Virus record (IMG/VR): IMGVR_UViG_2548877036_000001
Direction: 5' to 3' (one strand)
Length of the DNA stretch: 64,000 nt
Source: an uncultured virus (IMG/VR IMGVR_UViG_2548877036_000001)
Taxonomy: Duplodnaviria; Heunggongvirae; Uroviricota; Caudoviricetes
Position numbers and translations under genes: made by a program. The notes beneath the pieces were generated by a model, which was given only the letters and a program-made list of their open reading frames with translations, had not been told where the DNA came from and made no database searches. This document shows positions 1 through 64,000 of this stretch, piece after piece (the stretch's first letter is position 1; the number at the start of each line of letters is the position of its first letter).

Positions 1-454
1 CGAACAGAATCACGCCACCCGGCACAGAGGGCGGGACTGATAGTGAGGCGCGACCCAAGGTTGGGCAGACAGGCATAGCTGGAGGCCTGGCGCGGGTTTG
101 ACGGACATCCCGTCGACCAACCTGCCGAAACGTAATTTCGCGTAATGCTCCGGGGGACGTGACAGGCAACAACCGGCAACTAGCCACGTGCCGCTCATCC
201 ACCCCCGCAGTCGACCTTCCTGCACATTTCCCCTGGTTGAGGGTTATATAGCGCCCACTTGTCAGACCCCAGGCGTACAACGACACGCAGAAACAGAACA
301 GGTGTTGCGTAGGCATCACAACCGGCATTACGCTCACCGAGACGACGGCAATTGCCGGTGATGGAAACGTGGATGATTCGCAAATTCGATTCATCTCCTC
401 CGGATGCCGGACACCCTCGTCACTCGGACCGACCACTTCGAGGAGACCGCACGC

Positions 455-904
455 ATGACCGCTTCACCGCCGTTAGTACCCACGGCTCCGCCTTTACACG
501 GGGTTGCCCCCGCGGGCCTGCTCGCACCACAAGCGCCTGCCCCGACTGGTGGCACGTCGACTCTGTCGACAGACGAAATCGTGGCGTTCATCGAGGCGTC
601 GGCTGACCCCGCTGCCGAACTCGCACACCTGGTCCTGCAGGTGTCCATGCGGGCGGCTACGGCGACGCGACAGGGCCAGATTCTGAGCTCCGTCAACAGC
701 CGGTGCGCGAAGGCATTGAAGGCGGTCCGTGTCGCGCTGCTCACCGCTGTGGCCAACACCCCTGGCGTCTACGACGGATTCACGGTCACTCAGAAGGCAG
801 GGGCGCGCTCGGTCAAGTACGACCTGTTCGAGGAGCGCTACCCCGATGTGTACGCCGAGCTGGTCTCCGTCGCCGCGCCAACGCTGAACCTCAGCTACAC
901 CTGA
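455..904 (+). CDS. hypothetical protein
   Basis: ORF 404..904; GAGGAG RBS precedes ATG 455. Confidence 0.7.
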   Translation: MTASPPLVPTAPPLHGVAPAGLLAPQAPAPTGGTSTLSTDEIVAFIEASADPAAELAHLVLQVSMRAATATRQGQILSSVNSRCAKALKAVRVALLTAVANTPGVYDGFTVTQKAGARSVKYDLFEERYPDVYAELVSVAAPTLNLSYT

Positions 905-954
905 GGCCCATTTCCACTCAACTGATTCACCCACTACCCAAGGAGATCTCCGCC

Positions 955-2115
955 ATGTCTGCACCAGTAGCCGTTCCCGCACTCAGTGACATCACACACC
1001 CGCCCGCCGCCGCCGCCGCTGTCGCCCCACCTGTTGTCGCTCCGGTGGCCGCTCCCGTTGCGCCCGTTGCACCGCCGGCAGCTCCGGCCACACCAACGGT
1101 CAGCCCGGTTGCACCCGTTGCGCCGGTCGTACCCTTGAACACTGCAGCGCCGACTGTTCCGGTTCCCACAGCCGTTCCAGATGCCCCGGTTACTTCCTCC
1201 GAGCCGGTCCCCGTACCTGCACCGGCCGCCCCCGCCGTCACGCCAGTCACCGTGGCTGCCGTCCAGCCGGCACCCTCGACTTCCCCGATCGCTGGGATCG
1301 CTCCGGTCACTCCGCCTCCGGTGGCGCCACCTATCACCCCTCCGGTGGCTCCGATCTCTGCATCAGCTGCGGCTGCTCAACCGGCACAGACCGCAGAACC
1401 CGCCCCGGCGCCTGAACCGGTCTATGCCGAGGGCACCGTCGTTGGCGCCGTTGATGTGGCACCAGTGGTTGCACCGGTTGTCGCAGCACCGAGTGTCGAA
1501 TCAGTGGCCGCGCAACCTGTCTCGGTACCGGTGTCGGACAGCGTGCGGGCATTTGCAGCCCGGCACAACATCGACCTGTCAACCGTGACAGGAACCGGCA
1601 GTCGCGGACGTATCACCCGCAAGGACCTCGAAGCGATCGTCGCAGCAGCTGCGGCACTTACCTCCGAGGCCCCTGTCGCGGAGCCCGAAGCCGCCGCAGC
1701 GCCGGTAGCCGAGCCTGTTGCGCCTCCGGTGGTTTCTGCGCCCTCCCCCGCCTCCGTGGCACCGGTTATCGTTGAGCCCACCCCCACACCGGTGGAACCG
1801 GCTCCCGCACCTGCCTTCTCGGCGCCGATCGTCGCTGCCCCGAGCGCCACAGAGGCGCCCGTACCTTCGGCCCTTACACCGGCAGCACCCGTTGACTCAT
1901 CCCCGGTCCAGGTGGCCAGCGGCGGACTCAATCTACGCGTGCCGATCGACCTGAGTGCCGGGAACAAGTTCGCGTTTGATGCCGGGACCGACTTGGTAGC
2001 GCTTGCTCGCGATGTCCTGCCGGCTCTGAACGTGCTGTCGGCGTTCGTCGAGCTCACCGTCGAAGGTCCCGCACTTGTGGTCACCGTGGCGGCGACGACG
2101 GCGGTCAGCTTGTGA
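955..2115 (+). CDS. Pro/Ala/Val-rich protein with central E3-binding (peripheral subunit-binding) domain
   Basis: AAGGAG before ATG 955; VSDSVRAFAARHNIDLSTVTGTGSRGRITRKDL matches the PSBD pattern of 2-oxoacid dehydrogenase E2 subunits. Confidence 0.75.
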   Translation: MSAPVAVPALSDITHPPAAAAAVAPPVVAPVAAPVAPVAPPAAPATPTVSPVAPVAPVVPLNTAAPTVPVPTAVPDAPVTSSEPVPVPAPAAPAVTPVTVAAVQPAPSTSPIAGIAPVTPPPVAPPITPPVAPISASAAAAQPAQTAEPAPAPEPVYAEGTVVGAVDVAPVVAPVVAAPSVESVAAQPVSVPVSDSVRAFAARHNIDLSTVTGTGSRGRITRKDLEAIVAAAAALTSEAPVAEPEAAAAPVAEPVAPPVVSAPSPASVAPVIVEPTPTPVEPAPAPAFSAPIVAAPSATEAPVPSALTPAAPVDSSPVQVASGGLNLRVPIDLSAGNKFAFDAGTDLVALARDVLPALNVLSAFVELTVEGPALVVTVAATTAVSL

Positions 2116-2909
2116 CCGCTGTACCTTCAGACATTCTCGACAGCCGGGCACTGGGTGCGCAAGCACCCGGTGCGCAGCCGATCCTGTTGCCTCGCCCGGT
2201 ATCTGGCCGCAGCGATGGCCTGATCCCTGTACGTGTTGCTCCCCTGGTCTCGCACGATTCCGAAGAGTCGGGCGCTGCTGCCGAGAAAGTCACCGAGACT
2301 GTCATGGACATGCAGCTGATCGTGGATTACACGAACGCGTTGGCCAAGCGAACAGCCGCCAATATCCAGGCCGACAACATCACTGAGCTCGCGCAAGCAC
2401 ACGAACACCCGCGGCAGGGTGCCGCGTGCCTGCGGTGCTCGATTCTTGGTTCTTCGCGCAACCTGACACTGGGAACCACGCTGCTGGAAATTCTCGCGCG
2501 CACCAACGCCGACGAAGAGTGGAACCACAGCCAGGAGTGCACGGACACCAAAATCATCTCGCGGCTGAAGCGGTTGGTAGTCAGCGCTGCATCTCTGAAA
2601 GACATCTACGGCCCCTACTGGGGTCCGGTGATGCTCACGTGCCTGCGTATCGAGGCTGCTGATTTCGCACTGCTGCACCACCTCACACAGAAATACCAAC
2701 ACAGCAAGGTGCTGACCGTGCACACGCGCGAAGCATTGGCGGCCTACCACCTCGCCATGGTGACTTGCCCATTCACGAGCACTGTGCGCGGCACGGCCAA
2801 CCCGATGCTTCGCAGCGCGGTAGCCGTGCGTCTGGCCACCGCAACCGCAATGGTCGCCGTCGGCAAGCCACCGGCCTGGCTCGATCACCTGCCTGCCCCG
2901 GTGCTGTGA
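2112..2909 (+). CDS. hypothetical protein
   Basis: 265-aa ORF, GTGA-coupled to both neighbours. Confidence 0.7.
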   Translation: MTAVPSDILDSRALGAQAPGAQPILLPRPVSGRSDGLIPVRVAPLVSHDSEESGAAAEKVTETVMDMQLIVDYTNALAKRTAANIQADNITELAQAHEHPRQGAACLRCSILGSSRNLTLGTTLLEILARTNADEEWNHSQECTDTKIISRLKRLVVSAASLKDIYGPYWGPVMLTCLRIEAADFALLHHLTQKYQHSKVLTVHTREALAAYHLAMVTCPFTSTVRGTANPMLRSAVAVRLATATAMVAVGKPPAWLDHLPAPVL

Positions 2910-3676
2910 ACACTCACGCACAGCCGCTCGACACGGCGATACCGACCCCTGACGGATTCCGCCGTCTGGACGATCTCGTCCCCGGCGACATGGTGTTTGG
3001 TTCCGATGGAACCCCGATAGCGGTTCTTGCCGTCAACGACATCGGATCCGTTTCGATGACGTGTCTGCGCTTCGACGACGGCGCCAAGACCGACGTAGCC
3101 GCGGAAACTCTGTGGCAGGCTCGTGACGGCGCCACCGGCGCGATCGGCATCTATCGCACCACTGATATCTGCGCCAATCTGGTGCTGCCAGGAGGTGCAC
3201 CGCGTTGGACGATCCCGACTGCGGCAGCCGTTGCGTTCCCGGAGGCCGCTGGTCTCCCGGTCGACCCACTAACCTTCGGGTCCGAACTGCGTAGCGGCGA
3301 GGCTGCTGACGCAGGCCTTCTTGGGCGGTACCTCACCGCGGACGTCTCACAGCGGCGTGAAACTCTCGCCGGTGTACTGGGCACACGGTCCAGCATCGGG
3401 GCGTCGGCTCCCTCCATGGCGCTGGCCGCCGCCGGCTCTCTGATCCGTTCACTGGGCGGACTGCCCACATGGGTTCGGCACGGAGCCGGATACAGCCTCG
3501 TGCCGTTGTGGGGGCGCGACGACGAACTACGCCGCGAAATCGTTTCGTTCGAGCAGGTTCCCGATCAGCCTTGCCGCGCAATCACGGTGGCCGCAGCTGA
3601 CGGGCTGTACGTCACTGGCGGTGACTTCGTTCTCACGCTCGGCGCCGCGATCGCCGAACAGCGAGGCGCTGCATGA
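2906..3676 (+). CDS. free-standing degenerate intein/Hint-domain protein with LAGLIDADG remnants
   Basis: GTG 2906 overlaps the upstream stop; block A AQPLDTAIPTPDGFRRLDDLVPGDMV, C-terminal RAITVAAADGLYVTGGDFVLT; no terminal His-Asn. Confidence 0.75.
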   Translation: MNTHAQPLDTAIPTPDGFRRLDDLVPGDMVFGSDGTPIAVLAVNDIGSVSMTCLRFDDGAKTDVAAETLWQARDGATGAIGIYRTTDICANLVLPGGAPRWTIPTAAAVAFPEAAGLPVDPLTFGSELRSGEAADAGLLGRYLTADVSQRRETLAGVLGTRSSIGASAPSMALAAAGSLIRSLGGLPTWVRHGAGYSLVPLWGRDDELRREIVSFEQVPDQPCRAITVAAADGLYVTGGDFVLTLGAAIAEQRGAA

Positions 3677-5646
3677 CGGTCACCGACTTGGCTCCCGCCG
3701 CAGATCAAGAGCAGATGGCTTTCCCTGTCGCAGCCCCTGCAACCAACGAGCCACGTGCACTGCGCGAGTATCAGATCGAAGCCGCCGATGCGGTATGCGC
3801 TGCCTACAACCGTGGCGTCGTGGGACCGGCGGTCGTGCTGCCGACCGGGACGGGAAAATCGACCGTCATCGCAGAGCTGGCGCGCCGTGAGGTGACCAAC
3901 AGCGGCCGGGTGCTGCTGATGGCCCACCGCGACGAATTGATCAAGCAGATGGCCATTGCTGTCTCAGCGGTTAACCCGGCCGGCCCCGTCCCCTCGCTGA
4001 TCGGAGGAGGCAATCGCGATGACCCAACTGCTCAGATTGTCTCGGCCACAGTGCAATCACTACAGACTGAGGCGGCACTAGCCAGAATCGGACACCGCGA
4101 CCTCGTCATCGTCGACGAGGCCCACCACGCGCCCGCCCGGACCTACCGCAAGGTGCTCGACCACTTCACTGCTCTGGGCGCGCGCCGTGCCGGATTCACC
4201 GCGACGATGATCCGCCACGCCCCGAGCAGAGACGAGCCCGCCCTGAGGACCATCTGGGAAGAGGTGGTTTTCGAGCGGGACATCAACTGGGCCATCGAAA
4301 ACGGCTTCTTGATCGCGCCAGAAGGCGTGACCGTTGAACTCCCGGAACTTGATGTGTCGAAGCTGTCCGCCGGTAGTGGCGGAGACATCTCCGACGAGGT
4401 CGCCGAAGAGGCGATGATGCGAGAGACGACGTTAAATGCCACTGTCGAGGCGGTTTTGACCCGCACCGAGGGCCGCTCATCCATCGTCTTTGGCGCTTCG
4501 TTGTTGCACTGCGAGCAACTAGCCAAGTCCCTTGTCGAACAAGGCGTGTCCGCCGAAGTGGTTGTCGGAGAGACCAAAACCCGCGTCCGCAACGGCATCT
4601 ACAACCGATTCCGACACGGGACCACCCAGGTGTTGGTGACGGTCGACGTGCTCACCGAGGGCGCAGACTTCCCCCGCTGCGAAGCGGTCGTGCTGGCCAG
4701 ACCGACGCGTAGCCAGTCCAGGCTTGTCCAATGCGTAGGGCGCGCTCTGCGGCCACACACGTTCGAAGACGGAACCGTCAAAGACACCGCTCTCGTCGTG
4801 GACCTCGTGGGCGCCGGATCCCTCGGGCTGATCGTCAAGACCCGCCTGGACCCCGAACACCGCGATAAACCGGAGAACGACGAAGACGGGTTCGGTTGCT
4901 TCTGCCAGCAGCCCTGCACAAGTGACGAGTGCGACTTCTCCTGCACCGGAATAGGTTGTGAATGCAACTGCACGTGTGCGAACGAGACGTCTGAGTCAGG
5001 CCCAGCCAGCGATCCCGTGTCCAGTGTCCCCTGCACATGCACATGCACGCTGACCTTCGGACTGTGCCGTTGCGGTTGTGAATGCGACCTGCACCGAGTA
5101 GATCCGCTGCGGACTTTCGATCCGGTTACCGGCGACGTCCTAGCCGCCGGAAAACAGCGGCGAGGCGACTCCAGCTGGTCGCAGCGCACCTCCACCATCC
5201 GCTGGGTACACCACCCTCGCGGCCTCGTGCGCTCGGTGTACCGCGCCAATGGCCACAAAGGCGTACTGATGCTCGCCGATATGCGTGGTGTCGCGGGGAC
5301 TGTCGCAGGCCGTGATTGGGCCTTCGGATTCTTCGACAGCACGGTGCACCGCATGTTCTGGGTCGGCCTCGATGGGCAGTGGACCGAACCGGGCCCCAGG
5401 TGCTACCTGCAAGGGCTGAGCCTGGCGGAGGCAGACGCGCTGGCGCAGAACATCTTTACCGATCACATGCGAGATCTCCCTCGCGCTAAATCCTCCGATG
5501 CGCAGATCGACTTCGCGTCGCAATTGGGAGTCCCCGACGCCGGCCAGCTCGACCGCCGTGACCTCAGCGACTTGATCGCACTCGCCCAAGCCGAGAAGTG
5601 GCTCCCGGCGTTCCAGCGCCCCGGCGCCGTTGAAACCGCAGCTTGA
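3673..5646 (+). CDS. SF2 DEAD/DEAH-box helicase with Cys-rich insert
   Basis: LREYQ Q-motif, PTGTGKS Walker A, DEAHH, TAT motif III, LTEGADFP, QCVGRALR. Confidence 0.9.
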   Translation: MTVTDLAPAADQEQMAFPVAAPATNEPRALREYQIEAADAVCAAYNRGVVGPAVVLPTGTGKSTVIAELARREVTNSGRVLLMAHRDELIKQMAIAVSAVNPAGPVPSLIGGGNRDDPTAQIVSATVQSLQTEAALARIGHRDLVIVDEAHHAPARTYRKVLDHFTALGARRAGFTATMIRHAPSRDEPALRTIWEEVVFERDINWAIENGFLIAPEGVTVELPELDVSKLSAGSGGDISDEVAEEAMMRETTLNATVEAVLTRTEGRSSIVFGASLLHCEQLAKSLVEQGVSAEVVVGETKTRVRNGIYNRFRHGTTQVLVTVDVLTEGADFPRCEAVVLARPTRSQSRLVQCVGRALRPHTFEDGTVKDTALVVDLVGAGSLGLIVKTRLDPEHRDKPENDEDGFGCFCQQPCTSDECDFSCTGIGCECNCTCANETSESGPASDPVSSVPCTCTCTLTFGLCRCGCECDLHRVDPLRTFDPVTGDVLAAGKQRRGDSSWSQRTSTIRWVHHPRGLVRSVYRANGHKGVLMLADMRGVAGTVAGRDWAFGFFDSTVHRMFWVGLDGQWTEPGPRCYLQGLSLAEADALAQNIFTDHMRDLPRAKSSDAQIDFASQLGVPDAGQLDRRDLSDLIALAQAEKWLPAFQRPGAVETAA

Positions 5647-5678
5647 CAGACCGACCACGAAACGCAGGAGGAGGACCG

Positions 5679-6674
5679 ATGTCGATGACGCAGGAAGTGC
5701 GTGACGAGCTGAGTCGCGCCACATCAATACACCAGGGGTGCAGGCGTGTTCAGGTCGCGGCTATCGTCCGACTCGCTGGAGAGCTTCGTGTCTCCCGTAC
5801 CGGGCTGACGGTGCACATCGAGGTCGGCACCGGTGCCGTCGCACGGTATCTGCGCCGGGAAATCGCCGCACTGTATGGCCACAAAGCAGTAGTGATCGTG
5901 AACAGCGAAACCGGATTGCGCCGTGGTGCCCGTTACACGGTGCGCGTGAGCGAAGGCGGGCGTGATCTCGCCCTACAGACTGGTCTCATCGACCTGCGCG
6001 GCCGGCCCGTCACCGGGCTACCCGCGATGGTGGTCGGCGGATCACCGGGCGAGGTCGCCGCAGCCTGGCGCGGCGCCTTCATGGTCGCTGGATCATTGAT
6101 CGGACCGAGCCGATCCAGCGCGCTGGAAATCAGCTGCCCCAACCCCGAAGTGGCATTCGCGCTGACCAGCTGCGCGCGCCGGCTGGGTGTTCAGTCGATG
6201 GTGCGCACGGCTCGTGGCATCGACCGTGTCGTGATTCACGACCATGACAGCATCGGAACGCTCTTGAGCCGAATCGGTGCAGACGAGTCGCGCATCTCCT
6301 GGGAGAGGCGAATCGCTCAGCGCGCAATGCAGTCGACCGCAATCCGGCTGGTCAACCTCGATGACGCCAACGCGCGTAGATCAGCACGAGCAGCGGCAGC
6401 CACGGCGGCCAAGGTGAAGCAGGCACTAGCGATTTTGGGGGCAGAAGCACCCGAGCACCTGGTGCACACCGGACAGCTTCGCCTGGATCACCGCGAGGCA
6501 TCTCTGGAAGAGCTTGGGCAGCTCGCCCAGCCGCCCATCACCAAAGACGCTGTCGCAGGCCGGTTGCGGCGGTTGCTCATCATGGCCGACCGCCGCGCCG
6601 CCGGAGAAGAGCAGGACGAGTTCGATTCAGAGCGCCCCGACGGTGGGGCCGTCCGACTCCTGGCAGGTGCGTAA
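5679..6674 (+). CDS. whiA: WhiA-family DNA-binding protein (copy 1)
   Basis: MTQEVRDELSR start, AAWRGAF, ANARRSARAA, SLEELGQLAQPPITKDAVAGRLRRL; GGAGGAGG RBS. Confidence 0.9.
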   Translation: MSMTQEVRDELSRATSIHQGCRRVQVAAIVRLAGELRVSRTGLTVHIEVGTGAVARYLRREIAALYGHKAVVIVNSETGLRRGARYTVRVSEGGRDLALQTGLIDLRGRPVTGLPAMVVGGSPGEVAAAWRGAFMVAGSLIGPSRSSALEISCPNPEVAFALTSCARRLGVQSMVRTARGIDRVVIHDHDSIGTLLSRIGADESRISWERRIAQRAMQSTAIRLVNLDDANARRSARAAAATAAKVKQALAILGAEAPEHLVHTGQLRLDHREASLEELGQLAQPPITKDAVAGRLRRLLIMADRRAAGEEQDEFDSERPDGGAVRLLAGA

Positions 6675-6677
6675 TCC

Positions 6678-6920
6678 ATGGATACCACCGATGTGTGCAC
6701 CTGCCCTGATGGCCGCAATCACGTGGACTGCCAAGAACATCAGTGCCTTGAGACTCGCCAGGCCCTAGACACTCCCATCTGGATTGAGCTGGCTTGGGAA
6801 ATGGACCTTAACTGGGCGGGCAATGCCGGTGAGTTGTTCTGGCAGCACAACCGGATCGAGCTGTGGACGTTCGACCAGCCCCCAACCGAGAAAGCACAGG
6901 AGACTAAGCATGTTGAGTGA
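6678..6920 (+). CDS. hypothetical protein
   Basis: 80-aa ORF in a tightly packed + strand run. Confidence 0.55.
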   Translation: MDTTDVCTCPDGRNHVDCQEHQCLETRQALDTPIWIELAWEMDLNWAGNAGELFWQHNRIELWTFDQPPTEKAQETKHVE

Positions 6921-7179
6921 CTGGGAATCCCACAACATTCCACCTTTCAAGTTGCCTGATATGAGCCCGCGGCATGCGCCAGAGACCTTGTTTCGGCCGC
7001 ACACGGTGAACGTTCAGCGCGATCAGGACGCAGAAGTCGTGATCGTCAGCATTTCCGGCAATCGACTGTTCAACGGAACACCGCATTTCGGCTGGCTCGA
7101 CACGTGGGAATGGGATCGCGATCGCGACCCTCGGGAGCCATGGATCGACGACCTTATCGCCGAGGTGGTGAATCGATGA
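6910..7179 (+). CDS. hypothetical protein
   Basis: AGGAG RBS, ATG 6910, ATGA overlap with next gene. Confidence 0.55.
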   Translation: MLSDWESHNIPPFKLPDMSPRHAPETLFRPHTVNVQRDQDAEVVIVSISGNRLFNGTPHFGWLDTWEWDRDRDPREPWIDDLIAEVVNR

Positions 7180-7514
7180 GCGCACGAAGATGGCCCATTG
7201 CGGCCGCACTGGTACTCGTGCTCACCGCCTGCGGCAATGGCCCCGCTGAAGGAAAGGTCGTAGACACCGAGTACAGCCCCGCGTGGACCCAGTACGTGCC
7301 AGGCACCCCGGGATCAACGACATGCAGTGGGAGCCCGCCGCGCTGCAACACATATCCCGGCACGCCACCACAGTGGATCCCCCACTCGGAATCTTGGCGT
7401 CTGAGATTGGACAACGGGAAAGAGATCGGCTGGCGCGAGGTTAGCCGCGAGGAATACGAGGCTTGCTCACGGGACGAGCACTACCCCGAATGCGCGAAGG
7501 GCGAGACTCGATGA
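7176..7514 (+). CDS. putative lipoprotein
   Basis: MSARRWPIAAALVLVLTAC-G signal peptide and lipobox. Confidence 0.7.
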   Translation: MSARRWPIAAALVLVLTACGNGPAEGKVVDTEYSPAWTQYVPGTPGSTTCSGSPPRCNTYPGTPPQWIPHSESWRLRLDNGKEIGWREVSREEYEACSRDEHYPECAKGETR

Positions 7515-7825
7515 GCTGCCGATACGCGACGAAGCGCCTGTTTCCGACACGCGAACTCGCCCAGGCAGGCGCCCAGAATATCCGCGCGACAGTGGAATCC
7601 GCGGGCCGCATTTTCCAGACGCTCTACCCATACAAGTGCCCCGACGACGCGGGGCACTGGCACCTTTCGCACTACCCGCAGGGCTTTGCCACCTGCTCAT
7701 GGTGCCGACGTCGCGCGGAGGCCTGGTACGGCGGGAAGTTCTGGGTGATGGCCGCACACACCACCGACGCCGGGCCTTGCCTGGGCGTTGGCGGCATGGG
7801 CAGCGACGGGGGTGACTTCCAATGA
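7511..7825 (+). CDS. Cys/His-rich putative Zn-binding protein
   Basis: YPYKCPDDAGHWHLS and CSWC motifs; paralogous to the N-terminus of 13172..14131. Confidence 0.65.
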   Translation: MSCRYATKRLFPTRELAQAGAQNIRATVESAGRIFQTLYPYKCPDDAGHWHLSHYPQGFATCSWCRRRAEAWYGGKFWVMAAHTTDAGPCLGVGGMGSDGGDFQ

Positions 7826-8271
7826 ACATCGCCATGGCACCGCATGATTCAGCTCGCATGGCCTACGCAAGAGCCGCGTTCCTGCGTGCTTACCAATGGC
7901 AACTCGAACTCGACGTGATCGCCGGGCATATCCCGGAGTGGAACGCCAGCTTGAATCTCCATCAGATGCGCGAACGCTGGGCGACAGAGAACATCATCGA
8001 TTGGGTCAAAAGTATGGGTTTGGCTCCGATCTGGCTTCCGTTGCCGCCCAAACTCGGGCCCGGCTTCCCTCCTCTGAAGGAAAGTCTTCGAAACTACGGC
8101 GGTACGGTATTCGCTTCGAGGCGCTACGGCCCTGGCGAGAATCAGCAACAACTGTGCGACGCCGACCCAACCTGCACGCATCTGTGGATGGTCAATATAC
8201 GGTGCGGGGTGGAGTGCAACGACTGCCGCGGGTGGTTCGACGGGTGGCGTTGGCGGAGTCAGCTGACATGA
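7822..8271 (+). CDS. hypothetical protein
   Basis: 149-aa ORF with ATGA overlaps. Confidence 0.6.
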   Translation: MNIAMAPHDSARMAYARAAFLRAYQWQLELDVIAGHIPEWNASLNLHQMRERWATENIIDWVKSMGLAPIWLPLPPKLGPGFPPLKESLRNYGGTVFASRRYGPGENQQQLCDADPTCTHLWMVNIRCGVECNDCRGWFDGWRWRSQLT

Positions 8272-8564
8272 GCATCGCCCAGCAGTACCCAGCGCGCACC
8301 GACGCCAACGGAAACACCTGGTACCGGCCAATGCGCCCCAGGGGATTTGACTTCGACCAGTGGGGGTGGACGTCCGACCCCGCGCAGGCCGACCCGAGTT
8401 ACGCCGCGGCAGCCGTGGTCTGCGCGAAGACGGCACCGGGGACTTCGCTGACGCCGGAGGACCGCGCTGCTGTCTTGGAGTTCCGGCAGTACCTCGCCGG
8501 TCTGCCCCTCCCATACGTGCCGGTTCTCGTCGACGTTCCCAGCCGCACCACGGATCATGGATAG
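8268..8564 (+). CDS. hypothetical protein
   Basis: ATG 8268 overlaps the previous stop. Confidence 0.55.
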   Translation: MSIAQQYPARTDANGNTWYRPMRPRGFDFDQWGWTSDPAQADPSYAAAAVVCAKTAPGTSLTPEDRAAVLEFRQYLAGLPLPYVPVLVDVPSRTTDHG

Positions 8565-8573
8565 GAGTATCCG

Positions 8574-9527
8574 GTGAATCCACTGACACAACAGGTCAAA
8601 TACGAACTGAATCGTGTACTTCCGTCCGTCAACGACACGCCTTCGACCAGACGTGCGCAGGTCTCAGCGATGCTGCGGTTCGGCGGCGGGTTCTTCAGTG
8701 AGGGCCGCCGCTGCTGGATCGACGCCGAGCTCGATACGCGCGAAGCAGCGGTGTTCTTGCGCGACGAGATCACCAAGCTCTTCGACGCGGCGCCACGCGC
8801 GTTCGTGCTCTCGGCGGGAACCTTCAAGGTGCGCCAGATTCATCGAGCCCAGGCTCTGGCGGCGCAAGTGGGCCTGCTCAGTCCATCAGGCCGGCCGGTA
8901 CTGGGTATGTCGCCGGCGGTCGTGGCAGGCACACGCGCTGACGCGGCAGCCGCCCTTCGCGGTGCGTTCTTGGCACGCGGACAGATCATCACCCACGAGC
9001 TCCGCCGACCGCGCCTCGAGGTTGTGTGCCCGGCTGCCCCAGCGGCGATGGCACTCGGTGGGTTCGCCCGCCGTCACGGAGTACAGAGTCAGATGCGCGA
9101 ATACACCCGCGACGGAGCGTCTGTATACGTATTCGAGATTCGCAAGACCCCGGAGATAGGCAGATTCCTCATAGCCGTGGGAGCACCCGAAGCTGCGCAC
9201 ACCCTCATGAGCACGCACCGCGAATCGATGCGCGTCGAGAACCTCGAGGCTGCCAACAGATCCAGGTTCATCCAGGCGGCACACGAACAAGCCGAATCAG
9301 TGGGGCGTGCGCTCCGAATTCTCGGCGATGACATGCCACCGCAGCTGGTCGAAGCGGCGCGGCTACGCCTGGATAACCCGGAAGCTCGAATGAGCGAGCT
9401 TGCAGCCAAGGCCGATCCACCGATCACCAAGGACGCCTACGCCGGCCGAATCTGGCGCCTGCTGCAGCGCGCCGAAGAGCGCGTGAGGGACTCGACAGCA
9501 GTTTCCGACAATGCCGCCGTTCGATAG
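8574..9527 (+). CDS. whiA: WhiA-family DNA-binding protein (copy 2, more divergent)
   Basis: LTQQVKYELNR, RRAQVSAMLRFGGG, AALRGAFLARG, ADPPITKDAYAGRIWRLL. Confidence 0.85.
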   Translation: MNPLTQQVKYELNRVLPSVNDTPSTRRAQVSAMLRFGGGFFSEGRRCWIDAELDTREAAVFLRDEITKLFDAAPRAFVLSAGTFKVRQIHRAQALAAQVGLLSPSGRPVLGMSPAVVAGTRADAAAALRGAFLARGQIITHELRRPRLEVVCPAAPAAMALGGFARRHGVQSQMREYTRDGASVYVFEIRKTPEIGRFLIAVGAPEAAHTLMSTHRESMRVENLEAANRSRFIQAAHEQAESVGRALRILGDDMPPQLVEAARLRLDNPEARMSELAAKADPPITKDAYAGRIWRLLQRAEERVRDSTAVSDNAAVR

Positions 9528-9546
9528 ACCGGAATCATCACTAGTG

Positions 9547-9569
9547 ATATTCTCTATTTTAGAGAATAT
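9547..9569. promoter_or_regulatory. palindromic box TTCTCY-N5-RGAGAA, copy 1
   Basis: ATATTCTCT-ATTTT-AGAGAATAT, 14 bp upstream of ATG 9584. Confidence 0.75.
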
Positions 9570-9583
9570 GGAAGGGCCTCGTT

Positions 9584-10426
9584 ATGCCAGCATTCACCCC
9601 TCGACTCGGGCCGTTGACACCGGCGGCTCAGGCTGTCGCTGACAGCGTCTCCGCAAGGTTCGCGGGAAGCCCGACTCGGTTCTACCCGTCGATCGAGCGT
9701 GACCCCCAAGAACCATACTCGGCGGTCATCGCGCAGAGCTCAGATCTGACCTGGCGCAAAGGTCGTGGAAAGTCCCGCAAGGGATTCGGTCTCTGGATTC
9801 GCCCCAGGACCACACCCACGATGAAAGCCGTGCCTACCCGCATCTGCGAGAACATCGCTGCCTGCGCCGCACTTGGACTGAGCTACTGGAGCGAAGCGCC
9901 GGATCATGGGGCGTTGTGGGCGTTGGACACCGAGACCGTCATTCACATGGTGATGATCACTCGCCATTCGAATACCGCGAAGCACATCTGCGGCACCGAC
10001 AAGGCACTGCGCTACGGAGACACTCGCAGGCGTTGCACCGGTACCGGCGAAAGCGCCGAGTACGCGGCTACACCTGACGACGAAGGATTGTGGGCGCTCG
10101 CCGATTTTCGCCCCACCCCAGGTGCCTTCATTCCCACGGTCGACACACCCGCACAACGGGACCCGCGGAAGGCGGTGAAACTCAAGATCGACCAACAGTT
10201 GCTGCTGTTCGTTGCTGCTCAGATCCGCGAAAACAACAGCGCCATCAGCACCCTTGATGCGGAGATACTTGCCGCTCTGTACTCGCCCCGTCAGTATTCG
10301 AGCTCCTTAACACTCAGCGTCTCGGTCGCACGCGACCTCATGCCACTCATCGAAGCTGAGATCAAGCGCCGAGCCGAGGCCGGCAATGAATGCGCCACCA
10401 ACATGCGAGAGGCTGCCATAGCATGA
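9584..10426 (+). CDS. hypothetical protein
   Basis: 280-aa ORF, first gene of a coupled run. Confidence 0.7.
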   Translation: MPAFTPRLGPLTPAAQAVADSVSARFAGSPTRFYPSIERDPQEPYSAVIAQSSDLTWRKGRGKSRKGFGLWIRPRTTPTMKAVPTRICENIAACAALGLSYWSEAPDHGALWALDTETVIHMVMITRHSNTAKHICGTDKALRYGDTRRRCTGTGESAEYAATPDDEGLWALADFRPTPGAFIPTVDTPAQRDPRKAVKLKIDQQLLLFVAAQIRENNSAISTLDAEILAALYSPRQYSSSLTLSVSVARDLMPLIEAEIKRRAEAGNECATNMREAAIA

Positions 10427-11058
10427 GCTACTACCCCGATGGAATGACGCTGCGCCCCTTAGACTATTGGCCCGGTGAGTTCCCAAACATACACGTTCGC
10501 TCTCCCTTCTCTGCGCCGCTGAAGACAACTCTTGGGGAGCTCGATCGCGAGTTGTCGTTCCTCGGTTCGGGCAACTCGAATGCCGCGTCTGTTCTCGAGC
10601 TCGCCCTCCGGGAGCGAGATTTCCGGGTCGACGGCCTGCCACGAGCCGACGCACGGCCACAGCACCCGGGCGTGATTCTGCGTATCGAGTCGCGCTTCGG
10701 TCCTCTGTCGTATCCCGCAGCGAAGTTCACGACATGGCAAGACAACCTGCGCGCGATCACCCTGGGGCTCAATGGGCTCCGGCGTCTCGACCGCTACGGA
10801 ATCACTCCCGGAAGCGAGCAGTACACCGGGTGGAAGCAGCTTCCGTCGGCGGGACAGTCGAGTGTGGCGACCCCCAACGCGGATGACGCCGAGAAGTTCC
10901 TGCGCGATCTCACGGGAAATTACGACGCACCGCTGGACAAGGTGTACCGAGCCTCACGGCGCGAAATGCATCCTGACCGACACGATAACGACCAGGAGAT
11001 GTGGGACAGGGTCGAGGCAGCTGGCGACGTTCTGCGACGCGCCGGACGCCTGGCGTGA
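10423..11058 (+). CDS. phage-type protein with C-terminal J-domain-like HPD motif
   Basis: VYRASRREMHPDRH near the C-terminus; WQDNLRAITLGLNGLRRLDRYG core. Confidence 0.7.
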   Translation: MSYYPDGMTLRPLDYWPGEFPNIHVRSPFSAPLKTTLGELDRELSFLGSGNSNAASVLELALRERDFRVDGLPRADARPQHPGVILRIESRFGPLSYPAAKFTTWQDNLRAITLGLNGLRRLDRYGITPGSEQYTGWKQLPSAGQSSVATPNADDAEKFLRDLTGNYDAPLDKVYRASRREMHPDRHDNDQEMWDRVEAAGDVLRRAGRLA

Positions 11059-11059
11059 G

Positions 11060-11482
11060 ATGCCGGAATCCCGCAACCAACCGCTACCTGTTCGTCCGCC
11101 CCGTGTTATCGCCAACAGCATCGAAAGGACTCGAGCAGCCTTGAACGACAAAGAGGCACTACCCATCGGCACCGAAGTGGTCGTATACGGACGATCACTC
11201 CAACTCGGAATCATTGAGAGCGGTCCAGAAGAGAATCTGTTGGGAAACGTCGCATACCGGATCCGTTGCGAGAACGGCGAGATCCTCAGACGCGCACCGT
11301 CGATTGTCGTGCGACGCACCGACTTCGCCACCAGCTGGCATGTCTGGAAAGACGACCAGGTCATCGCCGGCGGCCCAGAAATCTCACGCGAACGAATGGA
11401 CCAGTATGCCGCTGAGCACGGTGGAGAGGTCCTCTACGGCTGGCCAGAAGGTCATCCGGAAGCGCAGACAGCGCCGCAGTGA
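11060..11482 (+). CDS. hypothetical protein
   Basis: ATG 11060 immediately after the previous stop. Confidence 0.55.
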   Translation: MPESRNQPLPVRPPRVIANSIERTRAALNDKEALPIGTEVVVYGRSLQLGIIESGPEENLLGNVAYRIRCENGEILRRAPSIVVRRTDFATSWHVWKDDQVIAGGPEISRERMDQYAAEHGGEVLYGWPEGHPEAQTAPQ

Positions 11483-11504
11483 ACTGAAAGGACTATGAAC
11501 CACC

Positions 11505-12335
11505 GTGAGTGACAAGACCATTGCGCGCATCGCCGCACTGCTGAACAAAGCGGACAACACCGACAACGAGCACGAGGCCGACGCGTTCCTCAAGGCCGCA
11601 CAGCGCATCGCCACGCTCGAATCGATCGACCTGGCCAAAGCACGGGCACACACTCGGTCCAAGGAATCGACGACGCCGGAGCAGCGGGAGATTGTCATAG
11701 GAGGGCGCCGCCAGCGAGGCTTGACCACACTCATCGAGCTGTTCTTGGAGATCGCCGCGGCCAACGATGTGCGCGTAGCCGTGGCACACAACAACACGCG
11801 GGTCTACGCCCACGGGTACCGCGATGACATCGACGTGGTGCAATCCCTGTACGTTCGCCTGCTCCCACAGATGGCCGCGGCTAGCCACGCGTTCCTGGCG
11901 CGCGGGGACTACCAGCGCGAGGAAGTGCCATATTCCGTTCGGGTTCGCGATCGTGGCACCGGCGCCCAGGTCTGGGAAACGCGCTACAAGCCGATGGCCA
12001 CCATCACCGCGCGGCTGGAATTCCAAGCGGGTTTTGCACGGCGCATCGGCCGGCGGCTCTGGGAAGCCCGACGCGACGCCGAGGCTGAGTCTCGCGCGAC
12101 CGATCCCATCGACCCTGGACAAGGTGCATCCACAGAGCTGGTTCTGGCAGACAAGCGCAAGGCAGTGGCGGACTACTACAAGAAGTACTCGAACACCGGT
12201 CGGCGAACACACCGTGGATACCGTCCCAATACCGTGAGCTTCATCAGTCGCGACGCCGGCGACCGTGCTGGACAGCGCGCGAAGCTGGGTGCTGATACCG
12301 AGATCGCCCACGCCAAGGCCGCGTTGAGCGCCTGA
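11505..12335 (+). CDS. DUF2786-domain protein
   Basis: DKTIARIAALLNKADNTDNEHEADAFLKAAQR N-terminus. Confidence 0.85.
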   Translation: MSDKTIARIAALLNKADNTDNEHEADAFLKAAQRIATLESIDLAKARAHTRSKESTTPEQREIVIGGRRQRGLTTLIELFLEIAAANDVRVAVAHNNTRVYAHGYRDDIDVVQSLYVRLLPQMAAASHAFLARGDYQREEVPYSVRVRDRGTGAQVWETRYKPMATITARLEFQAGFARRIGRRLWEARRDAEAESRATDPIDPGQGASTELVLADKRKAVADYYKKYSNTGRRTHRGYRPNTVSFISRDAGDRAGQRAKLGADTEIAHAKAALSA

Positions 12336-12336
12336 C

Positions 12337-12867
12337 ATGTTGACACGCGACTTTCAACGCCAGGCCGTGTACGACGCCGAAATCATCGTGCGCCGACTGT
12401 TCGATAATGCCCGCACAGGGCAGAACCCCGTTGTCACGCTTGGGGGCGTCACCCTCACATTGCCGCCCGAAGCGTTGTTCGGTGACCTACAGAGCGCCGA
12501 GACGCATGCCAACCGAGTCCTGGCCCTGCCGCAGGTCCAAGAACGGTTCGGAGCCGCCAGAGCGGTGCGGGTCCGGCGGCGTCAAGGACTGCACCGTGCC
12601 CATTACGAACCACGACGAGCCGTCATCGCGATCCCCGACGATGTGCGCTGGGCATTACGTGAGCTGGTGCTGCTACACGAGCTGGCGCACCATCTCGACC
12701 CATCCCGGAAAGATGTGAGTCACTGCATTCACGGGCCAGTGTTCGTCGACACCTACTTCACCCTCTTGGAGCTGGTGATGGCACCCGAAGCCGCGCTAGC
12801 GGCACGGATCATCTTCCGCGACAACGACATCGTCCACTCAACCCCTCAGAATTCGGAGGCGTCGTGA
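12337..12867 (+). CDS. TIGR04338-like HEXXH metallohydrolase
   Basis: RDFQRQAVYDAE, WALRELVLLHELAHH, HGPVF; usual partner of DUF2786 genes. Confidence 0.85.
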   Translation: MLTRDFQRQAVYDAEIIVRRLFDNARTGQNPVVTLGGVTLTLPPEALFGDLQSAETHANRVLALPQVQERFGAARAVRVRRRQGLHRAHYEPRRAVIAIPDDVRWALRELVLLHELAHHLDPSRKDVSHCIHGPVFVDTYFTLLELVMAPEAALAARIIFRDNDIVHSTPQNSEAS

Positions 12868-13175
12868 AGTATCCCGCAGATTTCGTGAGCGCCGATCTCG
12901 GCTGGTGCCGTATCCATCGCGGTCACGGTCTGGAAGTGAATGAACTACTGGCGGACCTGACAGAGTGCGGAGGGAGCGCGCGGCGCGACGGTGAAGAGAC
13001 CATCGTCGAGCAAGTCCACCTGTACTACCAACCGCGCATCAAATGGTGCGGTCGCCACGGCGATCCGTGTGACAACGAAGGAGAATGGCACGGTCACTGG
13101 TTCGCGGCTCGTCCGAGCACCGACACGGCGTTCACCCTGGTCTACTGGGGCAGACCAAAGGAGGCAGCCGCGTGA
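12864..13175 (+). CDS. hypothetical protein
   Basis: 103-aa coupled ORF. Confidence 0.6.
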   Translation: MKYPADFVSADLGWCRIHRGHGLEVNELLADLTECGGSARRDGEETIVEQVHLYYQPRIKWCGRHGDPCDNEGEWHGHWFAARPSTDTAFTLVYWGRPKEAAA

Positions 13176-14131
13176 CATGCCGCTACGGCACCGAGCCCGA
13201 ATTCCCAACACGGAAGGCCGCAGACGCCTGCGCAGAGGCCCGCAAGCGCGAGCTGGACGCGGAGTTTCAGGGCCGCATTCGGCAGCCGTGGTATCCCTTT
13301 CCCTGCTCGGACGGTAACCACTGGCACTTGGCCCTCTCTCCGCAGGGCCCTGCGGTCTGCCCATGGTGCCGGCTTGTGAGGACTGCATGGTACGGCGGCC
13401 TGGACCACGAGGCGTGGGTCATGGCGGATCACCGCGGAGTTGACGGGCGGCCCTGCCCAGCTGTAACGCTCCCAGCGCTGCGCATGGTCCCTTTCGCGGC
13501 CGCCCGTCCTGTCTGGATTCTCGGTTTTGAGGACGTGTTGAGCCGGCATCGCTCAGGCGCTCCGGGGGCCTCCTGTGAGATCGACTTGGCGACGCAGGGT
13601 GTAACTCGGTATCTGGAGCCTTGGAGTCAGCGTTGGTCACCGGAACTCTGCAGCTTAATCTCCAAAGCGGTGAGCGTTGGAATCGACGTGCGCTGGCTGG
13701 TTCTGTCGCACCCCGGTGTCGCGGTCCTTCGAGCCTTTACCGACGCCTTGGCAGGTGACCTGCCAGACATCCCGATCCTCACTGAGCTCGATATGCCACG
13801 CGAGTATCGACTTCCCCGTCACGGGTTCACCGGTACGGGCATCGAGCCGGGCTGGGAATCTGACGCTGTGATGGCGTTGGTTCCGCAAGCCTCTCCCCTG
13901 CTCTGGACTCCAAGCTTTCAATGCGCCTGCGATTCGGAATTTGTGTGCGGCAGTGACCGCGTGGACCGCACCACGAAAAGCGTAGTGCGCCGGCGCGAAG
14001 GATCAACCACGGTGATCACTCCGAAATCCATCCGCGGACGGATAACGTTCATGACCGATCACGACATGAAGACGATTGCTAAATGGGTGCGCTGGAACGA
14101 TCAGGAAGAAGGGGCAAGTGGGAGCTGTTGA
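13172..14131 (+). CDS. Zn-binding domain fused to a degenerate HAD-like domain
   Basis: GTG 13172; N-terminal WYPFPCSDGNHWHL/CPWC; RPVWILGFEDVL resembles HAD motif I lacking the first Asp. Confidence 0.55.
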   Translation: MTCRYGTEPEFPTRKAADACAEARKRELDAEFQGRIRQPWYPFPCSDGNHWHLALSPQGPAVCPWCRLVRTAWYGGLDHEAWVMADHRGVDGRPCPAVTLPALRMVPFAAARPVWILGFEDVLSRHRSGAPGASCEIDLATQGVTRYLEPWSQRWSPELCSLISKAVSVGIDVRWLVLSHPGVAVLRAFTDALAGDLPDIPILTELDMPREYRLPRHGFTGTGIEPGWESDAVMALVPQASPLLWTPSFQCACDSEFVCGSDRVDRTTKSVVRRREGSTTVITPKSIRGRITFMTDHDMKTIAKWVRWNDQEEGASGSC

Positions 14132-14405
14132 TCGTGCTGACGCAGGTCCTCCCAGTGAACTCGATGTCGTCAAACTACGACGCGAGCTCCGCGCCAAAGA
14201 TGAACGTGATGAAGCCCTGGCATACGCCGATTGTCGCGATGTGACTCTGCCTGCGGGGAGCATCGGAACGGTGCTCGTGATTACCGAGTTGCCCGGTAAA
14301 CCCACCGGATACCTGGTCGAGTTCTCCGACGACGAAGGCGCAGCCATCGCGATGCCGTGGCTGACTGCCGACGACTTCGAAGTCGTCGAGCCACACCGCA
14401 AGTAG
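14118..14405 (+). CDS. DUF4926-like small protein
   Basis: ELDVVKLRR..LPAGSIGTVL..YLVEFSDDEG pattern. Confidence 0.6.
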   Translation: MGAVDRADAGPPSELDVVKLRRELRAKDERDEALAYADCRDVTLPAGSIGTVLVITELPGKPTGYLVEFSDDEGAAIAMPWLTADDFEVVEPHRK

Positions 14406-14410
14406 CGGAC

Positions 14411-15328
14411 CTACATGCTGGGTAGCCCGGGCCAGCCAGGAATCGCTTTCTCAGCCTTCGGCTTGGTAACTGTCCACTGCGCTTTAGCTTTTCGAGCATC
14501 GGGACCATCGGGCATCGAGTCGCTGCACTGCTGGCGCCGGTGACCAAATTCTGAAAAACCTTCCGAGTGATCGCTGCCGGCCAGATCCGGGTGAGATTCC
14601 CAGCCGCTGTCTGGGTCGGCACCGCGGATCCGCCATGGCGTGAACACGTTTTGCGCCGGCTGCGAAGCATCACCTTCCTGATCGCGGGCCGTCACTGCCC
14701 CTTCGGCGTCGCTGATCTCGACGTGCCAGAGCCGAATGTCTTTGAGAGGCTCACTGGGTTGTCCTTCCCAGCCGGGAAGGGTCGTCACCGGGCTGTATCT
14801 ATCGCCGTCATCACGAAACATCTTGTACAACCCATCGCACACGTAGGCCTGCCATCCTCCGGGAACTTTCTTCAACGACTGGATGTGAAGTAACTCATTG
14901 CCGTAGAAGCGTTTTGAGGTGTATCGCTGTCGATCACTTCGATAGATATCGCCGTAGGATTCGTCCAATGTCGGCCGTGTGCTGGTCAGCATGTACGGCG
15001 GGACCTCGCGGGGCTGGATGAAATTTTCGTAGGTGAGCTCTTGGTTCTCCGGAACTGCCGCCTCAAATCCCGGGTATGCCGCGCCCATGTTCGACTCCAT
15101 CAGCACAACGCGCCAGGACTCCACATACGCACGTAACGGCACCGCGGGCCCGGACGCAAGGTCTATCCCCGGCTCGGCTGTCCACCGGAATTGGAAATCG
15201 GCCAGATTCGCCCGCCAGTCCAACGGTGTATCGGGTAGCTGTCCGGGGGTTCGCCACAGCGGCACGCTCCCCACCAGAGCGGCGGCCAGCAGCGCAGCTG
15301 CCGCACCTCCAAACACCGTCCTGATCAT
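14411..15328 (-). CDS. secreted/membrane-anchored hypothetical protein
   Basis: hydrophobic N-terminus; FRWTAEPGIDL motif. Confidence 0.75.
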   Translation of the reverse strand: MIRTVFGGAAAALLAAALVGSVPLWRTPGQLPDTPLDWRANLADFQFRWTAEPGIDLASGPAVPLRAYVESWRVVLMESNMGAAYPGFEAAVPENQELTYENFIQPREVPPYMLTSTRPTLDESYGDIYRSDRQRYTSKRFYGNELLHIQSLKKVPGGWQAYVCDGLYKMFRDDGDRYSPVTTLPGWEGQPSEPLKDIRLWHVEISDAEGAVTARDQEGDASQPAQNVFTPWRIRGADPDSGWESHPDLAGSDHSEGFSEFGHRRQQCSDSMPDGPDARKAKAQWTVTKPKAEKAIPGWPGLPSM

Positions 15329-15443
15329 GCACTCCCCCTCTACGCATTGGGAATGGCCCCTAATACCCGCCCCAAACCGCTCGCGCTGATCCTATCCTCG
15401 CCTTCACGACGCAGAACAGGGCCACTCAGCGCCCGGTCTTCCT

Positions 15444-15623
15444 CTAGTCGGTGATCAGTCGGAGGTGCCGGCCGTCACGCCCCTCACAACGCGCAAGCAG
15501 CGCGATCGCGTCGTCGCGGAGGCTGCGGCCAACCGGCGACAGCAGGCGTGGATCGCGCGCGGCAAGGCGCCGAGCTGACGCGAGCATTTGCGTCTCCAGC
15601 CAATGTGCGTCCTTGGCACTCAC
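15444..15623 (-). CDS. small hypothetical protein
   Basis: GTG 15623 overlapping the upstream stop; AGGAG RBS. Confidence 0.45.
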   Translation of the reverse strand: MSAKDAHWLETQMLASARRLAARDPRLLSPVGRSLRDDAIALLARCEGRDGRHLRLITD

Positions 15624-16186
15624 GTCAGCTCCTGCACTCCGGGATGCCCTTCCCCGGCTGCAGCCTCCTGGTGTAGATCCTTGGCGATCCGGGCAGCTGC
15701 ACGTAGACCCATCACGGAGTAGGCGATCACCGACAACCCCCACAGGACCAGCATCGCGTACCGGATTGGGTCGAGGTACTCAGGGCCTGGCGTCGGGATT
15801 ATCAGTGCTAGCGCGCCGATGGCGGCATACAGCGCCAACGCCAACCCGCGGGAGGTTCGCAGCCATTGCCGACTCGCGAGGAATGGTCCGGCCAGTAGCC
15901 CGATACCGAATGCGAAGACGAAGGCGGCCCAGCCGAGCACAGCTGAGAAATCATGAATAATGTCGTAGCTCGACATACCGAAGCGATCACAACCCACACG
16001 CCGCGGGTCGTCGTACTCAAGTGCGCATAAGAACTCGCTTGTTCGCGTCCGCACTAACCAGCGCAGAGCCATGAACAGCCCGGTCACCGCGCTGAACACC
16101 AGCGACGCGATGGCCAGGTCCGACGCGTCGGGATCTCGTCCTTCGCCGCTGGATCCGCTTGGAACAACAATGGGAATCGGAATCAT
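15620..16186 (-). CDS. multi-pass membrane protein
   Basis: several hydrophobic segments; coupled ORF. Confidence 0.65.
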   Translation of the reverse strand: MIPIPIVVPSGSSGEGRDPDASDLAIASLVFSAVTGLFMALRWLVRTRTSEFLCALEYDDPRRVGCDRFGMSSYDIIHDFSAVLGWAAFVFAFGIGLLAGPFLASRQWLRTSRGLALALYAAIGALALIIPTPGPEYLDPIRYAMLVLWGLSVIAYSVMGLRAAARIAKDLHQEAAAGEGHPGVQELT

Positions 16187-16590
16187 TGGGTCTGCCTGCT
16201 TTCGTGTTTGGTGTAGACGTATGGGCCAGCGCCAGAATCGACGATCACAGGTATTCCCGCGGCGTCCGCCCGCCTGACGCAGTCCCAGGTACCGCGAGAA
16301 TCCGCGTCAGGAAAAGCAAGGCAGACGTCGGCGCCGAGGTCGACCATCTCTTGGTTCCGCAAGGGGCCAGCGGCTTTACCGTGTACTTGCCACGCCGCTG
16401 GATGAGGTTCGACCACGAACCCAAGCCTGTCGCCAATCGCGGCTGCGATAATGTCCGCCCCGCCGTAGGGACATGCACCATGCACCACCGTCACCGTTCT
16501 CGGGTGGAGGTCGGACGCAGCTTCACGGAGGGCGGTTTCGATTGTGGCCTGATCTGTCCAGCGGCGGCTGCCGGTAATCAGAATGCGCAT
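16183..16590 (-). CDS. DUF2493/YspA-like SLOG family protein
   Basis: MRILITGSRRW, VVHGAC..GAD, AAGPLRNQEMV, SRGTWDC. Confidence 0.85.
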   Translation of the reverse strand: MRILITGSRRWTDQATIETALREAASDLHPRTVTVVHGACPYGGADIIAAAIGDRLGFVVEPHPAAWQVHGKAAGPLRNQEMVDLGADVCLAFPDADSRGTWDCVRRADAAGIPVIVDSGAGPYVYTKHESRQTQ

Positions 16591-16892
16591 CAGCACTCTT
16601 CTGCAATCGCTTTGGCCTGGATAGGCTCACCGTCGTCCGGCTGGGTCACTGCGCGACACAGCAGCTCTTTGAGCACCGAGTCTGCGACGCCATCGAGAAC
16701 CATTCGAACCACGAAATCAACGTCACCATGGTCGGCGCCGCACTTCTTCTTGTGACACTCAGGAAACCGCCATTGCACATCCGCGCGACTGAGCGCGGTC
16801 GCATAGATGGCCTGCCGGACGCGCGGCCACAACGCCATATCACCCACTAGTTGTGGAGTCTTGACCGACCTGCTGTCGACGTCACCGGTCAT
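16590..16892 (-). CDS. hypothetical protein
   Basis: ATG 16892; TGATG coupling to the SLOG gene. Confidence 0.55.
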   Translation of the reverse strand: MTGDVDSRSVKTPQLVGDMALWPRVRQAIYATALSRADVQWRFPECHKKKCGADHGDVDFVVRMVLDGVADSVLKELLCRAVTQPDDGEPIQAKAIAEEC

Positions 16893-17239
16893 GCTGTATC
16901 CGCGGTGGATTCGCACACTCTGACCACGCGACGAAGGCCACCGCGGGTCCGGTGTTGCATCACAACTTCGAACGTAGAGAAGAGGGCGCCGATAAAACTT
17001 GCCGCAGGTAGCGGCAATACCGCGCAGGTAAAGGCCAGAAGGCCTATTTCGAGTACAAAGATGCCCACCTGATTGGCCGCACCGATGCGGCGCCACCGTC
17101 GATAGTCCTGAGCTCCGGCGTCATTGGCTATCTGCGAAAGCGCGAGCGTCGCGCGCTCTCGTGGTGTCAGTCGGAATAGAGAAACCGCCACCGCGCCGTC
17201 CATGAAAGGCACGAGGCGTGACCGGACGCGGACGCTCAC
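16889..17239 (-). CDS. hypothetical membrane protein
   Basis: coupled ORF with hydrophobic stretch. Confidence 0.5.
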   Translation of the reverse strand: MSVRVRSRLVPFMDGAVAVSLFRLTPRERATLALSQIANDAGAQDYRRWRRIGAANQVGIFVLEIGLLAFTCAVLPLPAASFIGALFSTFEVVMQHRTRGGLRRVVRVCESTADTA

Positions 17240-17574
17240 CTGTCACCACCAGCGACCGGCTGCTTGTCGTTCCAATCACAGTCGGCAGCAACGCCGTTCA
17301 CATGGTTGTAGCGGGGGTCGCCGTCATAGGCGTGCTCGTAACACAGCACCTTCTCCTTGCCACCAGGAAGAAGCATCCAGTAGGTGCTGAACCCGCCATC
17401 GACATTGGGGGTTTTCGTCTCTGGCGCCGGGGCCGGAATCGGCTTCGTCGTTGGTGTAGTAGGGCTCTCGAACCCGGGAAGCAGGGTGTCCGTACTGCAC
17501 CCCACCACTGATCCAGCCACGCCACCGAAGATCAGCGATGCCGCCACGATGCGGGGAACCAGGCGGCGGGTCAC
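17236..17574 (-). CDS. putative lipoprotein
   Basis: signal peptide ending VVGC-S. Confidence 0.65.
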   Translation of the reverse strand: MTRRLVPRIVAASLIFGGVAGSVVGCSTDTLLPGFESPTTPTTKPIPAPAPETKTPNVDGGFSTYWMLLPGGKEKVLCYEHAYDGDPRYNHVNGVAADCDWNDKQPVAGGDR

Positions 17575-17681
17575 CGGCGTATCCCGGCAATCACAACAGC
17601 AGCGATCGCCACGATTATGGCGATGAGCACCGCTGCCGCAGGCCAGCCATGCAAGCTCTGCAATGGGGTGTTGAAGTCCAT
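17571..17681 (-). CDS. small membrane peptide (36 aa)
   Basis: read manually: MDFNTPLQSLHGWPAAAVLIAIIVAIAAVVIAGIRR; fills the gap between coupled genes. Confidence 0.5.
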   Translation of the reverse strand: MDFNTPLQSLHGWPAAAVLIAIIVAIAAVVIAGIRR

Positions 17682-17686
17682 GTTCC

Positions 17687-18004
17687 TCAGCCCTTCTCGC
17701 TGCGTGGTTCGGACCCCAGACTCAGCAGCGTGGTGAGGTTGAGATCGCGCTGAATGTTCCCGCCCGTCACGGTGTCGACGACGAGCAAGGTCCCGGTCAC
17801 GATGATGGCGATCAGGGCGACGTGCAGGAGCTTTCTCACGATGCCGCTGACAGCAGTGATCACGGCGACAACAACGGCCACCGACGCGGTCGGCCAGTGA
17901 TTCATGCCAGGCACAAGGGTTGTAGCTGTACCGCCGACACCTGTTGTCAACGCTCCAGCCAACGCCATGCGGCGAAAGGCTGCCGTTCTGAACATGACTA
18001 CCAC
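17687..18004 (-). CDS. small membrane protein
   Basis: three hydrophobic segments. Confidence 0.65.
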   Translation of the reverse strand: MVVMFRTAAFRRMALAGALTTGVGGTATTLVPGMNHWPTASVAVVVAVITAVSGIVRKLLHVALIAIIVTGTLLVVDTVTGGNIQRDLNLTTLLSLGSEPRSEKG

Positions 18005-18014
18005 CTATTCCAAT

Positions 18015-18031
18015 TTCTCTAAAATGGAGAA
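18015..18031. promoter_or_regulatory. palindromic box TTCTCY-N5-RGAGAA, copy 2
   Basis: TTCTCT-AAAAT-GGAGAA just upstream of the - strand gene starting at 18004. Confidence 0.7.
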
Positions 18032-18352
18032 TAGATCAGTTGCGCTGAGTAGACAACACTCGGCGCGCGACACGCGCAAACGCGGCGGGACACGTTGCCC
18101 CCTCCCCTCTCGTCGACTCCCGAGAGCCGACGGTCACGTCCCCGACAAGTTGCCTGGCTCGCGTTCGAAGCTCGTGGGCCTCAGCATGTTTACCCATCCC
18201 CTCCAACTTCTTGGCACGGGCCAAGAAGACATCCGCAGCGATTCGATCGGGGGTTCTCGCAGCAGGGTCGACAGAGCGCTTCACAGCGGCAATACCTTTC
18301 TGCCCGCTCGATTTGAGGCCGGGCAATGGGGACACAGACCTATGACATGAAC

Positions 18353-18394
18353 AAGGCCGGAGACGGGGCGCTTCCTACACCCGCCTCCGGCCTT
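18353..18394 (-). terminator. stem-loop, probable terminator
   Basis: AAGGCCGGAG...CTCCGGCCTT inverted repeat after the stop of 18403..18969. Confidence 0.55.
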
Positions 18395-18402
18395 CCGGTA
18401 GC

Positions 18403-18969
18403 TCAGTCGAACAGGTTTCTCATGTCCCCGATCACTTCGGAGTCGAAGGGATTGGCACCCGCCTTGGCATATTTCTCAGCAGCTGCAGCTCTTTCAGAGT
18501 CTGCCTTCGCGGTGTACCGGCGCGCCGCTTCTGCGTTGGTGCGCTCTTCCTCCTGCAGCGCGGCTTCGCTGGCGGTCGTGGGGATTTCGAACTCGACGTG
18601 GGCATCGACCCGTTCTCCGAAAAATCCCTCGGCCAACGCGGACAGTCGCGGGTCGTCCGGTTCAGCGTCGGTGAGATAGGCGATCACCGTGGAGAACACC
18701 ATCGGTGTCTGATTCACGCCGCTCTCGTCGGGCTCAATCTCCTGCATGATGCGGATGCGGCCATGCGTGATCGTTGGGCGAATACCGATTCCAAGACGGT
18801 CCAGCTCATCGCGTACGTCAGCTGCGAGCTCATCAGTTTGTTTGGCGAGGTCGTACTCGTGAGCGCGCAGGATGTCGAACAGCGCAGCTGTGAAGTACAC
18901 CGCCAACGTCGGGGCTCCCGTATCGGCATTGATCGGCCGGAGGTAGGTAGTGCTATCGAGGGCAGTCAT
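18403..18969 (-). CDS. hypothetical protein
   Basis: 188-aa ORF, GAAAGG RBS. Confidence 0.7.
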   Translation of the reverse strand: MTALDSTTYLRPINADTGAPTLAVYFTAALFDILRAHEYDLAKQTDELAADVRDELDRLGIGIRPTITHGRIRIMQEIEPDESGVNQTPMVFSTVIAYLTDAEPDDPRLSALAEGFFGERVDAHVEFEIPTTASEAALQEEERTNAEAARRYTAKADSERAAAAEKYAKAGANPFDSEVIGDMRNLFD

Positions 18970-19059
18970 GATTCAAAGTGCCTTTCATTGGCAGTGATAT
19001 TCATGCGAGATGCTAGGTCTAATGCGTGGTGCATGCGGAGCGCAACACCTATGACGACA

Positions 19060-19093
19060 GAAGACCCGCACCCAGTTGCGAGTGCGGGTCTTC
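19060..19093 (-). terminator. stem-loop, probable terminator
   Basis: GAAGACCCGCAC...GTGCGGGTCTTC 12-bp stem downstream of 19121. Confidence 0.6.
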
Positions 19094-19120
19094 ATATGCC
19101 GTCACACAGCGGTTCGCCGA

Positions 19121-19771
19121 TTAGGCGGCGGACGTCGTCCACCACTGGAATTGGCTGATGGCGGCTTCACGAAGGAAGCCGATCACCTGCTCGACGCTGT
19201 ATCCAACGGCGGCGTATCCCGAGTTCTGATCGTCCAGCGCTCGCAGAACCTTCGCGTCGTTGTCATTGTTGGTAGGGACCTTGATCGCGACACCGGTAAC
19301 CGCCTGTTCGCCGCGATGGAAGCAGGTCACCAGTTCATTGCGGATGTTCTTCTGCATGATCGTGATGTTCTTGGCCTCCGTGAACTGACCGGTGGCCGGA
19401 TCAAGCACGATGTAGTCGACGGTCGGAGCCATGACCTGCTCCTTCTCATACTTGCTGGTGCGCTGAGCGATGCCCAGAAGCCGGAAAAGGATCGGCTTGT
19501 TGAAGTGCTCTTCCGGAATTCCGCCTCCACCACTATTCGGGATAACGCCGATGTTGGGTGCGACAGAACTGACGCCCGCGTAACCCGCCGGCAGACCGAC
19601 AGGAGCGGCGGTCGGCACGGCTGCAGCTGCCACAGGCGCCGCAGCGACGGGGGCAGCTGCAGGAACAGCGGCTGGTGCTGGAGCTGCGGCCGCCGGGGCG
19701 GCTGCCACTGGAGCGGGGGCTGCTGGAGCGGCTGCCACAGGAACAGCGGCAGGAGCGATAGGAGCGGTCAT
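19121..19771 (-). CDS. Ala/Pro-rich N-terminus plus possible OB-fold-like domain
   Basis: ATG 19771 with AGAGG RBS; beta-rich C-terminal domain. Confidence 0.65.
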   Translation of the reverse strand: MTAPIAPAAVPVAAAPAAPAPVAAAPAAAAPAPAAVPAAAPVAAAPVAAAAVPTAAPVGLPAGYAGVSSVAPNIGVIPNSGGGGIPEEHFNKPILFRLLGIAQRTSKYEKEQVMAPTVDYIVLDPATGQFTEAKNITIMQKNIRNELVTCFHRGEQAVTGVAIKVPTNNDNDAKVLRALDDQNSGYAAVGYSVEQVIGFLREAAISQFQWWTTSAA

Positions 19772-20173
19772 GGTGGTGCCTCTTTTCTGGTGCTGTTGAG
19801 TTGCTGTTGCTGATCTATGCCGGTGTGGATGCATCGTCGACGGGCTTCCCTACCTGTCGAAGATGCATGCATCCGTGCCGACTGCCTAACTATTTACACC
19901 CCATGACCGACAAGCAACTGAGACGGCAAATGCCGGTTTTCTCGGCGTGTCGCGGCTTCAGTAGTGCCCCTTACACCGCGCGAAGACCGCTGTGATGTGG
20001 GGGCGTTGACGTAACGCACGCGGTGGTCATCGGCCTGGCTGTGCGCCGTCTCAGGATCAGACAAAGTCAGCTCGTACAACTGGTGAAGCCTCTGCAGCCG
20101 TTGCGGTTTGGTCGCAGGTGACACGTGCGCCGTCTATGCGCATCGGCGACCGTAGCCTTGCTCGGCGCGGCAC

Positions 20174-20827
20174 CTACACCAGGAATCGGTATACGTGCCC
20201 TGGCCGGCCGGTTGGCGCTGGCTTACGCAGCTCCTCGGTTCGGCGGTATAGCGGTGAGCGGTCCAGGCGCTTGCGGGCCGCGCCCGCGGTTGTCGGGCCG
20301 CAGACACCGAGCAACGCGCGAACTTGGGCGAGGGTGGTCTCGTCGCCGAGCATGGCGCGTGTGGTGTCCGGGTCGACCAGCAGGCGCTCCCCCAGGCGCA
20401 AGATGGCCGACCGTGCGATCGCCGTGTGGCCGAATGGCATTGCCTCCGGTATCTGGGTCACTGGCAGTGCGCCCCTGACCTCGGCGGGGACACGGGCCAC
20501 CACGACGATCGACACGGTGTGTCCCCGTTCGTCGCGACCCGGGTCGCTGACGACGTCGACGACAGCGATGCCGCCGGTCAACTCGGTACCGGCCTTGTCC
20601 CGCACGATGCGCTGCGCGCACTGCTCGACGGTCTCCCCCTCCCAGGCGGCCAGCAGCCCACCAGGCAAAGTGATTTCGCCTTTGTGCGGTGCACCGGCGC
20701 GCTCGATCAGCACGATCTTCGGCTCGGGGTCATCGGTGAGTGCAACGACATCCACGCTGAGCCAGGTGCCGTGCACCGGATGATCGTCGGGTGGCACGGC
20801 CAGGTTCGATTCGGTCATCGATCTCAT
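20174..20827 (-). CDS. NrtR-like NUDIX/wHTH regulator
   Basis: LSVDVV..LIER..LPGG, degenerate Nudix box ETVEQCAQRIVRDKAG, DPGRDERG, MPFGH, C-terminal GRPGHVYRF. Confidence 0.8.
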   Translation of the reverse strand: MRSMTESNLAVPPDDHPVHGTWLSVDVVALTDDPEPKIVLIERAGAPHKGEITLPGGLLAAWEGETVEQCAQRIVRDKAGTELTGGIAVVDVVSDPGRDERGHTVSIVVVARVPAEVRGALPVTQIPEAMPFGHTAIARSAILRLGERLLVDPDTTRAMLGDETTLAQVRALLGVCGPTTAGAARKRLDRSPLYRRTEELRKPAPTGRPGHVYRFLV

Positions 20828-22398
20828 GACCGCTGCCTCCTCGAGTGGCTGTAACGCTGATAGACACCGGTCTCACGGGTCAACGTTTCGCGCACTTCGG
20901 TGAAGCTGTATAGCCGCAACAGCTTTCCATCCTCGAACACCAGCTTCAGTTCGTTGTCGGCTTCCTGATCGGCATCGGCGTGTTCGATCAGGTACGGCTC
21001 GCCGCTCATCGCGCGTCGCACCGCCAATCGTCCGGTAGCCGACTTCTTGGATCCGTCATCGGTGACCGGGTCTTTGAGGATGTCGTGGCCGACACCGTCG
21101 ATCTGAACCCATGTCGCCTTGACGGCCAGCTTGAAAACGTCGCGTGTTTGGTATTGGTAGGTGTAGGAACCGAAGCCGAAAACCACAGTGGTGGAGGCAT
21201 AGCCCTGCACCATCAGGTTCCGCGTGATCGCGTCAGCGCGCTCAAAGGTGATCGAATCCCCATAGATCGCGCCGATGTGAGGCTCCAGCTCGCGGTACCC
21301 CTTTGCGTTGGTCACGGTGCCGAACGTCTCGGCTAGCAGGTTCACCACGCCCTTGCGAGCCGGACTGCCTTCGGGCGCCGCTGGATCTCCGCACAGGATC
21401 AGCTCAGGGTCACCGCTGTCGGGCCGGATCACGAGCTTTCCGTCGCGAGCCATGATCTGTTCCTTGCGCGCGGGCAGATACTCGGTGAGCACCCGCCACA
21501 GATCCCAGGTGTCGGAGACGACCGACAGGATTCCTTCGGGATACAGGCTCAGCAGCCGATCGAAGGTCGCCAGCTCGCCGTCTTGTCCGCCGGCACACAT
21601 CACCGAGTGCTCGGTCGCCGGAACTGATGCGCCGATCAAGGCGTCGCCGTTGCCAGGATAGAACCGTTCGATGAACCGGATCGCGGGCAATCCGTCGGTG
21701 CCCGTGAAGCTGACCAGGTGGCCCGCACCTGATGCGGCCGCCGCTGCGTCTCCAGCCATGCCCCGGTAGGAGAAGTCATGACCCTGGAACTGCACCGCGG
21801 TTTCATCGCCAGACTCGGCAGCGCGTTCGTCGAGCAGCTTGCGGTTGTTCCAGGCGATGGTGGCACTGGTGATCGGCTGCCACAGCTCAGCCGACAACTG
21901 CGTCTCGAAGTAGTTGGTCAGCCAGAAGAACCGGGAATCGGTGTTCTCCACGGTTAGATACGGAACCCGCAAAGGTAATAGCGATCCTTCCCGCACCGCC
22001 CGCACACGCAGTGGCAGGTAGCCCAACGTGTGTAGGTCGCGGAAGTGCTGAACGCCAACCGTGTTCGGCCCCAACAGCGCGGTCACAAACCGCTCATATC
22101 CGGCCAGCACCGGTTCGAGTTCGTCGGCGGTCAGGTCGAAGAACACCTGCCAGTCTTCGATCAGCCGCTGCAGATATGCCTGCAGACCGAAGAACACCGT
22201 GGCATCGATGCCCGGCACCCGGGTACCCCGCGCGGTGAGGTTGGAGTACACGAACTCGGTGCCGTCCGGGTACTGGCGCCGGTGGTCGAGCTTGTAGGCA
22301 TCGGTGGCTAGCAGAGTGTCCAGCGCACGGTTCTGATTGTCCTTCATCGGTTCCCCCGGGGTGTTGGTGTTGTCGGCAGTCGTGGCCTGTGTGTTCAT
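20824..22398 (-). CDS. nicotinamide phosphoribosyltransferase-family protein (Nampt/NadV or Namat)
   Basis: [62 protein letters not shown] 22398 overlaps the upstream stop. Confidence 0.92.
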
Positions 22399-22805
22399 CG
22401 TTGGTCCTCTGCTATCCATTGACGGGCGATCTCGCAGAGCGCGATCCACACGGCGTCTTTCACACGCTCTTCCCAGCCCAGTTCGTTGAACGGGACCATG
22501 TCCGGATGTGTCTTCGCAGCTACCTCGCGCACGGGGCCGTATGTCCACCTCAGCTGCTCGTACGCATGCCACCAGCTGTCGTGTGCCTGTTCAGGCGTCG
22601 TATACCGGTCGGGGCCCATCATCTTCTCGGTGATTTCCAGGAACTGCGCCCGGAAATGCTCCTCGCGCGCCGACCAGGGCTCCGGTACGACGGGCGCGTT
22701 CACTGCGGCTGCCTGTAGCCGCGCGGCCTCGTAGATGAAGATGGCTTGTCGCTCAAGCAGAGTGCCTTTGGTCGGCCATTCGATGGCAGAAAAATTCTGA
22801 GTCAT
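22395..22805 (-). CDS. RyR-domain protein
   Basis: [37 protein letters not shown]. Confidence 0.8.
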
Positions 22806-23689
22806 TTCGGTTCCTCGCTGATGTTGTGCAGGACGTCGATCACGTAGCGGCCAAGTGGGTGGATCTGTACTGCCGCGCCCTCGGGTGATGTCACGGCGGC
22901 CGCTACTGCCGAGCGCAGCGAGTCGGTGGTGTGGATGCTCCGGTAGTTGTCAGTCAAGACTTCGGTGCCCTTGGTGAACCCGCCGTGGGTGATCCATAGA
23001 TCAAGGTCGAAGCCGGCACCCAGCCCCTGAGCCAACAGCGCGAACGTTCCACCGCCGTCGCAGATGTCATCGACCACCAAGTACCGGCCCGGTCGATCCT
23101 TCACCTCAGCGGGGGCGTTGTAGCCCAGAAGTTGTCCGGTGGCGGGATCGCGCTTCTTGTCGGCCACCGACACCGGCAGCTCTAGCTGCGCGGCGACTGT
23201 GCTCGCGCGCCGCAGCGAGCCAGCATCCGGACCGATCACCCCGAGGTAGTCGCCAGCGTCAACCGCCGCAGCCACAACCTCGGACATATCGATGACATGT
23301 ACTGCGACCGTGGGGTTGACCGCGCGCAGCGTGTCCAGCCAAACCGGCGAGTGCGGGTCGATGGTGACTATCCCGGTGATTCCTGATAGCGCGGCCAAGC
23401 GCGCGTTGGTGTGCGCCGGGCAGGGCGTGTCTTTGTCGCCGCGGGCGCTGGGCAGAAACGGCATCACCAAGATTCGGTGCGGGTACGCCGCTGTCAGAGC
23501 TGCCCAGTTGAACACGACGGTCCAGTCCGGCGCGGCTGTGTGCACCCAGAGCACCTGCACGCCCGCGACGAGATCTGCCCCATCGACGGAGCGCACCGTC
23601 AGATCACCCATGGGATAGGCGAATACCTCAATCGCTGCTGCGCTGAGCCGTCCCTTGTCATAGGCGAAGAACTCGTAGTCGTTCGTCAT
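22802..23689 (-). CDS. ribose-phosphate pyrophosphokinase-like protein (Prs or Adps)
   Basis: [47 protein letters not shown]; alternative start 23701. Confidence 0.85.
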
Positions 23690-23700
23690 GACCAGAACCA

Positions 23701-23737
23701 TACACCACTTAAGTACAAAATGTACGAAAGTGATGTA
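23701..23737. promoter_or_regulatory. AT-rich imperfect palindrome, candidate operator of the NrtR-like protein
   Basis: TACACCACTTAAGTACA-AAA-TGTACGAAAGTGATGTA in the only gap of the operon, directly before the Prs-like gene. Confidence 0.55.
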
Positions 23738-23749
23738 GCGGTCAGATGG

Positions 23750-24205
23750 TCATCCGAACAGAACCAGTGTCACGGCGACCGGCGAAGCCTCTGCGACCTC
23801 ACGAATGATCTGCTCGGCCACGGCGGGATCCAGACCGCCGATACCGCCGCCGATAAGTGGTAGCGCGACAGAACCGATCCCCTGCTTATGCGCCAGGTCT
23901 AGCCCCTGAGTCAGAGATGCGCGCAGCCACTGCTCGGTCGCATCGGGACCCGGCTGATCCTGACTCGCACAGTGGATGATGGGGCGACCCAGCCCGGCGT
24001 CACGGCTCGTGTTACGAGTGAACACGGCCGAGCCGGGCGTGATCCGCCCCTGCTGCGCAAGGATGACGTACTGAGTCATCGCGTCGGGATAGCGGTCCGC
24101 CATCACCGAGGCCAGGCCCCCGGTGACGCCCTGGCAATTCACTCCGTGCGCCAATGCCTCAGCTGGATGGGCGAACAAGTCGCCGGTCTCGACGGTGAAG
24201 CTCAT
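23750..24205 (-). CDS. macro-domain protein (ADP-ribose binding/hydrolase)
   Basis: TGDLF, LAHGVNCQGVTGGLA, SVALPLIGGGIGGL. Confidence 0.88.
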   Translation of the reverse strand: MSFTVETGDLFAHPAEALAHGVNCQGVTGGLASVMADRYPDAMTQYVILAQQGRITPGSAVFTRNTSRDAGLGRPIIHCASQDQPGPDATEQWLRASLTQGLDLAHKQGIGSVALPLIGGGIGGLDPAVAEQIIREVAEASPVAVTLVLFG

Positions 24206-25275
24206 CGATGCCTCCTCAGACTCGATCCGAATGGGGGACGTGACAGATTGTCTTGTATGTCCCCCAGCTGCCAGGATTCAATGGCACGGGCCCGGCTCAG
24301 TTTTGCGAGCTTGCCGAGCAGTAGGTCCGACATCTTGTCGCCCTGAGCTTCGGCGTCACAGTCACCTTGGACGTCTACGAGAGCCGGATACCTTGCGTCG
24401 ATGTGGAAGCCGACCATCGGGGTTGGATACAGATCCGATGGCAACTTGCGCAGCATTTTTCCGTACGGTCGGCCAGCCGTTATGTGAGCGGCCTCGTCAG
24501 TCCCAATCAGCGCACGTGAGTGCTCCGGTCTATTGACTCTCAGTGAGAACTTGAATCCCAGTTGAGCATCCAGACCTTCAAGCGTCGACTCGGAGAAGTG
24601 TTCCCCGGCCAGAACCAGGTGCACTCCGGTCAAGCCTCCGTCCAGTGCGATGCCCATGAGCCGGTATCGCTTCTCTGGACTCTCCTGCAGGACCCAGCAG
24701 AAATCGTCGATGACCGCTACCGGATCTGGTAGTAGCGGCCAGTCGCCTTCGACAGAGTGTGCACAGCGTCTGCGGCGGTACTCAGCGCTACTTCGGCATC
24801 GATGTAGTGCGAGCAGTTTTGTGCGCCGTTGAATCTCCTCGGCGATCGCGGAGATCACCATGTCAAAGGATTCTTCGGAGGAGTTGTCGGCCCACACATT
24901 AGCGACCGTGTGGGGCAACTTTTCGAAACCTCGGAACATAGCGGGCCCCATGCCGTCAGCCAAGAACAGCGAAAGCCGATCCGGCCCATACCTGGTCGCG
25001 AGCGACAAGACCATCGATCGCAGGAAGTAACTTCTTCCTGCCCCGGTGCGCCCCTGCACGGCACCGTTGGTTCCGTCACGTGAAAAGTCCAGGGTGCTCA
25101 GCTCTGGGATAAGCGCATCGCCCACACGCAGATGGCCTATCGGTATCGCGACCGAGTCAGCGTTAGCGTTCCGCGCCCATGCCGCCTCGGGGTCGTAGGT
25201 TTCGATGTCGCTGATACCGAGCACGTCGAAGAAGCCCGGAACCCTGCCCTCATTTTCTGTATCGATGGTGCTCAT
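24202..25275 (-). CDS. stand-alone FtsK/EccC-like single ATPase domain
   Basis: collinear with the first ATPase domain of EccC in this window (FFDVLGISDIET vs FFEVLEIGDIET); Walker A GRTGAGRS. Confidence 0.8.
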   Translation of the reverse strand: MSTIDTENEGRVPGFFDVLGISDIETYDPEAAWARNANADSVAIPIGHLRVGDALIPELSTLDFSRDGTNGAVQGRTGAGRSYFLRSMVLSLATRYGPDRLSLFLADGMGPAMFRGFEKLPHTVANVWADNSSEESFDMVISAIAEEIQRRTKLLALHRCRSSAEYRRRRCAHSVEGDWPLLPDPVAVIDDFCWVLQESPEKRYRLMGIALDGGLTGVHLVLAGEHFSESTLEGLDAQLGFKFSLRVNRPEHSRALIGTDEAAHITAGRPYGKMLRKLPSDLYPTPMVGFHIDARYPALVDVQGDCDAEAQGDKMSDLLLGKLAKLSRARAIESWQLGDIQDNLSRPPFGSSLRRHR

Positions 25276-26063
25276 GCGGCATCGTGATCCTCATCGTCCT
25301 CTTCATCCATTCCGAGGGAGACGGCTACGGGGACTTCCGGGTCGTCAACGTCCAGATCCGGGTGATACGTGTGCGCAGACAGCACCGCTCGAAACACTCC
25401 AGCACACGTGAGAGTGACAATCGATGCTGGGTGCTCTCGCGTGTACAGCTCGACGGGTTCCTTGAATACCGCGGCGATAGCGCTCATCTTCTTGATCACG
25501 TCCGAGCCGAACGCCTGGACCTTGCCGACCTTCAGCGGTGCCGTCGTCTGGTCGTCACCAAGACCGCGCGTGCTCAGAATTTCCTTGGCGCCGCGGGCCG
25601 ACAGTCGAGAGATCGTCGATGCGATCGGGAAGTCGTCGACGTCTTGCAACGGGATGTAGTGCCGCGAGTCCGCTTCTCCCGGGGCTCCGTCGGTGAGTGT
25701 GCGCATGAGCAGCGTGGAGCCGTTATCGACGACCGACAACTCGACATCACACTGAGATTCCTTGTCGATCTTCTTGACGGCCGACGCCGCGTTCTTGGCT
25801 GCCGACAGCAACTGGGAAGCCTGATCGGTCGAGAACTTCACCAGAGGCAGCGTTCCGTCACAGCCGAAGATCGCTTGGCCCGGACTGTTTCCGTCCGAGG
25901 CGATGAACGCCAAGCTGTTCTGCGTCCCAACTTCGCCTGTCTCGACGCGCGTGGAGCCCAGTACGACAGCGGCATGCGTGGGGTCATCGTTGCCTGCATA
26001 CGCCATGACCTTGGCTGCTGAGAGTCCTTGCACGAATAGTTGGTTGTCGATAACAACGGTCAT
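25272..26063 (-). CDS. hypothetical protein, possibly sliding-clamp (beta)-like
   Basis: AAVVL..LAFIASDG..DFP pattern reminiscent of phage beta-clamp-like proteins; weak. Confidence 0.45.
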   Translation of the reverse strand: MTVVIDNQLFVQGLSAAKVMAYAGNDDPTHAAVVLGSTRVETGEVGTQNSLAFIASDGNSPGQAIFGCDGTLPLVKFSTDQASQLLSAAKNAASAVKKIDKESQCDVELSVVDNGSTLLMRTLTDGAPGEADSRHYIPLQDVDDFPIASTISRLSARGAKEILSTRGLGDDQTTAPLKVGKVQAFGSDVIKKMSAIAAVFKEPVELYTREHPASIVTLTCAGVFRAVLSAHTYHPDLDVDDPEVPVAVSLGMDEEDDEDHDAA

Positions 26064-26346
26064 GTCCCGTCGTCCTTTCCATTGATTGAAACGGCGCCTG
26101 GTGGTTCACGCGTTGTCCGCGCTAGATGAAGCGAGCCGCAATCTAGGGCTGATCGACCGACGATCCAGACAGCGGCGCGTTGCCTGCAAAGCCCGAGAGC
26201 ACACTCGCGATCAGGCATCGCTCAAATCGCCCCTATCAATCGCCCCGCTGACCGGTTTCATCAGCAGATCCGATCCAATGCGGATCTGGGTCGTGGAGTT
26301 GTCTCCAACGCGCGTGCGTACGTACAAACTGGTGCTTCCCCGGATT

Positions 26347-26436
26347 CGCTCAATGTCACGCTCACACCTGCGCTCAGCTAGTCGATCAGCGCTTCGCTCA
26401 GAAGCCCTGTCAAAACCTGGATCAAAGACGCAGTCA
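26347..26436 (+). repeat. eight degenerate 12-bp-period units with invariant TCA
   Basis: TCA at 26350, 26362, 26374, 26386, 26398, 26410, 26422 and 26434; four units start CGCTCA. Confidence 0.75.
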
Positions 26437-26679
26437 ATGTTGCGATACGCACTAAACCGGCACGGCTGAAAGGAGTTTCGCGTTTCTGCAGGGGCGCCGC
26501 TCAGATGTCCGCCCAGTCTTTACATCGCTCAGCTGCGTGCTCAATGCGACGATACGAAACCTCCCGGCTGCGGCCCGGCGCACGAAGACCGTGAAACAGG
26601 GACGTGACATGGATAGCGACGCGGCCACTGTCGTGTCGCGTGCGATCCGTTTCCGGGTTCCGCCGCACACTGCGCCACC

Positions 26680-27456
26680 ATGAGCTCGCTGAAATCTCCA
26701 CCCGAAAACGACAAGCTGCTGAGTCAGCTCCTACAGACGCTATTCGCGCTGGCCGCCGTGGCGGTCATTGTGGTGCTGATCGTGAACGGCACCTTGTTCG
26801 GCAAGGACAACCGGATATCGTCGGAGCTCAGCAAAATCACCGGCCAGGAACAACGCGATGAAGGAGCGCCACCGAGCGCATCGACGATAAGCGGTACCGG
26901 AACTCCCAGTCCTGATCCATCGACACTGACCGTCGCTGCGCCCGGATCCAAAAATGGATACGCCCGCGCACGATTCGGACAACCGTGGACAGATGACGTC
27001 GACATCGAAGGTGGGCACAACGGCTGCAGTACCCGGGACGATATTTTGCAGCGCGACCTCACCGGCATAACCCTTTCCGGCTCATGCAAAGTCATGTCCG
27101 GAACACTTGCCGACCCGTACACCGGACAGGTCATTTCATTCGTCTACGGCAAGAAGACATCCGCACTGGTACAGATCGATCATCTGGTGAGTTTGGCGAA
27201 CGTTTGGGTCTCCGGCGCAGCGACCTGGGACTTGTCCGAACTCAAGAAGATCGCTAACGATCCACTGAATCTGCTTGCCGTCAACGGATCTTCAAACGAG
27301 AGCAAGGGCGAGAAATCGGCCGATCAGTGGCTGCCGGAGAACACAGCTTTCGACTGCACGTACGTCAAGCGCCAAGTGATGGTGAAGAACAAGTACCGGC
27401 TGACAGTGACGGCTGCCGAGAAAGCCACCATGCAGCAGTTCTACGGCGCCTGCTGA
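26680..27456 (+). CDS. membrane-anchored DUF1524/HNH nuclease
   Basis: N-terminal TM; GHNGCSTRDDILQRDL, DPYTG, QIDHLVSL, ANDPLNLLAV..SNESKG. Confidence 0.88.
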   Translation: MSSLKSPPENDKLLSQLLQTLFALAAVAVIVVLIVNGTLFGKDNRISSELSKITGQEQRDEGAPPSASTISGTGTPSPDPSTLTVAAPGSKNGYARARFGQPWTDDVDIEGGHNGCSTRDDILQRDLTGITLSGSCKVMSGTLADPYTGQVISFVYGKKTSALVQIDHLVSLANVWVSGAATWDLSELKKIANDPLNLLAVNGSSNESKGEKSADQWLPENTAFDCTYVKRQVMVKNKYRLTVTAAEKATMQQFYGAC

Positions 27457-27512
27457 ACGGCTCGACGTGCCGGACCCTTCGGCCTCATTGACCGGGATCT
27501 ACGGTGCCCGCC

Positions 27513-28247
27513 ATGACAATCACACTTACGCGTTTAGCCGCTGTCGGGTTCAGCGCCGCCGTCGCGCTCCTGGCCGTCGGATGCCAACAGCAGGGGCCCA
27601 GCGAGCACACGGCGACCAGCGCCTATGTTTCCGCCACGGCCGACGCCGAAACCGACCTCGATGTGACTCAATTGATGAGTGCTGCGATAGCCACAGCCCG
27701 GGCGATGCGGTCCGCGCACCTGATGTTCTCCAGTACTGGCGTTAGAGATCTGCTGGCGAAAGCCTACGCCGCTGACGTGACACTCACCCCGGCCGTTGCA
27801 GCGCGGGGCAACGCCACGCTGAAGATCAACGGAGACTACAGCCAGGCACAGTTCCAGACCGTAGAGGCGGATTTGTGGATCCAGGGCGCCGGCGGAACGT
27901 TTGTCAACGCCGGGCCGGCGCAAGGCACTCTGAACCCCGCAGCCCTCTTGGACCCACAGCACGGAATTGCCAGTGTGCTCGCCGCCGTGACATTCCCTGT
28001 GATTGTCGATGCCAAGGCACACGCCGGTCCGGACGAGGCTGTGAAAGTCGCTGGGACTTTGTCCGCGGCAGCCGCCAGCGCGCTGGTGCCGCGGTCCTCG
28101 CTGGGAGATGCGACAGAGTTTCCGGTGGCCGTGTGGCTGGCTCCGGTGGCCCCCTATCCCCTTCTGCAGGTAATCGTCACAGTCGGCGAAGGATCACTGA
28201 CTCTCAGAGCCGACAAGGCCGAGCCTTTCACCGTTGCGGTTCCGTAG
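27513..28247 (+). CDS. LppX/LprAFG-family lipoprotein
   Basis: lipobox AVGC; MRSAHL, NPAALLDPQHGIASVL. Confidence 0.75.
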   Translation: MTITLTRLAAVGFSAAVALLAVGCQQQGPSEHTATSAYVSATADAETDLDVTQLMSAAIATARAMRSAHLMFSSTGVRDLLAKAYAADVTLTPAVAARGNATLKINGDYSQAQFQTVEADLWIQGAGGTFVNAGPAQGTLNPAALLDPQHGIASVLAAVTFPVIVDAKAHAGPDEAVKVAGTLSAAAASALVPRSSLGDATEFPVAVWLAPVAPYPLLQVIVTVGEGSLTLRADKAEPFTVAVP

Positions 28248-28263
28248 ACGGATCCGAACGACG

Positions 28264-28306
28264 CAGCGCCCCGGCTCCTTTTGTGAGGAGATTTCCCGGG
28301 GCGCTG
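28264..28306. terminator. stem-loop between convergent genes
   Basis: CAGCGCCCCGG...CCGGGGCGCTG. Confidence 0.65.
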
Positions 28307-28324
28307 TGTCGTTTGATGAAGGCG

Positions 28325-31300
28325 CTATGCCGACTGCTGCAGCGCTAGTTTCTCTTGCTGCAATCGCCGGGCCACCGCGTCAACATCGATTCGTGCGGTC
28401 TGCACCATCACGTAGTCGTCGGCGTCGACGATGATCCGCCCTTGTCCGGCACGCCAGCGCATCGGCTTGAGGTGGTACGCCTGACCGATGGGATCGCCGG
28501 ACGACGGCGGGCTGGCCAGCTGCAGGATGGGCGCCATCATGTTCTCGCGCAACGCCACCAGGAACTCAGATGACTTCACCCGGCTTGCGAACCCGCTGCT
28601 GCTGTCCGAGACGATGAAGTGCACGCCGAGGTCCGTTCCGGTAGCGAGTAGTTCACTGATGCTCACGCCGCCGTATCGCACCTCATCGAACACCGACTTG
28701 GCCGAGTGCCCCTTGGACATGTTGGCGAAGTTGTCGACAAACACGTATACCTCGGGCCCGGTGAAGAAGGTCCGCGAGCTCAGCTGCTCGGCGGTCGCAT
28801 CATCGGTGGGACGGCGCGACCCCATCAGCTTGACCAACATCTCCGCTGTGTCAGCGATGTCCTCGGCGCTGGTGACATATCCCGGCGGACGTATCCGTTC
28901 GCGAACCATCGCTCCGTCGCGCTCCACTTCCCGGAACTTGGCGGGCTTGACGAATCCTCGCGCGTACAGACGATCTCGTTCTCCAAGGTGCTGTCGCAGC
29001 GGATCGATCACAATGATGATCGCGTCTTTCGGGGTGAATTGACGCATCACCGACTCCATGACGCTGCGCAGCAAGTTGGTCTTGCCGGCGCCCTTCTCGC
29101 TGTAGACCAACAGGTTCTGCGAGAAGTTCGGAACCGGAGCCAAGGACAACGTGTCCATCCGCACGCCCAGCGGGATGATCGTGTTCACGGGATGGCGGTC
29201 CTTGTCGCTGAGCGGAGCGAAGGCAGACCACACCTGCTCGTAGTCGATCACCGGGTCCGCCGGCAGTACCTTGACCACGCGCTGCTCGGCCAGTTCAGCT
29301 GATAGATGCAGGCACAGGTTCCGAATCTCTTCACCATGATCATGGATCTTGAAATCCTTCATACCCTTGACGTAACCGTCCTCTTCGATCTCCCGGAAGA
29401 TCGGAACCGCGGTGCGGCACTGCAACAGTGTCAGCGGGTCCAAAGACCGACCAGGCTGATCCACCGGAATGCGCTCGCTCAGGGTGAAGCGCACTTCGGA
29501 AGAAACCTTGGCCCCGGCGTAGTCCGTCGACGGCAGCTGAACACCGCCGTTGACCTCCGCGGTGTAGTGAGTCACGTTGCCCGCGTTACCCGACCCTCCC
29601 GAATCCGCGGTGTACACCAGGTGCACACCCACAGCGGCACCCTTATCCAGGATCGGGCGCAGCAGCTGCGCACGCACAGCGCGGTCATCCTTCTCGCCGA
29701 GGAATCCACCAATGCCGTCAATGGCCACAATCACGTACCCATACGGGTCATCTGCCACAGGGGCATTGGCCTTGGACGCCAAATATGCGTCAACCGAGGA
29801 TGCTTGGCGGTCAACCATCTCGCGGCGTCGCACTTCGATCAAGCGTGAAGCCTCACCGAGAATGCGCGCGGTGGTCTCGTCGTCTTCCGGTCGTGCGTAC
29901 GCCGCGACATTGGGACTGTCTTTGACCTCTCCGAGCTTGCCGGTGCCGTAGTCGGCGAGCATGAATGCCAAACGCTCCGGTCCGTGTTGAATGCAGCCGC
30001 ACACGACCAGTGTCTGAAGCAGCGTGGTACGCCCCGACTTGCCTGCACCGGCGATCACCTGGTGCGGGATGTTCCCGCCGAAGTCCATGAACCACGGCAG
30101 TCGCGTGTGCTTCTCGGGAGCATCGAGGTCGCCCACCCTGATCTTCAGCCCCTTGACTTCTCGGGTCAGATTGAGCGTCGGCAGCGACAAAGGCTCCCGC
30201 AGCGATGGCTTCCACAGGTCCAAGGTGCGCATATCGGACAGTCGCGAGGCCTTCTCCAGGAGCACGTCGGCCATCTTCTCGCCGAATTGTTCCTCGGTGA
30301 CCTCCACCGTGTCTTCTTCGACCTCCGGAGTGAATCCCCGGGTAGCGAACAGCGTGAACGGGACTACAGGCTCTGCAACTGCACCGGAGCCGTCCGCCCG
30401 AGAGCGAGCACGCTCTGTCACCGTTCGCCGGATGTAGGGGGCCTCGTGATGGAATGCAGCCACTTCAACGGGAGCAGCGTCAGTGGTGAACTTGCGCAGG
30501 ATCTTTCCCTTGAGGCCACCCTTCTTGCCCACCATCGTCGCTGCGTCGTCGGTGCCGAGCATCGCGATGGAATAACTCGCGCTGTTAACCGACAGCGAGT
30601 AGCGGAAACTCAAGTGCTCAAAGAGGTCACCGATCACGTCCTTGTTGATGAACTGGCTGCACATCACCAGGTGCATACCCAGCGAGCGACCAACGCGACC
30701 GACACGAATCAACAGATCCAAGTAGCCGGGGCGTTCCTTGAGGAACTCGCCGAACTCGTCGATGATGACGATCAAGTCTGGGAGCGGAGGCCAGCTTGGA
30801 TCGTTCGGGTGCTTCCGCTGCTGCTCCCGATAGTCGAAGATGTCCTTGCAGCCCTTTTCGGTGGTGATGAACTCCTCGCGGCGATTCACTTCGCCGTTGA
30901 TCACCGCACCGAGCCGGTCGACCAGTTCCATCGTGTTCTCAAGGTTGGAGATAGATGCCACGACATGCGGCAGCCCGTCCATCCCCAGGAACGTTGCGCC
31001 GCCCTTGAAGTCGGCCAGGATCAGCGCCACCTTGTCCGGGCCGTACATGGCGATGAGCGCCAGCACTATCGCGCGCAGGAAGTACGACTTGCCCGATCCG
31101 GTACGTCCGGCCACCGCACCGTGCGGGCCGTTGCCGTCCCGGTTCTCCTCGTAGAAGTTCAGGTAGGTCAGCTCTGAGGTGAGTTCGTCGCCCTTGCGGT
31201 AGTAGCCGAACGGAACCTTGATTTCATCGGTGTAGGCGTTGCGCTTCCACACTTCGATCAAGTCGTGGGTCTCGATATCGCCGATCTCCAGTACTTCGAA

Positions 31301-32602
31301 GAAGTCCGGAATGTGGTCGGGGCGATCATCGACGACGGCTCCGTCGACGCCGTAGTTGCGTGGGCGCCACTTGTACATGGCCCGCGCGAATACTTCGGCT
31401 TGCGCGATCGTCACCGAGTCCGCGGCGGCCGCGTCGTAGTCGTCGACTGTTGAGACGCGGCCGTCCTTGAGCAGAACGCGGCTCTTCATCTTTACGGGGT
31501 CGGTGACCAGGTCTTGGCCGTAGCGCACCACGAACCAGGTCATGCCGTTGACTCCGCCAGAGATGTTCGCCGGCCAGGACACCATCGCGTCTGGTAGATC
31601 GATGATTAGCAGCAGATGTGGTGGGCGATCGTCGCTGTCCTCGTTGCGCATCCGTTCGATCTGCGCCGCGTGCATCGCTGCGAATTCGTCGAGGCTGCGC
31701 CATGTGAGCAGCCGCGCGCCCAGCCCCTTTTCAACCCGCGTCACATCTTCGGTGTGTGGCAGCCACTTCACCCATTCCCACGTCTTGGGGTCGTTGGTTA
31801 CCACGCCGATGTTCAGATCACTGGGCCGATGGTTGAATGCCAGCGACATAAGCATGGCCCGTACAAGCCCCAGCCTGCCTTCTTCGTCACCGCGCATCGC
31901 ATAGGCGGGAAACTCGTTGAGCCGCACATCGATCGGAAGGTTGGCGACTACCGACAAAGTGTTGATGGCGCGGTCGTAGCGCACCATTGTCGCCGATTCC
32001 TGCATCTCGGGGACGACATCTTCCGCTTGGATCAGCTTCGGATACAACGGCGCCACACCGATACCGACACGGGCACGCAAGTACGGGTTGGACGTCAGAT
32101 TCTTGACATCCGGGTCCGATTCGTCGGCTGGCGCAACTACCCGACCGATGTCGAGATTACGGTCCGCCTGCCACATCTCGTGAGTGCCGACCAGCGACAG
32201 AAGGTCAGCCGGATGCGGGAAACACATGGTGCGCAGATCGTGCATAGCGCGACCCTGGTCGTAGATCTCGAAACGCCTCTCGCGCAGCTCGAGATCGTAT
32301 TCCTCTATCTCTTGGTCGATGTCGCCCCCGCTGGTGCCCTGGTTGCGCATCTGCATGGCGTACATCAGCGGCATCATGAGCATCAGCGGCATGCTGGAGA
32401 GCATGGTGACGATGGCGCGCTGGCCGGTGACCAGTGACATCACCACCATGCCGACCATCGCGGCGACCATGATCAAAGGCATTGCGCGAAGCCAAATGGG
32501 TCGCTTGTCCGGCGCGGGCATGCCCAGCGGCTCCCTGATCTGTACACCGGTGGGCGACAGCTGAACTGACTCGCGCGGCGGAACCCGGAAAACGGTAAAC
32601 AT
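28325..32602 (-). CDS. eccC: type VII secretion FtsK/SpoIIIE ATPase EccC (single chain)
   Basis: two N-terminal TMs, WEWVKWLPH, GPHG..GRTGSGKS, DFKGGATF, IDEF, GRVGRSLGMHL, further Walker A motifs GAGKSGRT and SEKGAGKT. Confidence 0.92.
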   Translation of the reverse strand: MFTVFRVPPRESVQLSPTGVQIREPLGMPAPDKRPIWLRAMPLIMVAAMVGMVVMSLVTGQRAIVTMLSSMPLMLMMPLMYAMQMRNQGTSGGDIDQEIEEYDLELRERRFEIYDQGRAMHDLRTMCFPHPADLLSLVGTHEMWQADRNLDIGRVVAPADESDPDVKNLTSNPYLRARVGIGVAPLYPKLIQAEDVVPEMQESATMVRYDRAINTLSVVANLPIDVRLNEFPAYAMRGDEEGRLGLVRAMLMSLAFNHRPSDLNIGVVTNDPKTWEWVKWLPHTEDVTRVEKGLGARLLTWRSLDEFAAMHAAQIERMRNEDSDDRPPHLLLIIDLPDAMVSWPANISGGVNGMTWFVVRYGQDLVTDPVKMKSRVLLKDGRVSTVDDYDAAAADSVTIAQAEVFARAMYKWRPRNYGVDGAVVDDRPDHIPDFFEVLEIGDIETHDLIEVWKRNAYTDEIKVPFGYYRKGDELTSELTYLNFYEENRDGNGPHGAVAGRTGSGKSYFLRAIVLALIAMYGPDKVALILADFKGGATFLGMDGLPHVVASISNLENTMELVDRLGAVINGEVNRREEFITTEKGCKDIFDYREQQRKHPNDPSWPPLPDLIVIIDEFGEFLKERPGYLDLLIRVGRVGRSLGMHLVMCSQFINKDVIGDLFEHLSFRYSLSVNSASYSIAMLGTDDAATMVGKKGGLKGKILRKFTTDAAPVEVAAFHHEAPYIRRTVTERARSRADGSGAVAEPVVPFTLFATRGFTPEVEEDTVEVTEEQFGEKMADVLLEKASRLSDMRTLDLWKPSLREPLSLPTLNLTREVKGLKIRVGDLDAPEKHTRLPWFMDFGGNIPHQVIAGAGKSGRTTLLQTLVVCGCIQHGPERLAFMLADYGTGKLGEVKDSPNVAAYARPEDDETTARILGEASRLIEVRRREMVDRQASSVDAYLASKANAPVADDPYGYVIVAIDGIGGFLGEKDDRAVRAQLLRPILDKGAAVGVHLVYTADSGGSGNAGNVTHYTAEVNGGVQLPSTDYAGAKVSSEVRFTLSERIPVDQPGRSLDPLTLLQCRTAVPIFREIEEDGYVKGMKDFKIHDHGEEIRNLCLHLSAELAEQRVVKVLPADPVIDYEQVWSAFAPLSDKDRHPVNTIIPLGVRMDTLSLAPVPNFSQNLLVYSEKGAGKTNLLRSVMESVMRQFTPKDAIIIVIDPLRQHLGERDRLYARGFVKPAKFREVERDGAMVRERIRPPGYVTSAEDIADTAEMLVKLMGSRRPTDDATAEQLSSRTFFTGPEVYVFVDNFANMSKGHSAKSVFDEVRYGGVSISELLATGTDLGVHFIVSDSSSGFASRVKSSEFLVALRENMMAPILQLASPPSSGDPIGQAYHLKPMRWRAGQGRIIVDADDYVMVQTARIDVDAVARRLQQEKLALQQSA

Positions 32603-32623
32603 GACTTGTTCCTTCCTTGGCGG

Positions 32624-34354
32624 TCAGCGACCGGCAGTTGAGAGATCGTTGACGGCACGGGCCGGCGCGGCGGATTCACCGCTTGCATTGGCCGCGGGAT
32701 CAGCGCTGGGCGGGCCCGGTTGTTGTGGGGACGAAGGTTCTTGCTCTTCCTCTTCGGAAGGTGGGGGCGGTGGCGGTTGCCCTTGCGTGGAGGGCGGATT
32801 CGGAACCTGGGATGAGGGGTTGATGGTTCCTTGCATGACTTGGGCGTTCTTGATCGACAAGGTCGCGCCAGGGGCATAGAGCTTGGCAACAGCCGCCGGA
32901 ATCGGTGTCGGCGAAATCGAATCGAATCCCAGCGCTTTGACGGTTGGGTCATACGAGACCCCGCCGTTGCGCGCGATTACCACGTCGATGGGGAATCGAG
33001 TTCCGTTGGGGTCGATCCACAGCAGTTGCTCCGCTGCAACTGAATCGGTGCTGTCGCCGGTAGTGCGCGCGTACCAGCCGTAACCGGGACGGGTGATTGA
33101 ATCGGTCGCCTGATCAGTGGTTCCGTTGTTCGGCAGTAGGTGTACTGCCGCCACCCGACCCGACTCGGTAACTGGCATCCGCGAATTGGTGAAAATCCGG
33201 GTATGAGCTGTGAGCTCACCGACTGTCTTGGTCCAGCTCCAGCACAGGGCGGGCTCACTGACCAGCGTCGGCACCTGAGCGGGGAAACGTGAATCGTCCA
33301 CGATTGCGATCCGCGGCATCGCCTGCACCGAGGCCGGGTCGTCGACGAGCTTCTGTGCGGCTCCGGTGTTGATCATCATCTGCGCGAGAACAGGACTGAC
33401 CTGCTGCACCCCCCCAGACCCGACCAAGTAAAAGGCCCGCGCCCCTGAGGCGGTTGTCACGGTCAGCACATCGCCGATGGCTGAACCGTTCACCGTCGGG
33501 CTGGGCTGGCCCTGGTTGACGAGCCTTGGCGCGGTGAGCACCGGCGAGGGAGCGATCGTGGCGAGCAGCGAGGGAGAGACGGTCACTGCGGATTCGATCA
33601 GCGATGGTGTCAGGCCCAGCGCGGCCTGGGCGGCATAGTCGCCGCGACCGACTTCTGCCCGAGTGTCCCGATACAGCAGCCACAACCGCGTCGGGTCACC
33701 AGCGGGTTTAACCAACACCGCGCGGGTGTTTCCCAGATCAGTTCCACCATCGAGCATGTCGTCTCCGGCGATCACAGCTGTGGTGATGTCGCCGGTCTTG
33801 AGCAGCGAGAGCGGTACCGCGGTGTCACGCCAGTCGCACACAGTCCACACCGCTGTTTCATCAGTTCGGGGCGACAACAGATTCGGCGCGCTGGGGATGC
33901 CCATGAGCGGGCCGGTGGGCAGCGAACGCAGCGCTGCGTCGGTGGCCACTTTGGCTTCCTCCGGCTTGCCGACGATCAGGCGTGCCGAAGCCAGGTTGGT
34001 TACTGGGTGCAGCCGGCCGTTGAACTGAACGAAGATGCCGCCGGAACGAGTTGTCATGATTGCGGCGACGCCCGAATCGGGCTTGGGGTTGATCAGCGAG
34101 ACGATGAAGGCCGCCACGAGAACAAGCACGCCGCCCACGAGGCTCACTGACAGCGACCCCCGCAGACGAGTCAGGGGCGAGCCGACACCGCGCACATCCT
34201 GACGCGACAGTGCTTCGTCGATGCGATTGAGTTCACGCTTGTACCCTTTGATCTGGCGACCGGTGGTCACATACCAGGGCACTGCTGTGTCGGTGCGATT
34301 GCGTGCACGCTTGGGCCCCTCGGCCTGTCGGCCATCGGCAGAATTCCCGGCCAC
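32624..34354 (-). CDS. eccB: type VII secretion protein EccB
   Basis: TTGRQIKGY, TM, LHPVTNLASARLI, GIPSAP, WTVCD, LCWSW; GTG 34354 with AGGAG RBS. Confidence 0.92.
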   Translation of the reverse strand: MAGNSADGRQAEGPKRARNRTDTAVPWYVTTGRQIKGYKRELNRIDEALSRQDVRGVGSPLTRLRGSLSVSLVGGVLVLVAAFIVSLINPKPDSGVAAIMTTRSGGIFVQFNGRLHPVTNLASARLIVGKPEEAKVATDAALRSLPTGPLMGIPSAPNLLSPRTDETAVWTVCDWRDTAVPLSLLKTGDITTAVIAGDDMLDGGTDLGNTRAVLVKPAGDPTRLWLLYRDTRAEVGRGDYAAQAALGLTPSLIESAVTVSPSLLATIAPSPVLTAPRLVNQGQPSPTVNGSAIGDVLTVTTASGARAFYLVGSGGVQQVSPVLAQMMINTGAAQKLVDDPASVQAMPRIAIVDDSRFPAQVPTLVSEPALCWSWTKTVGELTAHTRIFTNSRMPVTESGRVAAVHLLPNNGTTDQATDSITRPGYGWYARTTGDSTDSVAAEQLLWIDPNGTRFPIDVVIARNGGVSYDPTVKALGFDSISPTPIPAAVAKLYAPGATLSIKNAQVMQGTINPSSQVPNPPSTQGQPPPPPPSEEEEQEPSSPQQPGPPSADPAANASGESAAPARAVNDLSTAGR

Positions 34355-34507
34355 TGCAACTCCTTCTTCGCCAAGACAGCCGGCCAGGCGGCCGGTCTCG
34401 ATGCGTGGGGAGGGTGGCAAAAACCAGCGACTACAGCAGCCCGCGGCGCGAGGAGTGACAAAGGGGCAGCCGCGTCTGGCACCGCTGTTCAGACAAGCCG
34501 TGGTGTA

Positions 34508-34524
34508 TTCTCCGTTTTAGAGAA
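34508..34524. promoter_or_regulatory. palindromic box TTCTCY-N5-RGAGAA, copy 3
   Basis: TTCTCC-GTTTT-AGAGAA between divergent eccB and XRE gene. Confidence 0.7.
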
Positions 34525-34553
34525 CTTGAGTTGTACACCAGGAGGCATGCCTT

Positions 34554-34856
34554 ATGCGCACAGACTCCGCCACACCCAAAAGGGCAGGCGGCCCACTATT
34601 GCTGACGGATTCAGCCATCGGCGCAGCAATCCGCAGCCGCCGAGGCGAGGTTCAACAAGGTGAAGTGGCTAGACGCGCAGGGCTCAATCTCAGCGTGTAC
34701 TCCCGCATCGAGCGTGGTGAACGGCCCTGCCGTGTATCAGAAATGGTGAGCATCGCCAAGGCGCTCAACACCCCTGAAGACGAGATGCTCAAACTGATCA
34801 GGGAGCAAGTCGCCGAGCAAGAGGCAGTGAAACGCCTCAGGAAAAGCGATGGCTGA
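34554..34856 (+). CDS. XRE-family HTH regulator (paralogue A)
   Basis: QGEVARRAGLNLSVYSRIERGERPCRVSE. Confidence 0.85.
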   Translation: MRTDSATPKRAGGPLLLTDSAIGAAIRSRRGEVQQGEVARRAGLNLSVYSRIERGERPCRVSEMVSIAKALNTPEDEMLKLIREQVAEQEAVKRLRKSDG

Positions 34857-35487
34857 CAGCGCACTACACATCGGGATCGACATCGACGGAGTGCTGGCCG
34901 ACTATATGGCTGGAGTCGCCGCCGTTGGCCAGAGCATGGGGCTGACGATGGACGGATCGGCGAGCGGACCCACCAAATACGGCCTAGTGGAGCCCGGTTG
35001 GTTTCCTGACGATGAATCCGCGTCGAAGGCAATGACCCAGTTGCGCGACAGCGGAGGCCTGCGCAAACTAGCGCTGCTTGACACCGGAGCTGCCGCGGCT
35101 ATCAGGCGCTTGCGCATTGCCGGCCATCGCGTATCGATCGTGACCGCCCGGCATTCCGGCGGACGCTACACACAGTCGCGCGACGAGCAGCGCATCGCGC
35201 GCGAAACCATCGACTGGCTGACAGAACACGAAATCTTGCCCGACGACCTGAGATTTGAGCGGCGCAAGAGCGTGGTCGGCTGCCAGATCTACATCGATGA
35301 CGCACCACACATCATCGAGGAACTGCGCCAGAACGGTCGCCGCGCCGTTGTCTACGACCAGCCATACAACCGACACCTACCAGGTGAGCGCGTATCCAAT
35401 ATGGCTGAATTCACCGAATTGGTACTGGCCGCAGCCGATGAACGAAAGCATCGTTCTAGGCCCACGAACGAGTCAGCTGCGCCCTGA
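34849..35487 (+). CDS. HAD-superfamily 5'(3')-deoxyribonucleotidase-like protein
   Basis: IDIDGVLAD, IVTAR, K..IYIDDAP, QPYNR. Confidence 0.85.
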   Translation: MADSALHIGIDIDGVLADYMAGVAAVGQSMGLTMDGSASGPTKYGLVEPGWFPDDESASKAMTQLRDSGGLRKLALLDTGAAAAIRRLRIAGHRVSIVTARHSGGRYTQSRDEQRIARETIDWLTEHEILPDDLRFERRKSVVGCQIYIDDAPHIIEELRQNGRRAVVYDQPYNRHLPGERVSNMAEFTELVLAAADERKHRSRPTNESAAP

Positions 35488-35531
35488 TCGTTGGCGAGCC
35501 CATCGGCCAGAGATGTCAGAGCGTCCTGATA

Positions 35532-35548
35532 TTCTCTAAAATAGAGAA
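35532..35548. promoter_or_regulatory. palindromic box TTCTCY-N5-RGAGAA, copy 4
   Basis: TTCTCT-AAAAT-AGAGAA upstream of 35564. Confidence 0.75.
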
Positions 35549-35563
35549 GTCGATGAGGTGGTC

Positions 35564-35920
35564 ATGAAGCAACTAGCTTGCCAAGAGAGCAGCACTGAGA
35601 ACACGACAGTTCAGCCCTCCTTCATATGTGGGTTCGACGACGGAGCGAGGTCCAATGCGTGCACCAATCCGGCTCCCGACGATGCCAGTTATTGCAGCCA
35701 GCACGACCCTGAGGTGGTCACTATCGAACGCAGCTACCTGGTCCGAGTGGTGCAGACCTACACGGGCAGACTCCCTGAAAGCCGGGAGGAACGTACTGAC
35801 GATGTTGACCAGTTCATTTGCGACAACTTTCTTTTGGTCAGCGACGAAACCGAGACCGTCGACGAGGACGAACTTCAGGTGATCCTGCGACACCCCGATG
35901 GATCAGCCGAAGTGCTCTGA
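35564..35920 (+). CDS. hypothetical protein
   Basis: GAGG RBS; C..C..CSQH cluster. Confidence 0.6.
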   Translation: MKQLACQESSTENTTVQPSFICGFDDGARSNACTNPAPDDASYCSQHDPEVVTIERSYLVRVVQTYTGRLPESREERTDDVDQFICDNFLLVSDETETVDEDELQVILRHPDGSAEVL

Positions 35921-35965
35921 AATCTCCGTTGACGCCGCATCCACAACCCGAGAGGAACCCGGCCC

Positions 35966-36222
35966 ATGGCCAACGCAACGCACACCGTTCGGACAATCAC
36001 TGAGCACCGGTTCACTGTGCCGTGCGAATTGCCTCACGGGGAAACTGGCAGGACTTCGATGTCGCACGCGCGATGGCCGAGAACGTCGCACGTGAGCACG
36101 GCATCAACACCAGCACCGACGGTTGGTCTCGGCTGCGCTGCGAAGATGATCAGTTGGTGATCGTCTTGACCGTTGAAGGGCCGGACGATCTACCACCAGC
36201 TCATGGGCCTGGCAATGTCTGA
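35966..36222 (+). pseudogene. small gene split by a 1-nt frameshift at the GGGGAAAC run (about 36038)
   Basis: ORFs 35966..36160 and 36022..36222 join into one plausible protein if one G is added. Confidence 0.5.
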
Positions 36223-36691
36223 GCCCACAACACTGCCGCCGTTCAGCGGTTATCCGCTAGATATGTTTGCGCCCATTGACATGGAGCGCTCCGGCCTCCA
36301 GTCGCCGGACACTCCCCTGGTTCGCATCCTGCGCCGCGGACGCTCCGCCTACGAAGGTGGAGCTGTCAACTGGTTACACGAGGCCCGCGACGAGGTGAGC
36401 CCACAAAGTGAGGCGGACTTCTTCGAACGATCGACTCAGCAGTGGACGCATCCACCCGATGCCAATGGTTGGTTCTACAGCTACTGGAGCTATCCGGCAC
36501 ACAGTTGCGATCTCGGCTGCAACGAGGAGCCCTTCGTCGATGTATGTGCCGTGCGCTGGGTGAACGCCGACCAGATTCCCGAAGGCGAACGCAGCGTCGC
36601 GGGTCGGCCGCTCAACCCGGATGGAACACCGCATCAGCGCCGGCCCCAAGCGACTTGTCGCCGAGGCTTCGCCCAAATCGCGGGCAACTAG
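36215..36691 (+). CDS. hypothetical protein
   Basis: ATG 36215 overlapping the upstream ORF end. Confidence 0.6.
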   Translation: MSEPTTLPPFSGYPLDMFAPIDMERSGLQSPDTPLVRILRRGRSAYEGGAVNWLHEARDEVSPQSEADFFERSTQQWTHPPDANGWFYSYWSYPAHSCDLGCNEEPFVDVCAVRWVNADQIPEGERSVAGRPLNPDGTPHQRRPQATCRRGFAQIAGN

Positions 36692-36724
36692 ATCCGCATT
36701 TTCTGCGTATCCGCATTTTCTGCG
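36692..36724. promoter_or_regulatory. tandem ATCCGCATTTTCTGCG x2, candidate operator
   Basis: exact 16-mer at 36692 and 36709, followed by TACCAT and ATG 36738. Confidence 0.6.
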
Positions 36725-36737
36725 GTACCATATCGCT

Positions 36738-37130
36738 ATGGATGGCAGATACGACCAGATTCGCGAGGAGCTGCGTCAGGCCGAAAGCGCCACCGCTGCC
36801 GGCTCTCTGCCGCATCTTCGCGCTGCGGTCGATTTGGCGAGCCAACTGATCGACGAGCACATGGCCGAAGCCGTTATCGACGGGCAACTCAGCATTCGCG
36901 CTGCCGGCGCCCAGGTTGGACTGACCGAGAACTCGGTGGGACCGCGGCTGGCACGAACCCCACAACTGAATCCCTACGCACGCGGCGACGGACGGGTCAC
37001 CGCGTCGGAGATCAATCGGGCCCGCTACGACCGCGAGGCCGGAGTCCCCGCACCGACACCAGCGGAGCAGCCCGAACCACTGCGATTCAAACCGCGCCGC
37101 AACAACACTCAACCCAAGGAGACGAAATGA
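36738..37130 (+). CDS. small putative HTH protein
   Basis: LSIRAAGAQVGLTENSVGPRL helix-turn-helix-like; probably leaderless. Confidence 0.6.
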   Translation: MDGRYDQIREELRQAESATAAGSLPHLRAAVDLASQLIDEHMAEAVIDGQLSIRAAGAQVGLTENSVGPRLARTPQLNPYARGDGRVTASEINRARYDREAGVPAPTPAEQPEPLRFKPRRNNTQPKETK

Positions 37131-37765
37131 CCAACCCCGACCTCACCTGGATTCTGTTCCTGCTCGACCGCTCCGGATCGATGAGGCAGATCAAGAAGGC
37201 CACCGAAGAGGGTTTCGATGCCTTTATCGCCGAGCAGCGCAAGGCGCCCGGCCAGTGCGCGGTGACACTGGCCCAGTTCGATACCGAATACGAGGTTGTC
37301 TACTCCCAGAGGCCACTCGATGAGGTTCCGCCGCTTACGCTGGTACCGCGCAACAGCACGGCTCTGCTCGACTCGATGGCCAACCTGATTGTGGAATCTG
37401 GGCTTCAGCTCGCAGAGATGCCCGAAGCAGAGCGTCCGGGCACCGTGATCGTGGCGATCATGACCGACGGGCTGGAGAATGCAAGTCGCGAGTGGACGCA
37501 CCCGATGATCAAGGAGCTGGTTCAGCAGCAGACCGAGCAGTACGGCTGGCAGTTCCTGTACATGGGAGCCAACCAAGACGCGATCGAGGAAGGCGCCAAG
37601 CTTGGCGTGTCTGGTGACTACTCACTCGATTTCGCCGGGGCCAACGTGGGGCAGGCGATGACTGTTACCTCGCAGAATGTCCTGTCATATCGATCGGCGC
37701 GGTCTACCGATCTGACCGCGTCGATGCCGACATACACCGCCGAACAGCGGCGCTCGTCAAAGTAG
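37127..37765 (+). CDS. vWA-domain protein
   Basis: MIDAS LLDRSGSM, TALLDS, MTDGLENAS, FLYMGANQD. Confidence 0.9.
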   Translation: MTNPDLTWILFLLDRSGSMRQIKKATEEGFDAFIAEQRKAPGQCAVTLAQFDTEYEVVYSQRPLDEVPPLTLVPRNSTALLDSMANLIVESGLQLAEMPEAERPGTVIVAIMTDGLENASREWTHPMIKELVQQQTEQYGWQFLYMGANQDAIEEGAKLGVSGDYSLDFAGANVGQAMTVTSQNVLSYRSARSTDLTASMPTYTAEQRRSSK

Positions 37766-37773
37766 GCACACAC

Positions 37774-37812
37774 AGCGACCGGCGTCTGGGGTAGACCCCA
37801 GGCCCGGTCGCT
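37774..37812 (+). terminator. stem-loop after the vWA gene
   Basis: AGCGACCGG..CTGGGG-TAGA-CCCCAG..CCGGTCGCT. Confidence 0.65.
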
Positions 37813-37966
37813 TCTGCATGGTCAGACATGGCTCCCGGGCACAGCGTCTGCTGCGAATTGACCTAGCTGCGGCCTCGCTGCTCCAGGTGCGATTAACAGC
37901 AAGAGACATCACGATGTTGTCACGTCCCTGGCGTGGTTCCCTTGGCTAGCGCGCTACCAGGGGATA

Positions 37967-37983
37967 TTCTCCGCATTAGAGAA
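37967..37983. promoter_or_regulatory. palindromic box TTCTCY-N5-RGAGAA, copy 5
   Basis: TTCTCC-GCATT-AGAGAA upstream of XRE paralogue B. Confidence 0.7.
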
Positions 37984-38005
37984 TTTCTCGCCCCGAAAGG
38001 ACCCC

Positions 38006-38281
38006 ATGCCTGTCTCTCCGCAGCGGAAGTTCGAGCTACCGGATTCAGCTGTCGGTGACGCCCTCAATGCGGCGCGCCGGAAGGCTCAGCTCGAGTTGCA
38101 GGACGCGGGACCGCTCGCCGGCCTTGATTGGCGAGTCCTTTCACGCATCGAGCGCGGCGAGCGACCCTGCCGTGTGACCGAGCTCGTGGCTCTCGCTGCC
38201 GCCTATTCACGCCCGCCGGAAACGATCCTGCTCGCAGCGACTGGGGACCCAGAAGCATGGAAAGAGCTTCTCAACCCGTAG
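38006..38281 (+). CDS. XRE-family HTH regulator (paralogue B)
   Basis: DSAVG..LSRIERGERPCRVTE, similar to 34554..34856. Confidence 0.85.
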   Translation: MPVSPQRKFELPDSAVGDALNAARRKAQLELQDAGPLAGLDWRVLSRIERGERPCRVTELVALAAAYSRPPETILLAATGDPEAWKELLNP

Positions 38282-39135
38282 GAGTCCGATTCCCCGGAGT
38301 ACGGCACCAACCCAATCTCGCCGATCACATCGTCGAAGGTTCCAAGCAAATCGCCTGCAATCTCGTTCGGTATCTCTATAACCGAGAACAAATCGATTGC
38401 ACCAACATCTTTAGCAGTGGCCAGACTGCTACACCGCCTGATCAGCTGAAACCACACTCTGCGGCCAAACGCAGCACCCCACCTCCCCGAATTTAGCTGG
38501 GCAATGTCACTGACCAGTGATACCGTCAGCTCGTGACTTTGATACGCCTCGACCAGCGAGTTGCCGGGATGCAGACAGCATCACCGGCGGCTTTGTCGTG
38601 GCTGGAATCGGTCATCAAGACCCAAGGGCTCTCCGCGGCCACGAGCCACGATTTCGGCCAGCCCAGATGCTTCCGGTCACCCCGATATGACCTATCCGCC
38701 CTCCCCATGGGCGAGCGCCCCGATCGGAAGCAAGGGCCAGGGAACAAATCTCATGAAACTCTCAATATTTGCGTTTCCGCTGCTAGGGATGTCCGCTGAC
38801 ACTCCCTTAGTTCAGCACGCTTTGAAATAGCTTGCTTCACAGCAGTTTTCGATAAATTGCGCTTTACAAGCCTCGCATTCCGTAGCACCATCATGCACAG
38901 CACGAACGAGAAGATCGCTCGATTCGCTGCCGCACGCGGGACGCTAAGGCGTTCTCCTGCTAGGACTTTGAAAACTCCAGAGTGTGTGATGCACCGCCCC
39001 TCACGAGGGTCGATGAACAAGCCGTCTCGGCGCCCGGGGCTCCCAAGAGAGTCAATGACCGGTCAGCCAGTCGAGCATGCTCATCCTCAACCCTCCTGTC
39101 GGGGCGGTCCGCCGGGCGCCGCCATGCGCCCGGCT

Positions 39136-39169
39136 CTCATGCCAGCTCCTGTCAGGGAGCTGGCATGAG
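39136..39169. other. perfect 14-bp hairpin upstream of the tRNA array
   Basis: CTCATGCCAGCTCC-TGTCAG-GGAGCTGGCATGAG. Confidence 0.65.
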
Positions 39170-39217
39170 TTCCGTTTGGTTGAATTGATGTCAAATCCAT
39201 TGCAACCAAACGGATAT

Positions 39218-39291
39218 GCGCCTCTAGCTCATCTGGCCAGAGCACCTGACTCTTAATCAGGGGGTACGGGGTTCGAGACCCCGGGGGCGTA
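39218..39291 (+). tRNA. tRNA-Lys(CTT)
   Basis: cloverleaf; CCTGA-CTCTTAA-TCAGG. Confidence 0.9.
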
Positions 39292-39294
39292 CGT

Positions 39295-39777
39295 AGCGCG
39301 ACGTGCGGTGGAGTAGACCGCACACGTACCAGTGGGTGGTGTCGGGTACTGGGTACGCGGCCAGAGTGCCGCAACCGACCATCAATCGGATCCTCCCCTC
39401 TCGCAGGTCTTCCGGTGTCAGAGCCCGGTTGGGGTGTGGGGGCGGCACCGATCGGCGTGAGATATACCGCCAACCGTCCACAGCTCGATTGCTCCGATCC
39501 CACTCCTCCTTCGCAAGGCGGGGCGGCGCGGCATCTCACCGCGAAACGACAACCCGTTCACCCAGTAGGGGCACCCAACGGTGAGCGGCACGGTGCAGGG
39601 TAAGACACCTTCGGGTGGGTCGAATCAGAGAGGGACACCGGCACACCGGTGTGGCGCCGTGGACAGACACGGGGGCGATAATGCAGCCCTTGACGGAGCA
39701 GGAGCCGCCTCGTTCTGGCGGCAGGCTAGAAATCCGAACACCGAGTGGTCCCGTCGGGCGCAACAATCCGGGACGCT
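39295..39777 (+). ncRNA. unassigned large structured RNA candidate
   Basis: no credible ORF; about ten local hairpins plus long-range complements. Confidence 0.5.
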
Positions 39778-39849
39778 GCGAGCGTGGTCCAATGGCTACG
39801 ACCTCAGACTTCCAATCTGATGATGCGGGTTCGATTCCCGTCGCTCGCT
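39778..39849 (+). tRNA. tRNA-Gly(TCC)
   Basis: TCAGA-CTTCCAA-TCTGA. Confidence 0.9.
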
Positions 39850-40002
39850 CTTGGTGCCCACGACGGTGGGTAGGGACAGAGGACGGTCCCTTCGCCACGG
39901 GGTTCGATTCCCTGCGTTGGCTTCGGCCCGCGGTGCGGAACTGGTGATGCCAGCTGGTCGGTGCCAGGTACCGGATCACTGCCGACCTTCTCCAAACATC
40001 TT

Positions 40003-40087
40003 GGCCCTGTGGCGAAACATGGCAGCCGCGCCGGATTCAAACTCCGGTGTCCGACAGGACGTGTGGGTTCGATTCCCTCCAGGGCTA
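40003..40087 (+). tRNA. tRNA-Leu(CAA)
   Basis: CCGGA-TTCAAAC-TCCGG, long variable arm. Confidence 0.88.
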
Positions 40088-40105
40088 CCGCGTCCGAATG
40101 AACAA

Positions 40106-40177
40106 TGCCTTGTGGGGTAATCGGCAGCCCACTGGATTTTGGCTCCGGGAGTTCAGGTTCGAGCCCTGGCGAGGCAG
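40106..40177 (+). tRNA. tRNA-Gln(TTG)
   Basis: CTGGA-TTTTGGC-TCCGG. Confidence 0.88.
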
Positions 40178-40203
40178 CAGGTCGGCGGACCCGAAACGCA
40201 CAT

Positions 40204-40275
40204 TGCCCGGTGGTCTAACGGCAGGACTCCTGATTCTGGATCAGGTCGGTGGAGGTTCGAATCCTCCCTGGGCAG
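40204..40275 (+). tRNA. tRNA-Gln(CTG)
   Basis: CCTGA-TTCTGGA-TCAGG. Confidence 0.9.
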
Positions 40276-40388
40276 CATCGCGAATCCCACTGTGCGGAGT
40301 TAATCGCCCGCGTGGCAGTGGTCTTCGCAGGTGGCGTTCCAGGAGCATGCTCGACGCTATGGCCCCGTTCCAGGATCACCACCACAAC

Positions 40389-40463
40389 GCCCTGATAGCT
40401 CAGTCCGGCCAGAGCATCTGCCTTGTAAGCAGAGGGTCGCCGGTTCGAATCCGGCTTGGGGCT
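40389..40463 (+). tRNA. tRNA-Thr(TGT)
   Basis: TCTGC-CTTGTAA-GCAGA. Confidence 0.9.
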
Positions 40464-40483
40464 CTCCCCCACCTTCGGGTGAT

Positions 40484-40558
40484 GCCGCCATAGCTCAGTG
40501 GCAGAGCGTTTCCTTGGTAAGGAAAAGGTCTCGGGTTCAACCCCCGATGGTGGCTCCA
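40484..40558 (+). tRNA. tRNA-Thr(GGT)
   Basis: TTTCC-TTGGTAA-GGAAA; encoded CCA. Confidence 0.92.
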
Positions 40559-40700
40559 CGGTTGTCGGTGACCACCCGCTGCGCGAGCGGAATGCGGAAC
40601 CGTCAGTCCCGGCGCCCCTCCGCCCATGCAGGGGTCTTCGATGGCCGCGCCGTGCCGGGCAAGCGAAGGTGCACCTCGCCGGAAGGCATGGGTTTCCGAT

Positions 40701-40776
40701 GTGGATGTAGCGCAGCTGGTAGCGCGTCTCGTAGCCAACGAGAAGGCCGCGGGTTCGAATCCCGTCTTCCACTCCA
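40701..40776 (+). tRNA. tRNA-Gly(GCC)
   Basis: TCTCG-TAGCCAA-CGAGA; A at position 33; encoded CCA. Confidence 0.85.
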
Positions 40777-40910
40777 GCACTTCTCCCCTTCGCGGGAGGT
40801 GTGGGGGCTGGTTCCGGCCCCGGCGTCAACGGAGGGTTCGCGTGGACCCTGTACCGCCCGATTGAGGTTGGCGGACGCAGAGCGCAGGTAACCCCTGTGG
40901 CAGGACACAT

Positions 40911-40984
40911 GCCCCTCTGGCCCAACTGGCAGAAGCGTCGGCTTCAGGTGCCGAAGGTTCCCGGTTCGAATCCGGGGAGGGGTA
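40911..40984 (+). tRNA. tRNA-Leu(CAG), short variable loop
   Basis: TCGGC-TTCAGGT-GCCGA. Confidence 0.85.
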
Positions 40985-40989
40985 CAACG

Positions 40990-41765
40990 AGGCATGGCTC
41001 GATAACCGGAGGTGACTCCGGGAAAGGTGGGTGTGACACCCCGCCGCCACAACGCTTCGGCGATGTGGCACACCATGCACGGCTCCCGCAAGGAGTACCT
41101 GGGCAACCGGGTGCCACAGCGGTCCGAGTTCGGCGACAGAAGGGACGGCGAGTGCTCACCTTCGCGCCGGCGCCACGCAGCGCCGGCACCGCCACGTGAA
41201 CGAGGACTGCCAGCGGGGTGCGAGGGAACACCAGTCCAAGCTCGCCAGGCGAGGGCGGTTCCCATGACCTCGGAATCCGGTGGGCGCATCGGTGCACGAC
41301 GAAGAGCGCAGCGGCTTGGCGGCCAAGCGCGAGGGTGTGAAGCATTCTGTGGCTCAAAAGGTTACGGAACTTCGCGGGAAAGCACATCCTCAGTCACAAA
41401 GCACTAGCTCAATTGGCAGAGCAATCGTTTCTGGAACGGTAGGTCGCCGGTTCAAGTCCGGCGTGTTTATCCAAGCGAAAGACTTTCCCTGCCACGGCTC
41501 GAAAGCGCCGTAATCCTCGGCCCTGCACAGGGAATCGAGGCAACCGTGAACTCGCAAGGTGATCGGATGTTCGTGAGGCAGTAGAGCAATACAGGGGTTA
41601 GCTCCCCCTGTGCGAATCGAAACCTGCGGAGTAGATCGTGGCATGACGAGTGGCTGCCGCAAGCAGCCCGGCGTGACGGTTACCAGGGGAACCTGGATGG
41701 ATAAGTCGGGAAACCATAATCCGATGAGAGACCGTTGCTTTGGGGCCTAATCTCAGCCCCAAATA
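40990..41765 (+). ncRNA. probable GOLLD RNA with embedded tRNA
   Basis: about 780-nt ORF-poor, hairpin-dense span in a tRNA array with many GNRA/UUCG-type loops and a terminal hairpin TTGGGGC-CTAATCTCA-GCCCCAA; family call from size, context and recalled motifs. Confidence 0.7.
41398..41473 (+). tRNA. tRNA-Gln(CTG), second copy, inside the putative GOLLD RNA
   Basis: ATCGT-TTCTGGA-ACGGT; GCCGG-TTCAAGT-CCGGC; encoded CCA; 1:72 mismatch. Confidence 0.8.
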
Positions 41766-41770
41766 ACCAA

Positions 41771-41845
41771 TAGCTCGTAGCTCAATTGTGGCAGAGCGCG
41801 CGACTGTTAATCGCGTAGTTGGAGGTTCGACTCCTCCCGGGCTAG
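41771..41845 (+). tRNA. tRNA-Asn(GTT)
   Basis: CGCGA-CTGTTAA-TCGCG. Confidence 0.9.
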
Positions 41846-41857
41846 CGCTTCATATTT

Positions 41858-41928
41858 GGGGCTGTAGTTCAACGGTAGAACAGGGCTTTTGCACGGCTCT
41901 GATCGGGGTTCGATTCCTCGTAGCTCCA
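41858..41928 (+). tRNA. tRNA-Ala(TGC)
   Basis: GGGCT-TTTGCAC-GGCTC; G3:U70. Confidence 0.88.
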
Positions 41929-41984
41929 CGGGCGCATCCGCGCCATTCCGGCCCGCCCACAACACGGAAAGGAGGCGCGGCGCC

Positions 41985-42452
41985 ATGACGACGATCGTGC
42001 CCGCGCCTTCCGTGCGGGTGTTCAACGCCGACTATTCGTTCCTCGACACCGTGCGCTGGCAAGACGCGGTCGGCATGCTTCTACGCGACGTGGCGTACGC
42101 GCTGGAGGCCCACGTGCCCCCGCGCATCGTCCGCTCGCCGAACGCGGAGGTGGAGGTGCCCAAGTCGCTTCTGCTGACTCGGTACGCCCCTGTCCCCTAC
42201 CGGCGCGATCCGGAGTTCGCCTCGCGTGCCGAGATTCTGCGCAGGGACAACTACCTGTGCCAGTACGTCGGCTGCGGAGCCAAGGCCACCACGATCGATC
42301 ACGTGTTCCCGCGTTCGCGCGGCGGCGCGCCGTCATCGTGGACGAACCAGGTAGGCGCGTGCGAGCCGTGCAACGGCCGCAAGGCGGACCGCACACCGGA
42401 GGAAGCAGGTATGAAGCTGATCCGCGAACCGTTCCGGCCAGCGCACATCTGA
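41985..42452 (+). CDS. HNH endonuclease
   Basis: ILRRDNYLCQY..C..TIDHVFPRSRGG..WTN..AC..CNGRK; AAGGAGG RBS. Confidence 0.92.
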   Translation: MTTIVPAPSVRVFNADYSFLDTVRWQDAVGMLLRDVAYALEAHVPPRIVRSPNAEVEVPKSLLLTRYAPVPYRRDPEFASRAEILRRDNYLCQYVGCGAKATTIDHVFPRSRGGAPSSWTNQVGACEPCNGRKADRTPEEAGMKLIREPFRPAHI

Positions 42453-42496
42453 CGACGGGGACCAGACCCGTGACAGCTCGGAGAGACGAGCTTCAT

Positions 42497-42567
42497 GGTC
42501 CGTTCGGTTAGTGGCAGGCCCCGGGATTCTCAGTCCCGTTACGCGGGTTCGATTCCCGCACGGACTA
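42497..42567 (+). tRNA. tRNA-Glu(CTC)
   Basis: CGGGA-TTCTCAG-TCCCG. Confidence 0.9.
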
Positions 42568-42704
42568 CGTTGAGTGGCGTTGAAATCGGGTTCGATTCCC
42601 GCAGGCCGATGGTGTGCCTGGTCGGTGTGGTGCCGCACGTCATGTAAGAGCCGTGCAAATCGGCGAAAACTCTACCGCTGCTGAGGGATCGGCGAGTAGA
42701 GCAC

Positions 42705-42777
42705 GGTCCCGAAGCTGAACTGGTTCAAGCGCTCGGTTGAAGCCCAAGAGAGGTCGGTTCGATTCCGGCCGGGACCA
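42705..42777 (+). tRNA. tRNA-Phe(GAA)
   Basis: CTCGG-TTGAAGC-CCAAG (one mismatch). Confidence 0.82.
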
Positions 42778-42783
42778 CGCAAT

Positions 42784-42871
42784 GTCGGTGTGGCGGAATG
42801 GCAGACGCACTAGCTTGAGGTGCTAGCGCCCATCAACGGGTATGCAGGTTCGACTCCTGTCATCGACACCA
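42784..42871 (+). tRNA. tRNA-Leu(GAG)
   Basis: CTAGC-TTGAGGT-GCTAG; long arm; CCA. Confidence 0.92.
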
Positions 42872-42872
42872 A

Positions 42873-42945
42873 GCCTCTGTGGCGCAACGGATAGCGCATT
42901 CGATTACGGATCGAAAGGTTGAAGGTTCGAGTCCTTCCAGGGGTA
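42873..42945 (+). tRNA. tRNA-Arg(ACG)
   Basis: TTCGA-TTACGGA-TCGAA. Confidence 0.92.
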
Positions 42946-43001
42946 CGCAACATCTGACGCTCTCGCACCCCCTTACATTGTGAAGGAGGTGCAGCCCAGG
43001 A

Positions 43002-43214
43002 ATGACCAGACGACGATCACCCGAGCACGACTACATCTGCCAGCGCTGCCTGTGTGCATGCAACGTCTCTGGCACCCGACATGAGGGTGGCGGCAGCGCC
43101 GACTTCCGCGCGTGCGAGAAGCCTCCGATTCCAGTGCTGCGTAGCGACTTCGAGAAAATGATCGCCGGGGATGTTGCCGCCATCCGAGAACGTCACCGGC
43201 ACCTTGGTACATAG
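43002..43214 (+). CDS. small Cys-containing hypothetical protein
   Basis: AAGGAGG upstream; CQRC motif. Confidence 0.55.
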   Translation: MTRRRSPEHDYICQRCLCACNVSGTRHEGGGSADFRACEKPPIPVLRSDFEKMIAGDVAAIRERHRHLGT

Positions 43215-43236
43215 CGCTGTTAGCACGTAACTATGA

Positions 43237-43313
43237 CGACCTGTAGCTCATCTGGTTAGAGCGCCGCCCTGATAAGGCGGAGGCAGTTGGTTCAAATCCA
43301 TCCAGGTCGACCA
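43237..43313 (+). tRNA. tRNA-Ile(GAT)
   Basis: CCGCC-CTGATAA-GGCGG; CCA. Confidence 0.92.
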
Positions 43314-43333
43314 CGCGGCGCATAGCCGCGCAT

Positions 43334-43407
43334 GCCGGTGTAGAGCAGCTGGTTAGCTCGCCGCCCTGTCACGGCGGAGGTCGCGGGTTCAAATCCCGTC
43401 ACTGGCG
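43334..43407 (+). tRNA. tRNA-Asp(GTC)
   Basis: CCGCC-CTGTCAC-GGCGG. Confidence 0.92.
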
Positions 43408-43432
43408 CCCGTGGTGCATTGGTCACCGCTTA

Positions 43433-43508
43433 GGTCTCGTAGCTCAGTTGGAAGAGCACCTGGTTTACACCCAGGGTGTCGGCGGTTCGAACCCGTCCGA
43501 GATCACCA
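43433..43508 (+). tRNA. tRNA-Val(TAC)
   Basis: CCTGG-TTTACAC-CCAGG; CCA. Confidence 0.92.
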
Positions 43509-43509
43509 T

Positions 43510-43593
43510 GCCGGCACGGCGCAGAGGCGAGGCGCAGCGGCCTGTAAAGCCGTTCTCTCGGGTGAGTGGGTTCAATTCCTTCTGCCGGCACCA
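43510..43593 (+). tRNA. tRNA-Tyr(GTA)
   Basis: GCGGC-CTGTAAA-GCCGT; long arm; CCA. Confidence 0.85.
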
Positions 43594-43621
43594 GGCCCGC
43601 GTCGGCCTCAACGACGTGAAA

Positions 43622-43695
43622 CGGGATGTGGCGCAGCTTGGTAGCGCATCTGCTTTGGGAGCAGAGGGTCGCACGTTCAAATCGTGTCATCTCGA
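43622..43695 (+). tRNA. tRNA-Pro(TGG)
   Basis: TCTGC-TTTGGGA-GCAGA. Confidence 0.92.
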
Positions 43696-43708
43696 CGCAC
43701 AAATTTCA

Positions 43709-43781
43709 GCCCGCGTAGCTCAGTGGATAGAGCGCCTGCTTCCGAAGCAGACGGTCCCGAGTTCAACTCTCGGCGTGGGCA
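43709..43781 (+). tRNA. tRNA-Arg(CCG)
   Basis: CTGC-TTCCGAA-GCAG. Confidence 0.88.
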
Positions 43782-43785
43782 CTTC

Positions 43786-43861
43786 GCCTCTATAGCTCAG
43801 TCTGGTCCAGAGCCACCGACTTTTAATCGGAGGGTCGCAGGTTCAAATCCTGCTGGGGGCA
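43786..43861 (+). tRNA. tRNA-Lys(TTT)
   Basis: CCGA-CTTTTAA-TCGG. Confidence 0.88.
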
Positions 43862-43998
43862 CCCGGCCGCACCGTCGGCCGAATCTTGGAAGATGAACGC
43901 GCCTGGCGCGCACGGCTTCGAACACCGTTGGTCGCTTCAGCGATGGGGATCAGAGCTCCGTCTTCCGCTTTATGGGGATCTATCGATCTATCCCCTAT

Positions 43999-44071
43999 GC
44001 GTCCGTGGTCTAGCGGCCAAGACGCCGGTCTCCAAAACCGGAAGACGTAGGTTCGAGTCCTGCCGGGCGTG
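43999..44071 (+). tRNA. tRNA-Trp(CCA)
   Basis: CCGGT-CTCCAAA-ACCGG. Confidence 0.9.
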
Positions 44072-44138
44072 CAAGTACCCGACCATCGAACGGTGGCCGG
44101 TAATCAGAGGTCGCGACGACGGTCGCGGTCTCGTCCAT

Positions 44139-44211
44139 GGCGTCGTGCTGTGATGGCTAGGCACCCGGGCTTTCATCTCGGGACGCGCGGGTTCGATTCC
44201 CGTCGACGCTG
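44139..44211 (+). tRNA. tRNA-Glu(TTC)
   Basis: CCGGG-CTTTCAT-CTCGG. Confidence 0.85.
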
Positions 44212-44383
44212 CTCAATCCTCGGCGTGTCGTGGCACCCCACTGGAGCCCACGCCAGGCGACATAGAAGCTGAACACGCGAGATCCCGTGTCAACGCCAGC
44301 CCCCCGTTCTACCTGGCGAAGGCATCTCCACGACGCCGCATAGTCTCGGACGAGAGGTGACCTGCACGGGATCTCGCGCATAT

Positions 44384-44459
44384 GCCCCTGTAGCTCAGTG
44401 GACAGAGCGGCACGGTCCTAACGTGACGGCCGGCGGTTCGAATCCGTCTGGGGGCACCA
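44384..44459 (+). tRNA. tRNA-Arg(CCT)
   Basis: CACG-GTCCTAA-CGTG; CCA. Confidence 0.88.
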
Positions 44460-44485
44460 CAGTTCGGCAACCGATCGGAGTGAAC

Positions 44486-45082
44486 ATGGCAACGCGGGAC
44501 GAGAGACACGCAGCTGCGTTCATTGTCGATGTGGAGGCCACCTCGCGCACACCGTTCAGTGGTGTGATGACTGAGTTCGCCGTGGTCCAGCTGGTTTCGG
44601 GCGCTTCGTTCTACGGGCACATCTACCGCAACCATCCGCATCCGGACAACTCCGCGATCCCTGTTGCAGATCTCGACGGTGAGGGTGACTACATCAGCGA
44701 GGCGTACTGGATCGTCGACGGCAAGGACGTCGCCAACGCAGTGGCAGGTTCGGAACCGGCCGATGTCGCTAGCGCACTGCGCGCATGGGTCGACGGATTC
44801 GGTTTACCACGCCGGGTACTGGTCAGCGACAACAACGGCTACGACGCGATGTGGCTGAACTGCTTCACTGACAGCTGGACGGGTGAGGTCTTTTTCGGCC
44901 ACTCGTCGCGGCGCATCGGTGACTTCTACGCAGGCACTCGGCAGAAGTGGGCTGATCACTCCTCATGGAGGAGTCTGCGCCGTACACGACACACCCACCA
45001 TCCACTCGACGACGCACGGGGTAACGCTGAGGCTCTGCGCACGCTGCTGGGCATTGATGTCGATCGCAAAGTCGAGGATTAA
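44486..45082 (+). CDS. DEDD/DnaQ-like 3'-5' exonuclease (RNase AS-like)
   Basis: FIVDVEAT (Exo I), SDNNGYD (Exo II), HTHHPLDDARGNA (Exo III). Confidence 0.85.
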   Translation: MATRDERHAAAFIVDVEATSRTPFSGVMTEFAVVQLVSGASFYGHIYRNHPHPDNSAIPVADLDGEGDYISEAYWIVDGKDVANAVAGSEPADVASALRAWVDGFGLPRRVLVSDNNGYDAMWLNCFTDSWTGEVFFGHSSRRIGDFYAGTRQKWADHSSWRSLRRTRHTHHPLDDARGNAEALRTLLGIDVDRKVED

Positions 45083-45084
45083 CC

Positions 45085-45330
45085 ATGCCGACGATGACGC
45101 TGTACACCCTGTGGTGCGAGGGATACGCCGCCTCCGGAGAGCATGGACGCGCGCGTTCACTGGGTACCTGGGCCGCGGAGTCATTCGACTCTGCTGTGGA
45201 ACTGTGGAATGCGACCAAGAACCGAAATTCGATGTACGGAAACCTCGTTCACCACGAGAACGGTTCCTGGACCTTGTGGGGCTGCCGGTTATTCGACAAC
45301 GAGGCCGATGCCCGCCGAGCGTTCGGATGA
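45085..45330 (+). CDS. phage-like hypothetical protein
   Basis: LWCEGYAASGE..WGCRLFDNEADARRAFG. Confidence 0.7.
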   Translation: MPTMTLYTLWCEGYAASGEHGRARSLGTWAAESFDSAVELWNATKNRNSMYGNLVHHENGSWTLWGCRLFDNEADARRAFG

Positions 45331-45454
45331 ACGGCTCCAGCTGACAGCTAGCGGTGTCGGCGTGTCGCGCGGTCGCAGTGGATTCGAGAGTTCTTGCAGC
45401 GGAGGCTATATGCCAGTGCTCGAACCGCACCAATCGCCGAACCTTGGAGGGCAT

Positions 45455-45658
45455 ATGAAACTCTGCGTCACCGCTGTGATCGCGGCGGCACCCTTGTTGA
45501 TCTTCGCTCCATCCGCCAGCGCGGGGCCGCGCTGTCTCCCAGACCAAACAGCCTGCTGCCCCAGCGGCTACATAGTGGCCGAACACCCCAGCGGTGCGAT
45601 GACGTGCTCTCCTGACGTCGATGCCCAGTCCGCCGCCCGAAACAGCATCCCGATCTGA
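45455..45658 (+). CDS. small secreted Cys-rich protein
   Basis: GGAGG RBS; signal peptide ending ASA. Confidence 0.6.
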   Translation: MKLCVTAVIAAAPLLIFAPSASAGPRCLPDQTACCPSGYIVAEHPSGAMTCSPDVDAQSAARNSIPI

Positions 45659-45718
45659 TCGGTAGACACTCCACCTCCGCGGTGTGCGCCGCTGCGATTC
45701 AGAGGTGTCAGGCGCAGG

Positions 45719-45793
45719 AGCGGAGTAGGGCAGCTTGGTCAGCCCGCGTGGCTCATAACCACGAAGTCGCAGGTTCGAATCCTGCCTCCGCCA
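45719..45793 (+). tRNA. tRNA-Met(CAT), initiator-like
   Basis: CGTGG-CTCATAA-CCACG; A1:C72 mismatch. Confidence 0.88.
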
Positions 45794-45841
45794 CAATCTT
45801 TCGACCGATGTGCTGGAGCTGTGCCCGTGAAAGGTGTATCA

Positions 45842-46060
45842 ATGCGGATCATTGATATGGTCGACAGCCCGGGCTTCAACCCTGCCACGCAACAGGATCG
45901 CGGAGATTGGTCACTGCGTGACGTGTCCGCCGCGCAGGTCGGGTTGGCTGACGACGGAAAGCCTGCATGCATCGATCACGGCGCAATGAATTGCGTAAAC
46001 ATCGAGCGCTCGATATGGCGTTGCCTGATGTGTGGACGATCCTGCTACGCGATCTGGTGA
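45842..46060 (+). CDS. small Zn-ribbon-like hypothetical protein
   Basis: GAAAGG RBS; CIDHG..WRCLMC. Confidence 0.6.
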   Translation: MRIIDMVDSPGFNPATQQDRGDWSLRDVSAAQVGLADDGKPACIDHGAMNCVNIERSIWRCLMCGRSCYAIW

Positions 46061-46090
46061 GACCCCCGGCCAGCACTGCGGGAAAATCAT

Positions 46091-46164
46091 TGCTGTGTAG
46101 CTCAGTTGGCAAGAGCCCCGAACTCATAATTCGGTAGTCGCGGGTTCGAGTCCCGCCACAGCTA
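46091..46164 (+). tRNA. tRNA with CAT anticodon (Met or Ile2)
   Basis: CCGAA-CTCATAA-TTCGG; T1:T72 mismatch. Confidence 0.85.
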
Positions 46165-46195
46165 CGACGCGCCATTCCAGTCGGAACGGCGCTTT

Positions 46196-46277
46196 GGAAG
46201 GTACGCGGCCGGCGCCGCACCCCGCCTTGAAAGCGGGTGGCCGCATCAGCGGTGGGGATCGACACCTCTACCTTCCG
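46196..46277 (+). tRNA. tRNA-Ser(TGA), atypical
   Basis: CCCGC-CTTGAAA-GCGGG; long arm; T loop ATCGACA. Confidence 0.75.
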
Positions 46278-46413
46278 CGCAACCCAACCGGCTCACAACT
46301 GGAAGGGAACTTGCTCGGCTGAGATGCCGGGTGCGGGTGGCTCCGCCTGCGTGACTGTGGACGGACGGCGCGCAGATAGCGGCCCGGGCTGGGCCTGTCC
46401 CCCGGCTCGACAT

Positions 46414-46489
46414 GGCGTCGTTAGCTCAGCGGTAGAGCCCCGGTTTGTGGAACCGGTAGTCGTCGGTTCGATCCCGACACGTCGCCCCA
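46414..46489 (+). tRNA. tRNA-His(GTG)
   Basis: CCGGT-TTGTGGA-ACCGG; G-1:C73; CCA. Confidence 0.9.
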
Positions 46490-46921
46490 TCGGCTGCGGC
46501 ACCGCGTCGCGTTCGTCCGGACGCGCTGCCGCGGCCCAACATCGTCGACGTGAGTGACACACGTAATGACCCACTCGACCTTCGTCTTGCCGCGACAGGC
46601 GGGCATGGGATCCGCGGCTTCCTGAGCATCACGGTCCGGACCAGGACTACATCGCACCCGGACGACGAGTAGCGCACCTGCCCGGTTTCAACTGGCCGAA
46701 TACCCCAGAGAAGTGCATTGCGGGCCACCTCGACACAGTTTGGGTTCTCGACGGGCAGCTTCTCCTCTGCACGGGTTGCGGGCTGGACGGAACCTGATGC
46801 TGAACGTTGTCGACCTCGCGGTAACGACCAGGGTTAGTGCGCTAGGCGAGGATCGGGCGCAGTGCTACTGGGTGGCCCTGGTGACAATCTCCAGCTCAAC
46901 ATGACAGTTCTGCACGAACAT

Positions 46922-46996
46922 GCCTCCGTGGCGCAAAACGGATAGCGCACCGGCTTTCTACTCCGAGGGTTGCCGGTTCGAATCCGGCCGGGGGCA
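46922..46996 (+). tRNA. tRNA-Arg(TCT), weak anticodon stem
   Basis: CGG-CTTTCTACT-CCG; normal acceptor, D and T arms. Confidence 0.78.
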
Positions 46997-47018
46997 CCGA
47001 CAAGGTTCGAAAGATCCA

Positions 47019-47093
47019 CGGGCTGTGGGAAAGTTTGGTCAATCCGCCTGGCTGGGGGCCAGGAAATCGCGCGTTCGAATCGCGCCAGCCCGA
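47019..47093 (+). tRNA. tRNA-Pro(GGG)
   Basis: CCTGG-CTGGGGG-CCAGG. Confidence 0.88.
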
Positions 47094-47239
47094 CCGCCAG
47101 TTCGCACCCCATTGCCCCGTGAGGCGATGTACGGGGGTGAGGTCGACGAGAGTGTGATCGACAACCGCGTTACCGGTCGCTATTGCTCGTGCGGAGGCGA
47201 TTGATATGACTGAACCGTGAGATTGCCCAGGAGGCGGCC

Positions 47240-47476
47240 TTGTCGAAACACATAAGCCCCATGGGGGCCGTCAAAAAGGTTGCACAACAGAACAACCGAC
47301 TGAAGTCCTCGTACTACACCGCTGGAGAGAAACGTGCGATGAAAGCCGCACGCGAGAAACGGGCTGCCGCACGCGCCGAAGCCAGCGAGGAAGAGCTCCA
47401 GGATATGCTGGACGCCGATATGCGTTGGCTCGCCAGTCTTGACCCCAGGCTCAGCCAAAAAAGGTCTGACACTTAG
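47240..47476 (+). CDS. small basic hypothetical protein
   Basis: AGGAGG RBS, TTG start. Confidence 0.6.
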   Translation: MSKHISPMGAVKKVAQQNNRLKSSYYTAGEKRAMKAAREKRAAARAEASEEELQDMLDADMRWLASLDPRLSQKRSDT

Positions 47477-47543
47477 CCTTCGGCAACACTTCCCAACTTG
47501 AACATTGAGCTGGCCCAGCTCCACCCGCGCTAGCGCGGGTCCT

Positions 47544-47614
47544 GTCTCCGTGGCCGAGTGGTTAAGCAGCGGCCTGCAAAGCCGTCTACGCCGGTTCGAA
47601 TCCGGCCGGAGACT
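47544..47614 (+). tRNA. tRNA-Cys(GCA)
   Basis: GCGGC-CTGCAAA-GCCGT. Confidence 0.9.
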
Positions 47615-47643
47615 CAAAGCGCGGGCCCTGAGGTCCCGACGCT

Positions 47644-47718
47644 GCCCCTTTAGCTCAGATGGCCAGAGCGCCCGCCTCGTAAGCGGGAGGTTCGTGGGTT
47701 CGACTCCCGCAGGGGGCT
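47644..47718 (+). tRNA. tRNA-Thr(CGT)
   Basis: CCCGC-CTCGTAA-GCGGG. Confidence 0.9.
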
Positions 47719-47744
47719 CAAACAGGCACGTGCAGTGTCTGATT

Positions 47745-47818
47745 CGGGGTATGGGAAAGCTTGGCAATCCGCCTCGTTCGGGACGAGGAGACCGGCGGTT
47801 CAAATCCGTCTACCCCGA
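47745..47818 (+). tRNA. tRNA-Pro(CGG)
   Basis: CCTCG-TTCGGGA-CGAGG. Confidence 0.9.
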
Positions 47819-47843
47819 CGTTGGTTTTGCCCGCCACCTGGCA

Positions 47844-47883
47844 GTATCTTTTGGATAGATGATAGTATCTGCCAAACAGATAT
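47844..47883. promoter_or_regulatory. two tandem ATCT-N7-AGAT palindromes, candidate auto-operator
   Basis: GTATCTTTTGGATAGAT and GTATCTGCCAAACAGAT directly upstream of the RBS of 47897. Confidence 0.55.
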
Positions 47884-47896
47884 CGAAGGAGTGGAC

Positions 47897-48532
47897 ATGA
47901 CCTACCCCGACACGAGCATCGCGCACCCCACCGATATCGTCCGAGAGGCTGATGCGCCTTGGCATACGGGCGACGTGTTCAGCCTTCGCGGCTTGGTCGA
48001 CGCCACAGTGCTGATCCGCCCCTTATCCAGACACGTTTACGCATCACGATGGAGCCACGACGGTAGAGCAACGGCGATCGTCGCCGATATAGCGGTGCTA
48101 GAGGACCACAACCATGCCGCCAGCCTCTACAGCCAAGTCACCATTTTTCAGCCGAACGTTGTCAAGGCGCTGTGCGCGGTTCTGGACAATCCACATGTTT
48201 TCACCGTCGCCGGTGTGGTGTCCGTGATCGGCGACAGTGGGCGACGCGCCTGGGTACTCGCTCCGTTGCCAGAGGCCCTGATCCCCGCAGCTGCGGCAGA
48301 AGCAGCAGCGCGGGACTGGGACTATCCCCCGGACTACGACGCAATCGTGGGCCGCAAGATCGCCGCTCTGCGCAGCGATAAAGGACTTCCCCAGGCAGCC
48401 CTAGCGGGCGTTTTGGGTGTCATGCAGTCGGGCGTATCTGACATCGAATCCGGGCGGCGGTCATTGGACCTCAAGAAGCTGTACGCGATCGCAACAGCAT
48501 TGGGTGTACCAGTCAGCGACCTACTGCCCTGA
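47897..48532 (+). CDS. protein with C-terminal XRE HTH domain
   Basis: VGRKIAALRSDKGLPQAALAGVLGVMQSGVSDIESGRR. Confidence 0.85.
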   Translation: MTYPDTSIAHPTDIVREADAPWHTGDVFSLRGLVDATVLIRPLSRHVYASRWSHDGRATAIVADIAVLEDHNHAASLYSQVTIFQPNVVKALCAVLDNPHVFTVAGVVSVIGDSGRRAWVLAPLPEALIPAAAAEAAARDWDYPPDYDAIVGRKIAALRSDKGLPQAALAGVLGVMQSGVSDIESGRRSLDLKKLYAIATALGVPVSDLLP

Positions 48533-48578
48533 GGCAGACAAATTACGACGTCCGATTGCGTTGCGATAAAACAAATTT

Positions 48579-48664
48579 GGAGACGTGGCAGAGCGGCGAA
48601 TGCAACGCGTTGCTAGCGCGCAGTCGACACACATCGACCGAGGGTTCGAGTCCCTCCGTCTCCG
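48579..48664 (+). tRNA. tRNA-Ser(GCT)
   Basis: CGCG-TTGCTAG-CGCG; long variable arm. Confidence 0.85.
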
Positions 48665-48748
48665 CGGGGCATCACACACTTCGGGGTTCTTGTTCGCCAG
48701 TACACACTTTTCAGTAGCGTAAGTTTCTGCGCCGTGTGCCTGCCAGAG

Positions 48749-50323
48749 TCAAGCAGATGTGGCCGGTCGCTTACCGTTGATCGAAGAATGGGCAGCCTGC
48801 AGAACACCATCTGGCGTTGTGAACGGGTCCGCACCGAAGGTGTACAAGCGGCCGGTGCCGACACCCGTCGGATGCGCGATTGAGATTTGTTCGTCGCTCG
48901 TCATTTCGCTGAAGGGGAAAGTGCCGATGTCCACGGTCACGTCGTCGGGCACGAATGTGGCCCAACCCGTGATCCGTTCCCCTGGCTTCCATCCAGTGGC
49001 TTGTCGTTGCGCATCGGTGCCAAAAGAGGCTGTGTCAGCGCCCAGCATGCTTACCGCAAATTTGAGTACGTCTTTGATCAGGTCAGGAGTTGCGACTTCA
49101 CGTGCTGTGTCACCGGGCCCGAAGTCGATACGCAGGGATGAACGCAGCGGCGGCTGGTTCACAGCGGTTCCTGTTGACATGCCTGTGCGCAGCAGCAGCG
49201 TGATCGGTGCTTGGGCGGGAACGGCGGTGCGCAGATGCAAGATGTAGTTGTTTGAACTCAATACGATGAGGCGCCGGCGGACCGCTTCGTTGAGCTGGTC
49301 GACCGGTGTAGTTGCGAAGTCGACGGGTTGGCGCAGGTCATCTGGAATAGTTACAGCGGCACCTGCGAGTTCAGTGACCATCTCCCAACTCTGCAGGGCG
49401 GGGTGGCTCGCCAACTGCGTAAGGTACTGCGTAATGAGCTGTGCAGACGGGACGGCCGGCTCGAAGCGGAACGGCCACGATGCCACAGCTGTGGCCGTCG
49501 AGGAGACCGGCGGGGGTACGGCGGGTATCCAGTCAGGGCGGCCGGTATCCGGGTATCCCAGAGCCGCCCTGATCGCCAACGCGGCGTCCAATGGTGGGCG
49601 TAATGGATCGGCGCCGAGCGTGTAGATCGCACCTGGCGGGTTCGATGTTCTGTTGCCGCTCGTCGTGCGCAGAACCGAACTGACGAACTCGACGGGGAAA
49701 AGTGCCGAATTGACAATCGCCGCATCGGGAATGAAAGTCGCCCAGCCGATGGGTATTTGGTCAGATCCGAGGTCCCAGTTCTGCTGATCACGGAAATCGC
49801 TACTGAGGAAGGCCGCGTACAATCCTCCAAGATTGAGGGCGGCGATCATCGCCGTGATGATTGCTCCCGGTGTGGCGTGTGCAGCTGCCGATTCTTGTGT
49901 GTTGAACCTGAGCGCGGCGTAGTTCTGTATGCCGACAATCGAAGCCCCGACCCGCAATTCAAGGGAAACATCGAGAGTCGGATCACCGGAAGCTATACCA
50001 AGAAGCAGTGGATAGCCGTAGTCAGCCGACGCTGCCTGCAGCCCCGCGGCGAGTCGTTCGTTCAGCTCGTCAGTGGTCGATGCAGTAGTAATCGGTCGCC
50101 CCAGGTAGGGATCTGGAAGCGATTCAGGCAAGGGGCCGTCCGGTAACGGGTCGGGGGGCAGGTACTGATTCCATTGCGAAAAGCCGGGATCTAGTTCGGC
50201 CAGCATCCCCAGATAGCGCAAGATATCAGCTGCATGCTGGCTGGCTTGGTTTTGGAACAGGATCGAACTGTCCCAAGTCGATTGGAGGCTATACACATTC
50301 GGCATATCGTCGGGCGCAGTCAC
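48749..50323 (-). CDS. putative immunity protein with two tandem Imm52-like domains
   Basis: internal duplication YLGMLAELDP..W / YLTQLASHP..W, IGWATFIPD / TGWATFVPD, YTLGADP / YTFGADP; directly downstream of the REase toxin. Confidence 0.7.
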   Translation of the reverse strand: MTAPDDMPNVYSLQSTWDSSILFQNQASQHAADILRYLGMLAELDPGFSQWNQYLPPDPLPDGPLPESLPDPYLGRPITTASTTDELNERLAAGLQAASADYGYPLLLGIASGDPTLDVSLELRVGASIVGIQNYAALRFNTQESAAAHATPGAIITAMIAALNLGGLYAAFLSSDFRDQQNWDLGSDQIPIGWATFIPDAAIVNSALFPVEFVSSVLRTTSGNRTSNPPGAIYTLGADPLRPPLDAALAIRAALGYPDTGRPDWIPAVPPPVSSTATAVASWPFRFEPAVPSAQLITQYLTQLASHPALQSWEMVTELAGAAVTIPDDLRQPVDFATTPVDQLNEAVRRRLIVLSSNNYILHLRTAVPAQAPITLLLRTGMSTGTAVNQPPLRSSLRIDFGPGDTAREVATPDLIKDVLKFAVSMLGADTASFGTDAQRQATGWKPGERITGWATFVPDDVTVDIGTFPFSEMTSDEQISIAHPTGVGTGRLYTFGADPFTTPDGVLQAAHSSINGKRPATSA

Positions 50324-50342
50324 TAGCGTCTACCTCCAAAAC

Positions 50343-51155
50343 CTATGGTGTGTAAAAGACTTGGACGCCGCGCACGTTGCGCTTGGCGAGTTCTTCTCGG
50401 AAGAACTTTGAGAAGCTAAATGAATTGCAGTGCACCTGATAACCCATACCGTTCGCGAAACAGATCTTCGCCGCATCCTCCATCTGGTCAAGATCCTTGC
50501 GCAGCATGATCGGTCCGATTTTCGGGTCGCTGTACGCCTTGACGTAGGGGTCATACATCTTGCATTCCTGGGCATATCCGTCCCGATAGCCGTCGGTGAC
50601 CTTGTCACGCCCGTATCGGTCCTTGCCCGGCAGCTTGTAGCCATAACCGCGTGGCACACCAGTGACACGCTCCTGATAGTCGCCCCATTCAGCCTTTCGA
50701 TCTCCACCTTGCCGTTGGTACGTTCCGGTACCGCCAAGGTTCTGCTGTGGGATCGAACCAGCCGGTAGCTGCCCCAGGCTCTTGGCCACCTGAGCCTCAC
50801 CACGTGCAACCAAAGCGCGGGCTTCGTCGTCCAGCTGCTTGTATGCCGCCCTGACAGCGTCAATTTGTGCGTTGTTGTCGTCAATTTGACGATCCAGCGC
50901 GTTCGAACGCGCGATTAGGTCGGCCCTTCGCCTGTTCCATGCCTGCCCCTCTGGCTCCGGAGCCGTTGGAGGCGGCTTCGATGCTGCGAGGCTGTCCCAT
51001 TCGGCTTCTAGCGCCTGCCGCTGAGCATCCAACGCCGCGCGCCGTGCCTTAACTGACTCCCCGCGGCGATCTACCTCTTGCACCCGCCCCCACAACAGCC
51101 GGAGTTGAATCTGAATATCCCGGGACCACCGCGAGTCAGCGTCTGGGTGTGTCAT
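50343..51155 (-). CDS. coiled-coil protein with C-terminal Tox-REase-5-like nuclease
   Basis: YQERVTG...TDGYRDGYAQECK PD-(D/E)xK-type motif; start uncertain (51155 or 51239). Confidence 0.72.
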   Translation of the reverse strand: MTHPDADSRWSRDIQIQLRLLWGRVQEVDRRGESVKARRAALDAQRQALEAEWDSLAASKPPPTAPEPEGQAWNRRRADLIARSNALDRQIDDNNAQIDAVRAAYKQLDDEARALVARGEAQVAKSLGQLPAGSIPQQNLGGTGTYQRQGGDRKAEWGDYQERVTGVPRGYGYKLPGKDRYGRDKVTDGYRDGYAQECKMYDPYVKAYSDPKIGPIMLRKDLDQMEDAAKICFANGMGYQVHCNSFSFSKFFREELAKRNVRGVQVFYTP

Positions 51156-51519
51156 CTTGGCCGCGCTACAAGGCCGGTGTTCGACATATGTAGACCCCCA
51201 TTCAGCAAACCAACACCCTTTGGAAGCGGAAGCTACCACTCACGGCAAACAGCCACAATCCGAACGAGTCACTAAGTCAGCTGAGGCCGTATGCGCTTAA
51301 CGACCCCAATAACCAAAAGAGCCTTACCAGCGATCCGTCATCGACCAAGCCCCCTTGTTGAGCTGTGCCCTGCGGCAACGTGGGTGTCCCACGCCTCCCA
51401 CCACGGGGAGAATTCGCAGTTCCTGGGACCGGTTCAACCGTGACTGTCCGAGCTCAGTAATACCCTGCCACTAGGCTGCGTGCGAGTGCCCGCGGCGCCA
51501 GAGGAGGTTGAGGGGCCGA

Positions 51520-52185
51520 GTGACCGCAGACGAATTCGTCAACAGAATGTCCGGCTACAGCTACATCTCGACGAGGTCGCGACACTACCGGGATACCCTC
51601 CGGGCGGCTCGACTGGGACATCTGGCGCCAAACTGGCGCGACAACCTGCGTCCTATCTCCGCTCAGGTTGGCGGCCCGGAGTACCACGTCGATGCTGAGG
51701 CCACTGCGGTGGCCGAGCTACAGAACCTGCCAATCATGCCGTGGGAGCCGCATCAAGCCGATTGGCGGATGGCACTTGACTGCTGGTACTCCGCAGCTCG
51801 GAAAGCTGCCGTAGAGGATTATGCGAACAAGGCGCTCGAGAGCCTGGAACAGTTACGGAGAAGCCCGATGGTCGAGGCCTTGATTCCGGGACGGAAGCTT
51901 GCCGGCAGCATTCTCACCCTGGTTGCGCCGCACGACAACCGTGTGAATGAGACGCGCCATTTGCAGGACTGGCTTTACGTCACCGAGACAATCAGTCTTA
52001 CAGCCGCCTATATGGCAGGGCTTGCAGCCGGAGGGGAAGAGATCGATTGGCGAAGCTGGTACCGCGAACAGATCACGGCGTGGCCTGACGGGCACATGAT
52101 GCGTCGCCGCGCCGAAGCTGAGATCAACTACGGGACTTACGAACGCCTCCCCGAGTACTGGATGAACGAACAGTCCCCCAGCTGA
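51520..52185 (+). CDS. hypothetical protein
   Basis: GAGGGG RBS, GTG 51520. Confidence 0.7.
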   Translation: MTADEFVNRMSGYSYISTRSRHYRDTLRAARLGHLAPNWRDNLRPISAQVGGPEYHVDAEATAVAELQNLPIMPWEPHQADWRMALDCWYSAARKAAVEDYANKALESLEQLRRSPMVEALIPGRKLAGSILTLVAPHDNRVNETRHLQDWLYVTETISLTAAYMAGLAAGGEEIDWRSWYREQITAWPDGHMMRRRAEAEINYGTYERLPEYWMNEQSPS

Positions 52186-52190
52186 CGGAA

Positions 52191-52433
52191 TTATCCAGCC
52201 GAGCCTGAAGGCCGGCCAGTATCCCAGTCCCACACAGGGTCCGGAACCGGCAACGGAATGTATTCGCCGCCTTCGCGTTCGGCCTGCTCGCGTGCGGCGT
52301 CTTCTCCATCTGCGGTGTACGTGACAAACGTGGCCGGACGCCCCGGAAGTCGAACCATCGACGTAATGTCCGCGAGAGTGACACCGCGACGCTTCGGCGT
52401 TTCACGATTGTGCACTGGGGTGGGTTCACTCAC
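52191..52433 (-). CDS. small hypothetical protein
   Basis: 80-aa ORF with protein-like composition. Confidence 0.6.
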   Translation of the reverse strand: MSEPTPVHNRETPKRRGVTLADITSMVRLPGRPATFVTYTADGEDAAREQAEREGGEYIPLPVPDPVWDWDTGRPSGSAG

Positions 52434-52499
52434 GGTGAGTCAGTATCGCAGTCGCTGGCGACAATGCCGCGCACCACGCTGGAGCTCTGTCCGTGCCCG

Positions 52500-53252
52500 C
52501 TACTTGGGCGCTGGCGGAGCAGGCTCAGCGACGGTCCACGCTCCCGACGACCCGATGAGCCTTCCGGCCCCGGCCGTTTCGGCGCGCGCACCCGACAGCG
52601 GGCCTGTGACGTCGGCAGCGCCAGAAGTGATCTTGGCGGTGCGCCCATTGAGCGTGATCGAAATGACCCCGGCTGCGGTGAACACCGCAGTCGCCTTCTC
52701 GGCGCGATACACGGTCTGGGTGCTGCCGGGAATCGTGTTCTCCACGCGAGCCTGCGGACCGGGTAGCAGCGCGGCTGTCGCGGTGCGCAACGGGAAGGCG
52801 ATGTCACCGAACAGCGCTCCGACGTTCACCCATCCCTCGAAAGCGGTCGGTACACCGATCGAGGCCCAGAACGAGGAGTTTCCACGCAGGTACACCAAGT
52901 TCGCCGCGACCAGCAGGTCCGCCGATTCCGCTCCGGATCGCACCTTGCCGATCGAGTCGCCGGTGGCGGCCTGGACGGTCTCGGTCACTTCGAAGCGGGC
53001 CACCGCGGTGGTGACTTGGCTCTCGACATGAACGAAGCCGTTGCTGAGCTCGGAGCGTGCGTCTGCTACCGCGGCAAGCTCCATCACGGACAGCTCACGT
53101 TCGGGCGGGGGTGGCGGTAGCACCGGATCCCGCAGCACCAGCCAGGCGACGATCGGCACAGCTGCCAGCGCCCACACGAGCGCGATCACTAGTCCGCTAC
53201 GTGCGGCCTTCTGCTTCAGAGTCAGTCCGGGCAGTTCCCACATTTCGCGCAC
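52500..53252 (-). CDS. membrane-anchored protein
   Basis: N-terminal TM then poly-Pro; VYLRGNSSFW motif. Confidence 0.75.
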   Translation of the reverse strand: MREMWELPGLTLKQKAARSGLVIALVWALAAVPIVAWLVLRDPVLPPPPPERELSVMELAAVADARSELSNGFVHVESQVTTAVARFEVTETVQAATGDSIGKVRSGAESADLLVAANLVYLRGNSSFWASIGVPTAFEGWVNVGALFGDIAFPLRTATAALLPGPQARVENTIPGSTQTVYRAEKATAVFTAAGVISITLNGRTAKITSGAADVTGPLSGARAETAGAGRLIGSSGAWTVAEPAPPAPK

Positions 53253-53367
53253 AGTCGCTTCTCCCTTGTCACTGGTCCCCTGCGTGGGGTCGCGGCGGAA
53301 GTTATCCGTTGTGCACGAGGAGTCCCGACAGCGGCGCGGGCATGTGAGCCAAGTGGCGGGGCTGCGG

Positions 53368-54594
53368 TCAAGGAGATGGCATTCTTACTCGTCGGGCGGC
53401 GTTAATCACCGCGGTACGTACGGCGCTGTCTGTGGGGTTTCCGGCCCGTATCAGGGCGGTGAGCGCCCGCTCGTACTCTTCTCCCGGGTCAGAGGCTACT
53501 TCCTTTGACAAGATGGCGATCGTAGCGTTGAGGGTTAGCACATCTAGCGATTGACCGAAGCTCCACATGCTGTCAGCCCACGGTTCCCCGTAGACATCTG
53601 CCAGCTGCTTGTTGATGTCCACTAATGCGTGGCGCAGAGACAGTTCATGTGCTTTATCGACAGTCAACGTGGTTTCGTCTTCGGGCCAATTGAAGAAAGC
53701 TTCGAACGCTGGCTTACCCCGATAGCGTCCGCGACCTCCGTCGGCATTGGCCACGAGGTATTGGGTGGCGCGGTGGCGATGTTCGTGCGGGAAGGCGTAC
53801 ACCCTGAGGTCTTGAACGATCCAGCGTCCCCAAAGTTCGCGGCTTACGGCGTTGGCGATGCGCTGCGCGGTCTCTGGCTTGAGTGCTGACAAGGCACGAT
53901 CGGCTTCAGTGAATAAGCCGACGCCGCCGGCAGTTGATGAACGCAGCTTCCGCGGCGGGCGAATAAGGCGGCCGCGCTCATCCGGTGTGGGACTGCTGCC
54001 GTACTTAGCCACAATCCGCGCCAGCTGGCCTCGCGCGTGATCTTCCCCCAAGACCGGCCTGGACCAACGCGGATGTTCCATCTCAAGCCGCACCCTCAGA
54101 TAGGCAGGTGAATACTCGCATAGTTCAAGCAATGCCGGGGACGCGGGGTCGCGCTCCTCTAAAATCTCGCGTATCTGAGATGGTATGTCAGAGAACAAGA
54201 TTGAACCGCCATTGGCGAGTAGAGCCGCGTACTGCCGGATGAGGTGAGCTGCCCGGGCTTCGACGAGACCGTCAGGGAGCTGGCGCGGCAGCCGTTCGCC
54301 GTAAATTCCGCGGGCGAGCACCGCCTCACGGCTCGTACGGTCGCTATTTCCGCGGAATTTCTCGATCAGGCCCATACGATCACCCCTTCTCTCCTGAACC
54401 GTCAGCTGGAGACCAAGTGCGTCGGCGATGTCAGCGACGATTCCTATTTCGCCGCGTGGATGCCCGGCCTCGATCTTGGAGATGGACTGGCGCGTAACTC
54501 CAGACCGCTCCGCCAGATCGACAAGGCTCCAGTTCTTCGCCGTTCGCGCCGCCTCCAAGGCGCGTCCGATGCGCCACACATCATCCTTGGTCAC
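53368..54594 (-). CDS. XRE-HTH fused to an uncharacterised C-terminal domain
   Basis: IGRALEAARTAKNWSLVDLAERSGVTRQSISKIEAG. Confidence 0.8.
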   Translation of the reverse strand: MTKDDVWRIGRALEAARTAKNWSLVDLAERSGVTRQSISKIEAGHPRGEIGIVADIADALGLQLTVQERRGDRMGLIEKFRGNSDRTSREAVLARGIYGERLPRQLPDGLVEARAAHLIRQYAALLANGGSILFSDIPSQIREILEERDPASPALLELCEYSPAYLRVRLEMEHPRWSRPVLGEDHARGQLARIVAKYGSSPTPDERGRLIRPPRKLRSSTAGGVGLFTEADRALSALKPETAQRIANAVSRELWGRWIVQDLRVYAFPHEHRHRATQYLVANADGGRGRYRGKPAFEAFFNWPEDETTLTVDKAHELSLRHALVDINKQLADVYGEPWADSMWSFGQSLDVLTLNATIAILSKEVASDPGEEYERALTALIRAGNPTDSAVRTAVINAARRVRMPSP

Positions 54595-54784
54595 TTGAGG
54601 TAGCGTACGCGCACTGATTCCAAACGGTCAACGTACGTTAACGCGGCGCGGTCGGGCCACGGCTAAAGCGGTAGCTAGGACCTGCCTGTATCTGACACCA
54701 ACTGCGGGTCGCTCACACACCGCTACACATCACGACGGTCAGACCGGGCGCGACTACCAATTCTTCAGGGGCTGGTAAACCTAC

Positions 54785-55819
54785 TCAGTAACGAGGCATC
54801 TCGTCACCGAGTGAGTTCTTCTCCCCAGGATCGTCCGAGGTGTTCAGGAAGTCCTCTGATGTGTCGATCAGGTTGTCGAGATATTGGCGAGCGTCGATGA
54901 CCGCCTGATGCTTCTGAAAGTCCGGCTCATGCGCCCACGGAGCGTGCACGGCTCCCTGCCATGCGTCGGCGGCGCGGTACGCCTCGATCGCAGCTAGCAC
55001 TTCATGTGGACTGCGGCTGGGATACTCGTCGGTCACCAGCCTGCATTCGCCGCCGCTCTCAAATGCCTTGGCGAGCTTCTGCTCCGGTGTTTCCGATTCC
55101 AACTTCCGCGCAATCGCGAACACCGGATACGGCCTTCCACCCCACACCCCCTTTAACGAGTGGGTTCCGAGGAGATATGCCTTGCGTTCGCGCTTGTCCT
55201 TGCCGTCGTTGTAGTGCTTGAACAGAAGGTGGGCCACTTCGACGGTCAGGACGAAATAGCCACGCGCGGCGAACTTCAAGACGCGAAACCCCGTGTCGAT
55301 GCTCGGCCCGACAAAGTCCATCGCGAAATTGACCACGAACTTGCCCTCGGTGTCGGCCTTGTTCAACATCGTCTCGTTGATCTGCTCTGGATCGAGCTGT
55401 GATCCGCTCTCGGAAATCTGCACTGTGCGAGGGATCGCGACGCGCCGATCGGGTGCCGGAACCGTTGCCAGGAAGGCCCCGCCTTTGAGGGTCATCGGCG
55501 TCTTGACGAGTAGATGTTGGGTCTCGAACTCAAGCATGGTGTCAGTCCATGCGTCGACGGCGTCGCTGCAGTCCTTCTCCGACTTGATCCGGATCGAGAA
55601 GATCAGCTCGTCACCGATGGCCTTCCACAGCGAGAGCCGGCCCTGCAAATCCGGATACAACTCGACGATCCTTGCCGCCAGCAGCGACGGGAACTCTGTA
55701 TAGAAGGCCAGGAACGTCGCAACCCACCTGGCCTCGCTCTTCTGCTTGAACTGCGTGGAGTTCTGTAGGTCGCAAGAGAGAAAGAGAATGGAACCGTCTT
55801 CGTTGAGACCAGCGGCCAT
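54785..55819 (-). CDS. class III nucleotide-cyclase-like protein
   Basis: LFLSCDLQNST, WKAIGDELIF, DFVGPSIDTGFRV correspond to the two metal-binding Asp motifs and the G..N...R helix of adenylate/guanylate cyclases. Confidence 0.65.
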   Translation of the reverse strand: MAAGLNEDGSILFLSCDLQNSTQFKQKSEARWVATFLAFYTEFPSLLAARIVELYPDLQGRLSLWKAIGDELIFSIRIKSEKDCSDAVDAWTDTMLEFETQHLLVKTPMTLKGGAFLATVPAPDRRVAIPRTVQISESGSQLDPEQINETMLNKADTEGKFVVNFAMDFVGPSIDTGFRVLKFAARGYFVLTVEVAHLLFKHYNDGKDKRERKAYLLGTHSLKGVWGGRPYPVFAIARKLESETPEQKLAKAFESGGECRLVTDEYPSRSPHEVLAAIEAYRAADAWQGAVHAPWAHEPDFQKHQAVIDARQYLDNLIDTSEDFLNTSDDPGEKNSLGDEMPRY

Positions 55820-56340
55820 CAGGTGAGCAGGCCGAGAAATTCGGCACGGACCCTCGCCGCTGGAACAGACACCTCGAAGTGCCGGGCGACTGTCGCCAAG
55901 TTGTGGTTCGACTCGGCGAACACCTTGCTGAACGCGGGCGCGGGCATCAAGAGATTCGATGCGAATACATTCGCTTGCGTCTCAGCGGGATTGCGGCCCA
56001 GCCGGGTAAACCTGGAGACCCGCTCACCGGTGAGATGTGTGTCGGGGGCCCGGTTGTGCAGGAAGTAGTGCCCGAGCTCATGGGCGATCGTGAATCTGTC
56101 GCGCAGCCGTGAGGTGTGGGTAGGGATGATCACGGTGAAGTCGCGGGGGCTGCGAATTTCGAGCGACTCGACACGTTCGTCAACAACGATGTCGCCGCCG
56201 AGCTTGTTCAGCAGAGCATGCACGTCAACGTGGCCGCTCTCATCGATGACCTCGTGCTGGCACGCGATTTCCTCGGCATACGCCGCGATCGCGGAGTACG
56301 ACAACTTCGACAGCGGTGCCTGAACCGCAGCTTGAGTCAT
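55819..56340 (-). CDS. ImmA/IrrE-family (DUF955) Zn metallopeptidase
   Basis: RDRFTIAHELGHYFLH, ETQANVFASNLLMP, VARHFEVS; TGATG-coupled to the cyclase-like gene. Confidence 0.9.
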   Translation of the reverse strand: MTQAAVQAPLSKLSYSAIAAYAEEIACQHEVIDESGHVDVHALLNKLGGDIVVDERVESLEIRSPRDFTVIIPTHTSRLRDRFTIAHELGHYFLHNRAPDTHLTGERVSRFTRLGRNPAETQANVFASNLLMPAPAFSKVFAESNHNLATVARHFEVSVPAARVRAEFLGLLT

Positions 56341-56659
56341 CACGCTCACCTCCACCCCAATCATCCTCCAACTAGTGGGGATCGGAAACCTCCCCAGGCT
56401 GCGAGCTACATCGCACAGCTTGCCTTGCCGTGACCTGGCGAAGGGGGTGATTCACCAGATTCAACCGCAGCGTAGCGCCCAGGATCTGCCGGCGACTCTC
56501 GACACTCTGCACACCGCTGTTTGTGCACAATCGGTGAGAATCACCCAAAATCCGGGGACGTGACATGAATTCGCGACTTTCATCATTTCCGCAGGTCAGG
56601 CGGTTTCGCGTCAACGAGGTCCGACGCACGAACACGCGTGCAGCTACCTGAAATGTGCG

Positions 56660-57514
56660 GTGACGTGCCACGATGTGTTTGTGGCAAAGAGATACCGGCT
56701 CGTTTGCGCGCTGGCTGCCGCTGCTGCAGCGGTGTCAGCGTGCTCTACAGCCGTGTCCGGAACACCGGTCTCTGATACGCCAAATGCGCCAGCCGCCGGC
56801 GCCGCTGTCTCGGCTACACCCAGCGGGGTGACCACCCGCTGGATCGATGTCTCCGGACAGGGTGTCATCGTGAAGGACTCCCGCGGTACGCAATTTGGTG
56901 CGCTCCCCTACCCGGGAGCCGTCATCGCCCAGCGCCAAACCAATGGATCCACGAAGGAATGCACACTGGGTCCCGCTGTTGCGGACAAGAGCACGAAGCG
57001 GACCGGGTTTGTCGGCGCCGGACACTGCGACAACTCCCCCGGCGGTCAAACCTTCGTCTTCGCAGACTCCGAAGGTGCTGAACCGGTCCCTGTCGGGGTG
57101 TACGCCAACTCCAAGGATGGGCCAACTCCGCTGGGCTACAGCGATTCAGCGGTGATTTGGTCCAAAATCCTGGACCCGAGATCCACCCTCATTGCAGGCA
57201 CCTGGCCAGTGGATGGCGTCATGCCATCCAGCGACGTGCGCAAGCTGCGCGCAGGGACACCGATCTGCATCGACGGAGCAGTTTCCGGCGTCATCTGCAG
57301 TCCGCTGATCGCAGCCGATGACTCATACATCCGCTCCGTGCCTATCACCCAGCACGGAGACAGCGGAGCCCCTGTGTTTATCGTCGACGAGCAGACCCGA
57401 CACGCGACACTGATCGGCATTGTCAGCGGCACCGAGAACGGCCAAGACGAATCGACCTTTCTCGAAGCTGAGCTGACGAGGCTTGGCGCCACGGCACTCA
57501 CCGCAACCCCTTAA
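56660..57514 (+). CDS. lipoprotein with trypsin-like serine protease domain
   Basis: lipobox VSAC; AGHC, SDSAVI, GDSGAP triad motifs; true start may be slightly downstream. Confidence 0.85.
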   Translation: MTCHDVFVAKRYRLVCALAAAAAAVSACSTAVSGTPVSDTPNAPAAGAAVSATPSGVTTRWIDVSGQGVIVKDSRGTQFGALPYPGAVIAQRQTNGSTKECTLGPAVADKSTKRTGFVGAGHCDNSPGGQTFVFADSEGAEPVPVGVYANSKDGPTPLGYSDSAVIWSKILDPRSTLIAGTWPVDGVMPSSDVRKLRAGTPICIDGAVSGVICSPLIAADDSYIRSVPITQHGDSGAPVFIVDEQTRHATLIGIVSGTENGQDESTFLEAELTRLGATALTATP

Positions 57515-57562
57515 TCCGCGCCGCGGCCTTCACCTGCGCATTTCCGCTGGCATCCTGAACCC

Positions 57563-58906
57563 ATGCCACAAACGACAGCCAGCGGCTTCGATATGTCTTT
57601 CCTCGATAGTGGGCAAACGGCCGGCGTGTTTTCGGACATCGCCTCCGCGACAGACACGTGGAACACACAGTTGGGTGCGCACATCGACGAGCTCGCACAA
57701 CTCTCCGACAGCGAGACAATCTCGGCGGCGATCAACCAACTAGGCCGGGCCCGTGAAGGACTCAGCGCCGGCGGTTACGCCCTGGCGGCCAGCAGCGCGG
57801 CGCTGGCCGCACAGAAGAGCGCCGATGATCAGTGGCGCAGGGCTCCACAGGACGACGAGCTCGAGGAAGCACGCCGCGCCGTCACCGAAGCCAGCAAGGA
57901 GCTGGCGGCGGCCGCCGACAGCCAAGCGGCAATCGCGGCCGAAGCCAAACTGAAAGCCGCCATCGAGCATTCGCGTGACTTGAATGAGCGCCGCCGGCAA
58001 GCCGACAAGGATTTCGTCGATGCCTCCGGAAAGGTTCAAGAGCGTCTCCGCGAGTTCAACCCTGAGGAGGGGAAGAACAAGAAACAGAAGGACAAGAAGG
58101 ACAACGAAAACGGTCGAGCGGTGCCGGGCAAGAAGCCTGAGCTTAAGGCCAGCGCATCTCCTGCTCCGTCGAATCATCGCGCCCCTGCTGCGCCCGGAGC
58201 GCCAGTTACCGCTCCATCCTCGCCGGCCGCACCGTCTGGATCCCCCAGCTCCGGGTCGCCCGCGTCAGACGCCGCACTGACCGCGCTTCTGCAGCGCACC
58301 GGTCAGCTTCCGCCTGCCCAACCGGCTCAGCAGCAGCAGCCGCCGCAGCAACAGCCTCAAACTGCACCGGCCGCCGCGGCTGGACCGTCGTCAGCGCCTT
58401 CACCGGTCAGCAACCCAAAGAGCAAGGTAGAAGGTGCGATCAACACCGACGACATTCCGGGCATCGCCGCTGCACCTGTCCCCATGGCCATGGGTCCTGT
58501 GGCCGGCCCTGCGCCCGCCGCAGCGGCATCGGCCGCGCCGGCACCTGCGACCAGCGGTAACTCCGCAGCGGACCTGTCCACCGACAGCAATGTCAGTGGC
58601 CGTCCCGACGCCCAGCGTGGCGCCTTCAATCAGCCCCACACGTCTGCCTCGGGAGCCACCGGTACCGCAACCGGCGCAGGAACCGGTACCAGCACCGGCC
58701 TCAACCAGAAAGGCATGCAGGCCGCGGGCATGCCCGCCACAGGTATGCCCATGGCCGGCATGCCGATGGCACCCGGGGCCGCTGGCAGCCGTGGCGGAAC
58801 GGTCAAGCCGGTACAAGCGCACCAGGACAGCAACGTCTATGAAGAGGGCGTTGTACGCGGCGGCACTATCGCGCAGAACCGCCCCGACTTCACTGAAAAG
58901 GGCTAG
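57563..58906 (+). CDS. helical N-terminus plus Pro/Ala-rich tail, possible ESX-associated protein
   Basis: coiled-coil N half; GMP-rich tail typical of Esp/PPE-like proteins. Confidence 0.6.
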   Translation: MPQTTASGFDMSFLDSGQTAGVFSDIASATDTWNTQLGAHIDELAQLSDSETISAAINQLGRAREGLSAGGYALAASSAALAAQKSADDQWRRAPQDDELEEARRAVTEASKELAAAADSQAAIAAEAKLKAAIEHSRDLNERRRQADKDFVDASGKVQERLREFNPEEGKNKKQKDKKDNENGRAVPGKKPELKASASPAPSNHRAPAAPGAPVTAPSSPAAPSGSPSSGSPASDAALTALLQRTGQLPPAQPAQQQQPPQQQPQTAPAAAAGPSSAPSPVSNPKSKVEGAINTDDIPGIAAAPVPMAMGPVAGPAPAAAASAAPAPATSGNSAADLSTDSNVSGRPDAQRGAFNQPHTSASGATGTATGAGTGTSTGLNQKGMQAAGMPATGMPMAGMPMAPGAAGSRGGTVKPVQAHQDSNVYEEGVVRGGTIAQNRPDFTEKG

Positions 58907-59019
58907 CCGGTCAACGCACGAGGCTGAACTGATGTGCGGGCGGCATCTCACTCCAGGTCCTCGGTCTGCAACCCAAGCATCCCGGGGGCTTGATTTAGCG
59001 CTCGCCTGGCTCGGACTGG

Positions 59020-59649
59020 TCAGTGCGTGTAGGCGTCGAAAACCCCGCGGAGACGTTGAAGCGCTTCCTCCCTCTCGCCGGCCTCCTCATACCAGCCGTT
59101 CGCAACCTGTTCGGCGATTACAGCCTCAGGAGTGAACTCCCTCCCGAACAGGCAGTCGCCCACCGCGTAGTCGAACCCCACATCGCGGCTAAAGCCGGTG
59201 CCCCCGAAGAGGGCGATGCCGTTCCTCTCGCAGTAGGTCAACAGGCCGTCCGCTATGTGCCAGGAGGCGCCGTCGAACCAGAAAACACCACTGGCGTGCG
59301 GGAGTGTCTTGCCAGTGGACGTCTCCGTCACGTTGTGAAATTCGTAACTCTCCGGTCTGTTCGCCACGAGTGCCACCAACTCTGCGGGCACACCTCTGAA
59401 CACTTCGAGCTGTGCGGCGTAGTCGCCGTCGTAGAAGTTCAGGACGCTCTCGTGCTCATAGGTCAGCAAGAGAACCTTGCCGTCGTCAGCGAAGAACCAG
59501 CCCGACGACTGTCCACCGCCGTCGTTCCACGCGTACCGCGTGCCGCCCGGGACCTCGACCGATTCGATGTCATTCCATTGGTCGACGATCGCCGCCCGGC
59601 GACGCACCTCGTCGATCGGTGTCTGCTTCAGATCCTCCCATGCGCTCAT
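59020..59649 (-). CDS. hypothetical protein (possible orphan immunity protein)
   Basis: acidic/aromatic protein, WNDGGGQ, YEHES, GVFWFDG. Confidence 0.65.
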   Translation of the reverse strand: MSAWEDLKQTPIDEVRRRAAIVDQWNDIESVEVPGGTRYAWNDGGGQSSGWFFADDGKVLLLTYEHESVLNFYDGDYAAQLEVFRGVPAELVALVANRPESYEFHNVTETSTGKTLPHASGVFWFDGASWHIADGLLTYCERNGIALFGGTGFSRDVGFDYAVGDCLFGREFTPEAVIAEQVANGWYEEAGEREEALQRLRGVFDAYTH

Positions 59650-59802
59650 GCGCCGAATCCTGTCACAGGACAACAGATGCAACATTCATCAACCGACTCT
59701 ACGTAAGGGCACACCACTTTCAGGGCACCAAAAAGAACCACCCCGCAGCGCGGGAGCGCATACGGGGCGGTACCTGTGGATAGGCGCTGGCGCGCCGGGT
59801 GT

Positions 59803-60117
59803 CTAGATGGCTGCGATGGCCGCGGAACCAGCTGTGCCGAGCGCCTCGAAGGCGACGTTCTCGGTGGTGGTCTCCGCTGCCCGTTCGCCGAGCTGCTCGA
59901 TGCCGGCGCCAAGCATGGCGATGAATTCCGCTGTGGTGGCCGCGTTCTGCGCGGTGGCTTGCACAGAGTCGGCGTCATTGCCCGGCGGCGTGCAGGCCGC
60001 GGCGATTGCCGTTGCGGATGACGACGCAGCGGTGAATCCGGTGGTCTCGGCGACCAGGCCGCCGACCTGGCCGACCACGTCGGCGAAGCTGCTCACTCCG
60101 GTGATTGCACTGGTCAT
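59803..60117 (-). CDS. PE-like ESX substrate
   Basis: 104 aa, Ala-rich, PPGNDADS turn motif; AGGAG RBS. Confidence 0.7.
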   Translation of the reverse strand: MTSAITGVSSFADVVGQVGGLVAETTGFTAASSSATAIAAACTPPGNDADSVQATAQNAATTAEFIAMLGAGIEQLGERAAETTTENVAFEALGTAGSAAIAAI

Positions 60118-60256
60118 GGTTGGTATCTCCTGCTGTCGGCGAATAGATGCTTGCTGTCATTCTGGCACGATAAAACCGGCATGACTACCGGCAAAATATG
60201 GCTTCTGGAGCGAGTAGTCGCACGTTCGGTGCTGAAAACGTGTATGCCACAGACAT

Positions 60257-60439
60257 TCAATTGGCTCGAATTCGAGGCGCTTCCAGGCTCAACGGCTTAC
60301 CGGACTCACCATCTTCGGTCATGAAATAGATCGAGGACATGATGTTTGCTGCTAGCTCCGCACCAGTGCGTTCGACCACTGGGCCACTCAAACGCACCAG
60401 CGGCCAGCCGCCGATGACGTGGACGTTGACCTGTGTCAT
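60257..60439 (-). CDS. small hypothetical protein
   Basis: ATGA-coupled to the upstream gene. Confidence 0.55.
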   Translation of the reverse strand: MTQVNVHVIGGWPLVRLSGPVVERTGAELAANIMSSIYFMTEDGESGKPLSLEAPRIRAN

Positions 60440-62481
60440 CGCTGCACCTGCGCAGGCACAGGTACGCGCAGCGCATTGCGCAGCATGTACCGGGCGCTGT
60501 CGATATCTCCGACTTCCTTGTCGGCGATCGCCGCTGCCAGCAAGAAATGCACCCAGGCTTCAGACCGCTCGGGGTTCCCGAACTCCCCTGACCAGCGCTG
60601 CTGCCAGACGTGATCCTCGAGCCAGGTCGCGGTCGCGCGTGGAGCACCCCACAGCCTGAGCAGGTACTCGATAACCGCGTCGACGTCTTCGGTATCGATT
60701 GCGTCGACCTCGGTGCGCGCTTGCGAACCGGGAATAACGTTCACCTCGGCCAGTTCGTGAGCGCCCAATACCAGCACGTCAGGCTGCTGTGACGCGGAGG
60801 GATCCGAGCTGACTACCGAGTCGAATGGTGCCACCAGCCCCAGCGCGACCGCATCGAGCAATGGGCGCCACGGTTGATCGCAGCCCAGCCAGCGCTGCAC
60901 GAAAGAGTCGGGAACCAGGGTGATCAGTGGAGTCAGATTCGGCTGCGCTTTGATGCCTCGGGACAGGAAGCCCAAACCGTCGCTGGTGACGAACACAGCT
61001 TGTGAGGCGCTGATCCCGACGGCGACGTTCGTGAGCACGCCGGCTCGCTGATGCATGCGGATCAAACCCGCGGTGATGGATGCGGCGACGTGCTGTAGGT
61101 CTGTCGCATGCGCCATTCCGCGGGCCTCGGTGCCGAAGTCGCGCAGCTCGTCGTCGGGGGCGCTCAAGTCGGGCCGGAACGCCTTCCCTTTGGACCGCTC
61201 GGCGACTGCCGCGGCCCAAGACCCGCTCGCACCTGTGGATGGTGCAGCAGCTGCGGGCGGCATCCCGACCATGGGCATCATCGGCGTGCCCGGTCCGGCG
61301 GCGGCCGCGACCGGGGTATGTCCATTCGGTGTGAGCGTCGAGCTGGCGGCTCCGGCATCACCCGATGAGGCGTGTGTCTGCGCGGATGGAGTCAGCGTGT
61401 CGGGCCCCGTGGCCGCTTCTCCGGATGAGGCCGTAGTGGTGGGAGATACCGCGGCCGGAGCCGCCGTTGTCGCGGGAGTGGTCGGCGGGTTGTGCGGCTT
61501 GCCGTCGGGCCCGGTCTCTGACTCTGGGGCGCTCGGCACCGAGTGACGACCGGTTTCGTTAGCCGCGCTCTTGGCTCCGAGACCGGCTGGGCCACCCAGG
61601 TGCGCACCCGATCCTGATTCTGTCCCCGGCAGGTCGACGCGGCGGGCGTTGGACAGCGAAGCGCCCTGGCCGGTCAGCCCAGCGTTTGTCGTGAGCTTCT
61701 TGAGGGCATCCTCGGTGATCGGGACGCCCTGACCCTTGCCCTTCATCAGTTCCTGGATCGCCTGCTGCGCCGATTGCACTGCGGGCTGCGCCATCTGGCC
61801 GATGTTGGGCATCTGCATGTTCGGCGGCTTCATCATCTGGCCGGCCACGTTCTGCAGCATTGACCCCAGAGCACCGTCGGGCATACCGGGAACGATGGGA
61901 TTCGAGCTCGATGTTGGCGCCATCGTTGACGGAATCTCCGGCGCCGCGCCTTTCTGCACACCGGCCACCAGTTGATCCTGGGTCGACTTGTGGTTCTTAC
62001 CCAGGGTGTTGGCCTGATCCTTGGCTTGCTGCAGCAGTTCGTCGTACTTCTGCTGGAACTCGGCCTGGTTCTTGGGCGAGGTGGGCCCACCCGAGCTTGC
62101 GTAGGAGGCAATCAGCTCCTCTACTGCGGCTTCGAAGTTGACCACCGTGCCGTTGAGTTGCACCTTGGTGTTCAAGATGTCCTGGGCCATGACGCTGACG
62201 CCTTGTCCCATGTTCAGTTGCTTGAGCGCACGGTCGAAGTTCGCACGCTGGTCCTCGGTGAAGTCTTCCAGCAGTGCTGTGGGCGTCTCACCGGTGGCGT
62301 TGGCCTCGATGAGCGCGAACATCGTGGAGGCTGTGTCCGAGGTACCCACCGACTTGGCCGACTCCTGAAACAGCTCGAGCACCTTCTGCGCCGTCATGGA
62401 CTCCGAGGTGACCGGGTAGTTGGACCCGATGATCTCCGCTGCGTGCGGAGTGGTTACCGGTGGCATGTCAGGCGTTGTCAC
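60436..62481 (-). CDS. EspK-like ESX-associated protein
   Basis: helical N-domain, Pro/Ala linker, C-domain VFVTSDGLGFL. Confidence 0.6.
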   Translation of the reverse strand: MTTPDMPPVTTPHAAEIIGSNYPVTSESMTAQKVLELFQESAKSVGTSDTASTMFALIEANATGETPTALLEDFTEDQRANFDRALKQLNMGQGVSVMAQDILNTKVQLNGTVVNFEAAVEELIASYASSGGPTSPKNQAEFQQKYDELLQQAKDQANTLGKNHKSTQDQLVAGVQKGAAPEIPSTMAPTSSSNPIVPGMPDGALGSMLQNVAGQMMKPPNMQMPNIGQMAQPAVQSAQQAIQELMKGKGQGVPITEDALKKLTTNAGLTGQGASLSNARRVDLPGTESGSGAHLGGPAGLGAKSAANETGRHSVPSAPESETGPDGKPHNPPTTPATTAAPAAVSPTTTASSGEAATGPDTLTPSAQTHASSGDAGAASSTLTPNGHTPVAAAAGPGTPMMPMVGMPPAAAAPSTGASGSWAAAVAERSKGKAFRPDLSAPDDELRDFGTEARGMAHATDLQHVAASITAGLIRMHQRAGVLTNVAVGISASQAVFVTSDGLGFLSRGIKAQPNLTPLITLVPDSFVQRWLGCDQPWRPLLDAVALGLVAPFDSVVSSDPSASQQPDVLVLGAHELAEVNVIPGSQARTEVDAIDTEDVDAVIEYLLRLWGAPRATATWLEDHVWQQRWSGEFGNPERSEAWVHFLLAAAIADKEVGDIDSARYMLRNALRVPVPAQVQR

Positions 62482-62563
62482 GAGAAGGTCCTTTCGCTGG
62501 TGCGGTGGCGACGATGATCACCGGAAGACAACGTGATAGCCCGCGCAGGCGCGAGAACACGGA

Positions 62564-63514
62564 TCATGCTGCGTTGACGACTCGGACGAACTGAGATCCG
62601 GGCGTGACGTTGGAGAACATGACGTTGGTGCCCGACTGTTGCGCCTCGACGACCATGCCGTCGCCGACATAGACCTGTACGTGCTTGCTCGGGTCGGTAG
62701 GAAACGCAAGGTCGCCAACTTCCGGCTCGCTTACCAGCTGACCAGCCGCGTACTGGTTCCCGGAACCGTGAGGAATGCTCACACCGGACGCCTGCGCGAT
62801 CAGATACTTGGCCAGCCCCTGGCAGTCGTATCCGATCTTGTTGTAGTCCCCGGCTGCGTCGGCGGCACCACCGTCATGAATGCCCTGTGTGGGGCCGTTG
62901 TCATCACCCCCGCCCCACGCATACGGGATCCCAGCGGCCACCACCTGCTTGGCGTTGTCGATGATGCGCTGCTGGAACTCGTTCTTGCCGACGCTGGTCG
63001 GTCCGGCCTTGCCTGCGCCTCCTGGCACCGATAGACCCTTGCCCGCACCCGAACCAACCGCGCTGTCTCCGTTACCGTTGAGCACATTCGAGATCGCGTT
63101 TTTGAGCGTGGGATCGGACAGCGATGACGGAAGTCCCTGCCCAGCTGAGGCAGCAGGAACCTGCGGCATCTGGGGCATGCCCTGCCCCATCTGACCAGCG
63201 GAGCCGAGTAGTCCAGAAGCCATCTGCCCCAGCGCCGGCAGCACACTGGCACCCATGCCGGAGATCTCGGAGGACCCGTTCTTGTCGATCGCGGTCTTAC
63301 CCGCCGAATCCTTCTTGGTCTTCCCGATTCCGTCGCCGACCTTATGCACGCCGCGCTTGGTCTGTTCGGAAGTGTCGTCGACGGCGGTGGACAGGCGGGG
63401 ATCAACCATTCCCGGCATCGGTTTGCCGTCAAGGCCTGTCGGCAACCCTTGCTGTGCTTGATCGCTCGCTGACTGAATGAGTCCGTCATCGGTGCTAATC
63501 GATGGTGTGGTCAT
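62564..63514 (-). CDS. NlpC/P60 peptidoglycan endopeptidase (RipA-like catalytic domain)
   Basis: GIPYAWGGG..GPTQG..GYDCQGL, GDLAF, HVQVYVGDGMVVEAQQSG; no classical signal peptide. Confidence 0.9.
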   Translation of the reverse strand: MTTPSISTDDGLIQSASDQAQQGLPTGLDGKPMPGMVDPRLSTAVDDTSEQTKRGVHKVGDGIGKTKKDSAGKTAIDKNGSSEISGMGASVLPALGQMASGLLGSAGQMGQGMPQMPQVPAASAGQGLPSSLSDPTLKNAISNVLNGNGDSAVGSGAGKGLSVPGGAGKAGPTSVGKNEFQQRIIDNAKQVVAAGIPYAWGGGDDNGPTQGIHDGGAADAAGDYNKIGYDCQGLAKYLIAQASGVSIPHGSGNQYAAGQLVSEPEVGDLAFPTDPSKHVQVYVGDGMVVEAQQSGTNVMFSNVTPGSQFVRVVNAA

Positions 63515-63519
63515 GGCCG

Positions 63520-63882
63520 CTAGGCCTCCTTCACCTTCGCAGCGCCGTGGCTGGCGATCGCGGAAAGCCCAGAAACGAGGGACTCAAGATCGCTGATCAC
63601 GTTGCCCAGCGAGGTATTGGCGGCGCCGATCTGTTCGTCGGCCTTCGAAACCGTCGTTCCCACCGTGCTGAGTGTGTCGTTGTAGACGGGGGCGATGAGT
63701 GTGCCGGTCGTGGTCCCAGAGGAGGTCACGCCCCTACTCGCTTCGGCATGGAGTGCCTCTGTGGCCCTCTTTCCCTCGGCGCTCTTGGCGTCGATCTCGC
63801 TGCGGATCGAAGCCAGCTTGTCGAGCATCTGGCGGAATCTGTCGGTGTCCTTGATCGAGACCGAGGCGTTGGTGGGTGTCAT
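63520..63882 (-). CDS. small helical ESX substrate-like protein
   Basis: ATG 63882 with AGGAG RBS; 120 aa, two predicted helices. Confidence 0.55.
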   Translation of the reverse strand: MTPTNASVSIKDTDRFRQMLDKLASIRSEIDAKSAEGKRATEALHAEASRGVTSSGTTTGTLIAPVYNDTLSTVGTTVSKADEQIGAANTSLGNVISDLESLVSGLSAIASHGAAKVKEA

Positions 63883-63905
63883 GGGTGGTGTCCCTCTCCT
63901 GCGGC

Positions 63906-64000
63906 CTAGGCCTTGGCGATGTCTTTGGCTGCTGCGGCGTCTGCGCCGGTGATCTTGGTGAACTTTTCGGTCATGGTTTTCGCGCATCCGTCCGCGGAGC
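63906..64000 (-). CDS. 3' end of a gene running off the window (possible ESX substrate)
   Basis: reads ..KTMTEKFTKITGADAAAAKDIAKA-stop. Confidence 0.45.
   Translation of the reverse strand, partial: SADGCAKTMTEKFTKITGADAAAAKDIAKA

What the first reader, a model, noticed from the sequence alone, without database searches (positions are those of the whole stretch)
39295..39777. Unassigned structured RNA candidate of about 485 nt at the head of the tRNA array
Seen: the largest ORF-free spacer apart from the GOLLD-like span, bounded by tRNA-Lys and tRNA-Gly, so tRNA processing would release it. Local hairpins include GTGCGGT/ACCGCAC, GCGGC/GCCGC, CCGTTCACC/GGTGAGCGG, CACC-TTCG-GGTG, CACCGG/CCGGTG, GCCGCC/GGCGGC and GTCCCG/CGGGAC. 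Long-range pairings include CCCTCTC (39396) with GAGAGGG (39628) and GTGAGAT (39457) with ATCTCAC (39533). It lacks tmRNA ends and RNase P signature motifs. Inference: a second large ornate ncRNA accompanying GOLLD, possibly undescribed. High GC makes chance hairpins common, so covariation is needed.
Basis: partly seen in the sequence, partly recalled or inferred. Interest (0 to 1): 0.75.

Follow-up and report, generated by a model that had tools for sequence, protein, structure and literature searches.

The report
Composite tRNA-array spacer yielding small RNA
The 485-base gap between two tRNA genes is not one large ornate RNA but a transcribed, non-coding spacer made of two unrelated parts, one of which gives rise to an abundant RNA of about 103 bases that is in no catalogue and whose job is unknown.

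Summary
The spacer 39293-39777 between tRNA-Lys(CTT) and tRNA-Gly(TCC) is real and non-coding. It does not behave as one 485-nt structured RNA. Its folding energy equals that of shuffles (z +0.47), its long-range pairings occur at chance frequency, and it has no Rfam match at E<=10.

It has two parts. The first 189 nt (39293-39481) recur at 79-81% identity in plasmid pCBMA213_1, whose Lys-Gly spacer is only 190 nt. The last 296 nt (39482-39777) have no counterpart there or in any other collection searched.

Stranded RNA-seq from one public run shows + strand transcription starting near 38900. Depth across the spacer is uneven, 27, 210, 802 and 124 per 154-nt bin. A second study holds a very deep contig (3520, against 1103 for GOLLD) covering 39590-39692. 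Both ends of that stretch fall at helix ends.

The best reading is an internal transcribed spacer of a polycistronic tRNA/GOLLD precursor that is processed to a stable RNA of about 103 nt. The conserved 5' module shows only a borderline structure signal (z -1.2 to -2.2, two sequences). Covariation could not be tested. Function is open.

One extra lead: 39682-39738 is complementary to a metallohydrolase gene on the same element.

The parts
38863..38891 (+). Putative promoter of the array: -35 TTTACA at 38863-38868, a 17-nt spacer, -10 CACCAT at 38886-38891. Inferred, not mapped.
   Evidence: The hexamer blocks align in 5 arrays: the window, pCBMA213_1, and the M. chimaera, M. alvei and TY66 plasmids. 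In X24, + strand RNA depth rises from 18.9 in bin 38770-38923 to 185 in bin 38924-39077. The consensus sigma-70 scan itself found 0 sites.
38898..39217 (+). About 320 nt of transcribed leader ahead of the first tRNA. It holds the conserved 19-nt motif at 38966-38985 and a 15-bp terminator-like hairpin at 39136-39169.
   Evidence: The two-sequence alifold gives z -3.73, with 0 of 200 column shuffles as low. The motif is conserved in 5 of 5 arrays aligned. X24 depth is 134-185.
39218..39292 (+). tRNA-Lys(CTT), the first tRNA of the array.
   Evidence: ARAGORN; Rfam tRNA at 56.2 bits.
39293..39481 (+). Conserved 5' module of the spacer, 189 nt. It is non-coding and is shared with pCBMA213_1, where it fills the entire Lys-Gly spacer.
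   Evidence: Identity is 81% by blastn and 79%, 153/193, by alignment. That equals the tRNAs (65-92%) and the GOLLD interval (77%) and exceeds the other spacers (19-74%). The structure signal is borderline: alifold z -2.18 (7/300) on alignment A2 and -1.22 (25/200) on another alignment. RNA abundance is low to moderate.
39304..39324 (+). Hairpin 12 nt after the tRNA-Lys 3' end, with a 7-bp stem and a 7-nt loop.
   Evidence: It is present in both homologues, and pCBMA213_1 carries one extra A-U pair from a paired insertion.
39482..39777 (+). Lineage-specific 3' segment of 296 nt. It is absent from pCBMA213_1 and has no homologue in anything searched.
   Evidence: Alignment gap. No match in the plasmid or phage collections. 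No match in the 5 whole array plasmids, best E 0.045. No match by nhmmer over the 172 loci held at that point, which include the 160 HNH-anchored viral and metagenome loci. MFE z -0.94.
39590..39692 (+). Abundant discrete RNA of about 103 nt; ends uncertain by about 4 nt. The predicted fold is a 7-bp closing helix (39590-96 with 39654-60) around two hairpins, a 9-nt linker, and a terminal hairpin that ends at 39692.
   Evidence: X17 RNA contig of depth 3520, against 1103 for the GOLLD contig of the same run, closing on itself at 39692->39590. X24 raw reads peak in bin 39540-39693 at 802, against 124-210 in the neighbouring bins. MFE -39.5 kcal/mol, z -1.64, 11/200. No Rfam match at E<=10 apart from two noise hits.
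39682..39738 (+). Stretch complementary to the + strand at 12537-12593, inside the TIGR04338-family metallohydrolase gene 12337-12867.
   Evidence: 33/41 complementary, then 7/7 more after a 10-nt gap. 39.2 bits against a maximum of 32.8 in 100 shuffled queries. Best non-self duplex in the window, -88.3 against -50.0 +/- 7.2 kcal/mol. Gene identity.
39778..39850 (+). tRNA-Gly(TCC), the second tRNA of the array.
   Evidence: ARAGORN; Rfam tRNA at 63.5 bits.
39856..39921 (+). Degenerate tRNA look-alike just after tRNA-Gly. It keeps a T arm and acceptor-like ends and is absent from pCBMA213_1.
   Evidence: mascRNA-menRNA model at E 0.051. ARAGORN calls it only at a lowered threshold. Its T arm repeats that of tRNA-Gly at a spacing of 73 nt, with 0/500 shuffles reaching the score.

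Best explanation
The Lys-Gly gap is an internal transcribed spacer of a polycistronic tRNA/GOLLD precursor on a mycobacterial-plasmid-like element. It is not a single large RNA gene.

Transcription starts about 320 nt upstream of tRNA-Lys. The start is shown at bin level; the promoter is inferred. Transcription then runs through the spacer on the + strand (shown). Removal of the flanking tRNAs by RNase P and 3' processing frees the spacer (inferred from established tRNA-operon processing).

The spacer has two parts with separate histories. One is a 189-nt module kept at tRNA-like identity in the one related array available. The other is a 296-nt segment present only in this lineage. This is shown by comparison with one homologue.

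Most of the spacer is present at low level. A fragment of about 103 nt, 39590-39692, accumulates to GOLLD-like levels (shown in two studies). Both of its ends coincide with the ends of predicted helices. The accumulation most likely reflects trimming of the fragment back to a compact fold (inferred).

Whether this RNA acts in trans as a regulator or decoy, or is only a nuclease-resistant by-product, is open. I put functional at roughly one in three.
For: Anatomy: tRNAs; the alignment to pCBMA213_1 shows 189 nt shared and then a 296-nt gap.

Non-coding: similarity to pCBMA213_1 appears in all three frames of both strands and switches frame along the spacer, so no ORF keeps its frame; 0/6 ORFs have Pfam hits.

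Not one fold: z +0.47 for the 485 nt; long-range 7-mers at chance; the partners of both long-range pairings lie in the part the homologue lacks.

Transcription: X24 stranded raw reads, 60,998 laid. Depths for first mate on - against first mate on + are 27/5.6, 210/26, 802/138 and 124/18 across the four spacer bins. That is the same strand ratio as GOLLD (9984/1253). Depth is <=1.2 at 38000-38615, so DNA carry-over is negligible.

Discrete product: the X17 contig of depth 3520 covers 39590-39692 and closes on itself, while the flanks 39106-39589 and 39670-39912 gave no contig. In DNA run X5 the listed pieces show a single locus at this place, though 3 further pieces of the call were not listed.

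Fold: the ends coincide with helix ends.

No catalogued family.
Against: The ends of the 103-nt RNA rest on one assembled contig from one run, plus 154-nt depth bins from another.

The self-closing contig could mean a circular RNA or a strain-specific tandem repeat rather than a linear product. X24 showed 0 junction reads, which argues against a circle in that strain only.

The MFE z of the 103-nt RNA is modest (-1.64).

The rise from 27 to 210 inside the 5' module could instead be an internal promoter.

The 5' module is as conserved as the tRNAs and gives alifold z -2.18 on one alignment, so it may be more than a spacer.

Between close strains the first 103 nt of the module carry 8 substitutions (7.8%), against 123/4039 (3.0%) overall for the X15 contig. 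That argues against strong constraint, but the substitution list was truncated at 39395.
Confidence: 0.62

Rival explanations
1. One reading: the whole 485 nt is one large ornate structured RNA, a companion of GOLLD, released intact by tRNA processing.
For: It is non-coding, is transcribed on the right strand and is flanked by tRNAs. The X15 RNA-library contig runs unbroken from 38562 to 42600, although a contig does not show a single transcript. Local 6-bp hairpins are mildly enriched, 5 against 1.9, reached by 6% of shuffles.
Against: MFE z +0.47. Long-range pairings are at chance. The homologue has only the first 189 nt. Depth varies 30-fold across the spacer, and X17 assembled only 39590-39692. 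No Rfam match.
Confidence: 0.04
2. The conserved 189-nt 5' module (39293-39481) is itself a functional structured RNA specific to GOLLD-bearing mycobacterial arrays. Possible roles are a processing platform for the neighbouring tRNAs or a short-lived regulatory RNA. The 3' segment would be a later insertion.
For: 79% identity equals the tRNAs and GOLLD and exceeds the other spacers. No reading frame is kept. On alignment A2 the alifold z is -2.18 (7/300) and the SCI is 0.81. Hairpin 39304-39324 is kept with an added base pair. All 10 differing positions in paired columns keep pairing.
Against: The z is only -1.22 (25/200) with another alignment. Single-sequence z values are +0.07 and -0.50. 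Two sequences give no covariation power, with 259/500 shuffles equal, and the structure was fitted to these same two sequences. RNA level is low: 27 in the first bin, and no X17 contig. The module shows a high substitution density between close strains. The covariance model found no further member in 167 sources, 1.58 Mb.
Confidence: 0.25
3. The spacer content is non-functional insertion debris at an ancestrally tight Lys-Gly junction. On this view the 103-nt RNA is only a nuclease-resistant leftover, and the match to the metallohydrolase gene is a captured gene scrap.
For: In 2 of 3 compact arrays examined (M. alvei, TY66), Lys(ctt) and Gly(tcc) are 9-14 nt apart. In the third (M. chimaera) one tRNA sits between them. 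So the gap grew by insertion. The 3' segment has no homologue anywhere searched. A decayed tRNA copy lies next door. Substitution density between strains is high.
Against: The abundance of the 103-nt RNA rivals GOLLD in two independent studies. The 5' module is conserved at tRNA level. The translated spacer frames do not match the TIGR04338 profile, 0 of 4 frames at E<=10, so the spacer is not a recognisable pseudogene.
Confidence: 0.3

Closest known systems
Small stable RNAs of the bacteriophage T4 tRNA gene cluster (RNAC/RNAD, 'species 1 and 2')
   Same: These are non-tRNA RNAs of roughly 100-140 nt, encoded among clustered tRNA genes of a mobile element. They accumulate stably and have unknown function. 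[quoted passage not shown] That they are processed out of the tRNA precursor is recalled, not checked here.
   Different: No sequence or structure relationship was tested, because no T4 RNA sequences were compared. Here the host element is a high-GC actinobacterial plasmid-like island, not a T-even phage. The RNA's ends are known only from assembled RNA-seq.
tRNA-precursor spacer-derived small RNAs such as the 3' external transcribed spacer of the E. coli glyW-cysT-leuZ operon (an sRNA sponge)
   Same: A by-product of tRNA operon processing that persists and can act by base pairing. Here too the RNA lies in a tRNA-operon spacer, and a neighbouring stretch has strong complementarity to an mRNA.
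   Different: The E. coli case is recalled. Only a listing of papers holding the terms was seen. No pairing partner is shown here, and the complementary stretch overlaps the abundant RNA by only 11 nt.
GOLLD RNA (Rfam RF02032), present in the same array
   Same: Same genomic niche inside a tRNA array, same strand, same precursor, and comparable abundance in RNA-seq. Earlier work noted a ~430-nt structured RNA in about 81% of mycobacterial arrays (PMC5966550, passages seen) and showed GOLLD expression by Northern blot in M. aubagnense (PMC6582537, passages seen).
   Different: The spacer has no match to the GOLLD model at E<=10. It lacks GOLLD's strong structure signal: GOLLD gives alifold z -4.8 and -5.5 in the same test, against -1.2 to -2.2 here. 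The product here is about 103 nt, not about 750 nt.

Membership tests
GOLLD RNA (RF02032) | Match to the Rfam covariance model at or above 150 bits | tested here: not met
   The only GOLLD hit in the window is 41330-41759, at 197.8 bits. Nothing appears in 39150-40050 at E<=10.
tmRNA | tRNA-like ends plus a tag reading frame, detected by ARAGORN or the Rfam tmRNA models | tested here: not met
   ARAGORN at default settings finds none. Rfam finds none at E<=10. Only at a threshold lowered to 80% do two 'permuted' calls appear, and these borrow the real tRNA arms. I treat them as spurious.
RNase P RNA, SRP RNA, 6S/Ms1, 6C, Y RNA-like (YrlA), known ribozymes and riboswitches | Match to the corresponding Rfam model | tested here: not met
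   cmscan of 4227 families gave no such hit at E<=10 over 39150-40050 or over 39570-39710. The hits that did appear were noise, such as a hairpin ribozyme at E 6.7 and 11.4 bits against a 65-bit cut-off.
tRNA or tRNA pseudogene | Cloverleaf recognised by ARAGORN or the Rfam tRNA model, or significant similarity to the array's tRNAs | tested here: not met
   Inside 39293-39777 neither tool makes a + strand call at default or E<=10 thresholds, and ARAGORN makes none even at lowered thresholds. Best local alignments to the 36 tRNAs fall within the shuffle range. By contrast 39856-39921, outside the finding, is a tRNA look-alike.
Stable small RNAs embedded in tRNA clusters (T4 RNAC/RNAD kind) | Encoded between tRNA genes on the same strand | tested here: met
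   39590-39692 lies between tRNA-Lys and tRNA-Gly, and the RNA is from the + strand.
Stable small RNAs embedded in tRNA clusters (T4 RNAC/RNAD kind) | Accumulates as a discrete species far above the surrounding spacer | tested here: met
   X17 contig depth is 3520 with no contig on either flank. The X24 bin reads 802 against 124-210. There are two studies, but the ends come from one contig only.
Stable small RNAs embedded in tRNA clusters (T4 RNAC/RNAD kind) | Sequence or structural homology to T4 RNAC/RNAD | not tested
   No T4 RNA sequence was fetched or compared. The likeness is one of kind, not of family.
   Only 189 of 485 nt are conserved. MFE z is +0.47. Covariation is untestable with 2 sequences.

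The most novel reading that the evidence does not exclude
The tRNA-array island encodes, besides GOLLD, two further uncatalogued RNA elements. The first is a 189-nt structured module specific to GOLLD-type mycobacterial arrays. The second is an abundant RNA of about 103 nt that acts in trans. It could act as a decoy or partner in the array's presumed counter-defence role. Alternatively, together with the adjoining 57-nt complementary stretch, it could act as an antisense regulator of the TIGR04338 metallohydrolase gene 27 kb away on the same element. The self-closing contig in one run would then hint at a circular form.
Probability: 0.18. Interest if true: 0.65.

Novelty: new member of a known kind. 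Interest (0 to 1): 0.4.

Why it matters
tRNA arrays on mycobacterial plasmids, prophages and islands are widespread and are suspected counter-defence devices (PMC12803027 abstract and section 3.1; PMC5966550 passages). So far only tRNAs, GOLLD, tmRNA and an HNH endonuclease have been described in them.

If the 103-nt RNA is real and functional, it adds another RNA player that is as abundant as GOLLD, and it gives a small, tractable handle on what these islands do.

The negative result is equally useful. In high-GC DNA, long hairpin-rich gaps between tRNAs are not evidence of ornate RNAs. This gap resolves into a conserved module plus a lineage-specific insert.

Tried and rejected
1. Homologue hunting mostly failed.
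- blastn 'distant' against phages gave tRNA-level hits only.
- blastn against plasmids gave only pCBMA213_1.
- Three exact-pattern scans of viral contigs with spacer motifs gave 0 hits. A fourth, with the leader motif, gave 11 loci, 0 of them with an array.
- HNH-anchored loci, 80 viral and 80 metagenomic (best 55% identity), held no match to any part of the spacer by blastn or nhmmer or by covariance model R1 (one E 0.077 hit ignored).
- Five whole array plasmids had no match to the 3' part.
- No whole genome is held for the window, and no mycobacterial genome handle could be obtained, so the genome search over Mycobacteriaceae was impossible.

2. Coding was rejected.

3. Origin from a tRNA was rejected for 39293-39777.

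4. A decayed metallohydrolase pseudogene on the minus strand: tblastn gave two weak collinear pieces at E 0.037 and 0.47, but 0 of 4 translated frames matched TIGR04338 at E<=10. Rejected as unsupported.

5. A mobile element with terminal repeats: the repeat finder showed no terminal inverted or direct repeats at 39482/39777.

6. A 'cassette replacement' that would include tRNA-Gly was dropped, because the tRNA-Gly identity of 68% lies within the range of the other syntenic tRNAs, 65-92%.

7. Earlier notes of this scan: no look-alike by place or by sequence.

8. Papers. The RNA Biol 2020 GOLLD paper (PMC7549688) is not held. The supplements of PMC5966550 and PMC6582537, which list and draw the arrays, were not opened and may show further Lys-Gly spacers. 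Full-text searches and in-paper term searches of five papers turned up no description of a non-GOLLD, non-tmRNA RNA in mycobacterial arrays.

Full report
WHAT IS THERE.

The window carries a 36-gene tRNA array on the + strand, 39218-48665, with a GOLLD RNA match at 41330-41759 of 197.8 bits. The surrounding genes include an FtsK/SpoIIIE-like 1425-aa protein, a helicase and nicotinamide phosphoribosyltransferase. The closest public record is Mycolicibacterium sp. CBMA 213 plasmid pCBMA213_1. Together these mark the window as a mycobacterial plasmid-like element of the kind described by Morgado and Vicente (PMC5966550, passages seen).

The finding is the gap between the first tRNA, Lys(CTT) at 39218-39292, and the second, Gly(TCC) at 39778-39850. 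That gap is 39293-39777, 485 nt.

THE OBSERVATION.

They are not more than chance.

- The 485 nt fold to -207.4 kcal/mol against -210.5 +/- 6.6 for dinucleotide shuffles, z +0.47. The opposite strand gives z +0.32.
- Perfect local hairpins of 5, 6 and 7 bp are 11, 5 and 2, against 7.0, 1.9 and 0.5 in 500 shuffles. These counts are reached by 13%, 6% and 11% of shuffles.
- Long-range 7-mers are 10 against 10.1.
- No Rfam family matches at gathering score or at E<=10.
- Mechanical ORFs of up to 150 aa exist. Similarity to pCBMA213_1 appears in all three frames of both strands and breaks frame, and 0 of 6 ORFs hit Pfam. The stretch is therefore non-coding.

THE SPACER HAS TWO PARTS.

pCBMA213_1 has the same gene order: Lys(CTT), Gly(TCC), Leu, Gln, Gln, Thr, Thr, Gly, Leu, GOLLD, Asn, Ala, HNH, Glu. 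Its Lys-Gly gap is only 190 nt. That gap aligns to window 39293-39481 at 81% by blastn and 79%, 153/193, by alignment.

Window 39482-39777, 296 nt, has no counterpart there. It also has none in five whole array plasmids, in the phage or plasmid collections, or in the 172 loci held at that point, 160 of them HNH-anchored viral and metagenomic loci.

Their 5' partners are changed in pCBMA213_1.

In two compact arrays (M. alvei, TY66), Lys(ctt) and Gly(tcc) sit 9-14 nt apart. In a third (M. chimaera) one tRNA lies between them. The junction was therefore probably tight ancestrally and grew by insertion.

IS THE 5' MODULE CONSTRAINED?

Segment by segment against pCBMA213_1:
- the module is 79% identical;
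- the twelve syntenic tRNAs are 65-92%;
- the GOLLD-bearing interval is 77%;
- the other spacers are 19-74%.

So the module is kept as well as the functional RNAs. The structural evidence is only borderline.
- Single-sequence z values are +0.07 and -0.50.
- A two-sequence alifold test against column shuffles gives z -2.18 (7/300) on alignment A2 and -1.22 (25/200) on a second alignment.
- In the same test the controls behaved: GOLLD -4.8 and -5.5, a tRNA pair -3.7, HNH coding sequence +0.4.
- All differing positions in paired columns keep pairing. With two sequences the shuffle control is uninformative, 259/500, and the structure was fitted to these sequences.
- The hairpin at 39304-39324 is kept with one added A-U pair.
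- A covariance model of the module found only its two training sequences in 1.58 Mb of loci.
- Between close strains the first 103 nt of the module carry 8 substitutions, against 3.0% overall for the X15 contig. The list was truncated at 39395.

EXPRESSION.

Twenty public runs hold the stretch or a part of it, six of them RNA libraries. I laid two RNA-contig runs (X15, X17), one raw stranded RNA run (X24) and one DNA run (X5) on 38000-42600.

In X24, 60,998 reads were laid. Depth is at most 1.2 at 38000-38615, 18.9 at 38770-38923 and 185 at 38924-39077, so a transcript starts near 38900.

Across the spacer, the depths for first mate on - against first mate on + are:
- 27/5.6 at 39232-39385;
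- 210/26 at 39386-39539;
- 802/138 at 39540-39693;
- 124/18 at 39694-39847.

This strand ratio equals that of GOLLD (9984/1253). The RNA is therefore from the + strand and is not DNA carry-over.

In X17, from another study, the only contig inside the spacer is a 133-nt record of depth 3520, against 1103 for the GOLLD contig of the same run. It covers 39590-39669 and joins 39692 back to 39590. It is thus a closed cycle of 103 nt, with a 4-nt ambiguity at the junction. In X5 (DNA) the listed pieces place this sequence at one locus only; 3 further pieces of the call were not listed. X24 shows 0 reads across that junction.

My reading is that an abundant, discrete, linear RNA of about 103 nt occupies 39590-39692. 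The closed contig most likely comes from head-to-tail chimeras of a very abundant molecule. A circular form or a strain-specific duplication is not excluded.

THE 103-NT RNA.

Its MFE is -39.5 kcal/mol, z -1.64, 11/200. The predicted fold has four elements:
- a 7-bp helix, 39590-96 with 39654-60;
- a 9-nt linker;
- a terminal hairpin whose last paired base is 39692.

Both observed ends therefore coincide with helix ends. That is what is expected of a fragment trimmed back to a protected core. This is inference; no read-end table was returned for this place.

The RNA matches nothing in Rfam. It shows no significant likeness to the array's tRNAs or to the neighbouring tRNA look-alike.

CONTEXT UPSTREAM.

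Homology with pCBMA213_1 begins at 38514. Part of it, 38502-38995, recurs upstream of the first tRNA in three compact arrays.

An alignment of five arrays shows conserved blocks that fit a promoter, TTTACA-17-CACCAT at 38863-38891. It also shows a strongly conserved motif at 38966-38985. The sigma-70 consensus scan itself found nothing, so the promoter is inference, supported only by the depth onset.

The leader 38898-39217 has a clear two-sequence structure signal, z -3.73, 0/200. It ends in a 15-bp terminator-like hairpin at 39136-39169.

A COMPLEMENTARITY LEAD.

39682-39722 is 33/41 complementary to the + strand at 12553-12593, and a further 7/7 follow after a 10-nt gap. The match scores 39.2 bits, against a maximum of 32.8 for 100 shuffled queries. 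It is the best non-self duplex in the window, -88.3 kcal/mol against -50.0 +/- 7.2.

The target lies inside gene 12337-12867, a TIGR04338-family metallohydrolase, at 169.5 bits (homologues in 5 plasmids). The translated spacer frames do not match that family, 0 of 4, so the spacer is not a recognisable pseudogene. The stretch overlaps the abundant RNA by only 11 nt. It may be a captured scrap or an antisense element.

VERDICT.

The gap is a transcribed, non-coding spacer with two parts of different history. It is not a second ornate RNA. Two pieces deserve follow-up: the 189-nt conserved module, with borderline structure, and the uncatalogued RNA of about 103 nt, which is abundant in two studies.

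By kind, the nearest precedents are the T4 tRNA-cluster stable RNAs RNAC and RNAD (PMC9697503, passages seen; earlier notes of this scan pointed me to them) and the spacer-derived small RNAs of E. coli tRNA operons (recalled). Membership in any known family was tested and not met.

Noticed in passing
window 40997-41745: RNA-seq read ends in X24 pile up at 40996/40997 and at 41745, and depth is 2000-10000 across the whole interval. The GOLLD transcript here is therefore about 750 nt and starts about 330 nt upstream of the Rfam match (41330-41759). The upstream half also shows a strong two-sequence structure signal, z -5.5. ARAGORN's tRNA-Gln(ctg) at 41398-41473 lies inside it.
   Followed up: partly
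window 38898-39217: The leader between the inferred start and tRNA-Lys has a conserved-structure signal as strong as a tRNA pair, z -3.73, 0/200. It ends in a 15-bp terminator-like hairpin at 39136-39169. Depth then falls from 134 to 27. This could be a separate leader RNA or an attenuator controlling entry into the array.
   Followed up: partly
window 38966-38985; L008 about 4335-4354, L009 about 4411-4430, L010 about 4281-4300: A 19-nt motif (CTTTGAGAACTnCACAGTG; the window has two differences) is conserved in 5 of 5 mycobacterial arrays aligned. In the three compact arrays it sits within about 15 nt of the first tRNA. Its function is unknown. An exact scan of viral contigs gave only 11 loci, none with an array.
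   Followed up: partly
window 38533-38799 (+): An 88-aa ORF just upstream of the array promoter matches an annotated hypothetical protein at the same place in the M. chimaera plasmid, 41% identity, E 2e-15. It has no Pfam family. At about 70% nucleotide identity this does not prove it is a gene.
   Followed up: partly
window 39682-39738 and 12537-12593: A 57-nt stretch of the spacer is complementary to the coding strand of a TIGR04338-family metallohydrolase gene on the same element. The match is beyond all 100 shuffles and is the best non-self duplex in the window.
   Followed up: partly
window 39856-39921: A degenerate tRNA look-alike follows tRNA-Gly. It keeps a T arm and acceptor-like ends and has no proper anticodon arm. 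It matches the mascRNA model at E 0.051 and is absent from pCBMA213_1, whose Gly-Leu gap is 30 nt against 152 nt here.
   Followed up: partly
window 41849-41956 and 41352-41400: Strain differences appear in the laid runs. In X17 and X5 the tRNA-Ala region (about 41860-41929) is replaced by 234-275 other letters. In X24, 77 reads join 41400 back to 41352 with 5 extra letters, inside GOLLD next to the embedded tRNA-like part.
   Followed up: no
window 40559-40700: The 142-nt spacer after tRNA-Thr(ggt) is also well conserved with pCBMA213_1, at 74%, but shows no structure signal (z -0.58) and low RNA depth.
   Followed up: partly
L007 (Tsukamurella tyrosinosolvens plasmid 8) 3402-6902: A related array keeps the downstream gene order from tRNA-Glu(ctc) onward. 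The head, Lys through GOLLD, is missing at that place, and two tyrosine recombinase genes sit there instead.
   Followed up: no

Follow-up and report, generated by a model that had tools for sequence, protein, structure and literature searches.

A mobile two-gene cassette couples an M78-family peptidase to a protein with a predicted class III cyclase fold

We analysed a 64,000-nucleotide stretch of DNA from an uncultured Caudoviricetes virus (IMG/VR IMGVR_UViG_2548877036_000001), hereafter the window. It carries EccB/EccC and 36 tRNAs, is plasmid-like, and belongs to an element that also encodes a NAMPT-type NAD salvage gene. Searches of phage and plasmid collections returned no near-identical DNA. 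The locus under study comprises three genes on the minus strand and the following features:

55819..56364, minus strand: M78 (ImmA/IrrE/CapP-type) zinc peptidase, 181 aa, from Pfam, PADLOC and PDB matches
55817..55821, minus strand: TGATG stop/start overlap of 1 nt between the peptidase and cyclase genes, from the sequence and ORF coordinates
54785-55819, minus strand: gene of the 344-aa cyclase-like protein, from its ORF
55100..55819, minus strand: predicted cyclase-homology domain of class III, spanning residues 1-240 of the cyclase-like protein, from the AF2 model, Foldseek and VIA-align
54788..55099, minus strand: C-terminal extension, residues 241-344, modelled by AF2 as a small helical sub-domain followed by an acidic disordered tail (...LGDEMPRY)
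54627..54642, no strand: 16-bp palindrome GTCAACGTACGTTAAC, near-perfect, at a distance of 33 bp upstream of the XRE start, from a repeat search
53368..54594, minus strand: XRE-HTH protein, 408 aa, with HTH_3 at residues 13-65 only (Pfam) and a 340-aa uncharacterised C-terminal part

The first gene of the pair encodes a peptidase with an HELGH motif and a match to Pfam Peptidase_M78 (PF06114, 1.1e-18). The ATG at 56340, with GGAGG 8 nt before it, makes a 173-aa form likely. Compared with PADLOC models, the protein matches capP best (1.1e-25) and the RmrA models at 4e-17 to 5e-7; in the PDB it matches CapP (7t5t, 2.2e-6) and IrrE (3dte, 5e-4). These alignments are partial: within the ~290-301-aa CapP/IrrE chains, only residues ~45-178 pair with the 173-181-aa protein, and the RmrA profiles (357-400 positions) align with it only from position ~165 on, which is their peptidase half. 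Residues H95, E96, H99 and E128, the zinc and catalytic positions of HEXXH...E, are kept across 31 partner peptidases, and a Pfam search found no HTH domain in the protein. The A of its TGA stop doubles as the first base of the ATG that starts the 344-aa gene (context ACC TGATG GCC); the first-pass annotation had read a HEXXH peptidase stop overlapping a cyclase-like start in the TGATG at 55819, and both the ORFs and the sequence agree. Such tight spacing is common among relatives, with a gap or overlap of <=13 nt in 43 of 57 peptidase-cyclase pairs when longest-ORF starts are used. A scan of 53000-57000 found no promoters or terminators.

The 344-aa protein matches no Pfam model, PF00211 included, and no PADLOC family, the PycC models included, at E<=1. 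Its AF2 model (pLDDT 86.9, pTM 0.86) drew 171 PDB matches at E<=1e-3 in Foldseek, and among the matches listed all were class III cyclases. VIA-align superposed the model on 6r4p_A with Z 15.1 (rmsd 3.0, 195 residues aligned), on mammalian AC C2 with Z 14.7 and on P. aeruginosa CyaB with Z 14.5. By this model, the protein has the beta-alpha-beta-beta-alpha-beta fold of a class III nucleotide cyclase, and the Foldseek check that had been proposed for 54785..55819 thereby sustains the original guess (Z ~15 to class III cyclases). A PDB sequence-profile search with the cyclase alignment gave 0 matches at E<=10, so the relation to cyclases is visible only by fold comparison. The protein had also been described as lacking transmembrane and sensor domains; no transmembrane segment was seen (maximum 19-aa Kyte-Doolittle value 1.19) and no Pfam domain matched.

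Active-site columns were assigned by profile-profile comparison with nine bona fide PF00211 domains (prob 71%, E 3.6e-5). D17 and D70 align with the two metal-binding Asp residues, K66 and D168 with the base-specifying Lys/Asp pair, R179 with the Arg and K223 with the Lys of the KG motif, while D175 sits in the canonical transition-state Asn column, four residues before R179. All seven positions are near-invariant across 356 family sequences: the D17 position is Asp in 331 and the D70 position in 350, the remainder being mostly gaps, and the D175 position is Asp in 350, a gap in 6 and never Asn. The motifs singled out at first reading, SCDLQNST and AIGDE for the metal Asp residues and SIDTGFR in place of N...R, are all present, D175 being the occupant of the Asn column. 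Judged from the alignment, the putative catalytic set is complete apart from the replacement of Asn by Asp, which may lower or alter cyclase chemistry. In class III enzymes the Lys/Asp pair specifies the base, and Lys/Asp is the combination of adenylyl cyclases. By analogy, the pair suggests that the substrate is a purine NTP, probably ATP.

The cyclase family as a whole is detected by no Pfam, NCBIfam or PADLOC model (PADLOC-DB 2.0.0), and the earlier view that the pairing is not a named system stands against these three resources. In a large protein collection the family amounts to 1467 clusters at 50% identity. When the genome of locus L007 was searched with PF00211, 11 cyclases were found and the family member at L007 was missed. 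NUDIX fusions occur among the members (P0258, P0260), and none of the long fused forms (603-2000 aa) scored, which is weak evidence. A 'Nudix' label attached to the phiCDHM19 homologue was not reproduced for phiCD27 gp37 or LE1 gp80, neither of which has a Pfam match at E<=0.05. One 330-aa protein (P0157), in which a peptidase without its catalytic middle is joined to a cyclase, was treated as a deletion or assembly artefact. Broken copies of the cassette occur at three loci (L008, L012, L056). In the ESM Atlas, matches fell in unnamed clusters; the nearest named ones were a PF00211 cluster (0.91) and DUF2652 (0.90), which serve as leads only.

The two genes travel together. Outside one clade, the peptidase lies directly upstream of the cyclase in 67 of 69 loci; a contig end truncates the remaining two. 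Counted over the 83 loci other than the window's, a same-strand peptidase is directly upstream in 56, the exceptions being 26 loci of that one clade and 1 cut at a contig end. By source, the pair is found in 53 of 80 genome loci, in all three phage or plasmid records (phiCD27 gp38/gp37, LE1 gp81/gp80 and pMYCCH.02), in 8 of 9 viral contigs (truncation affects the ninth; L100 and L101 duplicate L034 and L035, respectively) and in 2/2 further gammaproteobacterial matches. This pairing is far beyond chance. Distances between peptidases and those between their partner cyclases correlate across 62 loci (r = 0.83; 0/999 permutations as high), and the two proteins are co-inherited. Hosts include Actinomycetota, Pseudomonadota, Verrucomicrobiota and Lentisphaerota; mobile carriers include Clostridioides phages, Leptospira phages and a Mycolicibacterium plasmid, and prophage copies adjoin integrases; many further copies lie on chromosomal islands. 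The conservation check suggested at the outset has thus come out in favour of the pair, across phyla and mobile elements. Its distribution is patchy: 3 of 301 Mycobacteriaceae genomes and 3 of 400 Gammaproteobacteria genomes. No further gene is conserved: when neighbours within 2 kb were clustered, the groups obtained besides the peptidase (56 loci) were an artefactual antisense ORF (22 loci) and the housekeeping genes of the peptidase-less clade. The peptidase and cyclase genes form a self-contained, horizontally mobile two-gene cassette.

The clade that lacks the peptidase consists of 26 Caulobacteraceae cyclase loci on one branch (SH-aLRT 100). These cyclases sit stably among housekeeping genes, in convergent orientation to relA/spoT, and their retention there without a peptidase means that the enzyme is not necessarily harmful. 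Their C termini also differ. Peptidase-linked cyclases have a median of 7 acidic and 1 basic residues in their last 30 aa (66 sequences), and the last ~25 residues of the window's protein are modelled by AF2 at pLDDT 54-58; this acidic tail is replaced in all 26 peptidase-less cyclases. From these sequence comparisons, the Caulobacteraceae clade has lost the peptidase together with the acidic C-terminal tail.

An XRE-HTH gene follows the pair on the same strand, as the first-pass annotation recorded, after a gap of 190 bp. It had been put forward as an XRE fusion forming a third component, a proposal that we abandon. An XRE-408 homologue adjoins 0/83 other loci and occurs in 0/301 Mycobacteriaceae genomes; the large protein collection has only 6 homologue clusters, and a metagenome scan yielded one short fragment. 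The palindrome upstream of the gene, which has a half-site copy at 54601-54609, is a candidate operator from which the XRE gene would be controlled as its own transcription unit. On account of the gene's rarity and of the palindrome that it has to itself, we regard it as a neighbour and not a component. It is found beside the pair only in near-identical relatives, and since isolate contigs X5 and X12 carry XRE, cyclase and peptidase contiguously (about 98% identity), these relatives are silent on whether the XRE gene is independent. An AF2 model of XRE-408, built from 6 sequences, was unusable (pLDDT 38.5). Repressor cleavage in the style of CapH/CapP had been suggested as well, and it too finds no footing, since no conserved HTH repressor lies beside the pair. 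Among 50 upstream neighbours no HTH partner was found, and 47 downstream neighbours included one unrelated HTH (L014), which leaves the repressor-cleavage idea without its repressor.

Neighbouring genes give partial hints of function. A raw listing of defence-type neighbours at some loci includes PDC-M41B, dGTPase, PbeA, an HNH effector, Abi_C, DruA, GmrSD_C and WYL. In Methylomonas L071, PycTM, ImmA and cyclase genes form an operon, and in L078 a convergent PycTM gene lies beside the pair; each is the only PycTM match in its genome. PycTM adjoins just 2 of 67 pairs, and its presence beside these two relatives favours signal output, at least in some variants. A Crp-type cNMP-binding regulator follows the pair in L033. 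Neither the window nor the immediate surroundings of the pair in most loci contain an effector or receptor (PycTM or cNMP-binding TIR).

Our preferred reading, held tentatively and with somewhat less than even confidence, is that the cassette functions as a self-contained conflict module whose cyclase is gated by the protease, a variant resembling Pycsar and RosmerTA in which the peptidase controls the cyclase itself. A peptidase devoid of HTH is translationally coupled to a divergent class III cyclase with its putative catalytic set kept, and the peptidase target would be the cyclase protein and not a repressor. The most likely route of control would run through the acidic C-terminal extension, present only on peptidase-linked cyclases. 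A stress or infection cue would activate the peptidase and so license the cyclase, which would use a purine NTP, probably ATP, to produce a cyclic nucleotide burst or an NTP drain. Either could lead to cell arrest, or the nucleotide could act on cNMP receptors: PycTM in loci that encode it next to the pair, and receptors of the host in the others. In this reading the enzymatic product, the direction of control (activation as against neutralisation), the trigger and a role in defence are inferred. Against the protease-gated model stand the lack of an adjacent effector or receptor in the window and most loci, the presence of PycTM beside just 2 of 67 pairs, the Caulobacteraceae cyclases that live without a peptidase, the possible effect of the Asp-for-Asn change on the chemistry, a gene order that suits an antitoxin equally, and the failure of PF00211 and the PADLOC PycC models to detect the family. 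A more detailed version, which we consider rather unlikely, is that this is a new class of single-enzyme conflict module: an ImmA-type protease would clip off the acidic latch at the C terminus and thereby turn on a purine cyclase that perhaps makes a non-standard product through its Asp-for-Asn change and mostly works free of an effector; the Caulobacteraceae lineage would then have been domesticated near relA/spoT as a second-messenger enzyme with neither protease nor latch.

Literature searches found, among the papers covered, no description of an ImmA/M78-coupled cyclase and none linking Pycsar with ImmA. One candidate (10.1101/2025.02.27.640495) was set aside as a description of the pair, the cyclase there being a two-hybrid reagent only. 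Among known systems, Pycsar and Pucsar combine a PycC or PucC class III-type cyclase with a PycTM or CNBD-TIR effector, the Pycsar product being a cyclic pyrimidine. The cassette resembles them in its cyclase, which has the predicted class III fold and stands alone on DNA that is mobile or defence-related, in the PycTM-domain genes of L071 and L078, and in apparently keeping, by alignment, all 3',5'-cyclisation residues except Asn. It differs in that its cyclase goes unmatched by the PADLOC PycC models and PF00211 even at E<=1, has an adenylyl-cyclase-like, base-specifying Lys/Asp pair and an invariant Asp for Asn, is without an effector in the window and most loci, and has an obligate M78 peptidase partner. 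In the portion consulted, a 2026 survey of immune cNMP cyclases does not mention an M78 peptidase partner (10.64898/2026.08.12.744502).

The peptidase belongs to the same M78 family, with HEXXH...E, as those of the CapH/CapP pair, of DdrO/IrrE and of ImmR/ImmA. Each of these systems pairs an HTH repressor with an M78 peptidase that stress activates. The consulted part of the preprint by Lau et al. lists a CapH/CapP-controlled 'DUF2188 + nucleotide cyclase + cNMPBD-TIR' operon. Unlike CapH/CapP, the cassette has no HTH substrate gene, and its peptidase gene runs in the direction of the cyclase gene and overlaps it; capH/capP, in contrast, are placed upstream of their operon, on the opposite strand. 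The cassette peptidase also differs from CapP and IrrE in covering, by alignment, only the peptidase domain and not the GAF-like C-terminal domain. The cyclase, in turn, resembles the class III adenylyl cyclases CyaC of Spirulina, CyaB of P. aeruginosa, Rv1900c and Ma1120 in fold (Z 13.5-14.5, rmsd 2.4-2.8, 160-180 residues) and shares their metal, Lys/Asp, Arg and Lys positions. In contrast to them, it has no sensor or transmembrane domain, carries Asp for the transition-state Asn, adds the C-terminal helical part and acidic tail, and is too distant in sequence for PF00211.

What defines the cyclic-nucleotide immune systems (CBASS, Pycsar, Pucsar, type III CRISPR) is the combination of cyclase and effector, and the known role of M78 peptidases is that of switches that cleave repressors. 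The cassette links, gene to gene, a large family of cyclases that escapes standard models with an M78 peptidase, a repressor being absent and an effector mostly so. Should the protease gate the cyclase directly, nucleotide signalling in conflict systems would gain a new logic of control, and defence-finder libraries one more family. For biochemical work, direct handles come from the Asp-for-Asn active site and from the Caulobacteraceae clade that has no peptidase.

Gene order, with the peptidase first and overlapping, fits an antitoxin-toxin arrangement as well as an activator. The cassette could accordingly be read as a RosmerTA-like addiction module, in which the cyclase is a toxin acting by cNMP overproduction or NTP depletion and the coupled peptidase an antitoxin that binds or constantly trims it; stabilising plasmids and prophages would be its main business and phage defence secondary. 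We regard this as possible, if on the unlikely side. Beyond the antitoxin-first layout, it draws on the match of the peptidase to the peptidase half of the RmrA models, on the location of the cassette on a plasmid-like element and in prophages, and on its broken copies. RosmerTA, with its RmrT toxin and RmrA antitoxin, and the NetFlax ImmA hub likewise join an ImmA-type peptidase to exchangeable partners, in mobile modules of two genes that have a link to phage defence, and the parts of the NetFlax study consulted describe ImmA as a hub antitoxin with many swapped toxins (PMC10440598). However, RmrA is an N-terminal HTH fused to an ImmA peptidase, and the cassette peptidase has no HTH. Its partner is a cyclase-fold enzyme, a kind not annotated among NetFlax partners in the text searched; 'cyclase' and 'guanylate' are absent from the searched text of two NetFlax supplementary files. 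The stable upkeep of peptidase-less cyclases in 26 genomes also speaks against a toxin, and PycTM beside two pairs points to signalling and not to direct toxicity.

It is improbable, in our view, that the cassette is a regulatory module of its mobile element, with the cyclase sensing or reporting host state by making cAMP or cGMP for receptors of the host or element, and the peptidase cleaving a repressor encoded elsewhere on the element to tune induction, transfer or lysogeny. The pair does occur in or next to lysogeny regions of temperate phages, LE1 gp81/gp80 lying beside the CI gene gp79 and the phiCD27 pair near the integrase; it is integrase-adjacent in L026, L096, L100 and L101, and in L033 the Crp-type regulator follows it. 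ImmA, IrrE and CapP, moreover, all act on HTH repressors according to the part of the Lau et al. preprint consulted. Yet no HTH partner is conserved beside the pair, many pairs stand alone among housekeeping genes (rpoB/rpoC, rplL, pckA) with no element around them, and in phiCD27 a second metalloprotease adjoins the integrase for the classical role. Counter-defence or decoy activity, with the cyclase distorting nucleotide-based immune signalling of the host and the peptidase degrading a host factor, would accord with carriage by phages and plasmids, the NUDIX-fused members and the NAD salvage gene of the window's element, but it is very improbable given the many chromosomal copies without phage genes, the host-killing effector PycTM in operon with the pair in L071 and the fact that no search found similarity to known anti-defence proteins.

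Among the sequencing runs, X24 gave no match to the window. In RNA run X21, from the same species label, reads fell on the flanks only and none on 53268-56483, a pattern that absence of the DNA and silence of the genes would produce alike. DNA of the window was matched in 20 DNA sequencing runs, with no RNA run among them, from 10 studies and under 5 organism labels.

All three minus-strand open reading frames of the first-pass annotation, which had proposed a peptidase-cyclase pair followed by an XRE fusion as a candidate defence or signalling system, are present in the window as described:

55819-56364, minus strand: M78 peptidase, an ORF of 181 aa
54785-55819, minus strand: cyclase-family gene, 344 aa
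54627-54642: 16-bp palindrome GTCAACGTACGTTAAC, inside the spacer before the XRE gene
53368-54594, minus strand: XRE gene, 408 aa, with Pfam HTH_3 only at residues 13-65

The peptidase TGA and the ATG of the 344-aa gene have one base in common (TGATG), as had been noted, and 190 bp separate the 344-aa gene from the XRE gene. A GGAGG 8 nt before an ATG at 56340 suggests a predicted peptidase product of 173 aa. The peptidase matches Peptidase_M78 in Pfam (1.1e-18) and capP in PADLOC (1.1e-25); PADLOC models of RmrA score 4e-17 and weaker, covering the RmrA peptidase half only. In the PDB it matches CapP (7t5t, 2.2e-6) and IrrE (3dte, 5e-4), in alignments confined to residues ~45-178 of chains of ~290-300 residues.

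The 344-aa protein matches nothing in Pfam, NCBIfam or PADLOC at E<=1, and its PHROGs match, phrog_18024 (1.3e-37), is of unknown function. We modelled it with AlphaFold2 from a 39-sequence alignment (pLDDT 86.9, pTM 0.86). Foldseek returned 171 PDB matches at E<=1e-3; all those listed are catalytic domains of class III adenylyl or guanylyl cyclases, led by CyaC (1wc5, 1.5e-7). VIA-align superposed the model on the AC9 soluble domain (6r4p_A; Z 15.1, rmsd 3.0, 195 residues aligned), a mammalian C2 domain (Z 14.7), Pseudomonas aeruginosa CyaB (14.5) and Rv1900c (13.9), every superposition covering model residues 1-240. Beyond residue 240 the model has a small helical part and an acidic tail of low confidence (residues 241-344). 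By predicted fold, then, the protein is a class III cyclase, in agreement with the earlier call.

We mapped the active site by comparing the family profile with that of nine bona fide PF00211 domains encoded by the genome that carries locus L007 (L-numbers denote loci compared in other genomes, plasmids and contigs; probability 71%, E 3.6e-5). With roles as assigned to these positions in class III cyclases, D17 and D70 align with the two metal-binding Asp, K66 and D168 with the base-specifying Lys/Asp pair, R179 with the cyclase Arg and K223 with the Lys of the 'KG' motif, while D175 occupies the column of the transition-state Asn. All seven columns are near-invariant across 356 family sequences; column 175 is Asp in 350, a gap in six and Asn in none. 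The profile mapping and these columns therefore make the original motif reading exact; the observation as a whole was confirmed. From these residues the enzyme looks competent yet chemically distinctive.

The pair recurs well beyond the window. A homologue with 77% identity, its peptidase directly upstream, lies on Mycolicibacterium chubuense plasmid pMYCCH.02; the same arrangement occurs in Clostridioides phages such as phiCD27 (gp38 metalloprotease, gp37 homologue) and in Leptospira phage LE1 (gp81, gp80). The gene immediately upstream, on the same strand, is a peptidase in 53/80 genome loci, in both of two extra gammaproteobacterial cyclase loci and in 8/9 IMG/VR contigs (two of the nine duplicate genome loci), the ninth contig beginning within the cyclase gene. 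By longest-ORF starts, the gap or overlap is <=13 nt in 43/57 pairs, and zinc and catalytic residues are kept across 31 peptidase partners. Peptidase and cyclase distances co-vary over 62 loci (Mantel r = 0.83, 0/999 permutations as high), a correlation to which shared host phylogeny contributes. The pair is the unit.

Exhaustive HMMER searching of 1.84 billion representatives recovered 1467 family clusters at E<=1e-3, of which 624 reach E<=1e-10 and 46 reach E<=1e-30; some longer members (proteins P0258 and P0260) carry a C-terminal NUDIX domain. The distribution is patchy, with the family in 3/301 sampled Mycobacteriaceae and 3/400 sampled Gammaproteobacteria genomes.

The interpretation stood for the pair and its cyclase and failed for the XRE gene as a component. 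Homologues of its 408-aa product were found in 0/83 other loci, 0/301 Mycobacteriaceae genomes and only six clusters among 5.8 billion proteins, and the gene accompanies the pair only in isolates of ~98% identity; it is a bystander. When neighbours within 2 kb were clustered, no third conserved family emerged among peptidase-linked loci, and Pfam showed no recurrent HTH partner among 47 downstream and 50 upstream neighbours, 40 of the downstream ones also being compared with PADLOC. Pfam-annotated neighbours are heterogeneous and include rpoB, rpoC, rplL and pckA, also integrases and one capsid gene. Defence-type neighbours comprise PDC-M41B/DUF5131 (L005, with a homologue in pMYCCH.02), Abi_C (L014), GmrSD_C (L030 and L109), dGTPase (L032), PbeA (L036), DruA (L049), WYL-WCX (L050) and an HNH effector-type nuclease (L071).

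Several neighbourhoods have features of their own. In pMYCCH.02 and M. pinniadriaticum, a second M78 peptidase gene, a more distant one (L001 4650-5225 and L005 2605-3180), precedes the coupled peptidase by ~770 bp, and a DUF5131 (PDC-M41B)/TcmP pair lies downstream. The cassette adjoins rpoB, rpoC or rplL in L044, L056 and L061 (Rhodobacterales and relatives), which suggests that the rplL-rpoBC region is a recurrent insertion spot. In an Arthrobacter (L033), a Crp-family regulator (cNMP_binding and HTH_Crp_2, 7125-8021) follows the pair on the same strand after 165 bp, either by coincidence or as a possible receptor.

A peptidase is missing from 27 genome loci: L051, cut at its contig start, and 26 Phenylobacterium/Caulobacteraceae genes (within L047-L083), which group on one branch (SH-aLRT 100) in a quick IQ-TREE search, midpoint-rooted for drawing only. 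The chromosomal housekeeping context of these 26 is conserved, and a long RelA/SpoT gene is convergent with them (for example in L054, 5836-6924 and 7089-9293; 4e-135 to RelA). Their cyclases keep the catalytic set but differ at the C-terminus: they finish in a conserved amphipathic 'DFDWAPPYILNRI..W..E.RYR' segment, whereas peptidase-linked cyclases have an acidic disordered tail (median seven acidic residues and one basic among the final 30), in many cases with ...D/E-x-x-P-L-G at the end. Presence of the tail therefore tracks that of the peptidase, and this co-variation is the main, indirect reason to think that the peptidase probably acts on the cyclase protein. The Caulobacteraceae enzyme may be a domesticated second-messenger cyclase.

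PycTM genes adjoin 2/67 pairs, and no others were found among the compared loci. In Methylomonas fluvii (L071), a PycTM-domain gene (4678-5229), the peptidase (5253-5771) and the cyclase (5959-7152) form a three-gene operon on one strand (4678-7152); in Brevundimonas (L078, 5089-7865), a convergent PycTM gene (PADLOC, 4.6e-14) lies 3 bp after the cyclase. Each is the sole PycTM match in its genome. Their presence argues that a cyclic mononucleotide signal is the product of at least some family members. Next after the L071 operon is a convergent gene for a 268-aa protein whose HNH effector nuclease domain is of the CBASS type (PDC-M68A, 3e-30).

The analysis shows how the pair is built, which fold and active-site residues the cyclase has, that the two genes are inherited together, that tail and peptidase correlate, and that the cassette is mobile and patchily spread. 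As its mechanism we favour, tentatively and at a little under even odds, a protease-gated cyclase, in effect a cyclase of Pycsar type controlled by an ImmA-type protease (Pycsar reportedly comes from Tal et al. in 2021). A latent M78 peptidase would be activated by stress or infection, by analogy with CapP, IrrE and ImmA; it would then act on the C-terminal extension of the cyclase and so license an enzyme that cyclises purine NTPs; its product, or its use of NTPs, might arrest the cell or, where present, trigger PycTM. The product, direction of control, trigger and defence role are inferred. The main rival, an antitoxin-toxin pair like RosmerTA (reportedly from Millman et al. in 2022), strikes us as less likely; a role in regulating the carrying element is improbable, and counter-defence very improbable.

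The literature searched contained no published description of an M78 peptidase/cyclase pair. Lau et al. (10.1101/2022.04.27.489752), in the part available, place CapH/CapP upstream of a DUF2188, cyclase and cNMPBD-TIR operon, an arrangement that differs in having both a repressor and an effector. The available portions of Ernits et al. (PMC10440598), supplementary text included, describe an ImmA antitoxin hub and name no cyclase partner; those of Makarova et al. (2009 and 2013) treat COG2856-Xre, not cyclases. A survey of immune cNMP cyclases, the 2026 Pucsar preprint (10.64898/2026.08.12.744502), mentions JAB and caspase peptidases and, in the main text available, no ImmA or M78 partner; catalytic and specificity residues of PycC are covered in the accessible part of PMC11224242. 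The cassette is widespread and escapes current family models (Pfam, NCBIfam, the 2023 PADLOC-DB release), its function being only predicted.

The element carrying the window's pair also encodes a helicase and the following:

5643-6674 and 8574-9527, plus strand: two WhiA-like paralogues within 4 kb, each with all three WhiA domains
20824-23701, minus strand: NAMPT-type nicotinamide phosphoribosyltransferase (582 aa) adjoining a phosphoribosyltransferase-domain protein (299 aa)
28325-34420, minus strand: EccC-like FtsK/SpoIIIE ATPase (1425 aa) and EccB (598 aa, PF05108 5e-94)
39218-48665, plus strand: array of 36 tRNAs for most amino acids (ARAGORN), 9.4 kb, just upstream of the pair region

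By its domains, 28325-34420 is a predicted ESX/type VII secretion locus, presumably as on mycobacterial conjugative plasmids, and we take the element to look like a large mycobacterial plasmid-type one. The putative NAD-salvage pair at 20824-23701, on a mobile element, is to our mind reminiscent of phage NAD-reconstitution counter-defence. Within the tRNA array, a long ORF at 47735-48532 (plus strand) overlaps tRNA-Pro (47745-47819). XRE HTH_3 is confined to its last ~60 residues, which makes it more likely that the HTH gene is much shorter and stops at 48532, immediately ahead of tRNA-Ser.
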